From the IMG/VR virus record IMGVR_UViG_3300028571_000020: a DNA stretch of 64,000 nt; one strand, 5' to 3'. Both the position numbers and the translations under genes were made by a program. The stretch comes from an uncultured virus (IMG/VR IMGVR_UViG_3300028571_000020). Its lineage: Duplodnaviria; Heunggongvirae; Uroviricota; Caudoviricetes. Positions 1 to 64,000 of this stretch are shown here, in pieces (the first letter of the stretch is position 1; each line of letters begins with the position of its first letter). The notes beneath the pieces were generated by a model. That model was not told the DNA's origin. It saw nothing but the letters and a program-made list of their open reading frames with translations, and made no database searches.

Positions 1-1101
1 CCCTTGGACGGCCTCAGCGTAGCCCATGCCACGGTCACCCACGCAGTGGTTCATGGATGCACCCTCCGTCGACAACTGCCTTGCAGACAACTTCAGGAGC
101 TTCCAAGGGGCTTCCTCCGCTAGAACACCCTTGGTGATACCAAGCTCGGCGAGCTTCTCCTTGGGAAGCTCCATGATGACGTGCTCAGGTTCTTCGACAG
201 CGCCACCAGCCTTGGCTGCGATTGCGTCCAGCAGACTCTCGACGATGTCCTGCTGCGTGCCTGATGTCGACGTGAACCATTGTACTGCAAAACCCTTGAG
301 AAGCTCATGGTCTAGTGCTGCCAAGTCCTTCTCTTCTATCTCATCCATATGCAGAAAAGACACAATCTCGATGAACTTCTTCACTAGAAGTTCAAAGCTC
401 GCCTGCACCAACCGTCCACTCTTGCGCACCCACTGCCCGTACGGGGCGCCACACGACGTCAGCGCGCACCTCCTCGACCAAGAGTCGAAGTGCTCTTCAT
501 CAGACACATAAGCGGTCAAGATGTCCTTGCACAGCTCGATGAAGTCGGAGTCCCGCGCTTCGATGTAGAGGTCGTCAGTGCCTTCAGACGTGCCGTCGTT
601 GTGTCCGAATTTGGATGTCTCATCCCACTTGATTTTGCCAAAGGATTTCCAGAACTGGGCTGCATAGCTATCGGGAATGAGTTCCCAGTTGTCTGGTAAG
701 AAGAGTGCCTCGAAGCTGTGATGGTTTTCTTGAACGAAGTGGAAGCTAAAGTCTCCGCTTTCGCCTGTCTCTAGACTGAATGGCCCCAGTCTCCCCCTGT
801 TCACAGGAAGAGTTCGTAGCCTTGCTATGATGAATTCCAACGGTATCTGGTCCAACGAGTATGACGACTTCTTGCTCTCATCCACTACGTCTCTCGCGAA
901 ACGCTCATTGCCGTAGACCTCATTCTCTAAAACATTGATCTGGTCATTTCTGAACCCGGAGTGACCGATGCCGTCTTCGTTGTCTCGCCAATCAGAGACT
1001 GCTCGTTTGAGTGAACGAGCTATGTCTTGATGAAGCTCGTTATCACCGTCGTCCAGTGCTTCTTGAACTTGTTTTTTCGATGTTGCGTTTTCGAGTAGCA
1101 T
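1..1101 (-). CDS. PcfJ-like domain protein, truncated by the window edge (not in ORF track)
   Basis: Translated by hand: ATG at 1101, open to position 1. Ends LGITKGVLAEEAPWKLLKLSARQLSTEGASMNHCVGDRGMGY, closely matching WGITKGTMLEEAPWKIIKLRPSQLKEEGKVMKICVGQENMRY in 44047..48432. Confidence 0.85.
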   Translation of the reverse strand, partial: MLLENATSKKQVQEALDDGDNELHQDIARSLKRAVSDWRDNEDGIGHSGFRNDQINVLENEVYGNERFARDVVDESKKSSYSLDQIPLEFIIARLRTLPVNRGRLGPFSLETGESGDFSFHFVQENHHSFEALFLPDNWELIPDSYAAQFWKSFGKIKWDETSKFGHNDGTSEGTDDLYIEARDSDFIELCKDILTAYVSDEEHFDSWSRRCALTSCGAPYGQWVRKSGRLVQASFELLVKKFIEIVSFLHMDEIEEKDLAALDHELLKGFAVQWFTSTSGTQQDIVESLLDAIAAKAGGAVEEPEHVIMELPKEKLAELGITKGVLAEEAPWKLLKLSARQLSTEGASMNHCVGDRGMGYAEAVQG

Positions 1102-2187
1102 TCAAGACCTCTTCCCTAGCAACTCGATCGCCGAAGTCAGCAGCGCCGATGCCCTAACCAGAGATGCAGACGCCGTTGGCTGTGGTGCTTTCTTCTTGGT
1201 CTTCTTCATTGCCTTATCGATGAAGCTGGTCATCTCTTTCTTGATCTGGTCGTAGACTGGGTCTGCACCAGCACGCGGCATGTTCAGGTCAAGCTTCGCG
1301 AAGACGTCACCGTTCGTGTCCAGCAGCTTCACATACAGGTAGTTCGGCATCGACTTACGGCGCTCTGCAATCACCCTGATTGTGAGCGTCATACCATTCT
1401 GCATAACCGTCGAAACAAGAACCGTGTTCTCGTCGTATTCGTCTTTTGACCTTGAGGTCTTCAGCTTTGAGCCACCGTACTCCTTCGCAAGCTCAGTCAT
1501 CAGCTTCAGCGTGGGAGTCAGGATGTTCGCGTCATTATTGACAACCTCCAGCACTTTGATCTTCTTGACGTCCAGAACTAGGATCTGGGACGGCTCGTCG
1601 CCATTGATGATTCCTTCACCAAGGTCTTCGAGCCAAGTCACGCCCTTCAGCAGCTTGTTCCACGTAGTGAAGCTCTCAGGTCCGTTGACGAACTTGTAAC
1701 CTATGTTCCATAGGAGCGCACCAACTCCGTCGCTACCGACAGAGTCTTCGATGCTGGACCCATCCAACTCCCAATCGTCCGGGTTATCGTCAAACAGTTC
1801 TTTTTTCAGCTGCTCATACCAGCCGTTCCGCTTCACCAAGGCAATCATCTCATCACCGGTCATGTTCTGAAGCTCGAAGCCAGTCGACCCCCAATCGGAC
1901 TTGTCGATCTTCACGATGTACGCATAGGCATCATTCGTGGCGTACTGATTCTTCGCGAAGCCTTTCTCTAGGAAGCTCAACGGGTAGAAGTAGATGCCAT
2001 GAGGATCACGGTGACGCTTGCCCGGATTCACCCCGAGCTTCAATACGTCCGTGAAATGGACGTAAACGTCCTCCTCATTCTTGTACTTCTCGATGGCCTT
2101 GAACAGAGCAAGGTGAGTGTCCTTGACGAAGTAGGCACTCACTGGTTCTTGTGCTTGATTCTGCTTGACCATGTTCAGAGACCTCAC
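1102..2187 (-). CDS. ADP-ribosyltransferase-like fold protein, paralogue of the N-terminal domain of 54690..59042
   Basis: YVHFT...GVNPGKRHRDPHGIYFYPL...WLEDLGEGIINGDEPSQILVL versus YVHFS...GINPNKSHKDPHGIYFYPL...WLEDKGESIIAGDEPAQMIVL. Start is GTG 2187 or ATG 2172. ART call is by motif pattern only. Confidence 0.7.
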   Translation of the reverse strand: MRSLNMVKQNQAQEPVSAYFVKDTHLALFKAIEKYKNEEDVYVHFTDVLKLGVNPGKRHRDPHGIYFYPLSFLEKGFAKNQYATNDAYAYIVKIDKSDWGSTGFELQNMTGDEMIALVKRNGWYEQLKKELFDDNPDDWELDGSSIEDSVGSDGVGALLWNIGYKFVNGPESFTTWNKLLKGVTWLEDLGEGIINGDEPSQILVLDVKKIKVLEVVNNDANILTPTLKLMTELAKEYGGSKLKTSRSKDEYDENTVLVSTVMQNGMTLTIRVIAERRKSMPNYLYVKLLDTNGDVFAKLDLNMPRAGADPVYDQIKKEMTSFIDKAMKKTKKKAPQPTASASLVRASALLTSAIELLGKRS

Positions 2188-2276
2188 TCACATAGAGTGG
2201 GCTCTGAGCAGACCTCGTTGCGCACCTACTGGGGAAGTGCCACCCTAGAAGATACCTCTGTCATGACAGGTCCTAC

Positions 2277-3884
2277 ATGTCCACCAAGCCCGGTCAAGCA
2301 AGCTACATGTTCTTCGACGAAAACATCAAGCAAGACGTGAAGCTCACATGGAACTACGCGAACTATGACCAGCGGCGCAACAGGCGTGAGGACTACACAT
2401 TCAACGCCCTCCAGTGGACCACGTCTCAGCCTTCTACTGCTGATGACGACATGGCGATCAAGGCTGGAATCGGTAACTGGGTCATCGTCTTCGACGAAGT
2501 CGCCAAGGCTGCCCAACTCATGGGCTACCAGTACATCGTCGACAAGACTCCAGTGGACCTCAACAAAGCCTTCAAGCTTCTGAAGAAGCTCCAATTCATT
2601 CAGATGGGGAGAGACAAGGAAGCCTCCAACGACAGACACCATGGCATCTGCGCTGGGCACTACTCGGACACTCCCATCCACAACGTCAGGTCCATCAAAG
2701 CTCGGCTGCTCCTCTTGGAGACCAAGCAAATCCCAGACAGCAAGATCAAGGCTTGTATCCACAAGGCTATCAAGATGCTTGCTTGTGGTCTTCCTGTTGA
2801 CCGCCCACGTACTGACAAAGACGGCAACACCTACACTGAGCGCTCTGTCACCCAGTGTATGACCACGGGCTGTGGACAACCCGGCTGTGCAACCCGCCGC
2901 TTCGAACGTACCAAGGCCAAGATCAAGAAGGATCTCAACTCGGTCTTCGAAGTCACCAAGAACAATCCAGACAACAGGATCGTCTACGTCACCTTCGCCA
3001 CCAACTGGCCACTCCCAAAAGATGAAGAGCGCTGCGCTGGTAACATCCTCCACACAGAACGCTCCTTGGCCAAAGGACAACTCAAGTCCAACGTCACCGG
3101 CCTCGAACAGCACACAGGAGAACTCTCCAACCTCCTGCTCCACAGAACCATGCTCCACAAGGAACACCTCCTGAAGACCTTCGCTTCCAAGTCCGTCAAA
3201 GACGTCGTTACTGATGTTTCCATCAGGAAAATGGAAACTGCTTGGCTCCAGTCGTCCGTTGCTGGACGTCGATGCTTCCCAAACCCACACACTCACGCTG
3301 TGCTGGTAGTCCCATCCCATCTCGACAACGAACACATCCAGATGGTCATCGAGAAGAAACTCAAGACCGTCTCCCAGTACTCTCAGGTGTTCGTCAACAA
3401 CATCGACAGCGACAACGCCATCGAAACCATCTCCAGCTACAACGCCAAGAGCCAAACCGTCACTGCCTCAAACCCTGAGGTCTCTGCTCCTCAAGGTACA
3501 GAGGTGAATGTCGTACTCGACGAACGGTCCCTCATCGAACTCACCCTCTGTGAAGAAGTGAAGTCGTTCTCTACCTACGCTGCTTCGAGGAACATCAGGT
3601 CCTCCATCATCGAAGATGAAGATGGGGATGCCTGTGTCGCAGTTGAGGAAGCTCCCACTGCTGGTGAACTCGATAGCTCACCCATCGTCAGCTTCGTCGA
3701 CTCCCTCAAAGACAACTCAGTACTCCTCAAGTTCATCAACTCGGTATCTACCGTCATGGTCAGCGTAGACTGCTACCACCAAGCTACACAACTCGTTGTT
3801 CAATACACCAACCCAAGACGATTAGTCTCGAAGCTACGAGACCTTCCTTCTTGGAACTTGGACTCTAAGGAACTACCAAGCTGA
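2277..3884 (+). CDS. HUH-superfamily rolling-circle Rep-like endonuclease
   Basis: Motifs in the expected order: Cys cluster CMTTGCGQPGC, motif I-like YVTFAT, RKMET, motif II NPHTHAVL (HUH), motif III YNAK (YxxK). Confidence 0.75.
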   Translation: MSTKPGQASYMFFDENIKQDVKLTWNYANYDQRRNRREDYTFNALQWTTSQPSTADDDMAIKAGIGNWVIVFDEVAKAAQLMGYQYIVDKTPVDLNKAFKLLKKLQFIQMGRDKEASNDRHHGICAGHYSDTPIHNVRSIKARLLLLETKQIPDSKIKACIHKAIKMLACGLPVDRPRTDKDGNTYTERSVTQCMTTGCGQPGCATRRFERTKAKIKKDLNSVFEVTKNNPDNRIVYVTFATNWPLPKDEERCAGNILHTERSLAKGQLKSNVTGLEQHTGELSNLLLHRTMLHKEHLLKTFASKSVKDVVTDVSIRKMETAWLQSSVAGRRCFPNPHTHAVLVVPSHLDNEHIQMVIEKKLKTVSQYSQVFVNNIDSDNAIETISSYNAKSQTVTASNPEVSAPQGTEVNVVLDERSLIELTLCEEVKSFSTYAASRNIRSSIIEDEDGDACVAVEEAPTAGELDSSPIVSFVDSLKDNSVLLKFINSVSTVMVSVDCYHQATQLVVQYTNPRRLVSKLRDLPSWNLDSKELPS

Positions 3885-3945
3885 TGTGATGTGTCTCGGT
3901 GGTGAAGAGTGTGATGTGAAGAGCTTGGGTTGTGTCTCGGTGGTG
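3882..3945. repeat. Short direct repeats in a G/T-rich spacer downstream of the Rep-like gene
   Basis: TGTGTCTCGGTGGTG at 3890-3904 and 3931-3945; TGATGTGA at 3882 and 3912; GTGAAGAG at 3902 and 3916. Confidence 0.8.
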
Positions 3946-4019
3946 GATAGCTCCAATGAGACAAAGGAGAAGATGAGGGGAGCTAGGAGCTTGTGTTGTG
4001 GGTCTGGTGTCTGAGTAGC

Positions 4020-5978
4020 TCAAGAGAGCATGATGGTCGCCGGACCGAAGACGTCCCCCAACACCTTTGGCAACCGTGGATGGCCCCAGTGTGCAGGCTG
4101 TTGAGTGAACTGTCCCTGAACGTGGGGAGTAATGCCATCAGCCACTGGAACGACCACAGAATACGTAACGTCATCGATGTCGATGGCCACACCGACCATG
4201 ACACCCAACCACCTCTTGGGATGCAGGAAGACAGCAATCATCTCGTTCTCTCCTACTAGAACGTTCGATTGGTCGAAGAGGACTTGGTCAATGGGAGACA
4301 TCCCAGCAGTCATCAGTGTAACAGAGCCCGTAAACTGCAGTGGTCGAGCTTCTTCGTTGAGACCAATGACAACTTGGATGGCATCTACCGAATCCATGTA
4401 CTCGGCGTAGACACCGAAGGCAGCCTTGCCGGTGTTTTGGTAACCGGGTGAATTCGGGGTGTATGACGAAGCTGTGACAATTGAGGCGAGCCCAGCACCA
4501 GAGAATGACAGGAGGTCTCTGGATTGTTGACCACGAAGGCCAGTCGTGAGGAAGGACTTCACAACGAAGTTGCTGGAGAACAACACAGAGAACGCTTGAT
4601 TGGCCAGAGGGCTACCAAGCGTGATGGCAACAGCAGTGTTACCTGCAGCGTTGTTGGTGAGCAGCGAGTCGACGACGTCCTTCGCCGTAGCTCCCAACAC
4701 AACCTGCCCATTCACAGACACGGAGACGAAGCCTGCTTGGTCCAACGAGGCATCGATCAGAGACAGAGCAAAGGACGTCGGCAATGCGTCAGATTCAGAG
4801 CCCAGTGCTAGTGCTCCACGGTATAGACGTGCAGACACGAGGTTGTTGGCGGTCTTGGAGAAGACCAATGACAGCTGAGTGTTGAGGAACGTGATGGCAA
4901 GCAGCGGGTACATCAGCCCAGAAGGCGTGAAGGTGAACGCCATAGTCGTCTGAAGACGACGACCTGCTCTGGTGACGGAGTCAGAACCACCGGAGAACAC
5001 CAACTCGAATGGGTCACCCAAGGTCTTCGACAACGTCGTCGTACCAACGCCGGTTGCTTCCGTTCCAGCACCAACGAACGAAGTAGCAGCAGCCGACCAC
5101 GATTGGCCAGCAGCCAGACTTCTCGACAGGGAAGCAACGGACCAACTGACCGTCGCTCCCTCAGTCAGTGAAGCACTGGGGAACTTCACAACAGAAGCGC
5201 TAGGGAACTCGACGTCGTTGCCCAACGAACCCGAGTCGATGCTATACGCGCCGATGAATGGAGGAAGACTTGGAGTGGAGCCGAAGTTGAGAACGTCCGA
5301 GAACGTGGCCTGAACAGAGTCTGCAGCCGTGGAGATGGCAACAACCGACGGAAGAGAACCCTGCCCGAAGATTGGGATAACTTCGTCACCCGCTTTGAGA
5401 GCCACCTGTGTAGAGGCGTCGATGAACAACTCCCTGCTGAGGGACACGAGGTAACCAGCACCTGACGTTCCGGGTGTGTCTGTGGTGACACGGACGGATG
5501 AGCCAGAGACATCCATGCCGATGACCTGCAGCTGACAACCACCGTTCGTCGGTTGGATGTCCACAGCCAGAACTGGCTCATCAATCGGTGAAAGAACACC
5601 AGAGAACGTCAAGTCGAACACAGCTGCAGATACCCAGACGAGGCCGGTGACAGTGAGGTCCGGTACCGTAACGTCGAACAGGACGGCTCTGGCTGCGCCG
5701 TTGATGAATTCCCCGGCAGCTGACTGCACAGTGTCGGCGACCGTGATGGTGTAGCCAGTTGCGATGGGAGCAAGGCTGGCAAGGATCAGGTCGAACTCCA
5801 CTGGGGAGTTCTTGATGACAGCCACAACTGCTGGCAAACCGCCACCAGACGTCCACAAGGACACAGTCCGTGGGTCAGTCAGATCGCCGACAATCATCTG
5901 CCGCATGGGCATGTCGAAGATGGCCCGGACGGCAGTTTGACCAACAGGTCGAGCAAGGAGAAGTCGTGGTGAAGCCAT
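4020..5978 (-). CDS. Beta-rich putative virion structural protein with Ig-like segments
   Basis: S/T/G/V/A-rich with recurring xxFS/FD strands. Start moved to ATG 5978 (MASPRLL), which has CATTCT 5 nt upstream and avoids overlap with the divergent gene. Confidence 0.6.
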   Translation of the reverse strand: MASPRLLLARPVGQTAVRAIFDMPMRQMIVGDLTDPRTVSLWTSGGGLPAVVAVIKNSPVEFDLILASLAPIATGYTITVADTVQSAAGEFINGAARAVLFDVTVPDLTVTGLVWVSAAVFDLTFSGVLSPIDEPVLAVDIQPTNGGCQLQVIGMDVSGSSVRVTTDTPGTSGAGYLVSLSRELFIDASTQVALKAGDEVIPIFGQGSLPSVVAISTAADSVQATFSDVLNFGSTPSLPPFIGAYSIDSGSLGNDVEFPSASVVKFPSASLTEGATVSWSVASLSRSLAAGQSWSAAATSFVGAGTEATGVGTTTLSKTLGDPFELVFSGGSDSVTRAGRRLQTTMAFTFTPSGLMYPLLAITFLNTQLSLVFSKTANNLVSARLYRGALALGSESDALPTSFALSLIDASLDQAGFVSVSVNGQVVLGATAKDVVDSLLTNNAAGNTAVAITLGSPLANQAFSVLFSSNFVVKSFLTTGLRGQQSRDLLSFSGAGLASIVTASSYTPNSPGYQNTGKAAFGVYAEYMDSVDAIQVVIGLNEEARPLQFTGSVTLMTAGMSPIDQVLFDQSNVLVGENEMIAVFLHPKRWLGVMVGVAIDIDDVTYSVVVPVADGITPHVQGQFTQQPAHWGHPRLPKVLGDVFGPATIMLS

Positions 5979-6040
5979 GCTAGAGAATGGCTTCACCGCT
6001 CGGTCATTCCATAGTGCTACCTTGTCAGGCACCCTGATGA

Positions 6041-7315
6041 ATGACCCTATCTGATTCCACACGCAGAGTTATCGCCGCCGCCTTGAACAAGGCAGCCGAC
6101 CTGCTGGACACCAGTCGCAAAGACATGGAAGACGCCATTGAACACGCGGACATCTACGGTGACCAAGGTTGGACCATTGACGATTTCAACGTCAAGTCTC
6201 TGGGCGAACTACCACTAGCTCGCATCCGAAGGATGGAGGACTGGTCGTCATGGATTGACGTAGACCCATCTGACTTCGAGGGGATGTCGACCGAAGAGCG
6301 CCTAGCCGAACTGGAGAGCTTCCGAGGCGCAGCATGGGCAAAGCGTGCTGCTTCTTGGTTGAAGGACGGCGTACCGCCTATCATCGTCATCAGTGCTCCG
6401 ATGGAGTCAGAAGACAGCTTGTACCAGCAGATTGGTGACGGAAGAGGTCGCATCAACTTCGCATTGGCAATGGGGCTTAAAAAGCTCCCAGTCATTCAGA
6501 TGGTCATGAAGGACAAGTCAAAGACCAACACAGTGAGTTCCTACCTTGTGAATGACGTATCGTCACTCAAGCAGTACCTCATGCAGCCAGCAGCGGAGAA
6601 GGGTAGAGAGGTAGCCGATCTCATGTGGTCAGGTTTCGCTGATTGGGCCGAGGGCAAGGCACCAGAATTGCACGTCAACAAGGATGAGAACTGGTCTGAG
6701 GAAGTTCCGGACGACGTCATGGAGGCTTTCTACGACGACGTGAAATACCTCAACTTCTACACATTCAAGTACCTCCAGCCGAGAGACCTGCCATCGCACG
6801 TCTACCTTGAATACAAGCGCCTCGTGAAGGACCAGTGGCTCATCCACTTCTCGAACAAGACATCCTCAATTGCTCGCAACGGCTTCACCAAAGGCGTGAG
6901 TGACATTACGAAGCTCGGTCTGACGACGCACATCCACCAGTCGGAGAAGGAAGCAGGCGGCTTCGGGTTCGCGTTCCTAGCATCTGACGCAGAGAGTGGT
7001 ATCGAAGCTGCCAAGAACAAGTACGGCGATGATGCTGTCATGTTCAGAGCGAACGGTGTTTTGACCTATCATGTGGGAGACAAAGAGCACCAAGTGATCT
7101 TCCTCAACAGTACCGCGCACGACATCGTTGAGCTTTCCAACTCGGATGGTTGGAAAGTCAGTACAGCAGAGCGCACCTTGTTCAGAGGTGGAGACGGAAG
7201 CTCTGGTCTGAAGAAGTGTGTTGAATGGGTCAAGAACAACTATGACCAGTACCGCCGCCAGTTGACAAACTCTGAACCGGGTAGGCAAGTAGGGGCTACC
7301 TATGGCAAACGATGA
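6041..7315 (+). CDS. Two-domain protein: leader helix, ParB/Srx-like domain, ART-like domain
   Basis: Leader IAAALNKAADLL; PPIIV...IGDGRGRINFALAMGLKKLPV (ParB-like); WLIHFS...GFGFAF...KEHQVIF (ART-like pattern). Confidence 0.65.
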   Translation: MTLSDSTRRVIAAALNKAADLLDTSRKDMEDAIEHADIYGDQGWTIDDFNVKSLGELPLARIRRMEDWSSWIDVDPSDFEGMSTEERLAELESFRGAAWAKRAASWLKDGVPPIIVISAPMESEDSLYQQIGDGRGRINFALAMGLKKLPVIQMVMKDKSKTNTVSSYLVNDVSSLKQYLMQPAAEKGREVADLMWSGFADWAEGKAPELHVNKDENWSEEVPDDVMEAFYDDVKYLNFYTFKYLQPRDLPSHVYLEYKRLVKDQWLIHFSNKTSSIARNGFTKGVSDITKLGLTTHIHQSEKEAGGFGFAFLASDAESGIEAAKNKYGDDAVMFRANGVLTYHVGDKEHQVIFLNSTAHDIVELSNSDGWKVSTAERTLFRGGDGSSGLKKCVEWVKNNYDQYRRQLTNSEPGRQVGATYGKR

Positions 7316-7556
7316 CTACATGATCAGGGGCACTGTCGGCAGCGCGCTGTCGTACATGGAAGCGAAGTCGATAAAGCAGCTGGTGAAGGAGACAGGTCTC
7401 CCCACACCCAAGGTCAGGAAGGAAGTCGAACGCCTCTTCGACAATGACTCACTCGACGAGCGAGACGGCTACTACCGTATCCAGAACGCCATCCCATGGA
7501 AGGTGAAGCTTGACGACGGTTCAACCGCCAAGCCTCTCTTCGGGAAAGAGCCATGA
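7302..7556 (+). CDS. Small winged-helix-like protein
   Basis: SIKQLVKETGLPTPKVRKEVERLFDNDSLDERDGYY resembles a wHTH; overlaps the upstream stop. Confidence 0.55.
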   Translation: MANDDYMIRGTVGSALSYMEAKSIKQLVKETGLPTPKVRKEVERLFDNDSLDERDGYYRIQNAIPWKVKLDDGSTAKPLFGKEP

Positions 7557-7702
7557 GACTGAGACGATTGCTCGGCAAGCTACCTGCTCGTTTCCAGTGG
7601 ACGTTTCACAACATCATAGGCCACCCATGCAGCGAAGTCCTGTTCCAGTTGGGGCTGGAACGACTGAGTGAAATCGTGCATGACGAGACGACCCCAGCCT
7701 AG
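7553..7702 (+). CDS. Small 49-aa hypothetical protein (below ORF-track cutoff)
   Basis: ATGA overlap with upstream stop; MRLRRLLGKLPARFQWTFHNIIGHPCSEVLFQLGLERLSEIVHDETTPA; fills the gap to the convergent gene. Confidence 0.7.
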   Translation: MRLRRLLGKLPARFQWTFHNIIGHPCSEVLFQLGLERLSEIVHDETTPA

Positions 7703-10587
7703 TCTTCTCGATTGTTGTCGAGAGTTTCACTGACCTTGCGGGCCATGTTGCCGAACTTCAGCAAGCGAGACTGTGACTTGAACCTCTTCGGGTCATCTTT
7801 GACGATCTGCTTGACGATGTCTTCCAAGTCGTCGCCCTGCTGAAGCAGACTCAGGTACTTGGTTGCAAGCTTCTCAGCTTCGCTGTTGGAGACCTTGAGT
7901 TTCGTCTGAACGAGTTCCTTGAACTCCGTGACCTGTTCATCGAGCACAAGACCCAAGAACGACGAATAGGCTTCCTTGATGGTCTCGCCCATCTCAAGTC
8001 GGTTGCGGACTTTCTCTGCCCAACCGGTCGCCTCTTCCTTGCTCATCTGAGCTTCTTTGCTGATCATGGTGACCAGCTGTTCCATCGAGTCATCGATGTC
8101 CTCAATCTCGACATCTGGGTCGTCACCAGCATCCGCAAATGGGCCGGGTGGGTTGGGACCACGGTCCTCTTCTTCACTCTCGATGTCTTCGTCGGTAATC
8201 GAGATGGTGTCATCTGGTTCTTCGTCAATGATTTCCACTTCCTCCTTTGGCGGTGGAGGAACGCCCTTCTCGGCCTTGCCGGGAGGCGTACCGTCAGGCC
8301 ACTTGGTGGTGGTGTTGAAGCGAGAACCGGCGAACCGTGCGCCTTCAATCTGAGCTTCGGTGAAGTCAGCACCACGAAGGTCTGTGCCTGTGAAGTCAGC
8401 GCCCGTCAAGATGGACTTAACGAACGAGCTATTCCTCAGGTCAGCTTCGCTGAAGTTGGCGTTGGTCAGGTCCGACTCATCGAACTTGGCGCCAGTCAGA
8501 GTCGCGTCAACGAATTTGGCTCCCGTCATGTCGAGGTTCACGAAGTCGGTATCGCTGAGGTTCTTCCCTGATAGGTTGATGTCGCTCAGGCTCTCCGAGT
8601 AGGCAGCAGATGTCTGGCGGTACGCCTTGTAGCCACGGAAGATCTGGTCGCCAGAGTCTGACTGAAAGTAGACCTGATCGAGGTTCGGGTCTCGATAGGT
8701 GATTGCTGGTTCCGTGGCAGGCACCAGCGTCTTCTTGCGGAGACGCTTCGTGATGAGCTTCTTGTCTGTCTTCGTCATCGAGGCTTTCACCTCACCAGCC
8801 CGCCTGAACAATTCAAGCTTCGCTTCCTTGCTCACTATGAGAGACTTGGCAGTTGTCAGTTTCTCAACCATCTCGACTGTCGAGTGAGGATTCTTGATCA
8901 ATGCAATAAGAACGTCTGAATTGGACTCGACCTTGGCCAGCTTCTCTAGGACGGGCAGAGGCGTGTTTGGGTGTTTGGCAACGCGCTCACGTACTCCAAC
9001 TTCAGCCATCCCGTCACTAGCCCAAACAGCTTCAAGAATATCTGAAGTTGAAGACGGATTCTCAGCCACTTCCTCCACAACCTGCCTGTTTTTGTCTCCT
9101 ACCAATGTCCGCAGGATATTGAGGGGAGTAGATGGATTACTAGCAACCGCACGCCGTACAAAACCAGTTGGGTCAGTGGCAAGCATTACAAGGACTTCCG
9201 GCACTGCCTTAGCATTTTCCGCTAGATTGTATCTAGTTTTCTGGTCGGGACTCTCAGCGAGAGCCATCTGCATCTCTTCTGTGATATCTAGCCTACGAGC
9301 CATCTTCTGCGTGACATCGGTGCCGACAATACTGTTATTCGCGTATGTATTGATGACGAACTCAAGAACGGAACTCGTAGCATTGGGGTTGCCGATCACT
9401 CGGCTTAGAATTCCACTGGTGACGAGGATGGGATTTCCTAGCTTCTTAACGAAGCTAGGAGAGCACAGTTCTTCAAGAATATGAGCAGGTGTGCTTTTAT
9501 TCGCCGCAAGACCTAGCCACAAATTAGACGCTACGTCTGGTTGTGTCGGGTGGAGGTCAACCCCCGATTCAGTTTTTCTGGCGGTAGAAGAATTGAATAT
9601 CTGCTCAAGCACATGAGAAGGTGTTTTCTCGTTTGAAGCCAGAGTCCTGATAACCTCCCTATCCCAGACGAGTCTGTCATCTGTCGCCTCCAAGTAGAAA
9701 CTAGCAATGGTTTCCAGCATCGCTGGGCTAGCCACGCTACCCTTTCTAGCGATGAATGACTTACCTTTGGGGGACAAAGACTTCAGTTGGTCTTTGTCCA
9801 AGCCGGACATGTCCTCGCCAAGTTTGAACAGAGTTACCGCATCATGCGGCCATTTGGTTTTGATGAACTCGATAAGGTACTTCGCATCTTCTGGAGTTGG
9901 GTCTGAGTTCTCAACACCAAATGTCTGCTCAAACTCATTGGTCTTCGGATTCAACTCCATCGTGACCAGTGGCTTGTTAGCAGGAGTCCTCAGTGAGTAG
10001 ATGACGGAGTCACCCGTTTTGACTGCGTCGCAGTACGTCCCGACGCAATGTTTCATGACATCACCCTCACGCTTGAGGGCCTCGTCTGTTTTCAGCTGAA
10101 CTACTTTGTGCCCATCAGCAAAGGTGTACACCACAGGGTTGGCGTCTGAGTCTTCCTTGCCCTTACGTGCAGCGTTAGGGACATAACCCTTCGACTGCTC
10201 TAGAGCTTCTTCCAAGCTCAGCTTGTTCAAGTCAGTCTTGGTTTCCTTGGCCCAAATACAGACGGACCTGAACTCACGAATGAGTTTGTCTGTCAAGTTG
10301 GACTTAGGGTTCAGGTCATTCACTCGCGACATTCGGTTGGCGAGCCAAGGGATGTAGCCGTCAATGATGGAGTTAGCTGCCAGCTTGCTGCTGAGGTCCT
10401 TCAGAAGCTCATCACGTTCGATCTTAGAACCATGCCGCAAGAACTGTCCCTTCCCCGTAAGGAAGACCTCATGCTCCAAACCAATAGCCGAGAAGACGAC
10501 CCACAGGAAGATGTCCTGATTCTGCTTCATCTTCGGAAGAGAGAAGTCGAGGCGCTTTTGGGTGTCAGCTACGATGATTGAAGTCAT
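7699..10587 (-). CDS. Multi-domain protein: PcfJ-like domain, LRV/HEAT-like repeats, pentapeptide repeats, acidic region
   Basis: LKREGDVMKHCVGTYC...YSLRTPANKPLVTMEL; repeats of VRRAVASNPSTPLNILRTL type; A(N/D)FSxADLRx pentapeptides after an EVKAS linker. Start ATG 10587 has CACTCT 5 nt upstream. Confidence 0.85.
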   Translation of the reverse strand: MTSIIVADTQKRLDFSLPKMKQNQDIFLWVVFSAIGLEHEVFLTGKGQFLRHGSKIERDELLKDLSSKLAANSIIDGYIPWLANRMSRVNDLNPKSNLTDKLIREFRSVCIWAKETKTDLNKLSLEEALEQSKGYVPNAARKGKEDSDANPVVYTFADGHKVVQLKTDEALKREGDVMKHCVGTYCDAVKTGDSVIYSLRTPANKPLVTMELNPKTNEFEQTFGVENSDPTPEDAKYLIEFIKTKWPHDAVTLFKLGEDMSGLDKDQLKSLSPKGKSFIARKGSVASPAMLETIASFYLEATDDRLVWDREVIRTLASNEKTPSHVLEQIFNSSTARKTESGVDLHPTQPDVASNLWLGLAANKSTPAHILEELCSPSFVKKLGNPILVTSGILSRVIGNPNATSSVLEFVINTYANNSIVGTDVTQKMARRLDITEEMQMALAESPDQKTRYNLAENAKAVPEVLVMLATDPTGFVRRAVASNPSTPLNILRTLVGDKNRQVVEEVAENPSSTSDILEAVWASDGMAEVGVRERVAKHPNTPLPVLEKLAKVESNSDVLIALIKNPHSTVEMVEKLTTAKSLIVSKEAKLELFRRAGEVKASMTKTDKKLITKRLRKKTLVPATEPAITYRDPNLDQVYFQSDSGDQIFRGYKAYRQTSAAYSESLSDINLSGKNLSDTDFVNLDMTGAKFVDATLTGAKFDESDLTNANFSEADLRNSSFVKSILTGADFTGTDLRGADFTEAQIEGARFAGSRFNTTTKWPDGTPPGKAEKGVPPPPKEEVEIIDEEPDDTISITDEDIESEEEDRGPNPPGPFADAGDDPDVEIEDIDDSMEQLVTMISKEAQMSKEEATGWAEKVRNRLEMGETIKEAYSSFLGLVLDEQVTEFKELVQTKLKVSNSEAEKLATKYLSLLQQGDDLEDIVKQIVKDDPKRFKSQSRLLKFGNMARKVSETLDNNRED

Positions 10588-10600
10588 GCCACAGAGTGGC

Positions 10601-11059
10601 TCACAGGTTGGGAACTTCGCGTGCCAAGTTGTCAACCAAGTAGCTGATGCATAGACTCGTCAGCCCCGCAGCCGACAACTTGTTCAACCTATCCATGGCC
10701 AAAGTCAGCTTGGCCTCGTCCCTCATGAATAGACTATGAATAGAGTCTGAGCACTGAGCCACAGTCATCATGAAGTCTGTCGTCCTCAGGTCGCTTCGGT
10801 GAGTTGCTGACCTGATGTGTGTTGCAGCTACACCCTTATTGCCGTCACCCAAGAAGGATCCCATGTACTTGAGGAACTCCTTCTTGTTGAGCTTCTTGTT
10901 ACCATCTGCAAACAGCACGGCACTGTCCAGCACGACCTGCCGGTCTTCGAGTACACCTCGCTGCTTCGACCCCGCAGGACTGAACACCAGTGCCATCCGA
11001 GTCTTGGTCTGGTGCTCCCGAAGGAACAACAGGAGAGCAGACCTAGAGAATCTTTCCAC
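10601..11059 (-). CDS. Hypothetical protein
   Basis: 152-aa ORF with AAGG upstream of GTG, filling the gap between neighbours. Confidence 0.6.
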   Translation of the reverse strand: MERFSRSALLLFLREHQTKTRMALVFSPAGSKQRGVLEDRQVVLDSAVLFADGNKKLNKKEFLKYMGSFLGDGNKGVAATHIRSATHRSDLRTTDFMMTVAQCSDSIHSLFMRDEAKLTLAMDRLNKLSAAGLTSLCISYLVDNLAREVPNL

Positions 11060-11112
11060 AATTACCTTCTAAGTCTTTGAAATCATGACGGAAGCGCGTA
11101 TCATAGTGCCGC

Positions 11113-11141
11113 TTGACAGGCTCTTACCGAGGTGCTACCTT
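11113..11141 (+). promoter_or_regulatory. Sigma70-type promoter for the SF2 helicase operon, probably leaderless
   Basis: TTGACA (11113-18), 17-nt spacer ending TGC, TACCTT (11136-41), 7 nt, ATG 11149. Confidence 0.7.
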
Positions 11142-11148
11142 ACCTAGG

Positions 11149-12879
11149 ATGACTCTTTCCGCCGTGCTGAGTAACTTTCTTTGGATTCCGAAGGCCCTTG
11201 TGAAGGGCAGTCCCCATCAGTTTGCCCCTGAGTGGGAGCACAGCGTCGACCTTCTCAAGACACCTGAGGGCAAGATTGCTCAGCAGCAGATTTCCTTCCT
11301 GCGTGAGCAGGCCATCTTGGACGGCGAGGACCCAGACGACATCGTCAAAGACCTCACTTCAGCCGACAAGATGGAGATTGCCAACTGGGTAGACGTCGGC
11401 AACTACTGGGCGCTCTGCCGTGGCGACGTCAAGAAGATGGACAAGCTGATTACTCGCCTCGGCATCGAGGTAGAGGACAAACGGGTGCGCCGCGAGTTCG
11501 ACTTCAAGACACTTGGGCTACATATGGTCAGCCCACCGCGACCACATCAAATAGATCCAATTGAGAAGTGGGCAGCTGCCAATCATGGCATCTTGAAAGC
11601 AGCGCCAGCGTTTGGCAAGTCCTACGTAATGATTGACAGTATCATCCGTCGCTGCCAGTGGACAATTGTACTCGTCCATACAGACGTACTTGCCGAGCAA
11701 TTCATCACCAGATTCCGTCTTGGAACTCAAAGGGAGGACGGTACTTATTCTCCCCTCACCAATTGTCTGGAGATTGAAGAGCGAGAAGGTGTGAAGCTCA
11801 TTGGCCGGTACCGGACACCAGACCAGCTGTTCCCAGTCACCGTAGCCACATGGCAGTCATTCGCCAACGAGAACGGCAAGAAGGCCCTCAAGAAGATCTC
11901 CAAGTCGTTTGGTCGTTTACTCACTGACGAAGTGCATGTGTTCGCGGCGAAGGTACCAGCTGCTGTTGTCAACGCATTCCATGCTGAAGTGCGTCAAGGT
12001 GTATCAGCTACTCCGACACGGAAGGACCAGCTGGACATTGCGCTGCCGGATATCCTTGGCCCGGTGACGGCTGTTGGTGATGCCAAGCAGCTTCCCTTCA
12101 CCAGCTACCTGATTCAGACGGGGTGCAAGTACCCAGCGAAGCGCTACCCTTCAAAGGCTGAGTGGGCGCTGCTCCTGAACTGGCTCTGTAAACAAGAGGA
12201 TCGCAACGAACTCATCAAGGAGTGGTTGAAGTACGACGTCAGCCAAGGGCGAAGCATCCTTGTTTTCGCAGACCGAGTGCAATGGTGCATGACCATGGCT
12301 GAGGAGATGACGCGGCTTCGCATCCCATCGCGCGCCGTCGTCGGTGGCATGTCCTCGAAGAAGGGCCTTGCGGAACGCGATTATGCAATGAAGCAGATGA
12401 TGAATGACGACATTCACATCATCTTCGCCACCTCGGTGTTTAAGGCTGGTGTTGACATTCCGCGCCTTGACACCGTCTATTACGCCAATCCACAGAACAA
12501 CCCCGAGCAGCTTCAGCAAGGGCTTGGACGAATGAGACGAGACTTTGAAAACAAACAAGACCCAGTGTTCCGCTATTTTGTGGACTCGGGCCATGGTCTC
12601 CTACTCGGTTGTGCTCGTGGAACACAGCGAACACTCGTCGCCGAAAAGAGTGAAATTATCTTCGTACCAGAGGGGAAGAAGCCGGGGGCGGTACATGCAG
12701 CACGACTCTTCAGGGAGGATGGCGAAGCCATCGAAGTCGCGCTGCCGAAGAAGAAGGGTAAGCTGAGATCCATTGCAGATGCCGAGAAGTCGGCGCTGTC
12801 AAAGGTGTTCTCAGACCTCAGAGAAGACGAACGCCAAGCAGAGAAGTACCAGAAGCGCCTCGGAAAGAACAGGAATTGA
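11149..12879 (+). CDS. Superfamily 2 DExH helicase (UvsW/XPB-like)
   Basis: AAPAFGKS (motif I), DEVH (II), SATP (III), FATSVFKAGVDIPRLD (V), QGLGRMRR (VI). Confidence 0.9.
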   Translation: MTLSAVLSNFLWIPKALVKGSPHQFAPEWEHSVDLLKTPEGKIAQQQISFLREQAILDGEDPDDIVKDLTSADKMEIANWVDVGNYWALCRGDVKKMDKLITRLGIEVEDKRVRREFDFKTLGLHMVSPPRPHQIDPIEKWAAANHGILKAAPAFGKSYVMIDSIIRRCQWTIVLVHTDVLAEQFITRFRLGTQREDGTYSPLTNCLEIEEREGVKLIGRYRTPDQLFPVTVATWQSFANENGKKALKKISKSFGRLLTDEVHVFAAKVPAAVVNAFHAEVRQGVSATPTRKDQLDIALPDILGPVTAVGDAKQLPFTSYLIQTGCKYPAKRYPSKAEWALLLNWLCKQEDRNELIKEWLKYDVSQGRSILVFADRVQWCMTMAEEMTRLRIPSRAVVGGMSSKKGLAERDYAMKQMMNDDIHIIFATSVFKAGVDIPRLDTVYYANPQNNPEQLQQGLGRMRRDFENKQDPVFRYFVDSGHGLLLGCARGTQRTLVAEKSEIIFVPEGKKPGAVHAARLFREDGEAIEVALPKKKGKLRSIADAEKSALSKVFSDLREDERQAEKYQKRLGKNRN

Positions 12880-12880
12880 T

Positions 12881-13204
12881 ATGTCGAAGTTTCGTTTGAT
12901 TGCAGTGAATGTTGAAGACGGTACGGAAGTAGACCTCCCCAGCCCCGAAGAGATTCCGGTTTGGTTGAAGCGTAGCCGCACGGACAAGGATATGTCCATG
13001 CAGGAGCTTGGGGCTATCATGGGTGTGAGCAAGCAAGCCGTCTACCTGTGGGAGACGGGCGAGACTGCTCCCACGTTGGACCGCCTCATCAGGCTCATGG
13101 AGATGTTCGCAGTCGTCGACAAGCCTGCTGATACAGAGCCCAGTCCTGAATCTCTTCTACTGCCTCATGCCACGAACGTGACCATGGGAAAGGCTATGAA
13201 GTGA
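12881..13204 (+). CDS. XRE/Cro-C1 helix-turn-helix protein
   Basis: MSMQELGAIMGVSKQAVYLWETGETAPTLDRL; ATG 12881 after AGGA. Confidence 0.85.
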   Translation: MSKFRLIAVNVEDGTEVDLPSPEEIPVWLKRSRTDKDMSMQELGAIMGVSKQAVYLWETGETAPTLDRLIRLMEMFAVVDKPADTEPSPESLLLPHATNVTMGKAMK

Positions 13205-13485
13205 AGTACCTTCTCGATGAGGACGAGTACCAACAGCTGAAGTCTTTTCAGCGGCTCGCTATCCTGCAGGAGACCGAAAAGCTTCAGGCCCTGTGTACGA
13301 AGATCTGCAATGAGATGCCAGTTGAGTATGAAAAACCTGACGGGTTTTTGACCGATCCACGACCTTGGCATTGCATCCTGAGCTTGCAACGGACTGACAA
13401 CCTTCATGGATACCAAGGTGGATACTGCGACCACTGCCCAGTCATCAGCATCTGCCCTTACAAAGGTAAGAAGTTCAGCAAGTGA
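13201..13485 (+). CDS. Hypothetical Cys-rich protein
   Basis: GTGA coupling; YCDHCPVISICP. Confidence 0.7.
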   Translation: MKYLLDEDEYQQLKSFQRLAILQETEKLQALCTKICNEMPVEYEKPDGFLTDPRPWHCILSLQRTDNLHGYQGGYCDHCPVISICPYKGKKFSK

Positions 13486-13736
13486 TTGGGCGTGTCATAG
13501 ACGCAGTTGCTGAAGTACTTGAGACACATATTCCAGAGTCCCTGCCTTGGTGGCGTCGCCATAAAGGTGGCGTTTGGGAGTTGTGGCATCAGTACGGTGC
13601 CGGGTCGTCACTGCAGTGGTTCCACCTTCAGGAACCTTCAGCTGACACTGGTACGCGTCTCGGAGCAGGGACGCCAGTAGTTGAGGACTACCGGCGCCGG
13701 TCACTCGACGTTCCATGCACGGAGGTCCACGGGTAG
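13482..13736 (+). CDS. Hypothetical protein
   Basis: GTGA coupling to the upstream gene. Confidence 0.55.
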   Translation: MIGRVIDAVAEVLETHIPESLPWWRRHKGGVWELWHQYGAGSSLQWFHLQEPSADTGTRLGAGTPVVEDYRRRSLDVPCTEVHG

Positions 13737-13779
13737 CCACCGCCTGCACGTTCATGCACTAGACTAGGCACTCTTGTGC

Positions 13780-14358
13780 ATGAACCGTTTAGACGTCATT
13801 CGAGCACTTCTCAAAGCAGCGGACGTCCTGAACGCTGCAGCAGCCGGACGGGTCTACGTCCTGCACAAAGACGCAGAAGGGAAGCAGGTCGGCGACTGGA
13901 TTACACCAGACGCCGATCCGGATATCCTTGAAGCACAGATTCGGGACACGACCCAGCAGCCAGCTGGTACCAAGCTGGAGTTCTCCGTCACGGAGTACGA
14001 GGACTTCCCAGACATTGGAGAGCGGCCCAAGCTGTCCACCCTCGCACAGGTTGTGACGCTGCTTCAGGGCAGCCCAGTTGACGTTGTGTCGGCTGCCCTT
14101 GAGGTAGCTGGCCGCGACGTCTCGAACGCAGCCAAGCTCATCGAGCTTGGCTACACCATCCACAAAGACGATGAAGACTACGCCTACTCCGTCGTTGGAG
14201 ACGTAGGTGGTCCCCAGAATCTGGGTGATGATACTCTCATGGCATACTTCGACTTCGAGAAGTATGGCAGAGACCTCATGCTAGAGGTGATTAACGCTGA
14301 CTTGAAAGATGGACGTATCGTTGTTTTCAACAAGCCTAAAAAGGACAGTGAATCATGA
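13780..14358 (+). CDS. ardA: ArdA-like antirestriction protein with an extra N-terminal leader
   Basis: Acidic; EFSVTEYEDFP, EDYAYSVV and C-terminal YFDFEKYGRDL match the ArdA pattern (YFDYExxGRDL). Confidence 0.8.
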   Translation: MNRLDVIRALLKAADVLNAAAAGRVYVLHKDAEGKQVGDWITPDADPDILEAQIRDTTQQPAGTKLEFSVTEYEDFPDIGERPKLSTLAQVVTLLQGSPVDVVSAALEVAGRDVSNAAKLIELGYTIHKDDEDYAYSVVGDVGGPQNLGDDTLMAYFDFEKYGRDLMLEVINADLKDGRIVVFNKPKKDSES

Positions 14359-14537
14359 TCATCATCCACTCAGATGGAAGCGTTGAAGAGAGCACACCGC
14401 AGGCCACCAAGCCACAAACGATTGACATTGACGGTAGTCCGATGACTCTCATCACTGTTGGACCAAGCGACTGGGAACCCAGCGAAGCTCAACTGCAGTC
14501 CTTTGTGAATGCATACCTCGCAACAGCAACCGAATGA
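14355..14537 (+). CDS. Small hypothetical protein
   Basis: ATGA coupling; ends at a terminator. Confidence 0.6.
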   Translation: MIIIHSDGSVEESTPQATKPQTIDIDGSPMTLITVGPSDWEPSEAQLQSFVNAYLATATE

Positions 14538-14568
14538 GAAAGGGCCACTAAGTGGCCCTTTCCTTTTC
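14538..14568. terminator. Intrinsic terminator between convergent genes
   Basis: GAAAGGGCCACT-A-AGTGGCCCTTTC followed by CTTTTC. Confidence 0.8.
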
Positions 14569-15055
14569 AATTGATGCTGTAGTCCGTGGGTTTCTTCATC
14601 ATTGGGATGGTGACTTCTTCGTCTTCCTCATCGTCGTCTTCCCCACCCTCAACTTCGTCATCATCGAACGAGATGAAGTCGCTCATTGTGCTGACGACCG
14701 CTTCAGACAGCTTGGTGTCTGCCATGCAGAGAATGGTCACGGCGTGCTCCGACTCATCGGCGTCAGAGACGTGGTCGACCTCGATGTGAAGAACACGCTT
14801 ATCTGCTTGGTCCATCTTGTCGATGATGATGTTCACCGCAAGAGCCTCAAGCTCGTCAACGATGTCAGCGTGTGACATGTTCTGTTCAAGAGCGATGAGC
14901 GCATACGCCAAGGACTCTTCAACCACAGCCATCCGAGAGATGTCCGAAGGGATTGGAGTGAGTCCAAGCAGGGAGTTCACCAACCGGTTCAAAGCCTTCT
15001 TGTTTGTGTCCTCTTCGTCCATGCTCTTCTTCCGTTTCTTGGAGATGGCCGTCAT
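14567..15055 (-). CDS. Acidic hypothetical protein
   Basis: ATGA coupling with the HNH gene; D/E-rich C-terminus. Confidence 0.7.
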   Translation of the reverse strand: MTAISKKRKKSMDEEDTNKKALNRLVNSLLGLTPIPSDISRMAVVEESLAYALIALEQNMSHADIVDELEALAVNIIIDKMDQADKRVLHIEVDHVSDADESEHAVTILCMADTKLSEAVVSTMSDFISFDDDEVEGGEDDDEEDEEVTIPMMKKPTDYSIN

Positions 15056-15525
15056 TTCAAGGACCTCTTTATCATTTCAGCGGCCAGTGCTTTAGCGGTC
15101 ATCTTGCCTTCCTTGGCGAGGACCTTCACCCTACTCCAGACTTCCTTGTCAACAGAGATTGTGACTTGAACGACGTCCCGGTGAAGGCCGAATGCCCCAC
15201 CCGTTTCCTTCTCCGCTTCGGCAGCCTCGTTGGCCAACTCCCATAGATTTGAGCGAGCTTTTGCCTTCGAAGGAAAGATTGAGCTTGTGAGATCGTAGGC
15301 TGACGAAGCCTTACCTTGAACCAAGAACTCCTGAACCCGGTGCAGACGAGTGTGACAAGAAGCGCAGAGCCACACCCGATTTCCTACATCGTCTGTACCA
15401 CCAAAGGCACGTGGTGTGCGGTGGTGGTCGTGAGCCGTGGCAAGCGGTTCCATTGTCTCGCAGATCGCACAAGAAATCTTGTGGTCTGGGGGTAGCTTGC
15501 CACGGCTCTTACGAAGGTCCGACAA
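15052..15525 (-). CDS. HNH endonuclease with possible C-terminal ribbon-helix-helix
   Basis: CAIC...HDHHRTPRAFGGTDDVGNRVWLCASCH; C-terminal VTISVDKEVWSRVKVLAKEGKMTAKALAAEMI. Confidence 0.8.
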   Translation of the reverse strand: MSDLRKSRGKLPPDHKISCAICETMEPLATAHDHHRTPRAFGGTDDVGNRVWLCASCHTRLHRVQEFLVQGKASSAYDLTSSIFPSKAKARSNLWELANEAAEAEKETGGAFGLHRDVVQVTISVDKEVWSRVKVLAKEGKMTAKALAAEMIKRSLK

Positions 15526-16101
15526 TCAGACCTCGGTCTTGGCCTTACGGCCACGCTTCTTCGGCTCTTCACCTTCAACAGCCGCTGGGGCTTCGACTGG
15601 AGCTTCTGGCTCAGCAGCAGGAGCTTCAACTGGAGCTTCAACTGGAGCTTCAACTGGAGCTTCAACTGGAGCTTCAACTGGAGCTTCAACTGGAGCTTCG
15701 ACTGGAGCTTCAACTGGAGCTTCAGGCTCAGCAGCAGGAGCTTCAACTGGAGCTTCAACTGGAGCTTCAGGCTCAGCCGCTGGAGCTTCGTCGTCGTCGT
15801 CCAAGGTACCAGCGGCAGCGGCTTCGAGACCAGCGGCCACAGCGGTGGCTTCCTCTAGAGAGAACCGGCCTTCAGCGAGGGCATCGGCAACAATCTTCAA
15901 CTCAACTGAGATGTCTGGGATGACGGAGATACCAATCAGGTTCGCGCGAACGAGACGGGTAACAGCGGTGTTGCCCAGCAACGCCTGATACCCCTGCTCG
16001 GTCAGGATGTACACTGGGCTCTTTCCGTTCTGGATAACGGACAAGATGGGGTGTGGAATGGCCACTGGGCCTGCGGAGAAGTTTGAGATCTGAACTTTCA
16101 T
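15526..16101 (-). CDS. Protein with shared N-terminal module, (APVE)n linker and basic tail
   Basis: ATG 16101 after AAAGG; APVE tandem repeats; ends PKKRGRKAKTEV. Confidence 0.8.
   Translation of the reverse strand: MKVQISNFSAGPVAIPHPILSVIQNGKSPVYILTEQGYQALLGNTAVTRLVRANLIGISVIPDISVELKIVADALAEGRFSLEEATAVAAGLEAAAAGTLDDDDEAPAAEPEAPVEAPVEAPAAEPEAPVEAPVEAPVEAPVEAPVEAPVEAPVEAPVEAPAAEPEAPVEAPAAVEGEEPKKRGRKAKTEV
15587..15790. repeat. Coding 12-nt tandem repeat (GGAGCTTCAACT)n
   Basis: Directly visible; encodes APVE on the minus strand. Confidence 0.95.
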
Positions 16102-16112
16102 GTGATTGCCTT

Positions 16113-16385
16113 TCAATCAAGAGTGACTGTGACGTGCCCCATACGAACAGCATTGAGGAGAGATTTACTTTCTCTCCATGCCTCGATGGGACAGGACTCT
16201 AGGAGGTTGACCCAGCGAGGCTGAGCCTTCCCCACAGAGGATGGGAGAAAGACGGTAATCGACTTGCCGTCCTTCGTGTAGCAAACGATTTGTAGCTCAC
16301 CAACAATGTTGCTCTTGGCGTTGACGGTTTTGATACCGGCTCTAGCCAAAGACTTCGTCAGGGATGCTTTCTCACGTACCGTCAT
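16113..16385 (-). CDS. Small protein consisting mostly of the shared N-terminal module
   Basis: GAGG RBS; AWRESKSLLNAVRMGHVTV resembles SLRNSKSFRDMFNAGMLEV in 62000..62737. Confidence 0.7.
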   Translation of the reverse strand: MTVREKASLTKSLARAGIKTVNAKSNIVGELQIVCYTKDGKSITVFLPSSVGKAQPRWVNLLESCPIEAWRESKSLLNAVRMGHVTVTLD

Positions 16386-16405
16386 GATGCCTCAATCGAT
16401 GTCAT

Positions 16406-18691
16406 TCAACCACCGGGTGCAGAGCTAGTAGCGTTTGCGGCGGCTTGGTCAGCGGCGACAGCAGCTGACATTGAGCTAGCAGGAATGTTGGTCACCACCG
16501 TCGTGTACACCTTGATGCCGTTAGCTGTTGGCACCACAGTAGAACTGCCTTCCTCTCTGGGATTTCCGAAAGGAGAGGTAGGCGTTGAGATGAGCGGTCG
16601 CTGAGGAGCATTGGCTTTCATCCTAAGCTCGTTTTCAGTTTCAATGAAATCCTTCACGAACATGCGGTTAAGCTCTCCGGGGTCTTCACCACGAGAAAGG
16701 CTGTCGGTGAACCTTTTAATGTGATCCTTGTTAAGCTCACTACTTTTGTGGGTATTCAGCTTGGTCATGTATGAAGCGGCTGTATCATGCTCACTCTGGA
16801 TTACCGCGTTCTCACTGCCGACTTCGGCAACGACATCCTGCATTCTCTTAGGAAGAAGCTTGGCCTCTCGACCACCAGTTTGCGCGGTCTGCAAAACTGA
16901 AGTGGTTGTTGGACCCATCCCTGCGGTTAGCGCCGCATCTCTGGCCATTAGAACAGCAGACTCCTGCATCTTCCCAAGAGATACAGTCATTGTCGCAGAT
17001 GCAGCAGATGCCCTATCCGCCTCTTGGGCAGTAGCCTCGGTAGCTGAAAGCTTCATAGCTTCAGCAGCCACTGTAGCTGCGTCACCACCAGCGGCTACTT
17101 TGTTGAGCGCATTCGTGAGGATTAGAAACAGTCCGGGATCAGTGACGTCCAGACCACGAGCCTGAGCAAGATTGAGGTTGCCGTCCTTTAGAGTACGAGT
17201 CATGCGGACTTCGGCCAACTTCGAGCCCATGGACTTCTGGATGAGGCTCGCCGCGATGTCAGGAGTCATTGAACCGGAATCAAGACCCTGCTTAACCTGC
17301 GTAGCGATTGAACGCTGCTCGTCTGACAAGTCCTTCCTTGTCAGGAGGTCGCCAACGTCTTGGTCTACTTCCACCGTGCCGAAACCCGCATCGTAGTTCA
17401 TGGTTAGCCCTTCGGCGAACTTCTTGGCACCACTGATTGCACGCTCCAGAGACGCACCCATCTTGACAGCGGCTTTGTAGCCGCCGCCAAAGATTTTCGA
17501 CGTATCTTCAATGGTAGCCCCAGCGTCACCGAGGGATGCGCGCAGATTCCTCACCTCAAGAGTGTAATCCTCCACGTTGATGACCTTGCCAGTCTCGTCG
17601 CTGATGGCACGAGATTCATCCATGAGCCCCCGCATCTCCTTCAATACTTTGGCAGGAGCAGAGTCGAAGCGATTGCGCTCTTCGATAAAGAGCGTCGCCG
17701 CATCATTTATCTCCATAGCTCCCATCTGAGCCATCTGTCCCATCTGATAGGAGATAGGCCCCATTTGTGAGTACATCTCCCCTGTCTTATTGGCGATCAG
17801 GTGCTGCGCAGCCTGAATATCGTCAGCACTGAGGTTGAACTCGGCAGCGATTTGGCCTGCTTGTCTGCGGGCGTTCGAGACATCGACTACTTCATCCCGC
17901 ATACCCTTCTCAGCGTCAGCGTCTGTAGCGAACCGAGTGCCGGGACCAGTCTTCATCCCCTCCTTGCCACGACCATACGAAAGAATTCGCTTCCTTGAAA
18001 TAAGTGCGAGGTCTTGTGTCTCGTTGGCGTATTCTGTGATTGCTTCCGTGACTACTCCTGAAACAGCGGCAAGTACGTTAAGGCCCTTAGCAAGGAACCC
18101 TGCCTTAGCCGCCAAACCACCTGCAGCACTTGCTGCTTCTGCAGCACCAGCAGCAGCCGCACCACCCTCGGCACCGGCGACAGCCGCACCAGCCCGTCTC
18201 AGGATACCGCCACGCACTGCAGCACCAGCAGAAGAGCCAGCAACGCGCTTCTCCAGCAGTGATGTCATTTTCTTCATGGCACTGCTGATGCCAGAGGACG
18301 CTGCCCTACCAATCGACTTGGTAGCTGCCGGAAGGTCTAGGCTACTGCCATGGATGGTCGTTCCAGCTTTGGAACCCGTGATTCCACGGGCAAGCTTCTC
18401 AGTTGCAGCAACGAACTTCTTTCGAGCCTTCATCTCCTGCTCTTGAACAGAAGATAGGTCCTTGACCTGCTTCTCCTTGAGCTTGATCAGGTCGTCGTCT
18501 AGCTCGTTGACCCGCTTCTCATTGAGTCGAGCTTCCCTCTCATTCTTCAGGCGCTCCATCTTGTTGCGCTTGGCGGCTGCAATCTCTGCAGGAGAGCTAG
18601 CGTAGGGATTGTTCCGCTGGTTGGCGACTTGGCTCACGCGACGAGAAGTCGCACTTGGTGTCGTCGTGCTGCTTGTCGTGCGTGTAGCCAT
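16406..18691 (-). CDS. Tape-measure-like protein
   Basis: 761 aa, Ala/Gly-rich, helical/coiled-coil composition, directly downstream of a chaperone-like gene pair. Confidence 0.65.
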   Translation of the reverse strand: MATRTTSSTTTPSATSRRVSQVANQRNNPYASSPAEIAAAKRNKMERLKNEREARLNEKRVNELDDDLIKLKEKQVKDLSSVQEQEMKARKKFVAATEKLARGITGSKAGTTIHGSSLDLPAATKSIGRAASSGISSAMKKMTSLLEKRVAGSSAGAAVRGGILRRAGAAVAGAEGGAAAAGAAEAASAAGGLAAKAGFLAKGLNVLAAVSGVVTEAITEYANETQDLALISRKRILSYGRGKEGMKTGPGTRFATDADAEKGMRDEVVDVSNARRQAGQIAAEFNLSADDIQAAQHLIANKTGEMYSQMGPISYQMGQMAQMGAMEINDAATLFIEERNRFDSAPAKVLKEMRGLMDESRAISDETGKVINVEDYTLEVRNLRASLGDAGATIEDTSKIFGGGYKAAVKMGASLERAISGAKKFAEGLTMNYDAGFGTVEVDQDVGDLLTRKDLSDEQRSIATQVKQGLDSGSMTPDIAASLIQKSMGSKLAEVRMTRTLKDGNLNLAQARGLDVTDPGLFLILTNALNKVAAGGDAATVAAEAMKLSATEATAQEADRASAASATMTVSLGKMQESAVLMARDAALTAGMGPTTTSVLQTAQTGGREAKLLPKRMQDVVAEVGSENAVIQSEHDTAASYMTKLNTHKSSELNKDHIKRFTDSLSRGEDPGELNRMFVKDFIETENELRMKANAPQRPLISTPTSPFGNPREEGSSTVVPTANGIKVYTTVVTNIPASSMSAAVAADQAAANATSSAPGG

Positions 18692-18695
18692 TTAG

Positions 18696-19079
18696 TCAGA
18701 TTCCCTTGAAGAAGTCCTTAGCGCTGTCTACATCCAGAGTGCCAACGTCAACGGTGCTCTTCTTCGCTCTTGTCTTCACCGATTCCACAAAGGACTTGAA
18801 CGCCTCAGCAGCAATGAACGGCACCAGCGGCATATGGACCGTATCTGGTAGAGGACCCTGAGGACCCTGAGGTGCCTCTTCAATGAGAGAAGCAACGTCC
18901 CAGCTTGTGCCCAGCGTGGCTTCAAGCTTATCCCAGAACCGTCGCTCCTCTGACTTCACGACATCAATGAGCAACCGACGCTGAGCGACTGACAGAACCA
19001 TCGCCTCATCGAGCTTGTAGCTGTAGTGGTACGCGACCTGAGCCGCCGAAACGAACTGGCTTCGGCGAACATCCCTCAA
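18696..19079 (-). CDS. Second part of tail-assembly chaperone (T-like), possibly reached by -1 frameshift
   Basis: VAYHYSYKLDEAMVLSVAQRRLL pattern; weak TTG start without clear RBS; lies in the -1 frame of the upstream gene. Confidence 0.6.
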   Translation of the reverse strand: MRDVRRSQFVSAAQVAYHYSYKLDEAMVLSVAQRRLLIDVVKSEERRFWDKLEATLGTSWDVASLIEEAPQGPQGPLPDTVHMPLVPFIAAEAFKSFVESVKTRAKKSTVDVGTLDVDSAKDFFKGI

Positions 19080-19084
19080 GTCGC

Positions 19085-19870
19085 TCAGGTAGGGTTGTCT
19101 TCTTCAGCAGGCTGGTCGCCCAACGCTTCAGCTTCAGCCTCGGCTTCAGCTGGAGGCGCAGACTTGCGACCGACCGAGGTGACTGCGTCGTCAAGCTCCA
19201 CTAGGTAATCCATGTGGACGCGGTGACGGAAGAAATCAATCACGGTCTCCGTCATTGGGGACGCAATGACTTCAGGGATTCCGATGTGCGACTCACCATT
19301 CCACTGGGGATTTGCCCTCTTGATGAGGTCCCGCATCCCGAAGATGTCCCAGATGAACTGGTCTTTGATCTTGACGACACAGCGGCAAGCAAGAGCAGCT
19401 TGGTAAATCTGTGTACGCTGGGTCTCAGTCTGCACATGGATGGCAGTAGAGGCGTTGCCGAACTGCTTTTGCATCCACATGAGGCCCCAGTTGTGGTCAT
19501 CCCAGTTGGGGGCTCGCACTTCAACAACAAGGGGGCTCTTGATCCCAGCAGCAAACAACTCGTAGCGGTGGGTCTCACCAGCCTCGAAGCCGTACTCCTC
19601 AATCAGGGCGTAAAGCGTCTGGTTGTCAATGACGAGGTCCTTCTTCGGAGAAGGAAGGACAGGAGGAGGCGCAACGGGTAGCTCTGCCTGTACGGGAGGT
19701 GTCTCATACCGTGGTTGGGCCACGACGGGCTCTAGGTTACTCATCAGTGACTGCTCAGGGGTTTCCTTCTTTAGGAAGGAAGAAGGGTCGATACGAGTCG
19801 TTTCAACCGTATCACGCTTCAGAAAAGAACCCGGAGTTTTGAGACCCGGTGATAGTGACTTCGTCGCCAT
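19085..19870 (-). CDS. Putative tail-assembly chaperone (G-like)
   Basis: GAGG RBS; two genes upstream of the tape-measure-like gene; acidic end EEDNPT-stop. Confidence 0.6.
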   Translation of the reverse strand: MATKSLSPGLKTPGSFLKRDTVETTRIDPSSFLKKETPEQSLMSNLEPVVAQPRYETPPVQAELPVAPPPVLPSPKKDLVIDNQTLYALIEEYGFEAGETHRYELFAAGIKSPLVVEVRAPNWDDHNWGLMWMQKQFGNASTAIHVQTETQRTQIYQAALACRCVVKIKDQFIWDIFGMRDLIKRANPQWNGESHIGIPEVIASPMTETVIDFFRHRVHMDYLVELDDAVTSVGRKSAPPAEAEAEAEALGDQPAEEDNPT

Positions 19871-19911
19871 TGCTTGACCTCTTGGAGCTGAATCTACGAA
19901 CGGTACAACGT

Positions 19912-19945
19912 AATAAAGAAAGGGTCAACAGACCCTTTCTTTATT
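19912..19945 (-). terminator. Intrinsic terminator
   Basis: AATAAAGAAAGGGTC-AACA-GACCCTTTCTTTATT perfect inverted repeat downstream of the lipoprotein gene. Confidence 0.8.
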
Positions 19946-19975
19946 CGCTTGACTGTCAGAAACTGACAGTTCTTC

Positions 19976-20188
19976 TCACTTCGCGACGGCGGCGGGAGCA
20001 ACGACGGCAGGGGCCTCGATGACCACGGCAGGAGCCGCAGGAGCGACGGAGACAGGAGCTTCACCCTCGCCCTCACCAGCAGCGGCAGGAGCACCAGCAT
20101 CAGCTGGAGCAGCGGCAGGAGCCGCCTCCTTCTTCTCGACGCAGGAGGTGAAAGCAACAGCGAGAACGACCAGAGCAATGAACTTCAT
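19976..20188 (-). CDS. Small Ala/Pro-rich lipoprotein
   Basis: MKFIALVVLAVAFTS-C signal peptide with lipobox-like Cys; ATGA coupling to patatin gene. Confidence 0.75.
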   Translation of the reverse strand: MKFIALVVLAVAFTSCVEKKEAAPAAAPADAGAPAAAGEGEGEAPVSVAPAAPAVVIEAPAVVAPAAVAK

Positions 20189-21093
20189 TTGGACAACCTT
20201 TTCGACAAGAAAGCGTATGTGGATGCGACAGAGTCGTACCCTTCATCTATAGCCTGATCAATCTTGGTCTCGCTGGCGAAAAAGTCAAGTGTTTCCAGCT
20301 TCGTGCGAAGCGGGATCTTGACAAGGTTGACACCCTCTTCAACAGCTTCTTCAACAGAACGGCGCATATTATCGTCGATGACACCACTGATACACTTTTG
20401 GATCAGCTGAATGTTGTCCTTGATATCGACAAGCTGTGCTTTGTCAGACACGATACCGCTAACCGGACCAGCATTGGCACCACCGAAGTAGAGTCCAATG
20501 ACGTTGACTTCGTCATCTGGGATGTTGAAGTTCCGAACCCAGCCGCCATCTTGAAGCAGGGCTACACCGTACTTGGTTGGGTCAAACACAGGCAGGCTCA
20601 TGGAACCAAGACACGCGAGTGGAAGGTCTACATCAGGCTCAGTGAAGGTCACAGGAACGGGGCTTTTCAGGTTGACCTGATAAGAGCACACACGAATGGG
20701 GAACTTCGATTCACCAATGGTGGCTGGCATGTGCTCACGGAATGTCTTCAGGATCTTCCCAGTCTGGAAAGGGCCTTTGGGACCTTTGCGGAATAGGTTG
20801 GTCAGCAGCCATTCCCACACACGCCAGCGGAACGTCAAGATGTTGGATGGTTTGATCGACTTCGCGACCTTGATGACCTTCCTCATCGACTTCACTGGGT
20901 CTGCTGGGTCGTAGTACTTGGCCATCACACCAGCAACCACAGCACCACCGGAGGTGGCTGTGATACCCTTGATGCGGACACCCATGCTGACGAGCGCTAG
21001 AATGGCGCCAAGGAATGCGTAGAGGCGCATCCCGCTCCCAGAGAGGACCAGCCAGAACTCTGGCATGGCCGAGCTTCGCATTTGCTTTTCCAT
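20185..21093 (-). CDS. Patatin-like phospholipase
   Basis: LVLSGSGMR (oxyanion loop), ATSGG (nucleophile elbow), SMSLP, DGG (catalytic Asp). Start moved to ATG 21093. Confidence 0.85.
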   Translation of the reverse strand: MEKQMRSSAMPEFWLVLSGSGMRLYAFLGAILALVSMGVRIKGITATSGGAVVAGVMAKYYDPADPVKSMRKVIKVAKSIKPSNILTFRWRVWEWLLTNLFRKGPKGPFQTGKILKTFREHMPATIGESKFPIRVCSYQVNLKSPVPVTFTEPDVDLPLACLGSMSLPVFDPTKYGVALLQDGGWVRNFNIPDDEVNVIGLYFGGANAGPVSGIVSDKAQLVDIKDNIQLIQKCISGVIDDNMRRSVEEAVEEGVNLVKIPLRTKLETLDFFASETKIDQAIDEGYDSVASTYAFLSKRLSK

Positions 21094-21103
21094 TAGACAC
21101 CCC

Positions 21104-21132
21104 TTGATAAGATACCTGCTACAATATAGGGT
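21104..21132 (+). promoter_or_regulatory. Possible sigma70-type leaderless promoter
   Basis: TTGATA, 17 nt, TAGGGT, 7 nt, ATG 21140. Confidence 0.5.
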
Positions 21133-21139
21133 GTACTCT

Positions 21140-21406
21140 ATGAGCGACGTGATTGTTCCTTCAAATGCTAAGCTCCTACCAAGGACGCTTCTTTCTTCAT
21201 TCTTCAACAGGCTGGCCATGGAGCTTTGGAGTACGGCCCCTGATGAGGTAGAGCCTGACGAGGATGAGGACAGGTACGTCGTCCATCTCCCAGCCATCAT
21301 AGACCCACTGACAATGGGTCCGGGTTCGTGGGCTCGTACCAGAATCAACAAGCTCGACAACAGCGAGTTGAACAAACTACTGGTCGAAGCTTCCAAAACG
21401 GAGTAA
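21140..21406 (+). CDS. Hypothetical protein
   Basis: 88-aa ORF between a promoter-like element and a terminator. Confidence 0.6.
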   Translation: MSDVIVPSNAKLLPRTLLSSFFNRLAMELWSTAPDEVEPDEDEDRYVVHLPAIIDPLTMGPGSWARTRINKLDNSELNKLLVEASKTE

Positions 21407-21409
21407 AGA

Positions 21410-21434
21410 AGAAGCCCCGACAACCGGGGCTTCT
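21410..21434. terminator. Terminator hairpin between convergent genes
   Basis: AGAAGCCCCG-ACAAC-CGGGGCTTCT. Confidence 0.75.
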
Positions 21435-21435
21435 A

Positions 21436-21597
21436 TCACTTACGCGGTAGCTGTGCTGCTCTGATTCGAGCAGCAACCACACTTGGCTTCTCGTCGAGTT
21501 TGACCTTTTTGATTGGAGCCACTTCAGTTGTAGTGGTACCTGTTGGCAGTACCTCAATGACCACGATTTTGATGTCTGTCTTAGCTTCAGTCGTCAT
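21436..21597 (-). CDS. Small hypothetical protein
   Basis: GGAGG RBS before ATG 21597 (MTTEAKTDIK). Confidence 0.6.
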   Translation of the reverse strand: MTTEAKTDIKIVVIEVLPTGTTTTEVAPIKKVKLDEKPSVVAARIRAAQLPRK

Positions 21598-21598
21598 G

Positions 21599-22303
21599 TC
21601 AACCTCCGATATACCAGCGATACAAAATGCCCATCCGGCGATTACCGGGGACAGAACCAAACGTTAGTGTTGCGCGAAGAAACAGGCCGGTGGCTACAGG
21701 CGCCACTGTCGGCATGATGATCTCGTCCTTGAATACAGCGTTACCGACTGGCGGCAGCGGGTAGTTGTCCACGTACTTCACCAGTTCAATCGGTGTTCCG
21801 ATTGGATGGCCAAGTTGGGTGTGCAATCCGAGGATGTCATTCTTGTCGATGACCGCAAACGACGCCGTATCGCCATCTTGGCTGCCCATGACCCAGAACT
21901 GCCCGCCCTGAACCAGCATCTCGTTGGTCACCTCGTAGTCGGCGATGACGACACTGTCTGCGGTGCCAGACATCGACAAGCCCTTCAGCCGAGCCTGTTC
22001 ACTCGTGTGAAGGAATGTCGGAGCGAAAATCAAGTTTCCATGCTCGTCGACGTTTTCTGCTGGCAACGGTGTGCCGTCGTGGTTGACGACAATGGCGTCA
22101 ACCAGTGCCTTCTGGTCAAGAGGCAGACTGTCACGAAACTCGAACACAACACCAACAGGGGTCAGTTCGACCTTCTGCAGGTGGATCGCGATGTCTTCCG
22201 TATCTCGCGTGGTCTTGAGTAGGTTCGGGGCGTCAATGACGCCACCAGAGCCCGTGAACTCCGACTTGAGGTAAGCATACGTTGTTGGCGTTCTGAGTGT
22301 CAT
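21599..22303 (-). CDS. Putative virion structural protein
   Basis: AGGAG RBS; member of the fibre operon; beta-rich. Confidence 0.65.
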   Translation of the reverse strand: MTLRTPTTYAYLKSEFTGSGGVIDAPNLLKTTRDTEDIAIHLQKVELTPVGVVFEFRDSLPLDQKALVDAIVVNHDGTPLPAENVDEHGNLIFAPTFLHTSEQARLKGLSMSGTADSVVIADYEVTNEMLVQGGQFWVMGSQDGDTASFAVIDKNDILGLHTQLGHPIGTPIELVKYVDNYPLPPVGNAVFKDEIIMPTVAPVATGLFLRATLTFGSVPGNRRMGILYRWYIGG

Positions 22304-22318
22304 TGTTGTCTCTCCTAT

Positions 22319-24274
22319 TCAGCTTGCGCTTCCATAACCAAACTCACCACCACCACCACCACCACCCGGAGTGAAGTCGACGCTGAACGTGTCGATGCCT
22401 GCGAGCCCGCGAGCGAAGGCGCTGTCACCAGTGACGTCATCTGTCAGCACGACGACGACAGGGTTGACGTCATCAAACCAAGTTAGATCGAAGGTGGAGA
22501 TGCCACCAGCAATCGGAAGCTCCAGCAGCAGCCCTTGGACGTTGTTGTACAACTTGATCGTCTTGGCATTGGCATTGGCACTAGGTCCGTTGGCGATGCT
22601 CCCGGCCACCGAACGCGTAATCGAATGCGATGTCAGCACGAAGGTGATGTCGCAGAAGCCAGTGGCCGAGGCCGAGAATCCTACTCTGTACTTGCGTGCG
22701 TTACTCAACGGAATGCGAGAAGAGTCGGCGTCATCTGTCCACCGCCTGAACAGATCTCGTGCTTGGGCATGGACGTAGCGAATACCGAGTTCTGCATCGT
22801 CGGAAGACGGGTCGGAGTAGACTCCGTCGTAGCCAAGGTGCGTAGCGCCACTGCGACGTTGAACGTTGATCGTCAAACCAGCAGGGGCCGACGTTGAGTT
22901 GACGATAAACATTGCGTCAACGCCGATACCTGTGCGGAACGTAGCAACAGCCCCGTCGTAGACGATGACGTCTCCCGACAGCAGTTGAACGGCAGCCGTC
23001 TGATTCGTCGTCGTCAGCACCTTCTGCAGCGTCGTCTGGTTGTGCGCGTGGACACCAAGAGTCGCTTTGTCCGACGTGTAGTTCAGGTACCACATCGACG
23101 TGACATTGGTGGCCAAGATCGTGGTAGACGTTGACCTGAAGTCGGCGCCGATCGTGTTCTTGCCACGCGCCAGCGTGATAGCCGAGGCGTCCATCATCTG
23201 CAGGATGGAACCAGCGCACGCACTCAGGTTGACGGTCGAGGCCACCCAAGTCGCACTTGGATTGACTCGGTGGTTCAATGCGCCAACGGCGCCTGTCGTA
23301 TGGTACGTGAGAACAAGGGCAGACTTGACAACTGTGATCGTGCCGGGCTCCTCGACCCAAACACTACGTTCAGCATGAGAATACTCAGTCGTCGACAGAC
23401 CGATGGGAGCGGCCCAGTCCATCGGCAGCATGATGCTGTTGAGCACGCGTGTCGTGGTAGTCGCGTTGAAGTCGTAGGTGATGACCATGGTCACGACTGG
23501 GCAGTTGCACGCGGCTACGTTGGCCCAGAGGTGAAACGTATGGGTCGCCGCGTAGGAGAAAGTAGGTCGCCACGCGTAGCGGAAGTAGCTGTTTGTCGCC
23601 AGCGCTCGCTCGTAGATCGCCGACGTATTGACGCCAAGCGTGTCAATTTCCATCGACAGCGTGATGTCGGTCGCAACCGCAGCAGAGTGCTGATTGCCTT
23701 CTATGACGATGACGCAGTCACGAATGACTGCGGACGCTTCAGGCAAGAACGTATTGAGGAGCGGGATCGTGTCCATAGACGCTGGTTTGGCCAGCGCCAA
23801 TGCAGCTTGCGTACTGTTGAGCGGGATGCGCACCGTCTTCATCTGAGTGACGGACGTCTCGTCGTACTCGTAGGTAATCACCAGCCGTGCTGTGACATTG
23901 GTGAACCCCGTTGCGGCCTGTGTCGCCAACACCTGACAACCTGCGGTCATCGAACCGCCTGTCCAGTTGGTGGTGAAGTGTGCTGTGAAATCGCCCGTCA
24001 TCATGAACGAGATGTTCTCACCGGAGTTGGTGATGGTCTGAGTCCATGGAACGCTTGTGTAGGCGGCTGCGCCAAGGCGGAAGTTCAACGTCTTGGTTGT
24101 GATGTTGGCCGCTGCAGTTTCAGCACAGTGGACAGTGACCTCAACGAAACACGACCTGAAGACCTTACCGGCCTCTGGCATCTGAACGGCAATGGTGCCC
24201 AGATTCGTCAACGTTGTGTTAGCCAACGTGTTCAGGCTCGCGAACCAGTACTCGATTGTTTTGATTGCAGTCAT
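22319..24274 (-). CDS. Thr/Ala-rich putative virion structural/adhesin protein with internal duplication
   Basis: IKTIEYW..MPEAGKVFRSCFVEV, MKTVRIP..LPEASAVIRDCVIVI and LNSIMLP..VEEPGTITVVKSALVL look like three related beta domains. Confidence 0.7.
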   Translation of the reverse strand: MTAIKTIEYWFASLNTLANTTLTNLGTIAVQMPEAGKVFRSCFVEVTVHCAETAAANITTKTLNFRLGAAAYTSVPWTQTITNSGENISFMMTGDFTAHFTTNWTGGSMTAGCQVLATQAATGFTNVTARLVITYEYDETSVTQMKTVRIPLNSTQAALALAKPASMDTIPLLNTFLPEASAVIRDCVIVIEGNQHSAAVATDITLSMEIDTLGVNTSAIYERALATNSYFRYAWRPTFSYAATHTFHLWANVAACNCPVVTMVITYDFNATTTTRVLNSIMLPMDWAAPIGLSTTEYSHAERSVWVEEPGTITVVKSALVLTYHTTGAVGALNHRVNPSATWVASTVNLSACAGSILQMMDASAITLARGKNTIGADFRSTSTTILATNVTSMWYLNYTSDKATLGVHAHNQTTLQKVLTTTNQTAAVQLLSGDVIVYDGAVATFRTGIGVDAMFIVNSTSAPAGLTINVQRRSGATHLGYDGVYSDPSSDDAELGIRYVHAQARDLFRRWTDDADSSRIPLSNARKYRVGFSASATGFCDITFVLTSHSITRSVAGSIANGPSANANAKTIKLYNNVQGLLLELPIAGGISTFDLTWFDDVNPVVVVLTDDVTGDSAFARGLAGIDTFSVDFTPGGGGGGGEFGYGSAS

Positions 24275-26643
24275 AGAACTTCAACCTCAAGCGTAATCGT
24301 CAGCTGAGCAGCAGCGCTGTTGGCCTCAACCTCTAGCATGAACACATCGCCTACGGCTACTGCCGTGGTCCAACCAGTGAGCGTGGAAGAGCTATTGACG
24401 GAGGCAGCAGCCAAGCTTGGCTTTGCAGCAGCTGTAATCGTGTTCGCGTTTGTCGGTACGGCTCCCGCCAATTTCCACACGTCGAGTGTCGCCGTCGTCG
24501 CCACGTCGGCGACCAGCGTCCACGACCGGATGACCCCAGCGAATGGGCAGCGGACCAGCGTCGGCTTCTTTGCTCCTGTGCCCACCACACCTGTATCAAT
24601 GCCAATGGACATTGTCACGGTTTTGCGCTCATTCGGAGGGAAATGCATCACCCAACGCAGAGTCGTCGTGTCGTAATGCATCTCAACTGACCGACCGGGG
24701 CCGAGAATCATCGACCGAGCCAGAGGCATCGTCAGGCGGTTCTGGGTGGACGAGGAGGCCGACTCATGGCCGAAGGTGATAGCGAACGCGCCGACGTTAG
24801 CTAGGATCGTGCGCTCGCCCCCACCAACACCAAAGCCGCCAAGGAAGCCTGTGATTGTGACAGCAGCACTTGGGTTCAGGCGCAAGATGGCACAGTCAAC
24901 AAACCCAGCGGGAGAGTAGTTGTTCTGGTTCGTGCCCAAAGCAGCTGTGACTGTATTGTACCGAATGGCGCCAAAGTTGGCGACTGCCGTATTGCCGAAG
25001 TCGACAGCTGAACCTGCACCGATGATGAACGAACCTGCTGCAGCGACGTTGACGGCACCAGTGGCAATCTCCAGCAAGTTGCTGATGCCGCGACCACCCA
25101 TATTAATGTCGCCAAGCGCACTGATCTGCGGCGATGCTTGCGACTTGAGCAACTTGCCTGTGGCCCCGTCGTAGATCGCAAACGAGTTGCCTGTGGCTGA
25201 TGCTGGGCCGACAACGTCCCCAGTCCCCGGTCCAGCACTCAGAGCATCCACGGCAGAGTCGAGTGTTTTGAGTGCTGTCTGAACGTTGGTGTCCGTCGGG
25301 CCAAGTACTGTGCCTGAGAACGCACTTGCGTCAACACTGACGTCGATCGCATTTACCTGAAGCGTACGAACGATCGACGACACACGCAGGTTTCGCCAGT
25401 CAATGTACTCGCCGCCGTCAGTTGTTGACCGAAACCGAGCCTTCGGGGTATTCAAGTACGAGGCCGCAGACTGAACGATGATCGTACCCAATGCCACGAA
25501 CTCGGCGAACGGCAGACCTGACAACGACAAGATCTCGGCTTCTGCACCAGTCCTAGCAGCACCAAGTGAACCATACTCTGCAATGCCTTGGATGGCGACG
25601 ATAGGCTCGGCAATGTTGTTGGTGGCGAATAGGTGGACTAGAACATAGTTCAGCGTTGAAATCTCAACCAAAGACCACACGCCAACACTGAACTGATTGA
25701 ACGGTATGCGCCCATTGGCCCCCGTGTAAACGCCCTTGCCCGAGTAAATGAATGGGAAAGCGTCTGCGGTGGCTCTACGCCAGATGCCTGAACCAGTCCG
25801 GTAGTAGACCGGCACTGCGGCAACAGGCGACAGGTCCTGCGGAGCACCATCAGTGATGGCGTGGTGGATGTCCTCGTCACGGATTACACCATCTGCAACG
25901 CCGCACTGTGCATGGATAGCCAAGTCGCCTGATCCATCGACCGTGAGTCCTGTGAGGCCGAGACCAGATTCAAACGCAGCACCGACCGTTGTATGTAAGT
26001 ATGCATGTGTTTGTGCGTCCATAACGACGCCGTGCCGTTCATCGGCCACGTAGATGGCGACGTTGTTGACAGCATCCCAGTACACACTCGCAACCCAAGC
26101 GAATGGAGAGATCAAGTCGAGCGTAAACGTAGCCGTAGCTGTCAACACCCCCGCCGTGTCGACGTAGAAGTACCACTCACCTTCCGTGTCTGCGATCGTG
26201 CAAGTCAAGGCAACAGTGAGTGTTCGCTTGATACCATCGACCCAAACGTCCGCTGATGGTCCGACGAGGCCGAGGGTCAACGTGCGCGTACCATCGTTCC
26301 ATGACAGGGTTGTGTCGGTCCGGTTTGGGAACCCTGTAGGCTCTTGAGTTGCCTCCGTTATGTCAGCAAAGTTCTCAAGCGCGACGTCGACATCGATGTC
26401 GGATATGGCAGGCGTGATGTAGATCAAAGACTGCGCAAGAGTCAAATCGACAGTGCCGTCATTGATGACCACGCTAGCCGCAGAGATCAGTGCGGACAAA
26501 CTGACTGATTCTTGAATCTCGTCAAGACGGAAGTAGTCGCTGAGTGCTACCTGAGCACCACCCAAGATGTTGAGGACACCCAAGTCAGTGATGTCGACCG
26601 GGCTTCCCGTAATATTCTTGGCGATGACTGTCTTAACTGGCAT
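24271..26643 (-). CDS. Fibre protein
   Basis: N-terminal module shared with 31034..33757; GDVVGPASATGNSFAIYDGATGKLLK fibre-type segment. Confidence 0.75.
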   Translation of the reverse strand: MPVKTVIAKNITGSPVDITDLGVLNILGGAQVALSDYFRLDEIQESVSLSALISAASVVINDGTVDLTLAQSLIYITPAISDIDVDVALENFADITEATQEPTGFPNRTDTTLSWNDGTRTLTLGLVGPSADVWVDGIKRTLTVALTCTIADTEGEWYFYVDTAGVLTATATFTLDLISPFAWVASVYWDAVNNVAIYVADERHGVVMDAQTHAYLHTTVGAAFESGLGLTGLTVDGSGDLAIHAQCGVADGVIRDEDIHHAITDGAPQDLSPVAAVPVYYRTGSGIWRRATADAFPFIYSGKGVYTGANGRIPFNQFSVGVWSLVEISTLNYVLVHLFATNNIAEPIVAIQGIAEYGSLGAARTGAEAEILSLSGLPFAEFVALGTIIVQSAASYLNTPKARFRSTTDGGEYIDWRNLRVSSIVRTLQVNAIDVSVDASAFSGTVLGPTDTNVQTALKTLDSAVDALSAGPGTGDVVGPASATGNSFAIYDGATGKLLKSQASPQISALGDINMGGRGISNLLEIATGAVNVAAAGSFIIGAGSAVDFGNTAVANFGAIRYNTVTAALGTNQNNYSPAGFVDCAILRLNPSAAVTITGFLGGFGVGGGERTILANVGAFAITFGHESASSSTQNRLTMPLARSMILGPGRSVEMHYDTTTLRWVMHFPPNERKTVTMSIGIDTGVVGTGAKKPTLVRCPFAGVIRSWTLVADVATTATLDVWKLAGAVPTNANTITAAAKPSLAAASVNSSSTLTGWTTAVAVGDVFMLEVEANSAAAQLTITLEVEVL

Positions 26644-27890
26644 TAGGTTTGACCGTCTGGTGGTGTCACCGCGATTCTGACGATGCTAGTCAGATCACCC
26701 GGTGCATAACTAGATTGTGCTCCGGTGAGGTCTGGAGCATCGAGGCTGCTCCAATAGACGAACTCGCCGTTGTCCACACGCACACCACGCATGGCGTACA
26801 CATAGCCGCCGAATGCTTGACCGAAGCGGACTTCAGCTGCGGAGCCCGTGCTGACCATCGGCACAGTAGAAGCCTGCCACGTCTGCGGGTCTTGTGACCT
26901 GCCATCGCCTGTCGCGAGCACCGTGAACGATGCCGTGGCTGGCGTCGGCGCTACTCCAAGTGCGTCGATCAGACCAGACGTCGTGAGCGTAAGCGACGCG
27001 CCATCCGTGAACGCGCTCAGAGTCAATGTCACACTGTCCCGGAACGTGCTGGGCGTGGCCAAGTCGACGGTAGCGCCGGGGATGCTGAAGTTGCCCGTGG
27101 TCGCGGTATTGAACATCGGCTTGCTGAACGTCACCAGCAGCTTGTTCAGACCCACAAAGACTGCAGAGACAACTCGCGGAGCCATTGAGCCTGTGTCCAT
27201 GCCCGCGCAATAGTGCCTGTAGATGTCGTCTTCAGAAAGAGCGCTGTCGTAAATGGCGATCTCCTGCACCCGCGCCTTCAACGCGGTGCCGGGGACAATT
27301 GAACCGGGGCTTGTGCCCACTAGCTTTATGCCGACTGTGCGGCGCGTCGACGGTGACAGCGTGTACGCACCCAGCGTGGAGAAGCTGGCCAAGAACCCGT
27401 TGATGTAAGTACGCTTCCTGCTTGCGGCTGCGTCAGCAGGATTCGAGCGCACGACCACATGCTTTAGCTCTCCGTAGCGCACGGAAATGGGGGGTGTATT
27501 TGCACTGTTGTTCGTATTCGGCATGATGCCATTGACGGGACCGCTTCCAAAAACCATATCCGCGCCGCTGCCTCCGAGACACACCACATAACCCAAGACG
27601 TTGTCGTCAGCCGGGTCGTCCAAGATCCAGAACTCAATCGTGCCGGGAAGTGAATTGGTCTGGGCCATAGTCGTGGCCGCGATTGCGTCCAAGAAATCCG
27701 TATCAAGTCCGGGGAACACTAGGCAGGGCTCCGCCGTCCCCGGCACGATGCTGGCCGCGTTCGTCAGCACAGAGCCGTTCACATTCATGAATCGTGTGTT
27801 ACCCGAAGAGTCCAGCACCTGACCCGTTGTGATGGTGCCGCGCCAGTACGCGTAAGGCGCTGACGCTAGAATGACATCTTGATAAGCCAT
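26643..27890 (-). CDS. LamG/concanavalin-like plus Ig-like virion protein
   Basis: YQDVILASAPYAYWR...TIEFW...KHVV...YING...QEIAIYDSALSEDDIYRHY, then APRVVSAVFVGLNKLLVTFSKPM. Confidence 0.8.
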   Translation of the reverse strand: MAYQDVILASAPYAYWRGTITTGQVLDSSGNTRFMNVNGSVLTNAASIVPGTAEPCLVFPGLDTDFLDAIAATTMAQTNSLPGTIEFWILDDPADDNVLGYVVCLGGSGADMVFGSGPVNGIMPNTNNSANTPPISVRYGELKHVVVRSNPADAAASRKRTYINGFLASFSTLGAYTLSPSTRRTVGIKLVGTSPGSIVPGTALKARVQEIAIYDSALSEDDIYRHYCAGMDTGSMAPRVVSAVFVGLNKLLVTFSKPMFNTATTGNFSIPGATVDLATPSTFRDSVTLTLSAFTDGASLTLTTSGLIDALGVAPTPATASFTVLATGDGRSQDPQTWQASTVPMVSTGSAAEVRFGQAFGGYVYAMRGVRVDNGEFVYWSSLDAPDLTGAQSSYAPGDLTSIVRIAVTPPDGQT

Positions 27891-27914
27891 AGTCGTTCAC
27901 CAGTCCTATCGAGA

Positions 27915-30113
27915 TCAGTTGATGGGGCCGATGGCGACAGTCGACGCTGGCAGGTTGTAGAAGATGTCCAAGCTCGTGCTGCGGATGACCAAGTACTGAA
28001 GGCCAGCACGGTCGGTGATGATTTCACCCGGCGTGCCCTCGACGTAGTACACACTCGGCAGCCTGCCCCGAACACCGAAGGTGGACAACGCCGCTACGTT
28101 GCCTTGGATGTTGATTGGCCAAAGCTGTTTGCGCGTGGTCACAGGCGTGCTCACGGCTCCCGACATGCTCACGTCGAAAGCCAGCGCCATATTGTACTGT
28201 GCCGCCTGACCATTCGGCTCAAAGCCGCCGACGCTCAACTGTGTCACAGCAAAGAAGCTGTCCCCGTAGAGGACGCAGTTCGAAGCGTCCGTCGTGACAA
28301 AGCTCGTGGCGCCTGTTGGGAGCGGCATGGCGCATGTGATTCCGACAGCCGTCGGAATGGCTCCGATTGTTGTTGCCTGCACAAGTCCAGTCGCGCGGTC
28401 GACAACGTTGATCTTGTCGCCGATGATGAACTGGCTGCTGTCATTCACAGCCAACGTGACGTAGCCAGCCAAAGCCGATGCCGTCAGATTTGCAAAGGCT
28501 GGCGGCTGGAAGCTGTTGAACTTCCCAAATCCGCCGAACCAGTTCTGCCCATTGATCGTGGTGACAACCAACACGCCATCGGCGTTACCCACAAACTTGT
28601 AGTCTGTGAGCAGCGCGCTGTGCGCTCGGATACGACAAGCGTAGTCGTTGACGAGCATGCTCACCCGGAAAGCGCTTGAGTGTCCAAGATCAAACATGGT
28701 CGTTGACCAACCTGCGCCGAGGTTCTGAAGATCGAGAACCCAAGCGTAGGTGTTTGTCGATGTGTCCTTGTAGTAAACAGTGCGCCTCTTATCCCAACAG
28801 AACAGTTGGGTACCTGCGGACGGCGTCACTGGCGCAGCTAGCGTCGACCATGTGTTGGCCTCCACGTTGTACCTATGAATGCAGCTACCAACGGTAGTCG
28901 TGTTGAGGTACCAAATCTCGTTGAAGTCTTGACCGGGAATGGCCCCGCGCTGAATGAAGAAAGGAGAATAGGTTACGCCTTGAGATAGCGAAGGGGCGAA
29001 CGGAATGGCAGCCAGTGTGGTCCAAGTGTTCGTGCTGATCGTGTAGCGCATGAACGTAGTCGTGCTCACGGCCACGGTCACATAGATGAAGTCGTTTCCA
29101 TCCCACACGACACCTGTTGATGCTCCGGCTGACCCCGTAGTCGGCGCTGCGGCTATGAACGCGGCAGTACCCGGAGCCAACAGGTCAAGAACCTCGAAGT
29201 ATGTGGCTGGCGTGGCGCTGATAGCCCAACTGATGGCCTTGAACTTTGCCGTTGGCAAGTCTACAAAGAAACCGAGCCCAGAGTTCGTGGACGATGCAGT
29301 AGTAACGGCATGATCCCTGACACTCTTGCCGAAGGTGTTCAGCGCAGTGAAGCGCAGCTTGAGCTGTGGGCCGCCAACGGCAGGTAATGGATTAGGCGCA
29401 CCGCTAAGCGGCCTTCCCATCATCGTTCCATACAAGTAGCCGCAGTTCTGACTGCTAAGCGCCGCGTCATTGTTGTTCCGTGCGTACAGGTCACCGATCA
29501 TATTCAGCGCGACGTAGGGAGTCTGCGTAGCCGTTTTCAGGTTTGGCCTGAACGCCACCACAGGATAGGGCACGGTCGAGTGTGGCGCCTGCAAGATCGT
29601 GGGGCCGAGCCGACCGGATTCATTCACGCCCACATGCGTGGTCGCATTCCAGAATGTGTAGCTCCGAACGTTCAGCCAATCGAGGGCGTTCTCAATATCG
29701 TTCACGGAGTTGTTCGTGGGGTAGCGCAGTGTCTTGACGACGGCAGCCGAACCACCCAAGGGATCCGTGATCGTCTCGCCGGGCGTGAAGAGCTTGGTGA
29801 TGTTGACGAGCGTGAGCGTACCCGTCGCACCAGCATCGGTCTGCGCCAGAATCAGCGCCTGCGCTCCGCTGGTCGCACCCGTGATGATCTGGCCAACCGT
29901 GAAGTTGCCCGTCTGCGTGCCGAAGTCGAGGAAGCGACCGTCGAGGGTAACGCGGATGTACATGTTCTGGTTGTTGTCCAGACCATCGGAGAAGTAGACC
30001 TTGTCGTTGATGCCAAGGTTGTCATGCAGCGTCCAACCGTTGGCGGTCATGAACGTGTTCAACGCGGCAAGCAGCAGCGTGGGTGAAGTCGTCGTACCTG
30101 ATGCAAACGCCAT
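27915..30113 (-). CDS. Virion protein with kelch-like propeller segment
   Basis: RYTISTNTWTTLAAIP and RYNVEANTWSTLAAP repeats. Confidence 0.7.
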   Translation of the reverse strand: MAFASGTTTSPTLLLAALNTFMTANGWTLHDNLGINDKVYFSDGLDNNQNMYIRVTLDGRFLDFGTQTGNFTVGQIITGATSGAQALILAQTDAGATGTLTLVNITKLFTPGETITDPLGGSAAVVKTLRYPTNNSVNDIENALDWLNVRSYTFWNATTHVGVNESGRLGPTILQAPHSTVPYPVVAFRPNLKTATQTPYVALNMIGDLYARNNNDAALSSQNCGYLYGTMMGRPLSGAPNPLPAVGGPQLKLRFTALNTFGKSVRDHAVTTASSTNSGLGFFVDLPTAKFKAISWAISATPATYFEVLDLLAPGTAAFIAAAPTTGSAGASTGVVWDGNDFIYVTVAVSTTTFMRYTISTNTWTTLAAIPFAPSLSQGVTYSPFFIQRGAIPGQDFNEIWYLNTTTVGSCIHRYNVEANTWSTLAAPVTPSAGTQLFCWDKRRTVYYKDTSTNTYAWVLDLQNLGAGWSTTMFDLGHSSAFRVSMLVNDYACRIRAHSALLTDYKFVGNADGVLVVTTINGQNWFGGFGKFNSFQPPAFANLTASALAGYVTLAVNDSSQFIIGDKINVVDRATGLVQATTIGAIPTAVGITCAMPLPTGATSFVTTDASNCVLYGDSFFAVTQLSVGGFEPNGQAAQYNMALAFDVSMSGAVSTPVTTRKQLWPINIQGNVAALSTFGVRGRLPSVYYVEGTPGEIITDRAGLQYLVIRSTSLDIFYNLPASTVAIGPIN

Positions 30114-30149
30114 GGTGTTCTCTCGTCGTCAAGGTGATGTTGCTAGAAG

Positions 30150-30989
30150 TCAGGCAGCTACGAGGCGTAGACCCGCCCACGAGCAAATCAGTCTGTCATT
30201 CACGGTCAAGCCGTTCAGGAGTTCAATGCGCAATTCATACAGCTTGGTTCCAACTGCAAGCGCGATTGCTGACGACTGTGTGGTTGGTGTAGTACCATTG
30301 TAGCTGTGACTGGCAACCTCAATATCGTCCGTGATATTGTGCAGCGTGATATCACCAAGCAGACCAGTATCGGAAAGTGCACCGACGGTAACGAAATCAG
30401 CTGACTCATAATCCACAGATGCAAGTGGAAAACTACCAGCAGCAATAACACCGGGCTGGTTTGTTGAGCGCCCACTGGAAAGCGTAACAAGGCTTGGCCC
30501 ACCGCCTCCAGCATCAACCCACAACGGGAGTGCCCCGCTGGGTTGCGAAGTAAGTACCATGTCAGCCGCATTGGGCGCAGCTGTAGCACTCCAGCGCTGA
30601 CCATCGAACACCAACATGCTGCCGCGTACTGAGTCGTTTGGCGAAAGGATTGGCCCACCGATTGTGGGCGCCGTTGGCGGGGTACTGGGCAAAACCCTTT
30701 GCTCGTTTACAAAACCACCAACCAAACCAGCCTGTGTAGCTGGAACAAGGTCTGCACTACCTCTCCAAGCGTCCATTGATGCATAAAGGGTTAGTTCATA
30801 GAGCGTTGGAGGGCTCATTGATACTGTAGTTGCCTCACCACTCACAGGGTCACGTGCAGTAACAGCAATAGACCCTGTGGTCCGACTACGTGCCCGAAGA
30901 GCAGTAGTTGCCGGGTTATTCAGTAGCCTTATCAGGGCCAATGTCTCTTGTGCTGCTGATGCCATCAGTGACTCACCAATCTTAGACAA
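30150..30989 (-). CDS. Putative fibre-associated protein
   Basis: GSMLVFDGQRW and VLTSQPSGALPLWV fibre-type segments; start uncertain (alternative ATG 30965). Confidence 0.6.
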   Translation of the reverse strand: MSKIGESLMASAAQETLALIRLLNNPATTALRARSRTTGSIAVTARDPVSGEATTVSMSPPTLYELTLYASMDAWRGSADLVPATQAGLVGGFVNEQRVLPSTPPTAPTIGGPILSPNDSVRGSMLVFDGQRWSATAAPNAADMVLTSQPSGALPLWVDAGGGGPSLVTLSSGRSTNQPGVIAAGSFPLASVDYESADFVTVGALSDTGLLGDITLHNITDDIEVASHSYNGTTPTTQSSAIALAVGTKLYELRIELLNGLTVNDRLICSWAGLRLVAA

Positions 30990-31033
30990 TCTTAGAAAAG
31001 GAAGGACAGCACCAAAATAGTGCCGTCAACTAT

Positions 31034-33757
31034 TCACAGGCGGTAGCGCATGCGGACACGACCCTGCACGTTGCTGGTAGTATTGCCAGCTGCCAACTGA
31101 TTGAGCACTGCCATCACATCACCAGCAGCAAAGTTGGTGTTCAGTGTTGTCGAACCACCAGACGTAGCAGTTGATGCAAGTGTAGCACCAGCAACACCAT
31201 TTGCTGCCACTACAAACGTAGCAGAGTCACTATCACTACGCATATAGCTCAAGCTGACAACAGTTCCGTTGTGCTCTGCACGCATACCGTTTGTGGAGGA
31301 CATGACTGCGCTGTCCATACCACGGTAGAAACCACCAGCCGCTGTATTACCGTTACGACCAAAGAACAATTCAACTGTTTCGACGCTGAGCCACTTGGAG
31401 CGTGCGCTATCGAAGTACATCTCCATATTCAGAACAGTGTTGAAGTACCTGTCGCCATTGGCGGGCGTAGGCGCCACAGGGTCTGTTGCAGCTGCTGGGT
31501 AGGTACGGCCCGCACCACCAACCAAAGTCGTACCAGAACGACGTACAATCTCACCGTCTGCGATGGCGCCAAGGGACAGTGCTTGACCACCGGACTCACG
31601 CAGCAAGTGGTCATGGTCGCTTCGTGCGAGCGTGGTTGCTGTACCTTCCGTGTTGGCAGCACCGATGCCTGTTGCAGGAGCGGCAGTGGTCACATCGTGC
31701 TTGTGGTCAGCACGAGCAGGTTCTGTGCTTGTACCAATGGCCGCTGCTGCCTTCGTCACACTGGCTGGAGCAGTGTTGCTCTGGTGGGTATGGTCAGAGC
31801 GAGCAAGCGTGGTTGCTGTACCTTCAGCAGACGTCGTACCAACACCACCAGCTGCAGGCGCTGCTGTGGTCACATCGTGCTTGTGGTCAGCACGGGCAGG
31901 CTCACCTGATGTACCAATGGCAGCGGCTGCCTTCGTCACACTGGCAGGAGCCGTGTTGCTCTGGTGGCTGTGGTCGCTTCGCGCAAGTGTCGTAGCCACG
32001 CCGTCAGCACTTGCTGTGCTGACGCCAGCTGCTGCAGGCGCTGCAGTTGTCACGTCGTGCTTGTGGTCTGAACGAGCAGCAGTTTCGCTCGTGCCGGTAG
32101 CTGCAGCAGCCTTCGTGACGTTAGCAGGAGTCGTGCTCGCTAGGGGGAAAGCACGCTTTGCGAACACCAAACTGTTGGTACCAACGACGGCACTTGGGTT
32201 GTTCGTGGTGCACAGCCAACCGGTATCAGCATTCGCTGATCCTTCTTGGACGTAGACAGAAACACCACCAGCAGACGCAGCAGTAGGAAGATCCGTCGTT
32301 CGGGTTGGTGCACCTGCAGCGTTGACAGTGTAGAGACCGTTTTCAATACCTGACGCCTGATCCTTGAGCAGGATACGGTCAGACGTTGCAACCACAACGC
32401 CGTCAACGGTCTGGCCGTTGGCGAATGAAGTAGCGAGGGTTCCGGCAGCTGCTGTTGCCACTCGAACGACATTTTTATGCGTCAAAGATGCCGCTGTCGC
32501 TGCTGTTTGACCGGCAATCGTTGTGCCGCTGCGTACGAACGTCTGCCCGTCCGCGACAGCACCCATCGTCAGGTTCTGACCACCAGATTCACGAATCTGG
32601 TGGTTGTGGTCGCTTCGTGCAAGCGTGGTCGCACTGCCTTCAGCATTGGAAGCACCAATACCTGTTGCAGGGGCAGCTGTTGTCACGTCATGCTTGTGGT
32701 CAGCACGTGCTGGCTCGCCAGAGGTACCGATAGCAGCTGCTGCCTTCGTAACAGCAGCAGGTGCCGTGTTGGACTGGTGGCTGTGGTCGCTTCGCGCAAG
32801 CGAAGTAGCCGAGCCCTCACCAGAAGCCGTTCCGACACCAGTTGCCGCAGGTGCAGCAGTCGTCACGTCGTGCTTGTGGTCCTCACGAGCGGCTCGCGAA
32901 CTGACACCGACCACGGCAGCAGATTTGGTCACATTGTCTGGTGCAACAGTGGCTAGCTGGAAGCTGCCGAACTGTGAGAAGATAAGAGCATCGGTCCCAA
33001 CCACGTCTGCGCCGACATTATTGTTGCAGATGTACCCTTTGTCTTGGGCGATAGTACCCTCTTCCACGTAGCAATAGACACCAGCAGCAGATGAGCCCGC
33101 CGCCATATCGAGTGAGCGCGTCCAAGCACCAGCAGCAACGATATAAATACCGTTCTGTGACCCCGTACCCTGATCCTTAACCAGCACGCGGTTCCCAGCG
33201 ATAACTGAGACACCGTCAATGGTTTGAGGAGCACTCAACGTAATGCTGACTGTTGTAGCCGCACGAACGCTGGCTTTGGGATCGAGGCCGTTGATGAGTG
33301 AGTCAACATAGCCTTTACTCGCTACGTCTGTGGACGTAGTGGGGAGGGCAATGTTGACGATCTTCGCCGCAGCCATGTCCAGTTCGTTCGAACCATTGAT
33401 GGTGATGGAGCTAGCGACGAGCGCCTTGCCTGTTGTATCGCCGAACTTGGGCACCTGATTGACGACCGCAGACGATGGTCCTGTAACACCAAGCTGGAGG
33501 TCCTGCTTGCTGGCAACACCAGTAATGTACAGCAACGACTGGGGCTTCGTGAGAAGACCAGTGCCGTCGTCGATCAGAATGTTGTTTGCTGTGACGGCGT
33601 CAAAAAGATCCTTTGACGCCTGCGTCTCATGCAGGTAGAAGAGGTCACTCAGCGTCAAGCTGCCAGAGGCTGGGACAACTGCACCAAGATCAGCTAGCGT
33701 AATATCGCCAGCGGTCTGGTTTGCTGCAATGACTGTTGGTCGTGCTGGGTGTGACAC
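31034..33757 (-). CDS. Long fibre protein with ten AR-x-D-H-x-H repeats
   Basis: GGAGG RBS before GTG; repeats ARADHKH/ARSDHSH; two copies of a QT(I/V)DGV...R(V/I)L(V/L)KDQ...NG(I/L)Y domain. Confidence 0.85.
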   Translation of the reverse strand: MSHPARPTVIAANQTAGDITLADLGAVVPASGSLTLSDLFYLHETQASKDLFDAVTANNILIDDGTGLLTKPQSLLYITGVASKQDLQLGVTGPSSAVVNQVPKFGDTTGKALVASSITINGSNELDMAAAKIVNIALPTTSTDVASKGYVDSLINGLDPKASVRAATTVSITLSAPQTIDGVSVIAGNRVLVKDQGTGSQNGIYIVAAGAWTRSLDMAAGSSAAGVYCYVEEGTIAQDKGYICNNNVGADVVGTDALIFSQFGSFQLATVAPDNVTKSAAVVGVSSRAAREDHKHDVTTAAPAATGVGTASGEGSATSLARSDHSHQSNTAPAAVTKAAAAIGTSGEPARADHKHDVTTAAPATGIGASNAEGSATTLARSDHNHQIRESGGQNLTMGAVADGQTFVRSGTTIAGQTAATAASLTHKNVVRVATAAAGTLATSFANGQTVDGVVVATSDRILLKDQASGIENGLYTVNAAGAPTRTTDLPTAASAGGVSVYVQEGSANADTGWLCTTNNPSAVVGTNSLVFAKRAFPLASTTPANVTKAAAATGTSETAARSDHKHDVTTAAPAAAGVSTASADGVATTLARSDHSHQSNTAPASVTKAAAAIGTSGEPARADHKHDVTTAAPAAGGVGTTSAEGTATTLARSDHTHQSNTAPASVTKAAAAIGTSTEPARADHKHDVTTAAPATGIGAANTEGTATTLARSDHDHLLRESGGQALSLGAIADGEIVRRSGTTLVGGAGRTYPAAATDPVAPTPANGDRYFNTVLNMEMYFDSARSKWLSVETVELFFGRNGNTAAGGFYRGMDSAVMSSTNGMRAEHNGTVVSLSYMRSDSDSATFVVAANGVAGATLASTATSGGSTTLNTNFAAGDVMAVLNQLAAGNTTSNVQGRVRMRYRL

Positions 33758-33799
33758 TCAATCCTCCGGATGTACCGTTAGAGTGTGTGTTCGCTTCGT

Positions 33800-34375
33800 C
33801 TATCTAAGACGGTAATGAACCACGATCTGGACGTTGGACGTAGCCACCAGCCCAGCTTTATTGCGGAAGCTCATCAAACCACTGCTGAAGTCAGCATTGA
33901 CTGTGTCATCTCGGACAACCCCGACCCCATTGGAGTTCAGTTCCGCGATCACGGCGCCATTGGCTAGGACCTCAAGCGTCGATGAACCGGCACTGGTCTT
34001 TGACCACGAAATGGATGTAAGAGTGCCCGTCCTGCACGGAAGACCACGTGTGGTCGCATCTAGCACCATACCGTCTTGGCCACGGTAGAATCCGCTGACT
34101 GCTGTTGCTCCGTTACGCCCACCAGCTAGGGAGTGACTCTCCGTGCTGAGCCACTTCGAACGTGATATATCATAGAACATCATCAGGCTGGTTGTCGTGT
34201 TGTACCATAGAACACTGCCATCGATGACAGCAGGTGCAACAGCACCAACTACAATGGGGCTTTCCGACAGGAGAGAAACACGAATGCGTCCCGCACCATC
34301 CAGTTCTGGAACAGAGAATCCACCCCCCTGCTTGCGGAAGGTCAGTAGACTCTGAATCCAGACAAGAGGATTCAC
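33800..34375 (-). CDS. Stand-alone paralogue of the C-terminal domain of the long fibre
   Basis: YDISRSKWLSTE...GRNGATAVSGFYRGQD versus FDSARSKWLSVE...GRNGNTAAGGFYRGMD. Confidence 0.8.
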   Translation of the reverse strand: MNPLVWIQSLLTFRKQGGGFSVPELDGAGRIRVSLLSESPIVVGAVAPAVIDGSVLWYNTTTSLMMFYDISRSKWLSTESHSLAGGRNGATAVSGFYRGQDGMVLDATTRGLPCRTGTLTSISWSKTSAGSSTLEVLANGAVIAELNSNGVGVVRDDTVNADFSSGLMSFRNKAGLVATSNVQIVVHYRLR

Positions 34376-35070
34376 GTTCTTGTCACCGTACTGAGTGTCG
34401 GAACACCAGCAGTAATGGTGATGGCACCAGTCAGAGTTTGATTGACAACACCAGCTACATCGCGTTGTCGGACGCGGAAGCTAGTCACCAGACCGTCGGA
34501 ATCTGCTGCTAGCATGTCAACGTCCCTGATTATGACCGCGCCTCCCACTTCTTGGGATCTCATGCTAGAGATGACTCCATCAGAGTCGAAAGTGGGCACG
34601 TCTTCATGGGTCGCATTTAACCCATGCACAAGTGTGTGCAGTGCTTCGTGCTGTGGTTCGGTTATGCCACCGCCCCCACCTCCACTCCCTCCACCAAGGA
34701 ATGTCCACAGTGGTCCTTCAACAGGAACAGTGCCAAGGCTCGGTGCCAATGCTACCCAAGAAGCCCCACCGTCTTGGACCACATCGTACATGACATACTG
34801 AACGGAAACATCCCAATCGTACCTGAACTTCAGTGAAGCTTCGCTGAAATCAACGACTGGGACTTCGATCTTATCGTTGATAGTGCTGCTCTCGATAACA
34901 GCATCAACCTGAAGCAAGCCCTTCTTGATGAGGGCCTGCATGGCAGGTGTGTCAACCTGCACCGCCTGCGTGATGACTTCGAGGTTTCGACCCGGCCTGA
35001 CAACACCGTGCAAAGGCGCTGGCAAATGCACCAAGGACTTCGTCGGATTATGGAATACCCACTTCGGCAT
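34372..35070 (-). CDS. Virion protein with shared N-terminal module and carbohydrate-binding-like segment
   Basis: GAGG RBS; WDVSVQYVMYDVVQDGGASWVAL...P.EGPLW resembles CBM5/12-type modules. Confidence 0.65.
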   Translation of the reverse strand: MPKWVFHNPTKSLVHLPAPLHGVVRPGRNLEVITQAVQVDTPAMQALIKKGLLQVDAVIESSTINDKIEVPVVDFSEASLKFRYDWDVSVQYVMYDVVQDGGASWVALAPSLGTVPVEGPLWTFLGGGSGGGGGGITEPQHEALHTLVHGLNATHEDVPTFDSDGVISSMRSQEVGGAVIIRDVDMLAADSDGLVTSFRVRQRDVAGVVNQTLTGAITITAGVPTLSTVTRT

Positions 35071-35142
35071 CGGTCACCTCAATCAAACCACGAGATCAAG
35101 GTTCAAAACCACCATCGTCAAAAACAGGGATACCCTACACAA

Positions 35143-37323
35143 CTACTGTGCGTTTCCACGAGCGTGAAGAACGAAGCCTTGAATGACCTCATTGATAGGT
35201 TGCCCAGAGGCATCTTCGAATCGAACCTTGACTGCGAAGCAGTTGCTGACTGAGCCAGCAACCAAGTTCAACTTGACGTCGAATGGTGGGTATGGACTGA
35301 ACGACCATGCATCCGTATTTGATGAAACATAGGTGGATGTGCTGCCATTGCTGTTGTACGTCGTCACGATGATCGACAGGTCACGAGGCAATGACGGGAA
35401 GAAATGCTGACCACGTGGGATGAGTCGCATCACCAGCGTGGCTGGGTTCAACTCCCTTACGAAGGGAATCTTCCTAGACATGTAGGACATCCGTGCACCG
35501 ATGCTATTACCCGGAAGTACAACAGGGCTCGTGTCACTACGTGGACTCATGACCCACATGGGATCAGCGAAGTCCTCCACGATAGTTGCACTGGTTAGCT
35601 CAGACGTCGAGAACTCCCCAGAACCTGTCATGAAGAATGAACCTGCTGGGCTCAAACCCCTGTTGGGTCCACCACGGCTGACGATGCGACGGTCCAGAGC
35701 GGCGCCTGAACCAGTTGCGTAGTCGGTGGTGACCTCAACACCAGTCCAATGGACCGATGCGAGAAGAAGGTCGTCCGTAATCTCGACGTCTTCGGGCACA
35801 TGCTCAGCGAACATGGACAGCGTGGTGTTGGGTCCGTCACCATTTCTGGTGAGCACTTGGATGTTCGTGACTGAAGCGAAGACAGTATCCGTGAACTTCC
35901 TCTGTGCAGCAGCCTCCGTGTACGAAGTCGACACAGCAGGCAACGGGCCAGTGAAGGCAACTTGCTCCACAGCAGGAGCGCCATCAGAGTCCACACCAGT
36001 GATCTGGATTCTGACCTCCGTCAGCGACGGGATGTAGTTGCTGATTGCAACACGAATACGAGTTGCAACGCGGGGCTGTGACGTGATAACAACGGAACCA
36101 GCACCGATTGTGTCCAGCTTCGTGTTGCAGTAGATGACGTCTGGACGCTTGTAGACCTTGCCGTCACTGCCGACCAAGATGTCGAAGCTCATGGGAATGA
36201 GACCAACATCCGTGAAGTACACACGTGGGTCGCTGAGTTCCGACAGGACAGAACCACCAGCAACGAGTAGCTCAGTCGCAGTAGGCTGCCCCATGTCGAT
36301 GACGTTGTTCCCTGCGAGCGAACCGGGGAGTGCACCAGCCTCCACCTTGGTGTAGTACACGACCAAGTCTGCTGGAAGGGCGAAGGACACTGGGTCATAG
36401 ACAGCTACGATGTTTCGACCACGCGGTACCCAAGCGGCCACTTCAGTTGTCGGGGAACTGAACAGGTTCGCCCTCAGCAGCTTCTCGGGCCAGAAACCGA
36501 TGTGAGCATAAGCGCAACCAGCAAGACCGGTAACACGGCCAGTCGTATCGACTGTGAAGGAACCAGCAGGGATGGTCTCAGTGCACAGAGCGCCAGCAAC
36601 CCTGCTCACTGACGCCGACTTGGAGAGCACAGCAGAGGGAGGACCAGCCATGACCTCCCACAGCGTGAAGTTCTTGTACGTCAGGTTCTCTGGGCTCGTC
36701 CCATGGGGATTGGTGCTGGTAACCAGACCATTCCCAACCATCGAACGATGCTGTGTATCTGTCGGTGTGAACCATGGTCGGGAGTACGTGTAGGTGTCGC
36801 GACCATTGTCGGCCACCAGCAAACCACTCTCCACATTGATAACACCCAGCACAACACTGAGTGCTTTCACTGCACTGCTTTGGGCATTGTAGGACGAGAC
36901 AGATTCAACAACGAGCATCTCCAGCGGCGTCCTATTGCGAACAGATGGACTTGCACTGAAGCTGTAGAATGGGTTCGCCTCTTTGTCTTCGCTTGCTACT
37001 TCACCGTATTCCAAGCGGACCAACTGTGAATCAACAGCAGAAGGGCTCACTGAGATGCCTGAGATGTCCCCAGATACCACGTCTACATACTCCCCATTGG
37101 GGAACACGACAGTACCAGCGCTCACACTGAATGTAGACGAGTTGAAATCCGTGACCACAGCACAAGCCGCAGCGTCAGAGTCAACATCCTTGCCGTCAGC
37201 TGACATAACGCCGTAAGCCCCAATGAGTTGGAGCCGACGCCGTAGCTCGGCCTCGTTGCTCGCCTCGTAGGCCATCTTCCTGTCAGCTGTCGTGTGGATT
37301 CTGTGCTGGAGCTTGAATGTCAT
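35143..37323 (-). CDS. Putative baseplate/tail structural protein
   Basis: 726 aa, beta-rich, GAGG RBS, NPHG motif, within the structural operon. Confidence 0.6.
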   Translation of the reverse strand: MTFKLQHRIHTTADRKMAYEASNEAELRRRLQLIGAYGVMSADGKDVDSDAAACAVVTDFNSSTFSVSAGTVVFPNGEYVDVVSGDISGISVSPSAVDSQLVRLEYGEVASEDKEANPFYSFSASPSVRNRTPLEMLVVESVSSYNAQSSAVKALSVVLGVINVESGLLVADNGRDTYTYSRPWFTPTDTQHRSMVGNGLVTSTNPHGTSPENLTYKNFTLWEVMAGPPSAVLSKSASVSRVAGALCTETIPAGSFTVDTTGRVTGLAGCAYAHIGFWPEKLLRANLFSSPTTEVAAWVPRGRNIVAVYDPVSFALPADLVVYYTKVEAGALPGSLAGNNVIDMGQPTATELLVAGGSVLSELSDPRVYFTDVGLIPMSFDILVGSDGKVYKRPDVIYCNTKLDTIGAGSVVITSQPRVATRIRVAISNYIPSLTEVRIQITGVDSDGAPAVEQVAFTGPLPAVSTSYTEAAAQRKFTDTVFASVTNIQVLTRNGDGPNTTLSMFAEHVPEDVEITDDLLLASVHWTGVEVTTDYATGSGAALDRRIVSRGGPNRGLSPAGSFFMTGSGEFSTSELTSATIVEDFADPMWVMSPRSDTSPVVLPGNSIGARMSYMSRKIPFVRELNPATLVMRLIPRGQHFFPSLPRDLSIIVTTYNSNGSTSTYVSSNTDAWSFSPYPPFDVKLNLVAGSVSNCFAVKVRFEDASGQPINEVIQGFVLHARGNAQ

Positions 37324-37332
37324 GTTGATTCC

Positions 37333-38952
37333 TCAGAGGAGCATCTTACCGCTGTCAAGGTAGTTGGTGAAAATGGATTCGCCATCGAGCCTTGCCCGAA
37401 CGAGGGACAGGTTGGGCCACATGGCTTTCAACATCAGCCCAGAAGCAGCCCAGTCAAAGTCAAGAGTGGCACCCGTGAATATGGAATAACGGATGGCTAC
37501 AGTGACGGTCATATTGGGAACCCAGTCACCCATCTCAACCTTGAACGCCCCAGCGCCATCGTTGGTCCTCCGTGCGGTAACGTGGATGGCGTCCACGTCC
37601 ACGCTATTCGAGGTGGAGATAGCAATCATCTGTACGACGTTAGCAGCACCAAGAGTAAAGACCTGCTTTACTCCATCGCCAACCACCACGACCAACTCAA
37701 GCCCGGCTTCCGAAGGACGGACAAGCGTGCGCCAACTGAGGCGAGGTCGGTACCTAATGACAACAGGAGCAGAGGCGTAGGCTGATAGGAAGGTGACCGT
37801 CCCCGTTGCTGTGTCGACAGTGAAGTCCGTTGGCGGGATTTCAGCCTTCGTCACGGAGGAAAACACAGAAACATCAGACGTTATCTCTGTGTTCAGGAGT
37901 ACAGCATACGGACTGAATGACGGCACAACAACGGATTTCTCCGTTGGAGGGGCACAGTCAAGCGGTGGTCGACATGGCGTCCATAGATGAACACGACCAG
38001 AATCGTATGCCTTCATCTCAGTGAAGACACCATTCCAGTCGAGTCCTCCTTCGGCCATTCTCCAGAACAAGAACTGGTCACGATTGATCTGCAGCCGGGA
38101 GAGAACGTCATTCTTAGCGATCGAACGTGCAGCGATGAGAGACCTACCGGAAGCGTCAAACTCCTCGATGTAGATGACACATTCATCTGGTGGCGCGTAG
38201 TCCGCAACCATTGGTGACGACACCACATCGATGGCCACTGGGCCACGAATGAATGAACGTGTATCCGTGTGAGGCAGGTTCAGGATACCAGACTGGTAGG
38301 CTGCCTTCGCGGAGAAGATGAATGGTGTGCCAGTTGGGCAGTTGGGCAAACCACCAGTCTCACGAACCTTCAACCCATAGGTCATCACACCGGGAACTTC
38401 AGACAGAAGAGTTGCTCTGTCGACGTGATAAGTCGCACCGAATACGGTGAACGTGTCACCCGGCAGTACTAGAAAAGGAGAGTCAACCTCAACCTCTGGT
38501 GACCCAAGACCACCGTTACCTGCAGGTACCTCAACCACGGGCAACGCAATGAAAGCAGCAATGGACACATCAGTATCCGCTGCATGACTACCGTCTACTC
38601 GCCTGTCAAGGCTGAGCAGCATGTTGCCGTCCTGCACAGACACAGCCAGCACAATGGCCTTCTCCAGCGATTCGAAACTGACGATCGTTGTGTTGGCTTT
38701 GACCCAAGGGAGGAGGCGTGTACCAGAAACGAGGGCTGAGTTCGAACCCGCTGTGGCTGCTTCAGCCAGTTTCGCTGTCATCTGTGGGGTCAGAAGGGGG
38801 AATGGGTAACCAGAGCGCTGCATGAAGCGCGTCTTGCCTGTCATTGCTGGGTCAATGAAGTGTGAGAGGCCACGGTGTGCAGTTGCCACGGTGGCGTGGA
38901 TTGGCGCCGCTTGGTTGAGGGCATCATTGACCCGTGACGAAAATCCGCTCAT
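37333..38952 (-). CDS. Putative virion structural protein
   Basis: 539 aa, DFTVDTATGTVTFLSA...VVIRY segment; first gene of the minus-strand structural operon. Confidence 0.6.
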   Translation of the reverse strand: MSGFSSRVNDALNQAAPIHATVATAHRGLSHFIDPAMTGKTRFMQRSGYPFPLLTPQMTAKLAEAATAGSNSALVSGTRLLPWVKANTTIVSFESLEKAIVLAVSVQDGNMLLSLDRRVDGSHAADTDVSIAAFIALPVVEVPAGNGGLGSPEVEVDSPFLVLPGDTFTVFGATYHVDRATLLSEVPGVMTYGLKVRETGGLPNCPTGTPFIFSAKAAYQSGILNLPHTDTRSFIRGPVAIDVVSSPMVADYAPPDECVIYIEEFDASGRSLIAARSIAKNDVLSRLQINRDQFLFWRMAEGGLDWNGVFTEMKAYDSGRVHLWTPCRPPLDCAPPTEKSVVVPSFSPYAVLLNTEITSDVSVFSSVTKAEIPPTDFTVDTATGTVTFLSAYASAPVVIRYRPRLSWRTLVRPSEAGLELVVVVGDGVKQVFTLGAANVVQMIAISTSNSVDVDAIHVTARRTNDGAGAFKVEMGDWVPNMTVTVAIRYSIFTGATLDFDWAASGLMLKAMWPNLSLVRARLDGESIFTNYLDSGKMLL

Positions 38953-39025
38953 GGGTAGAGGATGCCCTCTACCCTTGGTAAGCCGCTCCCATCTTCACTT
39001 CCATGCATAGGAGGCATCCTGTTGC

Positions 39026-40297
39026 ATGAGCGATACCTTCACAACAGATTTGTCTGATGCACTGGACTTGACGTCCAGTGAGGTAGACGCCTTTCCAGCT
39101 GACCACAGAGTCACCGTCCCCATCGCTGAGAACATCACGGAGGCGATGGAGAATGCCCCACTTGGTTCTCTGTATGACATCGTCTATGCCGCCTTGGCCA
39201 GAAGGCTGAAAAAGGTCCTTGAGCCCGAGTCATCTCTTGGTGGCTTGATGTCCAGAACCTTCGTCTCCACTGTTCAGTTCAGGGCAGTGAACCCCAGCTA
39301 CTCCAACGAGCTATCCAACTCGAATGCTGCAGCCGCCTCTAACTCAGGTGCCGGATCGTACCGTTCTAAGGTTTGGGGTCCGTCTCCCAACGAGAAGATT
39401 CCATTCACGCTCCCAGACCCAGTCGCCACTGTGCCATACGCTATGGGTGCAGACCCCGGCAGCGAGCAGAATAAGGGCTTGTTCGTAGCGAAGTTGTACG
39501 CTGACCTGCAGCAGCACCTGCCTCTTGTTCTGTTCAACGTGACCGCCAAAGAGTACGTGCCGATCGGCATCGGCGGTTCGTCCTATGGCAGGCGGTACTG
39601 GCAGGGCGGCAATGTCATCACAGAGGTAGTCTACCGGGCCAACTTGACGGTCGAAGCCACATGCACAACAGAGTCAGACAGCGACACGTCTAGACTCCAG
39701 TCTCTGGTGGAGGCCACCTTTGGCCCCATGCGAGACCACATTGACACAGGCGCTGTGGTGAATGGCAGGACATGGCAGCTGTGTCTTCCACTGACGCTGA
39801 GCCCTTCGGCCATCACCGAGACCGACGCCCCTTGGTCACAGGGTGACGATAAGGGTGCAAAGCTCTACACGGCAACTGTAGAACTGATGAATCTTTCGTT
39901 TGAATGTGTGACAACAATCTCGAAGCCCATGCGTCTTCAGATAAGCGACAACGCTGTTGAAGCCGGGTCGATGGATGCAGCGTCATTCTCCATACCCGGA
40001 GAGACGGGTGACTTCACTGCTCCACTCAGGCTCAAGCTTGGGCAGAAGCAGCGGCTTATTGTCAATGGAATGCCAATAACGGCTGACATTGCCATCTCTC
40101 AGAGCAAGCGTGTGATCGAGCTTAGGCTGCCGCGCGACAACAACGGCACCTATGAAATCGTCCCAAAGAGGACCGGCGAAGCAATACTTCGGGTGTATGA
40201 CACTCACATGAGCACTTCACTCTCTAACCCTAACCCTCCAGTTGGGAGAGTGGCCTCACCACTGTTCGAGCGTAGGGTAGTTGTAACCGCTGTGTGA
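39026..40297 (+). CDS. Putative neck/tail-completion protein
   Basis: Directly upstream of the sheath-like gene; assignment mostly by context. Confidence 0.45.
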   Translation: MSDTFTTDLSDALDLTSSEVDAFPADHRVTVPIAENITEAMENAPLGSLYDIVYAALARRLKKVLEPESSLGGLMSRTFVSTVQFRAVNPSYSNELSNSNAAAASNSGAGSYRSKVWGPSPNEKIPFTLPDPVATVPYAMGADPGSEQNKGLFVAKLYADLQQHLPLVLFNVTAKEYVPIGIGGSSYGRRYWQGGNVITEVVYRANLTVEATCTTESDSDTSRLQSLVEATFGPMRDHIDTGAVVNGRTWQLCLPLTLSPSAITETDAPWSQGDDKGAKLYTATVELMNLSFECVTTISKPMRLQISDNAVEAGSMDAASFSIPGETGDFTAPLRLKLGQKQRLIVNGMPITADIAISQSKRVIELRLPRDNNGTYEIVPKRTGEAILRVYDTHMSTSLSNPNPPVGRVASPLFERRVVVTAV

Positions 40298-40329
40298 ATC
40301 ACACACCTATTTGAACGCAGGAGTTTTTC

Positions 40330-43300
40330 ATGGTTGAACGTGGTCGTCTCCCCGGAGCAGTGATTGGTCAGATTTTCCGTGCTGATGGAGGGCTTACTCG
40401 TGAGTTCCCCCGTCGGGCTGGTATCATCGCCAAGGCTCTGGACATCCGTTTGTTCCGTGATGCGGGAATCACGCGTGGCCTTGTTGTAGGGGAACAGCTT
40501 CCCTTCAGTGGTGTCACGTACACTGCTCCTCTGTCGAGCCCTGCGATCCCTGATAAGGCTCGCGCTCGTCTCTACATGAGTGACGGTCGAAGCGTTACAG
40601 TATCTCGCTGGAACTTCTCGGAGTCCACGCCGGGTTCCAACGTCTTCGACCAAATCACGATTGACCCTGCTATCTTCAGCAGCGTGACGAGCTACTCCTT
40701 CGACTACGTCGCCAACGACCCCGACCTTGTTGATGAGATCCCTGTCGACGACCTTCGCGAAATCCTTGCAGTTGGTGATGGTCGGTCTCAGGTCAAGTAC
40801 CGTGAAGGCACCGACTTCTACTTGCCCACTACGGTGACTGGTCCTACCGCAGGAACGTCGAATGCTTTCGGCGCGACTCGTGGTGTGTCCGTAGTTTCCG
40901 TTCACCCATCCAACTCAGTAACTGGCGACAACACAGCGCCCAACCCCATCATCTCGTTCAACAGCAGTGCCTACTCGCATGACTACAACCGTCACTACGA
41001 GATCGAAGTCATCTCGGCAAGTGGTGCCCCCGCTGCTCGTGTTGCCGTCCTCGAAGTTCGCGCACTACCAACCTCTGCTGGTAACGCAGTGTCCTTGCCA
41101 CGCGATCTCGACATCGAGAATGGCATCACCATCAGCTTGGTTGAGGCAACACCAGCCACGCTGACCGGCATCGCTACGGAGTTTGGAGTTACCCTCAACT
41201 TCGCCTTCGGCGCAGCGGGCAACTTCGTCCCCGGAGACAAGTACGCGTATGACGGTCTTGGCCTCGGTGTCATTGAGCCAGATGCCAAGATGCTGAATAC
41301 CAATCAGTTCGCAGCAGTCTCGGCTGTCGCTGCGGTTGGTGCTCTGGCTGGTGAAGCAACCATCACCACCAATGCCCAGTCTCTGTTCACGGGGTCTGAC
41401 AACCAGACCTACGAGATTGAGTGCACGGCTGCCGGTGGTGTCACTCCGAACCGCACCGCGACACTTCGTTGGCGTTCAAACCCCAGCCTGAAGAAGCTTA
41501 CCGGAACTGTCACGGCAACGCTTAGCTCCGCGTCACTCGTGGGTATCGGGTCTGCCTTCCTGTCCGAATTGACTGTTGGTGACAAGCTGCTCGTCGACAA
41601 CAATGGCTTCGTTGTTCAGGTCCTGTCCGTGACGAACAACAATCTGGCGACACTGACCGCTGTGTCTCCTTTCGCCACCACCACCAGCGTTCCTTGCCTG
41701 CGTTACCGTCAGCGCTCTTCGACGATCAACATCGCCGAAGCAAGCCTCACACGACTGGCGCTTGACTCTGGTATCCTCTTCGACGTGTCGCTCGGTAGCG
41801 CACTTCCCGGTGATAACTTCACCATCGGTGATACGTTCACCCTGACGGCAAGCCCAGCGCGTATCGTCTACAACGGCAAGGAGAACCGCTCCTACGACAT
41901 GACTGTGACGTCCGCGACAGGGCCTCACCAGACGACAGTTTCGTTCTCTGGTTCCACACCAGCGGCGACGTTTGGTAGCGTCATCATGAGTGAGGGAAAC
42001 CCGCTTGTTCTTCCGAACAACGCTGTGTTCCACGCACGCAACACGTCTGGCGCACCAAGGTACTCCATCTCCCCAGCTGGCGACACCTTCGATGTTGCTA
42101 TGACGCCCGATGGTACAATCGATTGGACCCTTGAGAAGGAAGTGACTGAGGTCATTTCAACCTCAAGCCTACTGCGTGACCTGACCGGTTCGCGCACTGG
42201 TACCGTCGGTGCCTTCTATGTGCTGTTGAACAAGGTCCCAACCTCGGTCACGTACGTTCGTGGGCCTTCGCCTACGTTCGCTGACTTGGCATTCAACGTT
42301 GTTTCTGGAACAACGATTGTGTGGTTCACCACCAATCCTACCGTGAACATGACAATCAAGTACCGCACGGCTGGTCTCGAACCATCGCCCGGTGCCACGT
42401 ACTACATGACCGGCTACTACAAGCGCCCTGACACCGACTACAGCATGCCACAGACTTTCGCTAGCCGCAGCGAAGCTGTTGACTTCCTTGCGCCAATGAC
42501 CATCACCAATGATGCCGCCATTGCGAATGAAATCGCTTGGGATCAGGACGAACTCAGCCTGCCCGGTGTTGTGGTTGTGTTGGTCAAGGACAGCGATGGT
42601 GACGGACAGTACGTGCCTGCTGACTACGCAGATGCCATTCGTGTCTCGCAGGAGATGGAAGCAACGACTGACTTCACCGTCGTCAATCAGTTCGCAGCCC
42701 GCGAAGAGTTCCGCGATTCCATCGTCAACAGCAATGACCCGACGATTGCGCGTCGCCGCATCGGTTACAACGGGTTCCCAACCAACTACCCCATCGGTGA
42801 TGAATTCACGGCTGGTAGCCGCATCTACACTGCTCGTCGTGAGCTTCAGGTGTTTGAGGAAACGGTTGCTCGCGGTTCAATCGCCTGCATCGGTAACTCC
42901 TTCGCCAAGAAGACCATCCGTGTTGACTCCTTGGGCGATGGTTCAGTTGACTCCATCCCAACTCAAGTGACGCTTGACGGTTCCTTCCTCGCAGTTGGTC
43001 TGGCAGCCCGTGTGTCGAGCTTCAGCGAGCCTTGGATGACCGTCTACAACCTGCCGATGTCTGGCTTCGATGATATTGAAGTCCTGACGAAGACGCAGAT
43101 GATTGCTCTTCAGGACGCAGGTATCATCTGCCTGAACGTCGAAGATGGAACTGCAACGTACGTTGGTACGATGACCACGGATGAAACCGAACCCAGCACC
43201 GAACAGCTGAGCGGAACCGTGCAGCGTCAGTATGTTCTGAACCGCCTGCAGGCTGCAGTCAACAAGCGCGTCATCGGTATGGTTGCTGATACCCCCGAAG

Positions 43301-43536
43301 AGGCCGCTTCGTACCTACAGAGCGAGATTGTTTCCGAACTGGGTTCCATGATCAGCGAAGGAAAGATCGGTCGCTACACGGACGAGAACGGTGCTGCTCG
43401 TGAGCTTGACGTCACCAAGGATGTCACGGCAGTTCGTGACCGTCGTGACCCAACCAAGTCGTACTTCCGCTGCGGTTGGAACAACAAGTACGCCACCCTG
43501 TACGTCGATGGTCTGGTTTCTGTTGACGGCATCTGA
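40330..43536 (+). CDS. Probable contractile tail sheath protein with large insertions
   Basis: AGGAG RBS; N-terminal LPGAVI; C-terminal LDGSFLAVGLAA...LQDAGIICL...QRQYVLNRLQAAVNKRVIG pattern typical of sheath C-termini; followed by a strong terminator. Confidence 0.75.
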   Translation: MVERGRLPGAVIGQIFRADGGLTREFPRRAGIIAKALDIRLFRDAGITRGLVVGEQLPFSGVTYTAPLSSPAIPDKARARLYMSDGRSVTVSRWNFSESTPGSNVFDQITIDPAIFSSVTSYSFDYVANDPDLVDEIPVDDLREILAVGDGRSQVKYREGTDFYLPTTVTGPTAGTSNAFGATRGVSVVSVHPSNSVTGDNTAPNPIISFNSSAYSHDYNRHYEIEVISASGAPAARVAVLEVRALPTSAGNAVSLPRDLDIENGITISLVEATPATLTGIATEFGVTLNFAFGAAGNFVPGDKYAYDGLGLGVIEPDAKMLNTNQFAAVSAVAAVGALAGEATITTNAQSLFTGSDNQTYEIECTAAGGVTPNRTATLRWRSNPSLKKLTGTVTATLSSASLVGIGSAFLSELTVGDKLLVDNNGFVVQVLSVTNNNLATLTAVSPFATTTSVPCLRYRQRSSTINIAEASLTRLALDSGILFDVSLGSALPGDNFTIGDTFTLTASPARIVYNGKENRSYDMTVTSATGPHQTTVSFSGSTPAATFGSVIMSEGNPLVLPNNAVFHARNTSGAPRYSISPAGDTFDVAMTPDGTIDWTLEKEVTEVISTSSLLRDLTGSRTGTVGAFYVLLNKVPTSVTYVRGPSPTFADLAFNVVSGTTIVWFTTNPTVNMTIKYRTAGLEPSPGATYYMTGYYKRPDTDYSMPQTFASRSEAVDFLAPMTITNDAAIANEIAWDQDELSLPGVVVVLVKDSDGDGQYVPADYADAIRVSQEMEATTDFTVVNQFAAREEFRDSIVNSNDPTIARRRIGYNGFPTNYPIGDEFTAGSRIYTARRELQVFEETVARGSIACIGNSFAKKTIRVDSLGDGSVDSIPTQVTLDGSFLAVGLAARVSSFSEPWMTVYNLPMSGFDDIEVLTKTQMIALQDAGIICLNVEDGTATYVGTMTTDETEPSTEQLSGTVQRQYVLNRLQAAVNKRVIGMVADTPEEAASYLQSEIVSELGSMISEGKIGRYTDENGAARELDVTKDVTAVRDRRDPTKSYFRCGWNNKYATLYVDGLVSVDGI

Positions 43537-43554
43537 CGCGTACTGAATAGTAGA

Positions 43555-43588
43555 GAAGAAACCCGGAGTTCTCCGGGTTTCTTCGTTT
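43555..43588 (+). terminator. Intrinsic terminator
   Basis: GAAGAAACCCGGA-GTTC-TCCGGGTTTCTTC followed by GTTT. Confidence 0.85.
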
Positions 43589-43598
43589 GGAGCACGCA

Positions 43599-44033
43599 AT
43601 GAATGTCGAGAGAATCGAAGCCATAAGCCGAGAAGCACACACCATTTGGCGTAGCTGGAAGTACGATCAGGGTTGGCGGCTTGGGCCGGACGCGCCAGCT
43701 TCGATGTTGTCTCCTCTCATGAGTGAGAGCTACGACCATCTGGATGATGCTAGCAAGCAGTGGTTCCGTCAGATGACAGCTGTCATTCTGGGGGCTATCA
43801 ACCGAACTGTCCCAGCGTCTGAACCACTGCCGGATTCAAGGTCACTCGTGGCCTCGGTGCTCTTAAAGCTGGAGGAGAAGGACTACGATAACGCAGATGT
43901 CACCTCCCTTCTCGAATTGGCGTCTGCATCGCTGCCGAGTGAGAAGCTGCACACGGCACATAAGCTGGCGAAGTATGGGCCTTGGGATAGGAAGAGGTTG
44001 ATGCGTATCCTACAGATATTCATGGACGAGTGA
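43599..44033 (+). CDS. RyR-repeat-like domain protein
   Basis: EAHTIWRSWKYDQGWRLGP...SPLMSESYDHLDDASKQWFR; GGAG RBS. Confidence 0.7.
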   Translation: MNVERIEAISREAHTIWRSWKYDQGWRLGPDAPASMLSPLMSESYDHLDDASKQWFRQMTAVILGAINRTVPASEPLPDSRSLVASVLLKLEEKDYDNADVTSLLELASASLPSEKLHTAHKLAKYGPWDRKRLMRILQIFMDE

Positions 44034-44046
44034 ACACTCTATATGC

Positions 44047-47000
44047 ATGAGCATCACAATCAGCGCTGGCGTCATATACAACCCCGAAGACCCACAGCAC
44101 CGGTCCATGCTGGCAAAGGCCCTCAAGGACAAGCTGGGGGCCGCTGGGTTCAAGCTGTCGACTGATAGGTCACGCGACCCCGGTCGTACTTACGGCCAAG
44201 GCTACAAGGGCGCTGAGGAGGTCTGGGTATTCCAGCACAAGGATGACGCTGGCCTCGAAGTGCAGGTCTTCACATCGATCGTGACAAACGGCGAGGTTCG
44301 CTCCAAGGGAGCAGACGCCATTCGTGTCTGTCTTGTGTACAAAAACAAGGCGAAGCAGACGGGTACTGAGAACCCTGACGCCCGTCAATACGATGTTGGT
44401 TCAGGTTGCCGCGTGTATCGGTCTGGTGATATTGACCAGATCGTCGAGCGCACTGTTGAGCGGGCGAGGGAGATGTACCGTCTGGCAACTGCTACCGACA
44501 AGTGCCGCTACTGCAATGCTCCCATGGTGAAATCCAAGCAGGGCAAGATGTTCTGCTCTGAGACTTGCTGGCTGAAGAAGCCAACGATGTCCTCCTTCAT
44601 TGACGCGGCGTCCATTGGTAAGCACCCAGACCTGTTCTCAGAGCAGGACTCAGACATCATTGGCGATTGGCGCGACTTGTCGGAAGCGGACCTCCTCGAC
44701 GCCGCCAAGAACGGTCTGCTGTCATCAGACGACATCGAAGAGATTCAAGGTCTATGGAGTGAAAACGCAGACACGGTTGTCGAGCAGGAAGGTCTCAGCC
44801 AAGAGTTGGCTGAAGCCATCGTGAGGGAGCCTGAGGTCAAGAGCCTCGGTTGGAAACTCAACAGCCTCAATGAGGACTTCCAAGAGGAAGCACAGGCGAA
44901 GCGAATCAAGCCTTTCATTGACTACTGGAAATCAGAAGGTGAGTTCGCTCTGGAGAGCGAAACGTCTGGCGATGGTCTTGAGAACTACGTGGACTACTTC
45001 CAGCAGAAGATGGAAAGAGGTAGCTCCACATTGTTGACTGATAAGTACATCGAGGAAGTCAGGAAAGAACTCAATACACAGTACGACCAAGCGAGTTTGG
45101 TGACCACTGAAATGCTCAAAGAGGCGCTGGCCGATACAGATATCTACACAGCAACTATACACAAAGACGGCTATAGCGGCGGCTTTGACAAGTACCTAAT
45201 CGGTGCTGTTGAAACATCCAACGGAAATGCTTCAGAAGAGTTGAAGGAAGTAATGGCAAGCATGACTGCCGATGACTTCAAGAAGGCCATCAGCGAACTG
45301 GAAGGTGAATCGCCGTACATCCGACTGTCACTCCGTGGCAAGCCGCAAACAGCTGCGGAGTACGTTAAGGCTTTCACAGATTATGAGGTGACTATCAGGA
45401 TTACCGAGTCCGAAGACTGGTGGATTTCTTTCGATCCAAACTACGACAAGCTGATCAAACTCCTGCAGCCTTCTGTCAACGAAGTTGAGCCAGAAGGGGC
45501 CGAGGACAAGATCGTTCACACCTACTCAGGTACGAATGACACCGTCGCTGGTGCATCGTCAAAAGGCATGTATGTTGTCGCGCTTCGAGTTGGGCAGCTG
45601 AAGGAAGAAGGCAAGAACCTTGGCATCTGCATTGGTCGTGACGATATGCCGTACTGCCGCCAACTGAGGGACGGTGAGATTCGTGTCTACTCGATCCGAA
45701 CTTCATCCGGCAAGCCGAAGTTCACGATTGAAGAAGACGTCGAAGGTCCAGTCATCTCACAGGTGAAAGGCAACTCAAACCGCACTCCGGGCTTCGCTGC
45801 TGACACGTCATCATTCACCAAGGCTGACGAGGTCAGGTTGGTGACCGAGTTCCTGATGACGCTTGGGTACTCTCCAGAACAGATTGAGAAGATTCGGGAT
45901 ATGGCCCCCGGCATCAGAGCCTTTAAGGATTCAGGTCAGGACCCTTTCGCCCCACCTGTCATCAAGAAGCGTGGTTCACAGGAAGGCATTGCTGCAAGCT
46001 TCGATATGCCGATGCTTGCGAGCCCCGCTGTCTTGAAGCTACTCGGTCAAGTTCGCCCATGGGGTGATGAACTCATCGTCAGTGCAGACGCGGAGCAGGA
46101 TGCCCGCATCCAGCCTCTGGTAGACATGTTCAAGAACATCGCCAAATACCATCTGGAATACGTATCGACTGGTGATGGAAGCGAGCACCACCTAGACGAT
46201 TTCATCAGAGAACTGGAAGGAGATGGAAGGCTAGGAGACATGTCCATGGCTGAAACTCGCCAACTACTCAGAGACCGCTACGGTCTTGCAGATGGTGGTG
46301 ACCCGACAGCACATGCTGCTGAGGAAGAGTTCGACAACAGCAGACTCAATGAGATTGACGACGATACACTGAAAGAGCTTCTGTCGGACTCCGACCTTTA
46401 CGACGCTGTCCTCGCCCCGTTCAATGGTTACACGGTCAGATACGGTTCGTTTCATACACATGCCTTCTCTGAAGACATGTCAGACTTTCCTGAGGGGAAC
46501 GAAGAGATGATGGGCGCGTTGTCTTCTTTTGAAGGAGAAGAAGACTACAAAGCATTCATCAAGCGATTGCACGACAACCAACCATTCATCGATATACCGG
46601 ACGCCAAGACATTCAATGACCTCTATGGTGATGTTGAGAATAGTAACAGCATTGAGGTCAAAATAGATGGCTCAGGATATGCAGCAGAATATTGGTTGAA
46701 TCTGCCCAAAGCATTCACAGTTCTGCGTACTCATCTTGGTATTATAGCCCAAAAAGATACTGAAAGGGTTGCGAAGGAAGCTGCCGAAGCTGTTGATGCT
46801 GTCGACTACTCCAAGAATGAAGTAGTCGTGACCATCACCAAAGAGCAGGTGAAGGACTGGGGTATCACCAAAGGCACCATGCTGGAGGAAGCTCCATGGA
46901 AAATCATCAAGCTCAGACCTTCACAGCTGAAGGAGGAAGGCAAGGTGATGAAGATCTGCGTGGGTCAAGAGAACATGCGGTACAAGGAAGCCCTCAAAGA

Positions 47001-48432
47001 AGGTCTGATTGAGATCTGGTCCCTTCGCGACAGGTCCAATCGTCCTAGATTCACGCTGGAAATCAACAAGGAAGACAGCTCAAACGTGGACGGCCACTCT
47101 GTGCATCAGCTGAAGGGCAAGGCCAACCGCACTCCCGGTCTCACCAGCATGTCTGGCGGCGACGTCAAGTTCGCTGACGAGGTCATCTTCTGGATCAACA
47201 CGTTCAAGAAGCTCCACATCAATCCGAAGGATGTGAGCGATTTCCACGCTTGCCGTATGGGAACCGATGAAGCTGGAGTGTCAGCCTCGGTCCAGCGGAC
47301 ATTCAATATGCCATGCCTAGCAGTCTCAGCTGCTGTCCGTGCACCAGACCGGCCATACCATGGTGGTATTGCAGCGAGGGACCTCATTCATCTACTCGAT
47401 GGTGAAGTGGACCATGCAATAGAGTCATGGGAATATGAGCACGATGAACCGCCAGATATGGGAGACTATGAGAGGTCCCACCTAGAGGACGAGTACCGCG
47501 CCGACGGGCAGTCTGAACTTGTCAAACTAGCTTGGAAGTTTGATGACTTGGTGTGGAAGAAGCTCATTGAGCTTGTTAAGAAAACCGTCGAGGCGGCAGA
47601 TGGAGACGACGACGATAAGTTGCGAGAAGCTTACGATGAATGCGAGTACATGTACTCGCAAAGCAGTTTCTCCTACTACGTGTATCAGGAACACAAGGGT
47701 AGTGGTGTAGGCATCTCGGATATCAGGTATGAGCCAAAAGCTTTCGAGATGGATGACATCGACAACCATCTAATCGATAAGGAACTAAAACAACTTGGTC
47801 ACGAACTGGAGAACGCGCTCTACAGCGAAGCTGCAACCATCGTTGACTTCTGGACAGGGAGCAATGCAGCCAGAGGGCCAGACCAAGATGACATTGTGTA
47901 CAAGTACTCAGGAACAAACGAGACGATTGCCGGAGCCTCCAGCAAGGGAATGTACGTCGCCAAGCTCACGCCCAAAGACCTCAGGGATGAGAGCCGAGAG
48001 ATGGGACACTGCATCGGTAACAGACAGCATGGTCACCCCCAGCTTCTGGAAGCCGGTAAGACGGAAGTCTATTCAATCAGGACGGAAGCTGGAAAGACCA
48101 AGTTCACCATCGAGAAGTCTCTCGAAGGCGGTGTCGTGTCCGAAGTCAAGGGCAAGGCCAATCGGCTTCCGGGTTACGAACCAAACAGTGGCACGATGAC
48201 GAAGCCAGACGAAGTCAGGCTCGTTGTGGAGTTCCTCATCAACCACCTGAACCTGACACCAAGCCAAGTGGAAGATACGAGGGACATCCGTGCTGGTGTG
48301 GCAGCACTGAAGGCTCAGGGCTACGACCCCTTCAGCCCGCCACCCAAGAAGGCACCAAGGCCAGTGAGAGACCCCAGACAGGCTCAGGCTGCCTGTTTGA
48401 TGGCCAAGACGGACTACGCTCGCCAGAGCTAA
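44047..48432 (+). CDS. Polyvalent protein: Zn-ribbon domain plus three acidic-domain/PcfJ-like units
   Basis: CRYC...CSETC; three L(K/R)(E/D)E..(L/M)..C(I/V)G...SIR/SLR...FT(I/L)E...KG(N/K)(S/A)NR.PG...DEV units. Confidence 0.85.
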   Translation: MSITISAGVIYNPEDPQHRSMLAKALKDKLGAAGFKLSTDRSRDPGRTYGQGYKGAEEVWVFQHKDDAGLEVQVFTSIVTNGEVRSKGADAIRVCLVYKNKAKQTGTENPDARQYDVGSGCRVYRSGDIDQIVERTVERAREMYRLATATDKCRYCNAPMVKSKQGKMFCSETCWLKKPTMSSFIDAASIGKHPDLFSEQDSDIIGDWRDLSEADLLDAAKNGLLSSDDIEEIQGLWSENADTVVEQEGLSQELAEAIVREPEVKSLGWKLNSLNEDFQEEAQAKRIKPFIDYWKSEGEFALESETSGDGLENYVDYFQQKMERGSSTLLTDKYIEEVRKELNTQYDQASLVTTEMLKEALADTDIYTATIHKDGYSGGFDKYLIGAVETSNGNASEELKEVMASMTADDFKKAISELEGESPYIRLSLRGKPQTAAEYVKAFTDYEVTIRITESEDWWISFDPNYDKLIKLLQPSVNEVEPEGAEDKIVHTYSGTNDTVAGASSKGMYVVALRVGQLKEEGKNLGICIGRDDMPYCRQLRDGEIRVYSIRTSSGKPKFTIEEDVEGPVISQVKGNSNRTPGFAADTSSFTKADEVRLVTEFLMTLGYSPEQIEKIRDMAPGIRAFKDSGQDPFAPPVIKKRGSQEGIAASFDMPMLASPAVLKLLGQVRPWGDELIVSADAEQDARIQPLVDMFKNIAKYHLEYVSTGDGSEHHLDDFIRELEGDGRLGDMSMAETRQLLRDRYGLADGGDPTAHAAEEEFDNSRLNEIDDDTLKELLSDSDLYDAVLAPFNGYTVRYGSFHTHAFSEDMSDFPEGNEEMMGALSSFEGEEDYKAFIKRLHDNQPFIDIPDAKTFNDLYGDVENSNSIEVKIDGSGYAAEYWLNLPKAFTVLRTHLGIIAQKDTERVAKEAAEAVDAVDYSKNEVVVTITKEQVKDWGITKGTMLEEAPWKIIKLRPSQLKEEGKVMKICVGQENMRYKEALKEGLIEIWSLRDRSNRPRFTLEINKEDSSNVDGHSVHQLKGKANRTPGLTSMSGGDVKFADEVIFWINTFKKLHINPKDVSDFHACRMGTDEAGVSASVQRTFNMPCLAVSAAVRAPDRPYHGGIAARDLIHLLDGEVDHAIESWEYEHDEPPDMGDYERSHLEDEYRADGQSELVKLAWKFDDLVWKKLIELVKKTVEAADGDDDDKLREAYDECEYMYSQSSFSYYVYQEHKGSGVGISDIRYEPKAFEMDDIDNHLIDKELKQLGHELENALYSEAATIVDFWTGSNAARGPDQDDIVYKYSGTNETIAGASSKGMYVAKLTPKDLRDESREMGHCIGNRQHGHPQLLEAGKTEVYSIRTEAGKTKFTIEKSLEGGVVSEVKGKANRLPGYEPNSGTMTKPDEVRLVVEFLINHLNLTPSQVEDTRDIRAGVAALKAQGYDPFSPPPKKAPRPVRDPRQAQAACLMAKTDYARQS

Positions 48433-48469
48433 GTCTGACCACGGACCGGCAGCTTTGACACTCTTCATC

Positions 48470-51049
48470 ATGAAGATCAAAGCTGCCGATCCGGGTCGGG
48501 TCATCCCGAAGAAGTTCTACGTAGCGATGCCCTTCGAGGCGGACCCGCAGGACCGGAACCACCACCTGCTTGAGGGTATCGCCAAAGGCGTGCTTGAGGG
48601 CATCCGTGGCATTTCCGACAAGGCAGAAATCATCATGCAGTGGTACGGCATCGCCAGAGATGCCGTACTCGCTATGGATGGCCCAGAGCTTGTGAAGCTC
48701 AACAACCTCAGCCGGGTGCAATACCACAACCCTGAGTACTTCCTCAGCAACAACATGGCTGCCCTTCGCCGCATCTTGGACTCGAAGGACGACAACTACT
48801 ACGCCAGACATGTAGCTGGTGTCGTGCTGGGCTACGTTTTGATGTACGTGAGGAATCCGGCGAAAGCCAAGTCTGGCGATGTGCCCGTTAAGGAGTTCGT
48901 CACCAAGTTCACCAAGCACACGATTGAGCTTCAGAAGGCATGGAAGAGCTTCCTGAACGAGACTGGTGACCACGCCACAGACCCACACGATGCCAAGCAG
49001 ATGTTCAGCAAGACCAGCCTGAGTGATTGGGACATCAAAGGTCTTCTGAAGATGTGTGATAAGATCTTTGAGAACATGGAGATGTTACTTGACCGCATTG
49101 GGCGTGACCAACTGGAGACCAAGTCTGTCGAGTACTACTTCCAAGAACTGGAGCAGACGGGATTCTTCAGTAATTTTGATGACGCATTCAAGCAATCGGA
49201 CGAAGCCATTGAATATGCAATGGCCTATGGGGACATCGATGCTGCTCGGCTATCTCACCTGATGGATGTTCTCGTCACCATCATCGAAGACATTCGAGGC
49301 ATGGCTGACCTTCGTGAAGAGCTACTGCAACTCACGAACAACTACGCCAAGATGTCACAGCTGGGGTACAAGCTTCAGGACTCAGGCGTCAGGGGCTTCT
49401 TCGAAGATACCTTCAGTAGCCCAGAAGCCAAGAAGGCACAGACGGTGAAAGCACTCGCCGCCGTGTTCTACGCCAAGGACAACGAGCGTAAGAGCAGGAA
49501 GCTAGACATTGACCTCTCTACGTGGGAGCAACTCATCCGTGGTGGGCTCCAGCGCCTTGGCAAAATCTACAGCAGCGAAGGCGAATGGATCGTCAAGGAC
49601 AAGAAGATTGTTGTCCCCAAGGGTTCAGTACTATTTGTCACCAAGACCGCTGACATCCCAGAAGATATCAAGCAGCGCTACGACGCCGGGGAAGCCACTG
49701 GTTTTGACCTCTTCATATGGCGAAGTGAGCTTGAAAAGAGGAAGCAGTATGAGGATGTTCTCAACAACTTGGGGCTCGCCAAGCGTTACCGCGTGGTGCG
49801 AATCGACAGGAAGAAGTTCGACGAAGCTCGAAGCAAATGGCATGTACGACCCAAGAAGGTCGCAGCCTCAGACAATGGGGGCGAAGAACGAGAGCCGCTT
49901 CCAGAAGACATGCTCGAAGCACTGAAGATGGTTGATGACGGCTACACCAACGAAGAGGAGACCTCTGAAGTAGAGAAGCGCCTTCAAGGATATCCGAAGG
50001 TCAAGATTGGTCTAATCGATAAGGTGCTTGACGACATGTTCATTGTCGACGACAAGATTGTCGAATACGATGACGGCTACGTGAAAATCAGGAGCCCCGA
50101 AGACTGGCTGGGAAACGAGGACCACCTGCGTGACCTTGTCTCCGATGCTCTTGCTGAGAAGTTCTCAGCCGATTTCATGGAGTATCCCGGTAAGCTGTAC
50201 CACGCCACTCCAAGCGAAAACGTCAAGTCAATCATGAAGAATGGGCTGAGAGCGGAGAGCAGAACCCGTGGACTGACGAACAGAAGTGTTGGTCACGCTA
50301 TCTTCACAACTGACGACCTAGACAACGTCAGCGACTCTTACGGAGACGCCGTGGTTGAGATTGATGCAGCTGCCATGAAGGCAGACGGCATCAAGTTCTC
50401 AGTGGAGATGGAGCCAGCTGTATTCGAGCTAGAAGCTTACGACATCATCGCTTCGTCGATTGGGCTCAACGAGCATGGCATTTCAACTGGTGGCGACGGC
50501 GCTGACGATCCTTCGACAGTCATCCTGCATGTCGGTAACGTCGACCCCAAGTACCTGAAAGTTGTTCGGAGCAGCGAAGTAGAAGACGATGAAGATGAGT
50601 CAGTCGACGCCTCCGTCAGCACGAGCGAAGTCCACTGGAAGGTCATCAGTCCAGACACCATGTACATTCCTCCAACGGACTTCCTGCGTCTCACAGCGAC
50701 TTCCCCTGACAGTTCGGCCATCAAGCAGAAGCGGGTGAAGGAATACGCTGACCTGATGAAGTCGGGTCAGGAGTTCGAGGTCCCGTCACTGGGTGTTCAG
50801 AAGTACCGCGACGGTGCAGCTGTGCAGTGGCATGATGGTCGCCATCGTGCATTGGCTGCACTCTCACTGGGAGTCAAGACCATTCCTGTTCAGATCGATG
50901 TAGACGGTGACGCCGAAGCTCCTGACATGCGGAAGCTCCTGTCAGGAGAACCAGTGACGTGGACGTCCCAGTACGCAGAAAATGCTGATGACAATGAAGA
51001 CTTCCCGAGCGACTCGGATGTCATGATTCGCAACATGAATGGCGGTTGA
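48470..51049 (+). CDS. Polyvalent protein: unknown domain X, ART/KptA-like domain, ParB-like domain
   Basis: KLYHATPSENVKSIMKNGL...AIFTT; HDGRHRALAALSLGVKTIPV. Start moved to ATG 48470. Confidence 0.8.
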   Translation: MKIKAADPGRVIPKKFYVAMPFEADPQDRNHHLLEGIAKGVLEGIRGISDKAEIIMQWYGIARDAVLAMDGPELVKLNNLSRVQYHNPEYFLSNNMAALRRILDSKDDNYYARHVAGVVLGYVLMYVRNPAKAKSGDVPVKEFVTKFTKHTIELQKAWKSFLNETGDHATDPHDAKQMFSKTSLSDWDIKGLLKMCDKIFENMEMLLDRIGRDQLETKSVEYYFQELEQTGFFSNFDDAFKQSDEAIEYAMAYGDIDAARLSHLMDVLVTIIEDIRGMADLREELLQLTNNYAKMSQLGYKLQDSGVRGFFEDTFSSPEAKKAQTVKALAAVFYAKDNERKSRKLDIDLSTWEQLIRGGLQRLGKIYSSEGEWIVKDKKIVVPKGSVLFVTKTADIPEDIKQRYDAGEATGFDLFIWRSELEKRKQYEDVLNNLGLAKRYRVVRIDRKKFDEARSKWHVRPKKVAASDNGGEEREPLPEDMLEALKMVDDGYTNEEETSEVEKRLQGYPKVKIGLIDKVLDDMFIVDDKIVEYDDGYVKIRSPEDWLGNEDHLRDLVSDALAEKFSADFMEYPGKLYHATPSENVKSIMKNGLRAESRTRGLTNRSVGHAIFTTDDLDNVSDSYGDAVVEIDAAAMKADGIKFSVEMEPAVFELEAYDIIASSIGLNEHGISTGGDGADDPSTVILHVGNVDPKYLKVVRSSEVEDDEDESVDASVSTSEVHWKVISPDTMYIPPTDFLRLTATSPDSSAIKQKRVKEYADLMKSGQEFEVPSLGVQKYRDGAAVQWHDGRHRALAALSLGVKTIPVQIDVDGDAEAPDMRKLLSGEPVTWTSQYAENADDNEDFPSDSDVMIRNMNGG

Positions 51050-54000
51050 CGTGGACTACACTGATGAACCAGCTACCGCAGTCGATATCGATTATGCTAT
51101 GGAGTTCGAAGAACAAAGGAGGTTCGCCTCGACAGACAAACTGGTTTGGTCCAAGACCAATGCATACCCAACCGACAAGCTCATGGCCGTCTTCAAAACG
51201 AAGAAAGAAGCCATTGACTGGATGGCTTCCGAGAAAGAACACAGCGAGCGTCCTGATGACTACTACGACAACATGGAGTCTTGGGTCAATAGCGGCGACG
51301 ACTTGGAGCAGATAATCGTAATAGAGAACAAGAGCGGTAAGGTCGTAGACATTTGGGATGGTTGGCATCGCTCGGCCATTGCCATCGCGAATGGTGTCAA
51401 GTCACTCCCAGCAATCATCGGCAGGCCCATGACAAAGATCAAAGCTGACAGCTTCACAGAAGCCGACATTCCTCGTGACTTCCGTGTCATGCTTCGCCTA
51501 CCCAATGACCACATCCTTGATGTAGGTGAGCAGCTTGCCAAGGGAGAGTTGAAGGGTATCACGGGGATTACAGACGCGGGGTCCGTGCTGCAGCTTCGCA
51601 TGTTGGGCCAGAACCGAAACGCCATGCTGGTGATGCCGGGTGCCGCTGTCGTCGCCGCAAACTCACTCAGCCGCGTGATGTACGACAACCCTGAGTACCT
51701 GATGTCCAAGGACATGTCGGCTGCCCAGCGCCTCTTGGGTGCCCGTCGTGACAAGGAATCCGTCATCCGCACCATCATCCAGAAGATGGAGAAGGCCAGC
51801 CCCGAGTTCATGGGCAGATGGAATGCCCTTGACGTGTTCCCAGCAGCCGCCATGGCAGGGATACAGCTGAATTCAGTGCGTGATTTCGCTGAATCCATGT
51901 ACGAGCTTTCCCTTTCGAAGGTCAAGGAAGCCATCGAGAGGAACAAACCGTACTCCGATGAGAAGTGGTTTGAAGAGCGCTTCGGCCCTTTCACCGACGT
52001 TGACCAGTACGTCGAGGCAACCCGACTCGGTCTTCTGACGTTCGGCAAGGACTTCGTTTGGGAGGGCGAGTGGATCGTCAAGGACAAGACGCTGAACATC
52101 CCTCATGGTTCGAAGCTCTACATCCTCAAGACGGGACCAAGGTCACAGGAAGCTAAAGCTATCGTTGACCAGCATGAACTCGATAAGAAGTACAAGGTCT
52201 TCTACGTCGACGAAGCGAAGATGAACAAAGCGTCTCACGGTCTGGGCGATAAAGCTGACAAACTCGTGTCAGAACGTTGGAAGGTCAAGGCTTCCGGGGG
52301 CGTGGCAATTCAGGTGGACAATAACTACAATAATTACGTCTCACATGCGTTGCGTGAATTCCGAGCAGCGGACTGGTTGGACGAAGACGGCCACTACTTC
52401 GACGGAATGCAGCAGGCGATCTGCGAGCAAGTGATCGACATGTTGAACGTGTTCGCAGACGAAGGACATTCAGGCTCGTCGGCAATGTACGCGATACAGT
52501 TATTTGAACAGCTGGCGAAATTCAAAGCAATTGCTCCACTCACTGGTGCTGACGATGAGTGGAATGAGGTCGGAGACGGGCTGCACCAGAACAATCGATT
52601 GTCGACTGTATTCAAGCAGCAACAACCGAACGGCGACTTCGAAGTTTACGACATCGAAGGAATAATTTGGTACGACGACGAGATACGCAATGATGGCACG
52701 TCATATAAGTCGTATTTCACAAACTCAGATTCAGCAGTACCAGTCGTCTTTCCGTACACACAGAAGACGATTGAGAAACCGGCGCGGGAACAGCCCAGCA
52801 ACAGATTCAGTGCGAACTTTTCTCAAGTCAGTTTTGCCGTACTCAGCAGCAAATGGCCAACTTTGGCTGAGGTCAGTAACCATGGGAAGAAGCTATCATC
52901 TCTTCCCATGTCAGCGAAGCTGACCATCGAGGCCGAGATTGCAGCCAGCTACCAGCCTCATCTCGTCCTGACCGCCGCTGAAGAAGACAAGACGTACAAG
53001 GCCCTATGGGTTGGTGGGCCACCGGGTCGGACCATGGTGAAACTCAAGAAGAAGCTCGAAGACGTTGGCATTGTCATCGTCCGCCAGTCGTTCAATGAAC
53101 GGAAGCTTCCACCTGTTGAAGGGTACGACCTCGTCCTGTTCAACGTCGACCTCCTGAGCCACAACGACTACTACGCAGTGAAGGACGCCACCAAAGAGGC
53201 AGAGGTGCCATTGGTATCGGCAAGCCTTTCGTGGTCCAAGATGTACACAAATCTAGTCGCATCTGGATTCGTGAAGGAAGCTGGCAAAGCCGTAGACCAG
53301 ACTTGGTATCACGGCTCCACCAAGCCCATCACGAACTTCACGAGTGAGTTCGTTGGCAAGGGTAACGACCAGATGGGTCCGGGTATCTACTTCACGTCAG
53401 ACCGCAAAGAATCACTGAACTACGGTCAGTCGATTGCCGAAGTGAAACTCAACTGGAAGAAGAAGCTTGACCCATACGCCGACGTGGACCAGAAGCTGCT
53501 GGACTTCCTGCTGGAGAAAATCCCAGACTGGGACGCGGAGAACGATGCCTTCTGGGGAGAACCAACGGCGGATGAAGCGAAGCGCAAGCTCCGCGAGACC
53601 CTTGTTGGAGGCAGCAATGTCTGGATGTTGAGCCAGCTTCAGGGCAGCACCATGTACTATGGTGGCAACCCGAAAGCCCTCATCGATAACGTCGTCGCGT
53701 TTGGCTACTCCGGTTTTGAGGTGCCGTCAGGCTCTACTCAGAACGAACCGAGCAGTCTCGAAACCAAATGGGCTGTGGTATTCGACCCATCGATCATTGA
53801 GAAGGGCAGCACCGTCAAGGCGTACCCAATGGCCGATGTGGTTACTCCAATGACGGACACACAGCTTCAGCCCATCGCGGCTGAGTCAAAGAAGGCCATC
53901 AAGAGCCTTGTCGACCCATTGCGCAGTGAGGTCAAGAACTTCATTGCTGGTGTGTTCTCCGAGACGACCCCTAGCCTCGACGCACACACGGACGAGCTAA

Positions 54001-54686
54001 CCCAAGCATTCCAAACCACTTGCGATATGCTGCCAAGATTCGTGCGTTTGTACCGCAACGAACTGGTAGGGCACAAGAAGACGGCTCGCAAGTTCCTGTC
54101 GTGGGCATTCACGCGTGACCTCGTCGAAGACTTCTCAGGCCGCGATAGGGAACTGAGGGAAGTCGTTGTACCACGCGAAGCCATCATCGCGGTGTTCGCC
54201 ATTGGCCATGGCAACTACATCGAAGCGCTGGTCAGCACCAAATACACTGAGCAGGATCGTAAACCAGCAGTTGACCGCACCGCCGACAAGGTCGGTAAGG
54301 CAGTCAAGCAGTATGCCAAAGACAACAGCCTTGCCAGCAATATCGAGAACAACGTTGCAGTTGCTTACGCGTTGACTGCAATGCGTAACCTGCTTCCGGG
54401 TGTGAAGATCATTGGAATCACGAACATTGACGGTGACCCAGAGCTTCTGCATGTGGGCGCTCTACTTGACGGTCAGGTGATCGACATTGATGGTGCCCAC
54501 CAAGGTGAGAGCAGCTGGGTGGATGAATGGTCTGCCGCCCATGGCGTTGCTGGGGATACCAAGCAAGCTGATATCATGGAGATGAGCGCCAGAGACATCG
54601 AACCAGACATCAACATGTATCGGTCGAAGACCGACAAGATGACAGCTGACCTTGAACCAATCATCCGTGCCGTGAGGTCATCCTGA
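51039..54686 (+). CDS. Polyvalent protein: ParB-like, domain X, conserved phage-type domain, DUF2325-like, ART-like domains
   Basis: WDGWHRSAIA; EGHSGSSA...APLTGADDEW; LWVGG...DLVLFNVDLLSH; WYHGS...MGPGIYFTSD; RLYR...FLSWAF. Confidence 0.8.
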   Translation: MAVDVDYTDEPATAVDIDYAMEFEEQRRFASTDKLVWSKTNAYPTDKLMAVFKTKKEAIDWMASEKEHSERPDDYYDNMESWVNSGDDLEQIIVIENKSGKVVDIWDGWHRSAIAIANGVKSLPAIIGRPMTKIKADSFTEADIPRDFRVMLRLPNDHILDVGEQLAKGELKGITGITDAGSVLQLRMLGQNRNAMLVMPGAAVVAANSLSRVMYDNPEYLMSKDMSAAQRLLGARRDKESVIRTIIQKMEKASPEFMGRWNALDVFPAAAMAGIQLNSVRDFAESMYELSLSKVKEAIERNKPYSDEKWFEERFGPFTDVDQYVEATRLGLLTFGKDFVWEGEWIVKDKTLNIPHGSKLYILKTGPRSQEAKAIVDQHELDKKYKVFYVDEAKMNKASHGLGDKADKLVSERWKVKASGGVAIQVDNNYNNYVSHALREFRAADWLDEDGHYFDGMQQAICEQVIDMLNVFADEGHSGSSAMYAIQLFEQLAKFKAIAPLTGADDEWNEVGDGLHQNNRLSTVFKQQQPNGDFEVYDIEGIIWYDDEIRNDGTSYKSYFTNSDSAVPVVFPYTQKTIEKPAREQPSNRFSANFSQVSFAVLSSKWPTLAEVSNHGKKLSSLPMSAKLTIEAEIAASYQPHLVLTAAEEDKTYKALWVGGPPGRTMVKLKKKLEDVGIVIVRQSFNERKLPPVEGYDLVLFNVDLLSHNDYYAVKDATKEAEVPLVSASLSWSKMYTNLVASGFVKEAGKAVDQTWYHGSTKPITNFTSEFVGKGNDQMGPGIYFTSDRKESLNYGQSIAEVKLNWKKKLDPYADVDQKLLDFLLEKIPDWDAENDAFWGEPTADEAKRKLRETLVGGSNVWMLSQLQGSTMYYGGNPKALIDNVVAFGYSGFEVPSGSTQNEPSSLETKWAVVFDPSIIEKGSTVKAYPMADVVTPMTDTQLQPIAAESKKAIKSLVDPLRSEVKNFIAGVFSETTPSLDAHTDELTQAFQTTCDMLPRFVRLYRNELVGHKKTARKFLSWAFTRDLVEDFSGRDRELREVVVPREAIIAVFAIGHGNYIEALVSTKYTEQDRKPAVDRTADKVGKAVKQYAKDNSLASNIENNVAVAYALTAMRNLLPGVKIIGITNIDGDPELLHVGALLDGQVIDIDGAHQGESSWVDEWSAAHGVAGDTKQADIMEMSARDIEPDINMYRSKTDKMTADLEPIIRAVRSS

Positions 54687-54689
54687 ATC

Positions 54690-57600
54690 ATGACTACCAT
54701 CAGTGAACTTCTCAAGCGGGCAGCCAACACCATTGCAGCTGCCCACAAGCAACTGTCCGCGAACAACCTCAAGGAAGTCCACTCAGCCCTGTTTGCGGGG
54801 CTGGAGAAGTACTCCGGTCAGGACAAGTACGTCCACTTCTCGAACATCAACAAGATCGGTATCAACCCGAACAAGTCGCACAAGGACCCGCACGGCATCT
54901 ACTTCTACCCACTCCAATACCTGTTGGACAATGGGGTGGACCGTGGGCAGTACGCCATTGATTTCAAGTACGCCTTCATCGTCGACATCGATAAGAACGA
55001 CAACGGTTTTGTTCTGCAGGACATGACGAACGACGATGTGGCAACTATTGCAGGTGACAACGGTTGGACTGCTCCAACTGAGTCTGACTTTCCGGGCTCG
55101 AACTTCTTCAAGACATGCGACAAGCTGGCCAACTCCAAGGGAGGACCAAGCTGGTCCAAGCTCCTGCGTGGAATCGATTGGCTGGAGGACAAAGGTGAGT
55201 CCATCATCGCTGGCGACGAACCTGCTCAGATGATTGTCCTGAACGCAAAGCTGATTCGAGTTGTCGAGTTAATCGACAACAAGAGGGACCTGTTCGGTGC
55301 CGCCAAGTCCGTCATTGACCCAATCGTTGAGGAGTTCAGTGGCTCGAAGCTTTCGATCAAGAAGGTCAAGAACAAGTACGGAACCAACAACGTCGAGATG
55401 ACTTCAACCTTCAAGGACTTCACAGTCAAGTTCTCCTTTGAGGATAGCACGAGTGCGAGTGACAACCTGCGTGTCACTGTCACCTCCAGCGATGGGGATG
55501 ACGTTACGCTTGTGGACATGGGTCGAGGGCAAGAGACTTCGATTGCTGCGCTACGCGATATCCTGCAGCACCACGATCGTGCTGCAACAGTCAGTGCCAG
55601 CCGTACCGCCGCCGCACCCATGACGATGTTCCACGGCACAGCCTCAGGTCCGAACAACAGCCGCCTGCGCTCCATCCTGAAGCACGGCTTGGTTCCCACC
55701 GCTCCGAAGGCATGGGCTGATGACCCAGACGCAAAGCAAGCAGGTCGGCGGTCCAGAGCCTCGTACGGTGGAACGTACTTCTCCTCAAATCTACGGACGG
55801 CACTTCAGTCTGGTCACCACTCAAGAGGGAATGACAAGTCGCAGTACCCAATCGTTATCACGGCAACCATCCAGCCTCGTGCTGCTTTGCCTGACGAAGA
55901 CGACTACACCTTCAACGTCGACCACGCCTACCACTACGCCGTCAAAACGGTCGACCACCCTCATACGGATGGCTACTATTACCTGTGCCTTTTCTTGGAC
56001 GGTTTCGACAACAGCAAGCTGAAGGAAGCACAGCAGCGCTTCGCCGAGAACATTGCTGGTATGTTGAAGAGCCACGGCGTCAGCCTTGAGATGCCAAGGC
56101 TCATGAAATTCACTGAACCACTGTTCGAGGCAGAGGTCGTACGTCGCGTCTCCAACCAGCCCAACGACTGGTACGGCTTCAAGCAGACCGTTCTAGGTAG
56201 AGCGCTTGGCTTCTACAAACATGACAAACAAACTCCAATGGAGGAGGACCAGCTTCCAGAGAGTCTACGCCAGCCGCCGTCTCGTGACGAAGGTGAGACC
56301 AAGTTCCGGTCAGCGCTGGATGCACTGACCAAAGCCACACGTCGTCTGGCCATTGGTCTGGAGACTCACGGCGAAGATGCACAGCAGCGATTCCGGCACG
56401 CACTCAGAGTCATGGAACCCGTGACGTACGGTGGCAGGAATCGAATCACCAGCGTTGCGTCACTACCGAACTACTACTCGCGAAATGCGACGGAACGCGA
56501 GACGGTAACCGTTGTGTCTCACTTCGGCGACCCGTCAGCAATCGTCAAGCAGCTTCAGGAAGCTGGCTACGAAGTTGACGTTGTGAAGCCAAACCAGAAG
56601 GTAGTGAGCGCTGCTGACGACTATAACGAAACTGGGATGCTGGACCTCCTGAAACCAATGGGGCAGTCAAAATCCATTGGTGTGGAGAAAGGGTCAACGA
56701 AGAAGGACGGCATCTCGGTATTCAAGAATCCAAACGGCAGCGTCAGGTATGTGGCGTCTAAAGATGGCGTGAACGTGGCCGTTCTCCAGTTGATGGTTCT
56801 GGATGGTTCAGCAACCGCTACCAACTCCTATACAGCACCAGAGCATCGACGCACTGGTCTCGCTACACAGCTGTTTGAGCGAGCCAAGAAGGACTATCCA
56901 AACCTCGTTCTATCCGATGACAGAACTGGCGACGGGATAGCTTGGACGAAGTCTCTAGATGCTGCTTCAAACTCTGGCGACCTCTTCGAGGTGAAGACCA
57001 ACTTCCCTGAAGCGGATATGTGGCTTATTCGTAAGGGAACACCCGACAAGGTAGGTTCCGTCACCAAGACGTTTTCACCCGAGCACATTGGTATCAAGGT
57101 CAAGGATACGAACGTCATCCTACCGAGCTACCTGTATTACGTGTTGATGCACCTGCATTCCACTGGCCTGTTCAAGAAGCAGGCAACTGGTTCAACTCGA
57201 CTACAGAACATCACAACCACAATGGTGAAGGAAGCACTCGGTCTACTCAGCCCGAGGATTGTTCAGTCGTCGATCTCAGCAGCTGCCTTCACTGACGAGA
57301 CAGGCAAGTTCTGGGGAGCGCAGGGCGCCGGTGCGATCTTCCTCGCCGCCGACACAGGCCGTATCCTGCTTCAGCACCGTAGCCCTTACGTCAACGAGCC
57401 CAACACATGGGGTACCATTGGTGGAGCTATCGACGCAGGAGAAGACCCGCAAGAGGCCATGAAGCGTGAAGCCGAAGAAGAGACCGGCTACCATGGCGAG
57501 ATGAAGGTGGACCCCATCTTCGTCTTCAAGAGCGGCAAGTTCCAGTACCACAACTTCGTCGTGACGGTACCAAAGGAGTTCGACCCCAAGGACAGCTGGG

Positions 57601-59042
57601 AGTCGCAAGGGCACATCTGGACCACCATTGATGACCTACCCAAGCCGCTGCATTTCGGGTTTGTGTCTGCCCTACCGTCCCTCAAGGAGTACCTTGAAGA
57701 GAACGTGAAGGACTCGAAGGTATCAGCTGCCACAACACCTCTTCCAGCCGAATTCTCCAGCAATGATCCCGGACTTCTCACCTTGAGCGAGTACTTCGAG
57801 AAGTCAAACCCCGGTGACAAGTCACATCCGAATAGTGCCTACGACTTTGACTTGAAGAGGATGAACTCTGATAGATCCATCCACTCCAAAGGCAATTCAA
57901 AGAACGGTCACAATAGCTACCGTATTGATGGCAACAACAAGGGTTATCTGGTGTACAAGGAAGATGACACCATCAGCACCCTCGTTGGTGTTGTGCACAA
58001 CGGTGTGCTGTACTGCAACAAGGCGGACGTCGATATCCCTCAGTACTTCATACCTTTCAGGGGATCATCAAGCGAGAGTTTGGGATTCTCCTCAACCAAG
58101 CAGGTGAAGTACCCAAGTGAATACGTCAGGCTGGTGAGCGATATCGCCGACCTCAACCGCAAACAGTATGCTGTTCTATTGCAGAATATCACTGTGCAGG
58201 GTGAACACTTTCAATTGAGAGCAGAGAAGACCCCCGAGAAGGATGCAGGAGTCTCTCTCGCCATCCTGAATGATAAGGGCGAAGTGGTAGCCGAAGCCAT
58301 GAATGAATGGGGCTGCACATTGCTCACGGTGGCCAGAGAGTACCGGGGCAAGAAGCTCGGCCAAGTGATTGGCAAGGTATGGACAAAGATGAACCCGAAA
58401 TATGAGTCTGGTGGCTACACACCAGACGGCAGGAAGGCCGCTCGCCTCCTGTGGGAGGACCGAGTTCGAGAGTTCAAGGAGAACGGCTGGTACTCCGAAC
58501 TCGTCAAGAGTGGCAAGCTGACAATCGACAAGGTGAAGGAGATTCTTTCGTCGCTTCGAGCGAGAAAGCCAGAATTACCGCCGCCTCCAACCACTGAAGT
58601 GAACAAGGGAGAGACTCTCATCTATCTGGACGACTTGGACGAGCCCGTTAGCTTCGTGGTCTACAACTCGAAGTTCCTTGAAGACCAAGATGACAAGTAC
58701 ATCTTGGCTCATGGATTCTTCAGGTCATCTGAATCAGTTGGGTCTTTCCTTTTCAAGATCGATTACGAACCGGAGCAGGCCAAGCTTGCCACATACATCG
58801 CACTGCAGATGTCGAAGATGAACGGTGAGCCCATCTACATTGGCGAGGGTTACGGCGACATGCTTGAACTGGACGGGCTAGATAATGTGGAGGTGGGCGG
58901 CGATTATGCCACACTCAACAAAGATGTCCTGCCGCTCAAGAATCTTGCCAAGAAGGAGATTCTTGCTCGCAAGCCCTTCGACAAGTATCAACAGGTGTAC
59001 CACTCGCTGGTGGAGCAGGCTGACGCGAAGTGGAACAACTGA
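54690..59042 (+). CDS. Polyvalent protein: two ART-like domains, GNAT, HsdS-TRD-like, NUDIX, second GNAT-like domain
   Basis: YVHFS..GIYFYP; MFHGT..SILKHGL..GTYFS; TAPEHRRTGLATQL; ILPSYLYYVL..ATGSTRLQNIT; Nudix box GGAIDAGEDPQEAMKREAEEETG; VAREYRGKKLG. Confidence 0.85.
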   Translation: MTTISELLKRAANTIAAAHKQLSANNLKEVHSALFAGLEKYSGQDKYVHFSNINKIGINPNKSHKDPHGIYFYPLQYLLDNGVDRGQYAIDFKYAFIVDIDKNDNGFVLQDMTNDDVATIAGDNGWTAPTESDFPGSNFFKTCDKLANSKGGPSWSKLLRGIDWLEDKGESIIAGDEPAQMIVLNAKLIRVVELIDNKRDLFGAAKSVIDPIVEEFSGSKLSIKKVKNKYGTNNVEMTSTFKDFTVKFSFEDSTSASDNLRVTVTSSDGDDVTLVDMGRGQETSIAALRDILQHHDRAATVSASRTAAAPMTMFHGTASGPNNSRLRSILKHGLVPTAPKAWADDPDAKQAGRRSRASYGGTYFSSNLRTALQSGHHSRGNDKSQYPIVITATIQPRAALPDEDDYTFNVDHAYHYAVKTVDHPHTDGYYYLCLFLDGFDNSKLKEAQQRFAENIAGMLKSHGVSLEMPRLMKFTEPLFEAEVVRRVSNQPNDWYGFKQTVLGRALGFYKHDKQTPMEEDQLPESLRQPPSRDEGETKFRSALDALTKATRRLAIGLETHGEDAQQRFRHALRVMEPVTYGGRNRITSVASLPNYYSRNATERETVTVVSHFGDPSAIVKQLQEAGYEVDVVKPNQKVVSAADDYNETGMLDLLKPMGQSKSIGVEKGSTKKDGISVFKNPNGSVRYVASKDGVNVAVLQLMVLDGSATATNSYTAPEHRRTGLATQLFERAKKDYPNLVLSDDRTGDGIAWTKSLDAASNSGDLFEVKTNFPEADMWLIRKGTPDKVGSVTKTFSPEHIGIKVKDTNVILPSYLYYVLMHLHSTGLFKKQATGSTRLQNITTTMVKEALGLLSPRIVQSSISAAAFTDETGKFWGAQGAGAIFLAADTGRILLQHRSPYVNEPNTWGTIGGAIDAGEDPQEAMKREAEEETGYHGEMKVDPIFVFKSGKFQYHNFVVTVPKEFDPKDSWESQGHIWTTIDDLPKPLHFGFVSALPSLKEYLEENVKDSKVSAATTPLPAEFSSNDPGLLTLSEYFEKSNPGDKSHPNSAYDFDLKRMNSDRSIHSKGNSKNGHNSYRIDGNNKGYLVYKEDDTISTLVGVVHNGVLYCNKADVDIPQYFIPFRGSSSESLGFSSTKQVKYPSEYVRLVSDIADLNRKQYAVLLQNITVQGEHFQLRAEKTPEKDAGVSLAILNDKGEVVAEAMNEWGCTLLTVAREYRGKKLGQVIGKVWTKMNPKYESGGYTPDGRKAARLLWEDRVREFKENGWYSELVKSGKLTIDKVKEILSSLRARKPELPPPPTTEVNKGETLIYLDDLDEPVSFVVYNSKFLEDQDDKYILAHGFFRSSESVGSFLFKIDYEPEQAKLATYIALQMSKMNGEPIYIGEGYGDMLELDGLDNVEVGGDYATLNKDVLPLKNLAKKEILARKPFDKYQQVYHSLVEQADAKWNN

Positions 59043-59066
59043 CACAGGGTCAGTGCACTCTTGGTC

Positions 59067-59453
59067 ATGGATACAATGACCAAGCTCCTCTTGTCGGAAT
59101 GGAACGTACTGTTGATGGCAGCAGTGTGGGTCTGCACCGCAATTGCGGAGCGGGCATTCCCTACTCAATTCGAGAAGGGTCGGCTCATCAACCGCCTTGA
59201 ACCCTTGTTCCCCATCGTGGCATGCATCATCTTCGCCACCATGGTTCCCGGTCCATGGATGCCGACTGAGGGTGTTACCATTGGCCAGAAGGTCATCCTC
59301 GGTGTCATCCTTGGTGCCGGTAGCCACAACTTCACAGCCATGGCCAAGCGTTTCGGCTTGACTCCATTCGTCGCGAAGCTCAATGCCAGCAAGCGAAAGA
59401 GCAGGGTCGAATCACTCGACCCTGCTCCTGAAGACGACAAGCCTGCTGCCTAG
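59067..59453 (+). CDS. Small membrane protein, holin-like
   Basis: Two to three hydrophobic segments and a highly charged C-terminus. Confidence 0.55.
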   Translation: MDTMTKLLLSEWNVLLMAAVWVCTAIAERAFPTQFEKGRLINRLEPLFPIVACIIFATMVPGPWMPTEGVTIGQKVILGVILGAGSHNFTAMAKRFGLTPFVAKLNASKRKSRVESLDPAPEDDKPAA

Positions 59454-59587
59454 GTCTTGTATGGCGCACCATCGGTGCGTACGCTGCACTCAGCCGCTGA
59501 GGTGCCTGATGGCAGGCGAGGCGTCACCCCACTGAAAAGTGGAGAAGTTTGATCGGCCGAAGGGTTTGAAGACCGGTGATAAACCTT

Positions 59588-59622
59588 GAAAGCCCGCTGC
59601 AAAGCGGGACTTTCGCTTTTTT
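59588..59622 (+). terminator. Intrinsic terminator ending the plus-strand block
   Basis: GAAAGCCCGCT-GCAA-AGCGGGACTTTC then GCTTTTTT. Confidence 0.85.
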
Positions 59623-59728
59623 GGGTGGTGGTATTCAACCTTCGTAGCCGTCTGGGTCGTAGCCGTCTGGGTAACCATCGAAGCGCTGGAATACCACCAA
59701 TCCGGGGTTGTACTGGTCGTCAACCCAC

Positions 59729-59857
59729 TCACCTTCTGGGTCGAGTCGTGGCCTTCAAAACGGCAACACCTTCGTTCAGCAAGCGTCTTGCTTCCTCTCG
59801 TGAAGGGGCGACAAGAGCAGCGCGAAGCAGTGCCTCGGATTTGGTCTCAGTGGTCAT
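59729..59857 (-). CDS. Small 42-aa hypothetical protein (below cutoff)
   Basis: GGAG RBS; MTTETKSEALLRAALVAPSREEARRLLNEGVAVLKATTRPRR. Confidence 0.5.
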   Translation of the reverse strand: MTTETKSEALLRAALVAPSREEARRLLNEGVAVLKATTRPRR

Positions 59858-59871
59858 CGTGCTTACTCCAA

Positions 59872-61230
59872 TCAAGCAAAGATTACGTGAAGACTATCCG
59901 AACTGCGAGAGTATGCAGTGTACAACCACCGCTTCCTCTCTTCGTCACTCAGAACACCGAGTGCACGTTCTACCACAACCACGACACTGGGGAAACCAGA
60001 ACCTTGGCTCTTGTGACCAGTGATCGCGTACGAGAAGTCACAAAGTGCGCCGACCCCTCCCCAACCATACGGCTTGCCGGGAACTTCGTCGAAGCCAGCA
60101 AACGTCTTCTCACGAAGGAACTGGTGCTTGCACATGCAGAAGTCTGTGAGCAGGCCGACAGGTTCGTCAAACTGCACGTCAGCATAGACGTGGTGCTCAG
60201 TCACACGAGGCTGAGAAACGATGACACCGCGCATCCCATTGGGGACCATAAAACCACTGTCGTTCAGGCGCTTGTTCTTCAGGCAGATGATCATCTCACC
60301 CTGAGCCGGACCATCGTACTCGTCGAGGCTGAGGACGTCTTCCCGGTACTGAATGTTGATGTTGCGACGCATCCGGTTGGTGAATGTCAGGACGACACCC
60401 GGTGGCTTACCTTTCTCGATGGCGTCACCAATCTGCCTGCTCCATGACAGACGAGGGTCGTCCATGTCGTCGATGAAATCACGAATGACGTCGTCCGGCG
60501 CACCACGACGAACCATGTGGGCCAGACGGATGATTGGGTTACCGTGTGCAAGACGGTGAATCTTCTCCAGCTTCACGTCTGGATTCAGCATGACGCCGGT
60601 GTCTTCACCGACGGGACTCAACTGGCCATGGTCACCAATGGCGAGGATGGGCTTCCCCAGACGCCGCAGTGCTGCAAGCTCTGGCGCTGCAACCATGGAG
60701 AACTCGTCCACCAAGATGATGTCGTAGTCGGCGTCGCCGCGTTCTTCCCAACCAAGAATACGGCCCGTATTCTTGTCTTCAACTGGCTTGTAGATGGTTC
60801 CGTGCACAGTGCGCACAGTCACAAGCTCACCGGTCAAGCCCATCTTAGCCAGATTGTTCTTCAGAACGAGAACAGCCTTGCCTGTTGGAGCCGCGTAAAC
60901 GGCTTCTATCCCCTTGTTCAACAACCAGACTGCGAGCCTCGAAGTGAGGAATGTCTTGCCGGTACCGCCCAAACCACCGAAAGAGAACAACATCTGCTTG
61001 TCTGGAGAGTTGTCTTCAATCCACGAAGTGATCTTCTCCCACGCGACCTCTTGGTCAGGCGATGGGTTCCACTCTGGAAGCTTTAGCTCCACAGGAGGGG
61101 GAGGATCATCTTCAAGGAGTTCGCTGCTCCAGTCCGGCAGTTGATCGATAACCTTGCCGAACAGCACCTCACTGATTTCGTCCAATACTGGCGTCAGCCC
61201 AATGGGCTGAGATTGCTTGTTGTCAGTCAT
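59872..61230 (-). CDS. SF1B helicase, Dda/RecD-like
   Basis: GLGGTGKT, AAPTGKA, DEFSM, GDHGQL, YAITGHKSQGS, LYTAYSR. Start probably ATG 61230. Confidence 0.9.
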   Translation of the reverse strand: MTDNKQSQPIGLTPVLDEISEVLFGKVIDQLPDWSSELLEDDPPPPVELKLPEWNPSPDQEVAWEKITSWIEDNSPDKQMLFSFGGLGGTGKTFLTSRLAVWLLNKGIEAVYAAPTGKAVLVLKNNLAKMGLTGELVTVRTVHGTIYKPVEDKNTGRILGWEERGDADYDIILVDEFSMVAAPELAALRRLGKPILAIGDHGQLSPVGEDTGVMLNPDVKLEKIHRLAHGNPIIRLAHMVRRGAPDDVIRDFIDDMDDPRLSWSRQIGDAIEKGKPPGVVLTFTNRMRRNINIQYREDVLSLDEYDGPAQGEMIICLKNKRLNDSGFMVPNGMRGVIVSQPRVTEHHVYADVQFDEPVGLLTDFCMCKHQFLREKTFAGFDEVPGKPYGWGGVGALCDFSYAITGHKSQGSGFPSVVVVVERALGVLSDEERKRWLYTAYSRSSDSLHVIFA

Positions 61231-61273
61231 GGCCCCTAGGTGACCACGGAAGTGGCCAGCAGTCAAGTAGTCA

Positions 61274-61302
61274 TTGACATCATACAAGAGATCACATAAG
61301 GT
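61274..61302 (+). promoter_or_regulatory. Sigma70-type promoter, probably leaderless
   Basis: TTGACA (61274-79), 17 nt, TAAGGT (61297-302), 6 nt, ATG 61309. Confidence 0.7.
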
Positions 61303-61308
61303 AGGTCC

Positions 61309-61863
61309 ATGACCCACATGAAACCAGTTGTTCGGCAGTCAGACGTCTTGGTTATCATCCACACGCTGGGTTTGGTGACGTCGTACCACCCGCTGCTGGA
61401 AGTGCTCCCGGCTGATGCTGACCACAAGTACGTGGCAAACCGCTTCGGTCTCCACAGTGTGGAAAGCCTGATGGGCTTCTACGTCAAGCCCATGCGGTGG
61501 ACGTCGCACTGGGAAGTCCGTCACCCAGACACCAATGAGATCCTCGACCAGACGACGATCATTCTGTGTGAGAGCGAGGCTCATGCTTGGCGCACTGTGT
61601 ACTCTGTCATCGACGACACTCCGTTCACCATCTTCATCAGCAAGGACAATGTGGCGACTGCCACTGCTCCCAACGAGGCGTGCGCTCTGGCGTGGGCTGA
61701 GAAGCTGACGGTGTTCGGCCAGCCTGTTCGTATCGACGGCTGCAAGTTGTCGTGTGACTTCGGTGCGGATGTCTTCACTGGTGACGTCGTCACCAACCGT
61801 CTTCGCGCTGCTGGCATCTACAGGGAGCGTGGTTTCCTCCGTGGCCGAGTCATCGAGGAGTGA
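61309..61863 (+). CDS. Hypothetical protein
   Basis: 184-aa ORF directly after a promoter-like element. Confidence 0.75.
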   Translation: MTHMKPVVRQSDVLVIIHTLGLVTSYHPLLEVLPADADHKYVANRFGLHSVESLMGFYVKPMRWTSHWEVRHPDTNEILDQTTIILCESEAHAWRTVYSVIDDTPFTIFISKDNVATATAPNEACALAWAEKLTVFGQPVRIDGCKLSCDFGADVFTGDVVTNRLRAAGIYRERGFLRGRVIEE

Positions 61864-61999
61864 TGACCAACCAGCAACCTTCTCACCTCCTTTTGTGGTG
61901 GTCTATTTCAGATACGAAAGATGCGATTCACGAGTTGACGTTGGCCTTGTAACATAGGACTCTGCTGTATGCGGGTGCAAGTACCCGTCAGGAGAGTCA

Positions 62000-62737
62000 A
62001 TGTCATTCCTTACGTTCACTGAAATCGCCAAGATGCTGACCGAGAAACAGACCCTTTGGGTCCGCAATATCTCGCCACCACCCCGCAAGATCCTCATCAT
62101 CGACTACCCTTCTGCTGAAGGTGGTCGTGCATTCAACATCCCTCGCACCAATCTACCCTTCAACATCTGTGACCACGTGGACGCGGAGTCGCTGCGCAAC
62201 AGCAAGTCCTTCCGTGACATGTTCAACGCAGGTATGCTTGAAGTCGTCGACGAGGACGCTGCTCGCAACGAGTTGAAGGATCCGCTGATTCGCAAGTCCC
62301 TCCAGAACGCAATGAGCGAGGCCAAGAACACCCACGCTCACCGTGCTGACGAAGTGCGCAAGAATCAGGAAGCTGACGCTGCCGTGCGTGCTGAGCAGCA
62401 GGCCAATACGTCACAGGGAACCAAGAGCATAATTGCTGCCCTTGACCCCGCTCTCGCCAAGGCCCTGAACCTCATTGGCGCCAACGGCATGAAGAACGAC
62501 CCAACGCTGGTCAGCAAGTTCAACCCCCGCTTGGTTGCCCTTGAAGACAAGATCAAGGCTGGCAACGTTCCAGTCAGTCTCGTGATGACCGAACTGTCCT
62601 CGATGATCGGCGACCTGTCGATTGACGACATGACCCATGTCGCCGCTGGCGGTGTGTGGCCCAAGGACGTCGCCGAGTGGGCACGCAACCGTGTTGCCTT
62701 CCTCGTCAACCGCCGCGACCAAGAAGACCGCATCTGA
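62000..62737 (+). CDS. Protein with shared N-terminal module and helical C-terminal part
   Basis: AGGAG RBS, followed by a terminator. Confidence 0.8.
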   Translation: MSFLTFTEIAKMLTEKQTLWVRNISPPPRKILIIDYPSAEGGRAFNIPRTNLPFNICDHVDAESLRNSKSFRDMFNAGMLEVVDEDAARNELKDPLIRKSLQNAMSEAKNTHAHRADEVRKNQEADAAVRAEQQANTSQGTKSIIAALDPALAKALNLIGANGMKNDPTLVSKFNPRLVALEDKIKAGNVPVSLVMTELSSMIGDLSIDDMTHVAAGGVWPKDVAEWARNRVAFLVNRRDQEDRI

Positions 62738-62760
62738 GACGCACTCTTCGAGAGAGCATC

Positions 62761-62797
62761 CGAAAAGGAGTGTGATGTTTCACACTCCTTTTCGTTT
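62761..62797 (+). terminator. Intrinsic terminator
   Basis: CGAAAAGGAGTGTGA-TGTT-TCACACTCCTTTTCG followed by TTT. Confidence 0.85.
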
Positions 62798-63091
62798 GTG
62801 CAGGTTGATATGACACATCACTGGAGAAAAGAAATGGTAGTTTGGGTCAACGACCCGGTCAAAAAGCTTGTGGTAGTGGGCAACCATGGCTTTGTGTGGT
62901 GGTTCGGCAAAAGGATCATCTATGCTAAATTCCGCATTGCACAGGACTCTCCCGTTGTAGCTTTCAACAAATTCTGTTCCAATAAGCCTGATGACACCAA
63001 TCTTAAAGGAAGCATCAGAGGCTACGATCAGTCAGACGTGACTCATTCTTCCATGCTGCATTTTGTGCGGACCGGTGTATTCCCCATGTGA
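62798..63091 (+). CDS. Hypothetical protein
   Basis: ORF fills the gap; start uncertain. Confidence 0.5.
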   Translation: MQVDMTHHWRKEMVVWVNDPVKKLVVVGNHGFVWWFGKRIIYAKFRIAQDSPVVAFNKFCSNKPDDTNLKGSIRGYDQSDVTHSSMLHFVRTGVFPM

Positions 63092-63098
63092 GGTAGAG

Positions 63099-63320
63099 AT
63101 GTCAACTGAAGAGATCGAACGTCGGATCAAGTCAGCTGAGAACAAAGCGGATCACGCCGCAGAGATTGCGATGGCTGCTATCGAAGCACAGCGCAGTCTT
63201 CATAGTGCACTCGAATCTGCCCACCAACAGATGGGTGAGATGTTGGCTGCCAGCAAGCATATCAGCAAGTTGGCCGAGTCACTAGCCCGTTTCGTTCTCA
63301 GTGTAGAAAAGAAGGATTGA
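63099..63320 (+). CDS. Small coiled-coil protein
   Basis: GAGG RBS; MSTEEIERRIKSAENKADHAAEIA. Confidence 0.7.
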   Translation: MSTEEIERRIKSAENKADHAAEIAMAAIEAQRSLHSALESAHQQMGEMLAASKHISKLAESLARFVLSVEKKD

Positions 63321-63323
63321 AAA

Positions 63324-64000
63324 ATGGACCATAAGACTCGTGACCAAGTTGTGAACTCCCTCCGTGCAGCCGCAGCTACTCTGCTGCGTGAGAGCCTTCC
63401 TCCAAAGGCGAAGAAGCCAGTGAAGGCTTCAGTCGACTATGCCGCTGCTCTCAAGCTGGCAATGGATGCTTCCGCTAAGGCTGATGCGTGCAAAAACGAT
63501 GCTGAATGTGAAGCCGCACACAACGAGGCAGCCAAGCTGCACACCAGCGCTGCACAGATCGCTGAGGACGCATTCCAGAATCACGAAGCAAGAGCCAGCA
63601 ACCATCAGCACGATGCTCGCGAAGCCGCAAAGCGCGCATCGATGTCTTCGAAGAAGACAGCGTCCAAGACCGCCGCTGCACACATTGAAGCGGCCAAGCT
63701 GCACACCAGTGCAGCTAAGAAGCGCCCAGTTCGCGCTTCAGCGCTCAACACGTTTGAAGACAGCTATGTCACGACCATGCTGTGGTCAACGAATGACGAG
63801 TCTAATGACGCAGGTGGCGAGCCCCTCGACAGGAACTACTCAGCGACTGACCTTTCTCCAGAAGCGATTGAGAAGGTGAAGAAGGATTGCACGTCCTTCA
63901 AGGAGAAGGCTGGCGATCTTCTTGACGGCCTTGACGATGACCAAGTCGCTCACGATTTCTGGCTGACTCGCAATGGCCACGGCGCTGGCTTCTGGGACGG
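63324..64000 (+). CDS. Multi-module protein, truncated by window edge (not in ORF track)
   Basis: Translated by hand: MDHKTRDQVVNSLRAAAATLL...KPVKAS...(EAAKLHTSAA twice)...RPVRAS...AHDFWLTRNGHGAGFWD, open to the end. Confidence 0.85.
   Translation, partial: MDHKTRDQVVNSLRAAAATLLRESLPPKAKKPVKASVDYAAALKLAMDASAKADACKNDAECEAAHNEAAKLHTSAAQIAEDAFQNHEARASNHQHDAREAAKRASMSSKKTASKTAAAHIEAAKLHTSAAKKRPVRASALNTFEDSYVTTMLWSTNDESNDAGGEPLDRNYSATDLSPEAIEKVKKDCTSFKEKAGDLLDGLDDDQVAHDFWLTRNGHGAGFWD

Follow-up and report, generated by a model that had tools for sequence, protein, structure and literature searches.

Four consecutive large open reading frames (ORFs) in an uncultured Caudoviricetes virus join many domains in single polypeptides, with short strings of the form V/I/L-x-A followed by Ser or Ala recurring along them. 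The question raised by this locus, which lies in a stretch of 64,000 nucleotides (the window), is whether these strings are sites at which the proteins are cut apart. The initial annotation had proposed that they are, and that the products are head-packaged polyproteins processed by an Ala-specific prohead protease.

Four multi-module proteins

The four ORFs are referred to below as proteins A to D.

44047..48432, plus strand: protein A, 1461 aa, PcfJ-type multi-module protein
48455..51049, plus strand: protein B, multi-module protein
51039..54686, plus strand: protein C, multi-module protein
54690..59042, plus strand: protein D, multi-module protein

Domain matches support their description as multi-module effector proteins. 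Together they carry PcfJ-type units, three ADP-ribosyltransferase (ART)-like domains, ParB-like domains, a Tad3 Thoeris inhibitor, a GNAT and a NUDIX domain, and these modules are best read as independent anti-defence or host-modifying units. Protein A consists of an N-domain with a Zn-ribbon (residues 1-188) and PcfJ-type units at 189-650, 651-1080 and 1081-1461; PF14284 (PcfJ) matches it in three stretches (E 2.5e-18), and its internal repeats are detected with BLAST/MAFFT. In protein B, a carrier module spans residues 9-471 or thereabouts, an ART/Tpt1-like domain occupies 576-650, and a ParB-like domain lies at 753-821. The true start of B is likely the ATG at 48470 (MKIKA/ADPG, the slash marking the putative cleavage point here and below), at which the window's own product P0004 begins. 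In protein C, a ParB-like domain (1-136) and a carrier module (137-418) are followed by Tad3 (432-551; PF25185, E 8.6e-32), a DUF2325-like region (670-739), an ART-PolyVal domain (756-837; PF18760 at 28.4 bits, under the cutoff of 31.2) and a C-terminal domain without assigned identity (949-1215); a phrog_25279 match and a segment scan also support these calls. Protein D has an N-domain (18-277), an ART-like lead (304-641), a GNAT module (681-735), a small domain without assigned identity (760-864), a NUDIX module (879-988) and a phrog_29287 domain (1025-1448), of which stand-alone homologues exist. An atlas score of 0.88 in the domain evidence for protein D was taken as a lead only.

A motif concentrated between modules

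The 15 strings reported earlier inside the four ORFs are all in frame with matching coordinates, and the four reported elsewhere (VRAS at 1147-1158, VKAS at 8779-8790, VKAS at 63420 and VRAS at 63729) are also present. The earlier list was selective, giving 12 of the 26 strict [VIL]xA[SA] matches, and three of its sites (VSAD, IKAD and IAAE) end in Asp or Glu and thus lie off the strict pattern. Herpesvirus assemblin (S21) cuts its maturation and release sites at V/L/I-x-A/S. The motif has the form of these sites, as had been noted, with an aliphatic P3, Ala at P1 and Ser at P1'; the likeness is one of site shape only.

Whole-protein shuffles of A to D yield 12.4±3.3 matches to [VIL]xA[SA] against the 26 observed, and 7.4±2.7 to [VI]xA[SA] against 21, while the 35 other ORFs of the window hold 79 [VIL]xA[SA] matches against 64.0±7.4 expected. 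When 32,768 class patterns were scanned blind, [VI].[AS][AS] came second and [VI].[A][AS] fifth; a scan of single-residue patterns did not single out the motif. Since [VI]xA[SA] also exceeds shuffles about 1.7-fold in related long proteins, of Glu type and Ala type alike (see below), the raw count is modest evidence only.

It is the position of the matches, not their number, that is decisive. Blocks were drawn by hand from search outputs, as Pfam/PHROG envelopes plus high-scoring pairs to paralogues or homologues, so that domains without annotation count as outside. Between blocks lie 21 of the 26 matches, against 6.6±2.5 in shuffles of the outside residues only, and none of 2000 such compartment shuffles reaches 21; inside the blocks there are 5, against 5.9 expected. 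No control motif shows enrichment outside the blocks (observed/expected: reversed 9/6.6, xS 8/5.4, xG 1/4.3, xE 9/5.1), and trimming block ends by 0, 3, 5 or 10 residues leaves the result unchanged. This comparison of linkers with cores bears out the claim that the motif falls at domain boundaries, and the motif marks module borders beyond any effect of linker composition. Synonymous codons differ among the sites, which indicates that the signal resides in the protein and not in the DNA.

Conservation and module exchange at the sites

The following sites were examined in protein A.

44599..44610, plus strand: IDAA/S, junction of N-domain and repeat unit 1
45988..45999, plus strand: IAA/S (site 1), end of repeat unit 1
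46078..46089, plus strand: VSA/D (site 2), after PWG, 30 residues past site 1
47278..47289, plus strand: VSA/S, end of repeat unit 2
47323-47334, plus strand: VSAA, second match near the end of repeat unit 2

The orthologues of protein A (P0157-P0163) retain the motif. In six of them, [VIL]xA[AS] occurs 1-6 residues ahead of the unit start [IL]G[KE]HPD. Across the seven aligned A-type sequences (44-46% identity), site 1 is [IL]-x-A and site 2 V-x-A in all seven, while the flanks of both drift. Extra modules present in orthologues are bracketed by the motif.

In protein B, the sites frame the carrier module and separate the two domains that follow it.

48476..48487, plus strand: IKA/A, 5 residues past the likely start, a minimal leader at the N-terminus, ahead of the carrier module
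49859..49870, plus strand: VAA/S, immediately past the carrier module's natural C-terminus
50603..50614, plus strand: VDA/S, junction of ART-like and ParB-like domains

Stand-alone members of the carrier family terminate at the VAA/S point, and B-like relatives have KK[VL]A[ASG] after the carrier module.

Protein C can be compared with P0002, which is 95% identical to it over 49% of C.

51438..51449, plus strand: IKA/D, ahead of the carrier module, homologous to the family's Glu/Ala position
52284..52295, plus strand: VKA/S, left edge of the Tad3 cassette
52938..52949, plus strand: IAA/S, right edge of the Tad3 cassette
53874..53885, plus strand: IAA/E, candidate junction of ART-PolyVal and C-terminal domains

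P0002 has an extra ParB-like module, ending in KVKA/D, between KIKA/D and SFTEAD, and another cassette replaces Tad3 between VKA/S and IEAEIAA/S, the homology to C restarting about 12 residues ahead of IAA/S. Such sequence comparisons, which weigh more than the counts, show relatives with entire modules inserted or exchanged precisely at the motif. The IAA/E candidate lies outside the homology blocks, and its comparative support is limited to P0002.

Protein D has the largest set.

54732..54743, plus strand: IAA/A, residues 15-18, end of a short N-terminal leader
55590..55601, plus strand: VSA/S, after the N-domain
56604..56615, plus strand: VSA/A, ahead of the GNAT module
56955..56966, plus strand: LDA/A(S), past the GNAT module
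57273..57284, plus strand: ISA/A, ahead of the NUDIX module
57720..57731, plus strand: VSA/A, ahead of the last domain
1102..2187, minus strand: paralogue of the N-domain of D

Proteins homologous to the last domain alone start within a few residues of VSA/A at 57720, and the NUDIX domain of P0019 is likewise flanked by matches of LAA/S type. The paralogue carries PVSA/Y at residues 15-19 (2131-2142), the same place as IAA/A in D, and LVRA/S (1147-1158) 14 residues short of its stop; a PcfJ-related ORF (1-1101) comes after it.

A Glu/Ala switch at the edge of the carrier module

The N-terminal edge of the carrier module allows the motif to be placed in a wider family. The residue equivalent to P1 is Glu in 70 of 93 instances, Ala in 20 and another residue in 3, and Leu or Ile stands two residues ahead of Glu in 56 of the 70 Glu forms, as in the L/I-x-E site of T4 gp21. 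In most Glu forms (52 of 70) the site is N-terminal, the Glu falling at residue 6-26 (mode 9), an arrangement that resembles the 10-residue capsid targeting sequence of T4; the other 18 Glu forms, and 11 of the Ala forms, lie at internal junctions within long proteins. The clade of the window's proteins has Ala in 8 of 8 (support 97). The best tree needs 10 independent switches between Glu and Ala, yet strongly supported branches force only 2 or more, a point against the protease reading. Sequence comparison supports V/I/L-x-A as this lineage's counterpart, at a homologous position, of the T4-type L/I-x-E. Because V/I-x-A sits exactly where related phages carry a known head-protease signal, the proteins are probably cut, and the products of A to D would be separate enzymes.

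The head protease in relatives

The window encodes no protease gene of this kind, as had been stated, and it was sought in relatives by means of a marker.

40330..43536, plus strand: conserved 1068-aa protein, role unassigned, just upstream of the four ORFs

This protein, which has no match in Pfam, PHROG or PDB, served as phage-group marker; homologues occur in G001 and G002 and at 14 IMG/VR loci, on contigs of up to 424 kb. G001 and G002 were classed as Ala-type from one protein each, the G002 site (KIA/R) being a poor fit; neither has an S77 match, and both encode a phrog_18299 head maturation protease, adjoining the portal in G001. The same protease is present in 5 of 11 further relatives with the 1068-aa protein, among them all 4 whose completeness is 90% or more. 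The hunt for the protease yielded a candidate in this phage group, whose kinship to known prohead proteases was not detected: a profile comparison with S77 gave nothing significant (hhalign probability 0.4%), and no PDB relative was found by sequence. The Glu-type records G003 and G007 encode an S77 gp21-type protease, G003 together with a gp23-type capsid protein. The capsid protein, in which the motif would be expected, shows no clear V/I-x-A site in G001 or G002, nor is the motif enriched at N-termini across these two genomes; both results count against the protease reading. No peptidase domain was found in proteins A to D by Pfam, PHROG or segment scans.

Proposed pathway and competing explanations

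On balance, we lean toward the reading that the four proteins are polyvalent cargo and that the phage's own head-maturation protease cuts them at sites with an Ala P1 and an aliphatic P3. The precursors would enter the prohead, some of them directed there by a short amphipathic leader at the N-terminus; the protease would then split them into separate enzymes, and the pieces would leave the head together with the DNA. Cleavage, packaging, ejection and the acting protease are what we infer here. Of the polyprotein reading proposed at the outset, the location of the motif at borders and its likeness to a protease site homologous to L/I-x-E have held, and a prohead protease as the enzyme is conjectural. 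The proteases of giant phages mostly remove N-terminal propeptides rather than release several enzymes, as far as they are described in PMC10052503, which counts against cleavage of this kind. The motif may instead be a conserved junction that stays uncut, either a structural linker or cap or the fossil leader site of fused genes, with the proteins acting at full length; we regard this as unlikely. It would accord with the unprocessed transfer that PMC5512222 describes for the virion RNA polymerase of phage N4 and for some polyvalent proteins of plasmids, with the five matches inside domains, and with the general 1.7-fold excess in related proteins. Both Glu and Ala strongly favour helices, and their alternation could therefore reflect a structural constraint. 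However, the position is Glu or Ala in 90 of 93 instances and has an aliphatic residue two places ahead of it, a pattern that matches a known protease site and would not be expected of a purely structural linker; moreover, orthologues keep the motif while the flanks drift, and the reversed and Ser, Gly and Glu variants show no enrichment between blocks.

Alternatively, the sites might be cut by another enzyme: a protease of the host, a ClpP-like protease of the phage, or a peptidase that acts once injection has taken place. This seems distinctly unlikely. A small residue at P1 with an aliphatic P3 also suits Ser/Lys-dyad peptidases such as signal peptidase I, but the sites are not preceded by any hydrophobic stretch of the signal-peptide kind. 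One ClpP-family protein is encoded in each of G001 and G002, yet the G001 gene lies between helicase and primase, outside the head module. Host Prp cuts capsid and scaffold proteins of phage 80alpha (PMC5744158), and post-injection processing has been proposed for some polyvalent proteins by Iyer et al. (PMC5512222). Against these possibilities, the Glu forms fit the specificity of phage-encoded gp21, the two Glu-type records have an S77 protease, and proteins A to D themselves lack a detectable peptidase domain. That the motif reflects only chance and the Ala/Ser/Val-rich composition of linkers is very improbable. It is short and degenerate, the sites first noted were picked by eye with the last position widened ad hoc, and the single-residue scan misses it; nevertheless, the compartment shuffles, the retention in orthologues and the placement of module insertions and deletions at the motif largely refute this explanation.

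Comparison with known systems

In general terms, the idea that proteins of this sort are packaged and processed has been published before (Iyer et al., 2017, PMC5512222). The polyvalent proteins of Iyer, Burroughs, Anand, de Souza and Aravind likewise combine many unrelated effector domains, ART and ParB-like among them, in one polypeptide; like the window's proteins, they are phage-encoded beside virion genes and predicted to be packaged, co-delivered with DNA and proteolytically processed (PMC5512222). The difference lies in the means of processing, ascribed there to built-in peptidase domains (MPTase, assemblin-like, the latter C-terminal in some of these proteins) and here to a junction code; the accessible text of PMC5512222 describes no inter-domain cleavage motif, and the word 'linker' occurs in it 0 times.

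The T4 system, in which a 10-residue capsid targeting sequence is cut at L/I-x-E by gp21 (S77), described as homologous to the herpesvirus protease, shares the short N-terminal leader followed by a three-residue site with aliphatic P3, and a tag common to unrelated cargo proteins (PMC9026906); the carrier-module family has exactly this tag in 70 of 93. In the window's lineage, in contrast, P1 is Ala, sites lie between modules of very long proteins, and the leader is a longer Ala-rich amphipathic pattern. phiKZ and SPN3US, large phages too, process many ejection proteins inside the head by cutting at a short motif, but their proteases gp175 (S/A-x-E) and gp245 (A-x-E) cut after Glu, whereas the window motif has Ala (PMC9026906, PMC10052503). 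For the SPN3US protease, Val is favoured at P4 and Ser at P1', and all identified cuts except its self-cleavage yield N-terminal propeptides, according to PMC10052503. In phage P1, an N-terminal signal loads the large anti-restriction Dar proteins (DarB) into the head before injection, as is proposed for the window's proteins; its capsid protein is cut after Glu120, and neither a junction code nor release from a polyprotein is described in the available part of PMC9024508.

Leaders and sites in other proteins of the window

Four further ORFs bear on the leader or the motif.

6041..7315, plus strand: ORF without assigned function, leader pattern RRVIAAALNKAADLL at residues 11-24
7699..10635, minus strand: further polyvalent protein with PcfJ, LRV repeats and pentapeptide repeats
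13774..14358, plus strand: ArdA antirestriction protein, N-terminal extension of about 25 residues with leader pattern DVIRALLKAADVL
63324..63998, plus strand: ORF with N-terminal leader QVVNSLRAAAATLL

The leader pattern, at residues 9-11, is common to three unrelated proteins of the window including ArdA, in which PF07275 begins at residue 30, and it also occurs in P0014, P0003 and P0164. It is found 4 times against 0.05 expected, a statistic that is circular, as the pattern was defined after seeing, and derived from, the same three proteins. In the ORF at 63324..63998, VKA/S lies at 63420-63431 and VRA/S (63729-63740) immediately ahead of a phrog_1915 domain, and in the further polyvalent protein VKA/S (8779-8790) separates the LRV and pentapeptide parts.

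Four adjacent ORFs encode polyvalent proteins

Downstream of a block of tail- or virion-type genes and of the gene for a conserved 1068-aa protein (40330..43536, plus strand), four large ORFs are tightly packed on the plus strand:

44047-48432, plus strand, protein A, 1461 aa
48455/48470-51049, plus strand, protein B
51039-54686, plus strand, protein C, 1215 aa
54690-59042, plus strand, protein D, 1450 aa

The last three are tightly coupled, as the ORFs for B and C share 11 bases (51039-51049), and those for C and D lie in the same frame with only a TGA and one codon between them (54684-54692). Protein A contains three PcfJ-type units, and B harbors a carrier module, i.e., a repeated module found in both B (residues ~9-471) and C (137-418), along with ART/Tpt1-like and ParB-like modules. 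Protein C comprises a ParB-like module, the carrier module, Tad3 (E 8.6e-32), a DUF2325-like region and an ART-PolyVal region. For the latter, the match to PF18760 (E 3.1e-6) scores 28.4 bits, or 30.6 with the segment alone, under the curated cutoff of 31.2, and phrog_25279 spans the same stretch with an E value of 6.1e-17. GNAT, NUDIX and phrog_29287 domains (E 5.8e-106 for the last) are found in D, whose residues 304-641 yield no more than a lead toward ART/PARP (Atlas score 0.88).

Proteins A-D thus combine several unrelated effector or enzymatic domains per polypeptide (PcfJ, Tad3, NUDIX, GNAT, ART/PARP-like, ParB-like) in a phage context beside virion or late genes, and they belong to the class of polyvalent proteins (Iyer et al., 2017). 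A neighboring minus-strand block at 24-35 kb has PHROG matches to tail-fiber, head-decoration and virion-structural proteins. Polyvalent proteins have been predicted to be packaged in the capsid and processed by built-in peptidase domains (Iyer et al., 2017; PMC5512222); no peptidase domain was found in A-D by Pfam, PHROG or segment searches.

The window appears to be a piece of the genome of a large uncultured phage, and its proteins are also on record from a contig of 76,579 bases. Megablast against cultured phages returned no match, and an exact 40-base search with the flanks of the window found nothing in IMG/VR or metagenome contigs. Single-protein queries of IMG/VR gave no close relative of C or of the 1068-aa protein, and one locus for the last domain of D.

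A motif between modules

The initial annotation had claimed that a [VIL]xA[SA] motif falls at most domain boundaries of A-D and had interpreted these proteins as head-packaged precursors cut by an Ala-specific prohead protease into separate enzymes. The observation itself is confirmed, each of the listed motif strings being present in frame at its position, and the interpretation is partly supported. In A-D the motif occurs 26 times in 4990 residues, compared with 12.4±3.3 in shuffled sequences, and across 35 further ORFs in the window 79 times, compared with 64.0±7.4. When 32,768 class patterns were scanned blindly, [VI].[A][AS] came 5th; a scan of single-residue patterns did not recover the motif. 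Related long proteins have a general ~1.7-fold excess of the motif over shuffles, and the count alone is therefore modest evidence. Nor did the count separate Ala-type from Glu-type proteins across the family, and it was set aside as a discriminator.

Position is more telling. Blocks of homology were defined from Pfam and PHROG envelopes and from HSPs between paralogs or homologs; 5 occurrences fall inside them (5.9 expected) and 21 outside, compared with 6.6±2.5 when only the outside residues are shuffled, and none of 2000 shuffles reached 21. Outside blocks, no enrichment was seen for the reversed motif or for variants with Ser, Gly or Glu, and trimming the blocks by 0-10 residues left the result unchanged. 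An Ala/Ser/Val-rich linker composition, the background over which the initial annotation had required an enrichment, therefore does not account for the excess. In all, 23 candidate sites fit [VIL]-[SAKDR]-A/[SADEY], where the slash marks the proposed cut point. The sites of the window use differing synonymous codons, those of both Ser families included, and the signal therefore lies at the protein level rather than in the DNA.

Module borders and module exchange

Borders that were defined independently coincide with the motif. In A, the three repeat units begin and end at IDAA/S, GIAA/S and GVSA/S. Stand-alone versions of the last domain of D are encoded by an IMG/VR contig and by the Agrobacterium phage Atu_ph07 and the Salicola phage SCTP-2, and these homologs start within a few residues of VSA/A in D. 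Similarly, stand-alone carrier modules end exactly at RPKK-VAA/S of B. Three members of the stand-alone carrier family, P0052, P0127 and P0144, end in KKVSA, AKAVA and KVADA, C-termini resembling those that cleavage after Ala at a junction would leave.

Exchange of modules follows the same borders. The homolog P0002 matches 49% of C at 95% identity, and it has an extra ParB-like module exactly between KIKA/D and SFTEAD, the inserted module ending in KVKA/D. In the slot of Tad3, P0002 carries another cassette, between VKA/S and IEAEIAA/S. The Tad3 cassette of the window, which encodes a Thoeris inhibitor, corresponds to 52284-52949 (residues 416-636 of C) and is swappable; its replacement in P0002 is an unrelated module of ~115 residues with no Pfam match. 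Among orthologs of A (P0157-P0163, 44-46% identical), site 1 reads [IL]-x-A and site 2 V-x-A in 7/7 aligned sequences each, amid variable flanks, and extra modules in these orthologs are bracketed by the motif. Almost no homologs of A and D were found in 11 relatives; one NUDIX protein among the relatives reads GVRVA/SP, outside the motif pattern.

Glu and Ala forms of the carrier-module family

A profile of the carrier module retrieved 399 proteins, 264 of them at E ≤ 1e-10, most of which are stand-alone proteins of ~300 aa with a short leader followed by a conserved S-[FY]-x3-D-[IV]-P. The position two residues ahead of the Ser of this element was compared in 93 module instances and is occupied by Glu in 70, by Ala in 20 and by another residue in 3. 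Leu or Ile stands two residues before the Glu in 56/70 Glu forms, and 52/70 are N-terminal, with the Glu at residues 6-26 (mode 9). Internal junctions of long polyvalent proteins account for 18 Glu forms, such as ESLDE/R in P0018, and for 11 Ala forms. In the clade of the window the residue is Ala in 8/8 (support 97). The best tree implies 10 changes between Glu and Ala; on strongly supported branches alone, 2 or more are required. This alternation might be explained by a change in protease specificity, and it could also reflect helix propensity alone.

The carrier module is absent from PHROGs (0/10 proteins), tblastn detected none in cultured phages, and it was not found in the genome contigs database. 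In metagenomes 19 loci were detected, most of them on short contigs and too few for an association test. A relation of the module to DUF932/DUF3871 (Atlas score 0.81) was a weak lead and was set aside.

A candidate protease

The protease gene is outside the window, and candidates were sought in related genomes, of which four are informative for relating the P1 residue, i.e., that before the cut, to the protease family. Two are of the Glu type: G003, a complete genome of 192 kb, encodes an S77 (T4 gp21-type) protease and a gp23-type capsid protein, and G007 also encodes an S77 protease. The other two, G001 (262 kb) and G002 (307 kb), are called Ala-type from one protein each, the site of G002 being a poor fit. 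Neither has an S77, S78 or S49 match; both encode a head maturation protease of the phrog_18299 type, and the G001 copy adjoins the terminase and portal genes.

Homologs of the 1068-aa protein, 25-33% identical over nearly the full length, are present at 14 IMG/VR loci, namely in G001, G002 and 12 further loci, and by this protein the window shares a group-specific structural gene with the huge-phage group that carries phrog_18299. The phrog_18299 protease was found in 5/11 further relatives searched, and in 4/4 of those at least 90% complete. Since the 1068-aa protein is shared with carriers of phrog_18299, the phage of the window probably has, by descent, this type of protease. The protease has an invariant His and an invariant Ser, separated by 53 residues like the pair of S77; a kinship of fold between the two families was not significant by hhalign, and sequence searches of the PDB were empty.

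A ClpP-like protease was rejected as the leading candidate for the Ala-specific enzyme, given the position of its gene in G001 (239767-240372, L016), between helicase and primase in a replication cluster; G002 has a ClpP-family gene too, and these genes are probably unrelated to the sites. The phrog_1915 domain, widespread in small phages, was set aside as uninformative. Genome-wide, the motif was not enriched at N-termini in G001 or G002, and enrichment was weak even in the T4-like control G003 (OR 1.24, p 0.07). The capsid protein N-termini of the group having the 1068-aa protein and phrog_18299 showed no clear site. There is thus no general use of the motif in G001 and G002.

An N-terminal leader

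The pattern [VIL]xxxL[RKN][AK]A[AD]x[LI] occurs at residues 9-11 of three unrelated proteins of the window:

6041-7315, ORF
13774-14358, ArdA antirestriction protein
63324, ORF

Among all six-frame ORFs it has 4 matches for 0.05 expected, the fourth being antisense and the pattern having been defined after the three proteins were seen. The homologs P0014, P0003 and P0164 open with similar leaders. This pattern is a candidate capsid-targeting leader. ArdA bears it, rich in Ala, in an N-terminal extension of ~25 residues, and might be loaded into the capsid, not only expressed early.

Proposed mechanism and known systems

From these sequence comparisons a joint reading can be proposed, tentatively and with somewhat less than even confidence. 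The head-maturation protease of the lineage would have been retuned from Glu to Ala at P1, and V/I-x-A/S, of herpesvirus-like shape, would be used as punctuation between modules. One precursor would be loaded into the prohead and then cut into up to ~20 separate anti-defense enzymes, and the cut sites would double as module borders, where phages would exchange units such as the Tad3 Thoeris inhibitor. Further proteins, including ArdA, would be addressed to the capsid by a separate N-terminal leader rich in Ala.

The site of the herpesvirus assemblin has the shape V/L/I-x-A followed by S. The window's sites match it, and the likeness is one of site shape only. Processing by a prohead protease of proteins with a targeting leader is a mechanism known in T4, phiKZ/SPN3US and P1, and it is the one proposed here; unlike in those systems, P1 is Ala, and the site serves as punctuation between exchangeable enzyme modules. 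In T4, the capsid targeting sequence has a gp21 site, L/I-x-E (PMC9026906), and the leaders of the Glu forms of the carrier family share the shape of both. In contrast, the window's sites have Ala where relatives have Glu and so are not L/I-x-E, and its system would work like the capsid-targeted, gp21-processed proteins of T4 without being classed with them. As a precedent for Ala at P1, staphylococcal 80alpha was discarded, as the cut described is F/A and made by the host protease Prp (PMC5744158). No phage head protease cutting after Ala was found in the literature searched, which is not proof of absence.

The packaging and processing of polyvalent proteins were predicted in 2017, and the way in which they are dismantled has so far been undefined. 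If the proposed reading is true, the junction code makes that prediction directly testable, and module borders and mature products become predictable from sequence. It would also mean that a prohead protease can change its specificity between Glu and Ala, with substrates co-evolving at the same positions, and it would explain the unit-wise exchange of anti-defense cassettes. Code and leader would then be useful for packing foreign proteins into phage heads, a purpose that the targeting sequences of T4 and P1 already serve (PMC9026906; PMC9024508).

Other features of the window and its relatives

In the IMG/VR record G012, the match to a capsid-protein homolog at 317.8-320.1 kb (L101, L105, L106) is split into three pieces on one strand, which suggests that the capsid gene is interrupted by an intron, an intein or a frameshift. 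The N-terminal domain of D has one stand-alone homolog only, P0155, whose source name, Candidimonas sp. MAG, is a weak hint of a betaproteobacterial host. Directly upstream of A, a small ORF (43587-44033) has a weak RyR-domain match (E 1e-5, under the cutoff). A gene for a patatin-like phospholipase (PF01734, E 2e-18) lies at 20185-21423 on the minus strand, among tail- or virion-type genes. Also on the minus strand, 7699-10635 encodes a fifth polyvalent protein, with PcfJ, LRV repeats, a Qnr/MfpA-like pentapeptide-repeat domain of the DNA-mimic type and an acidic C-terminal tail.
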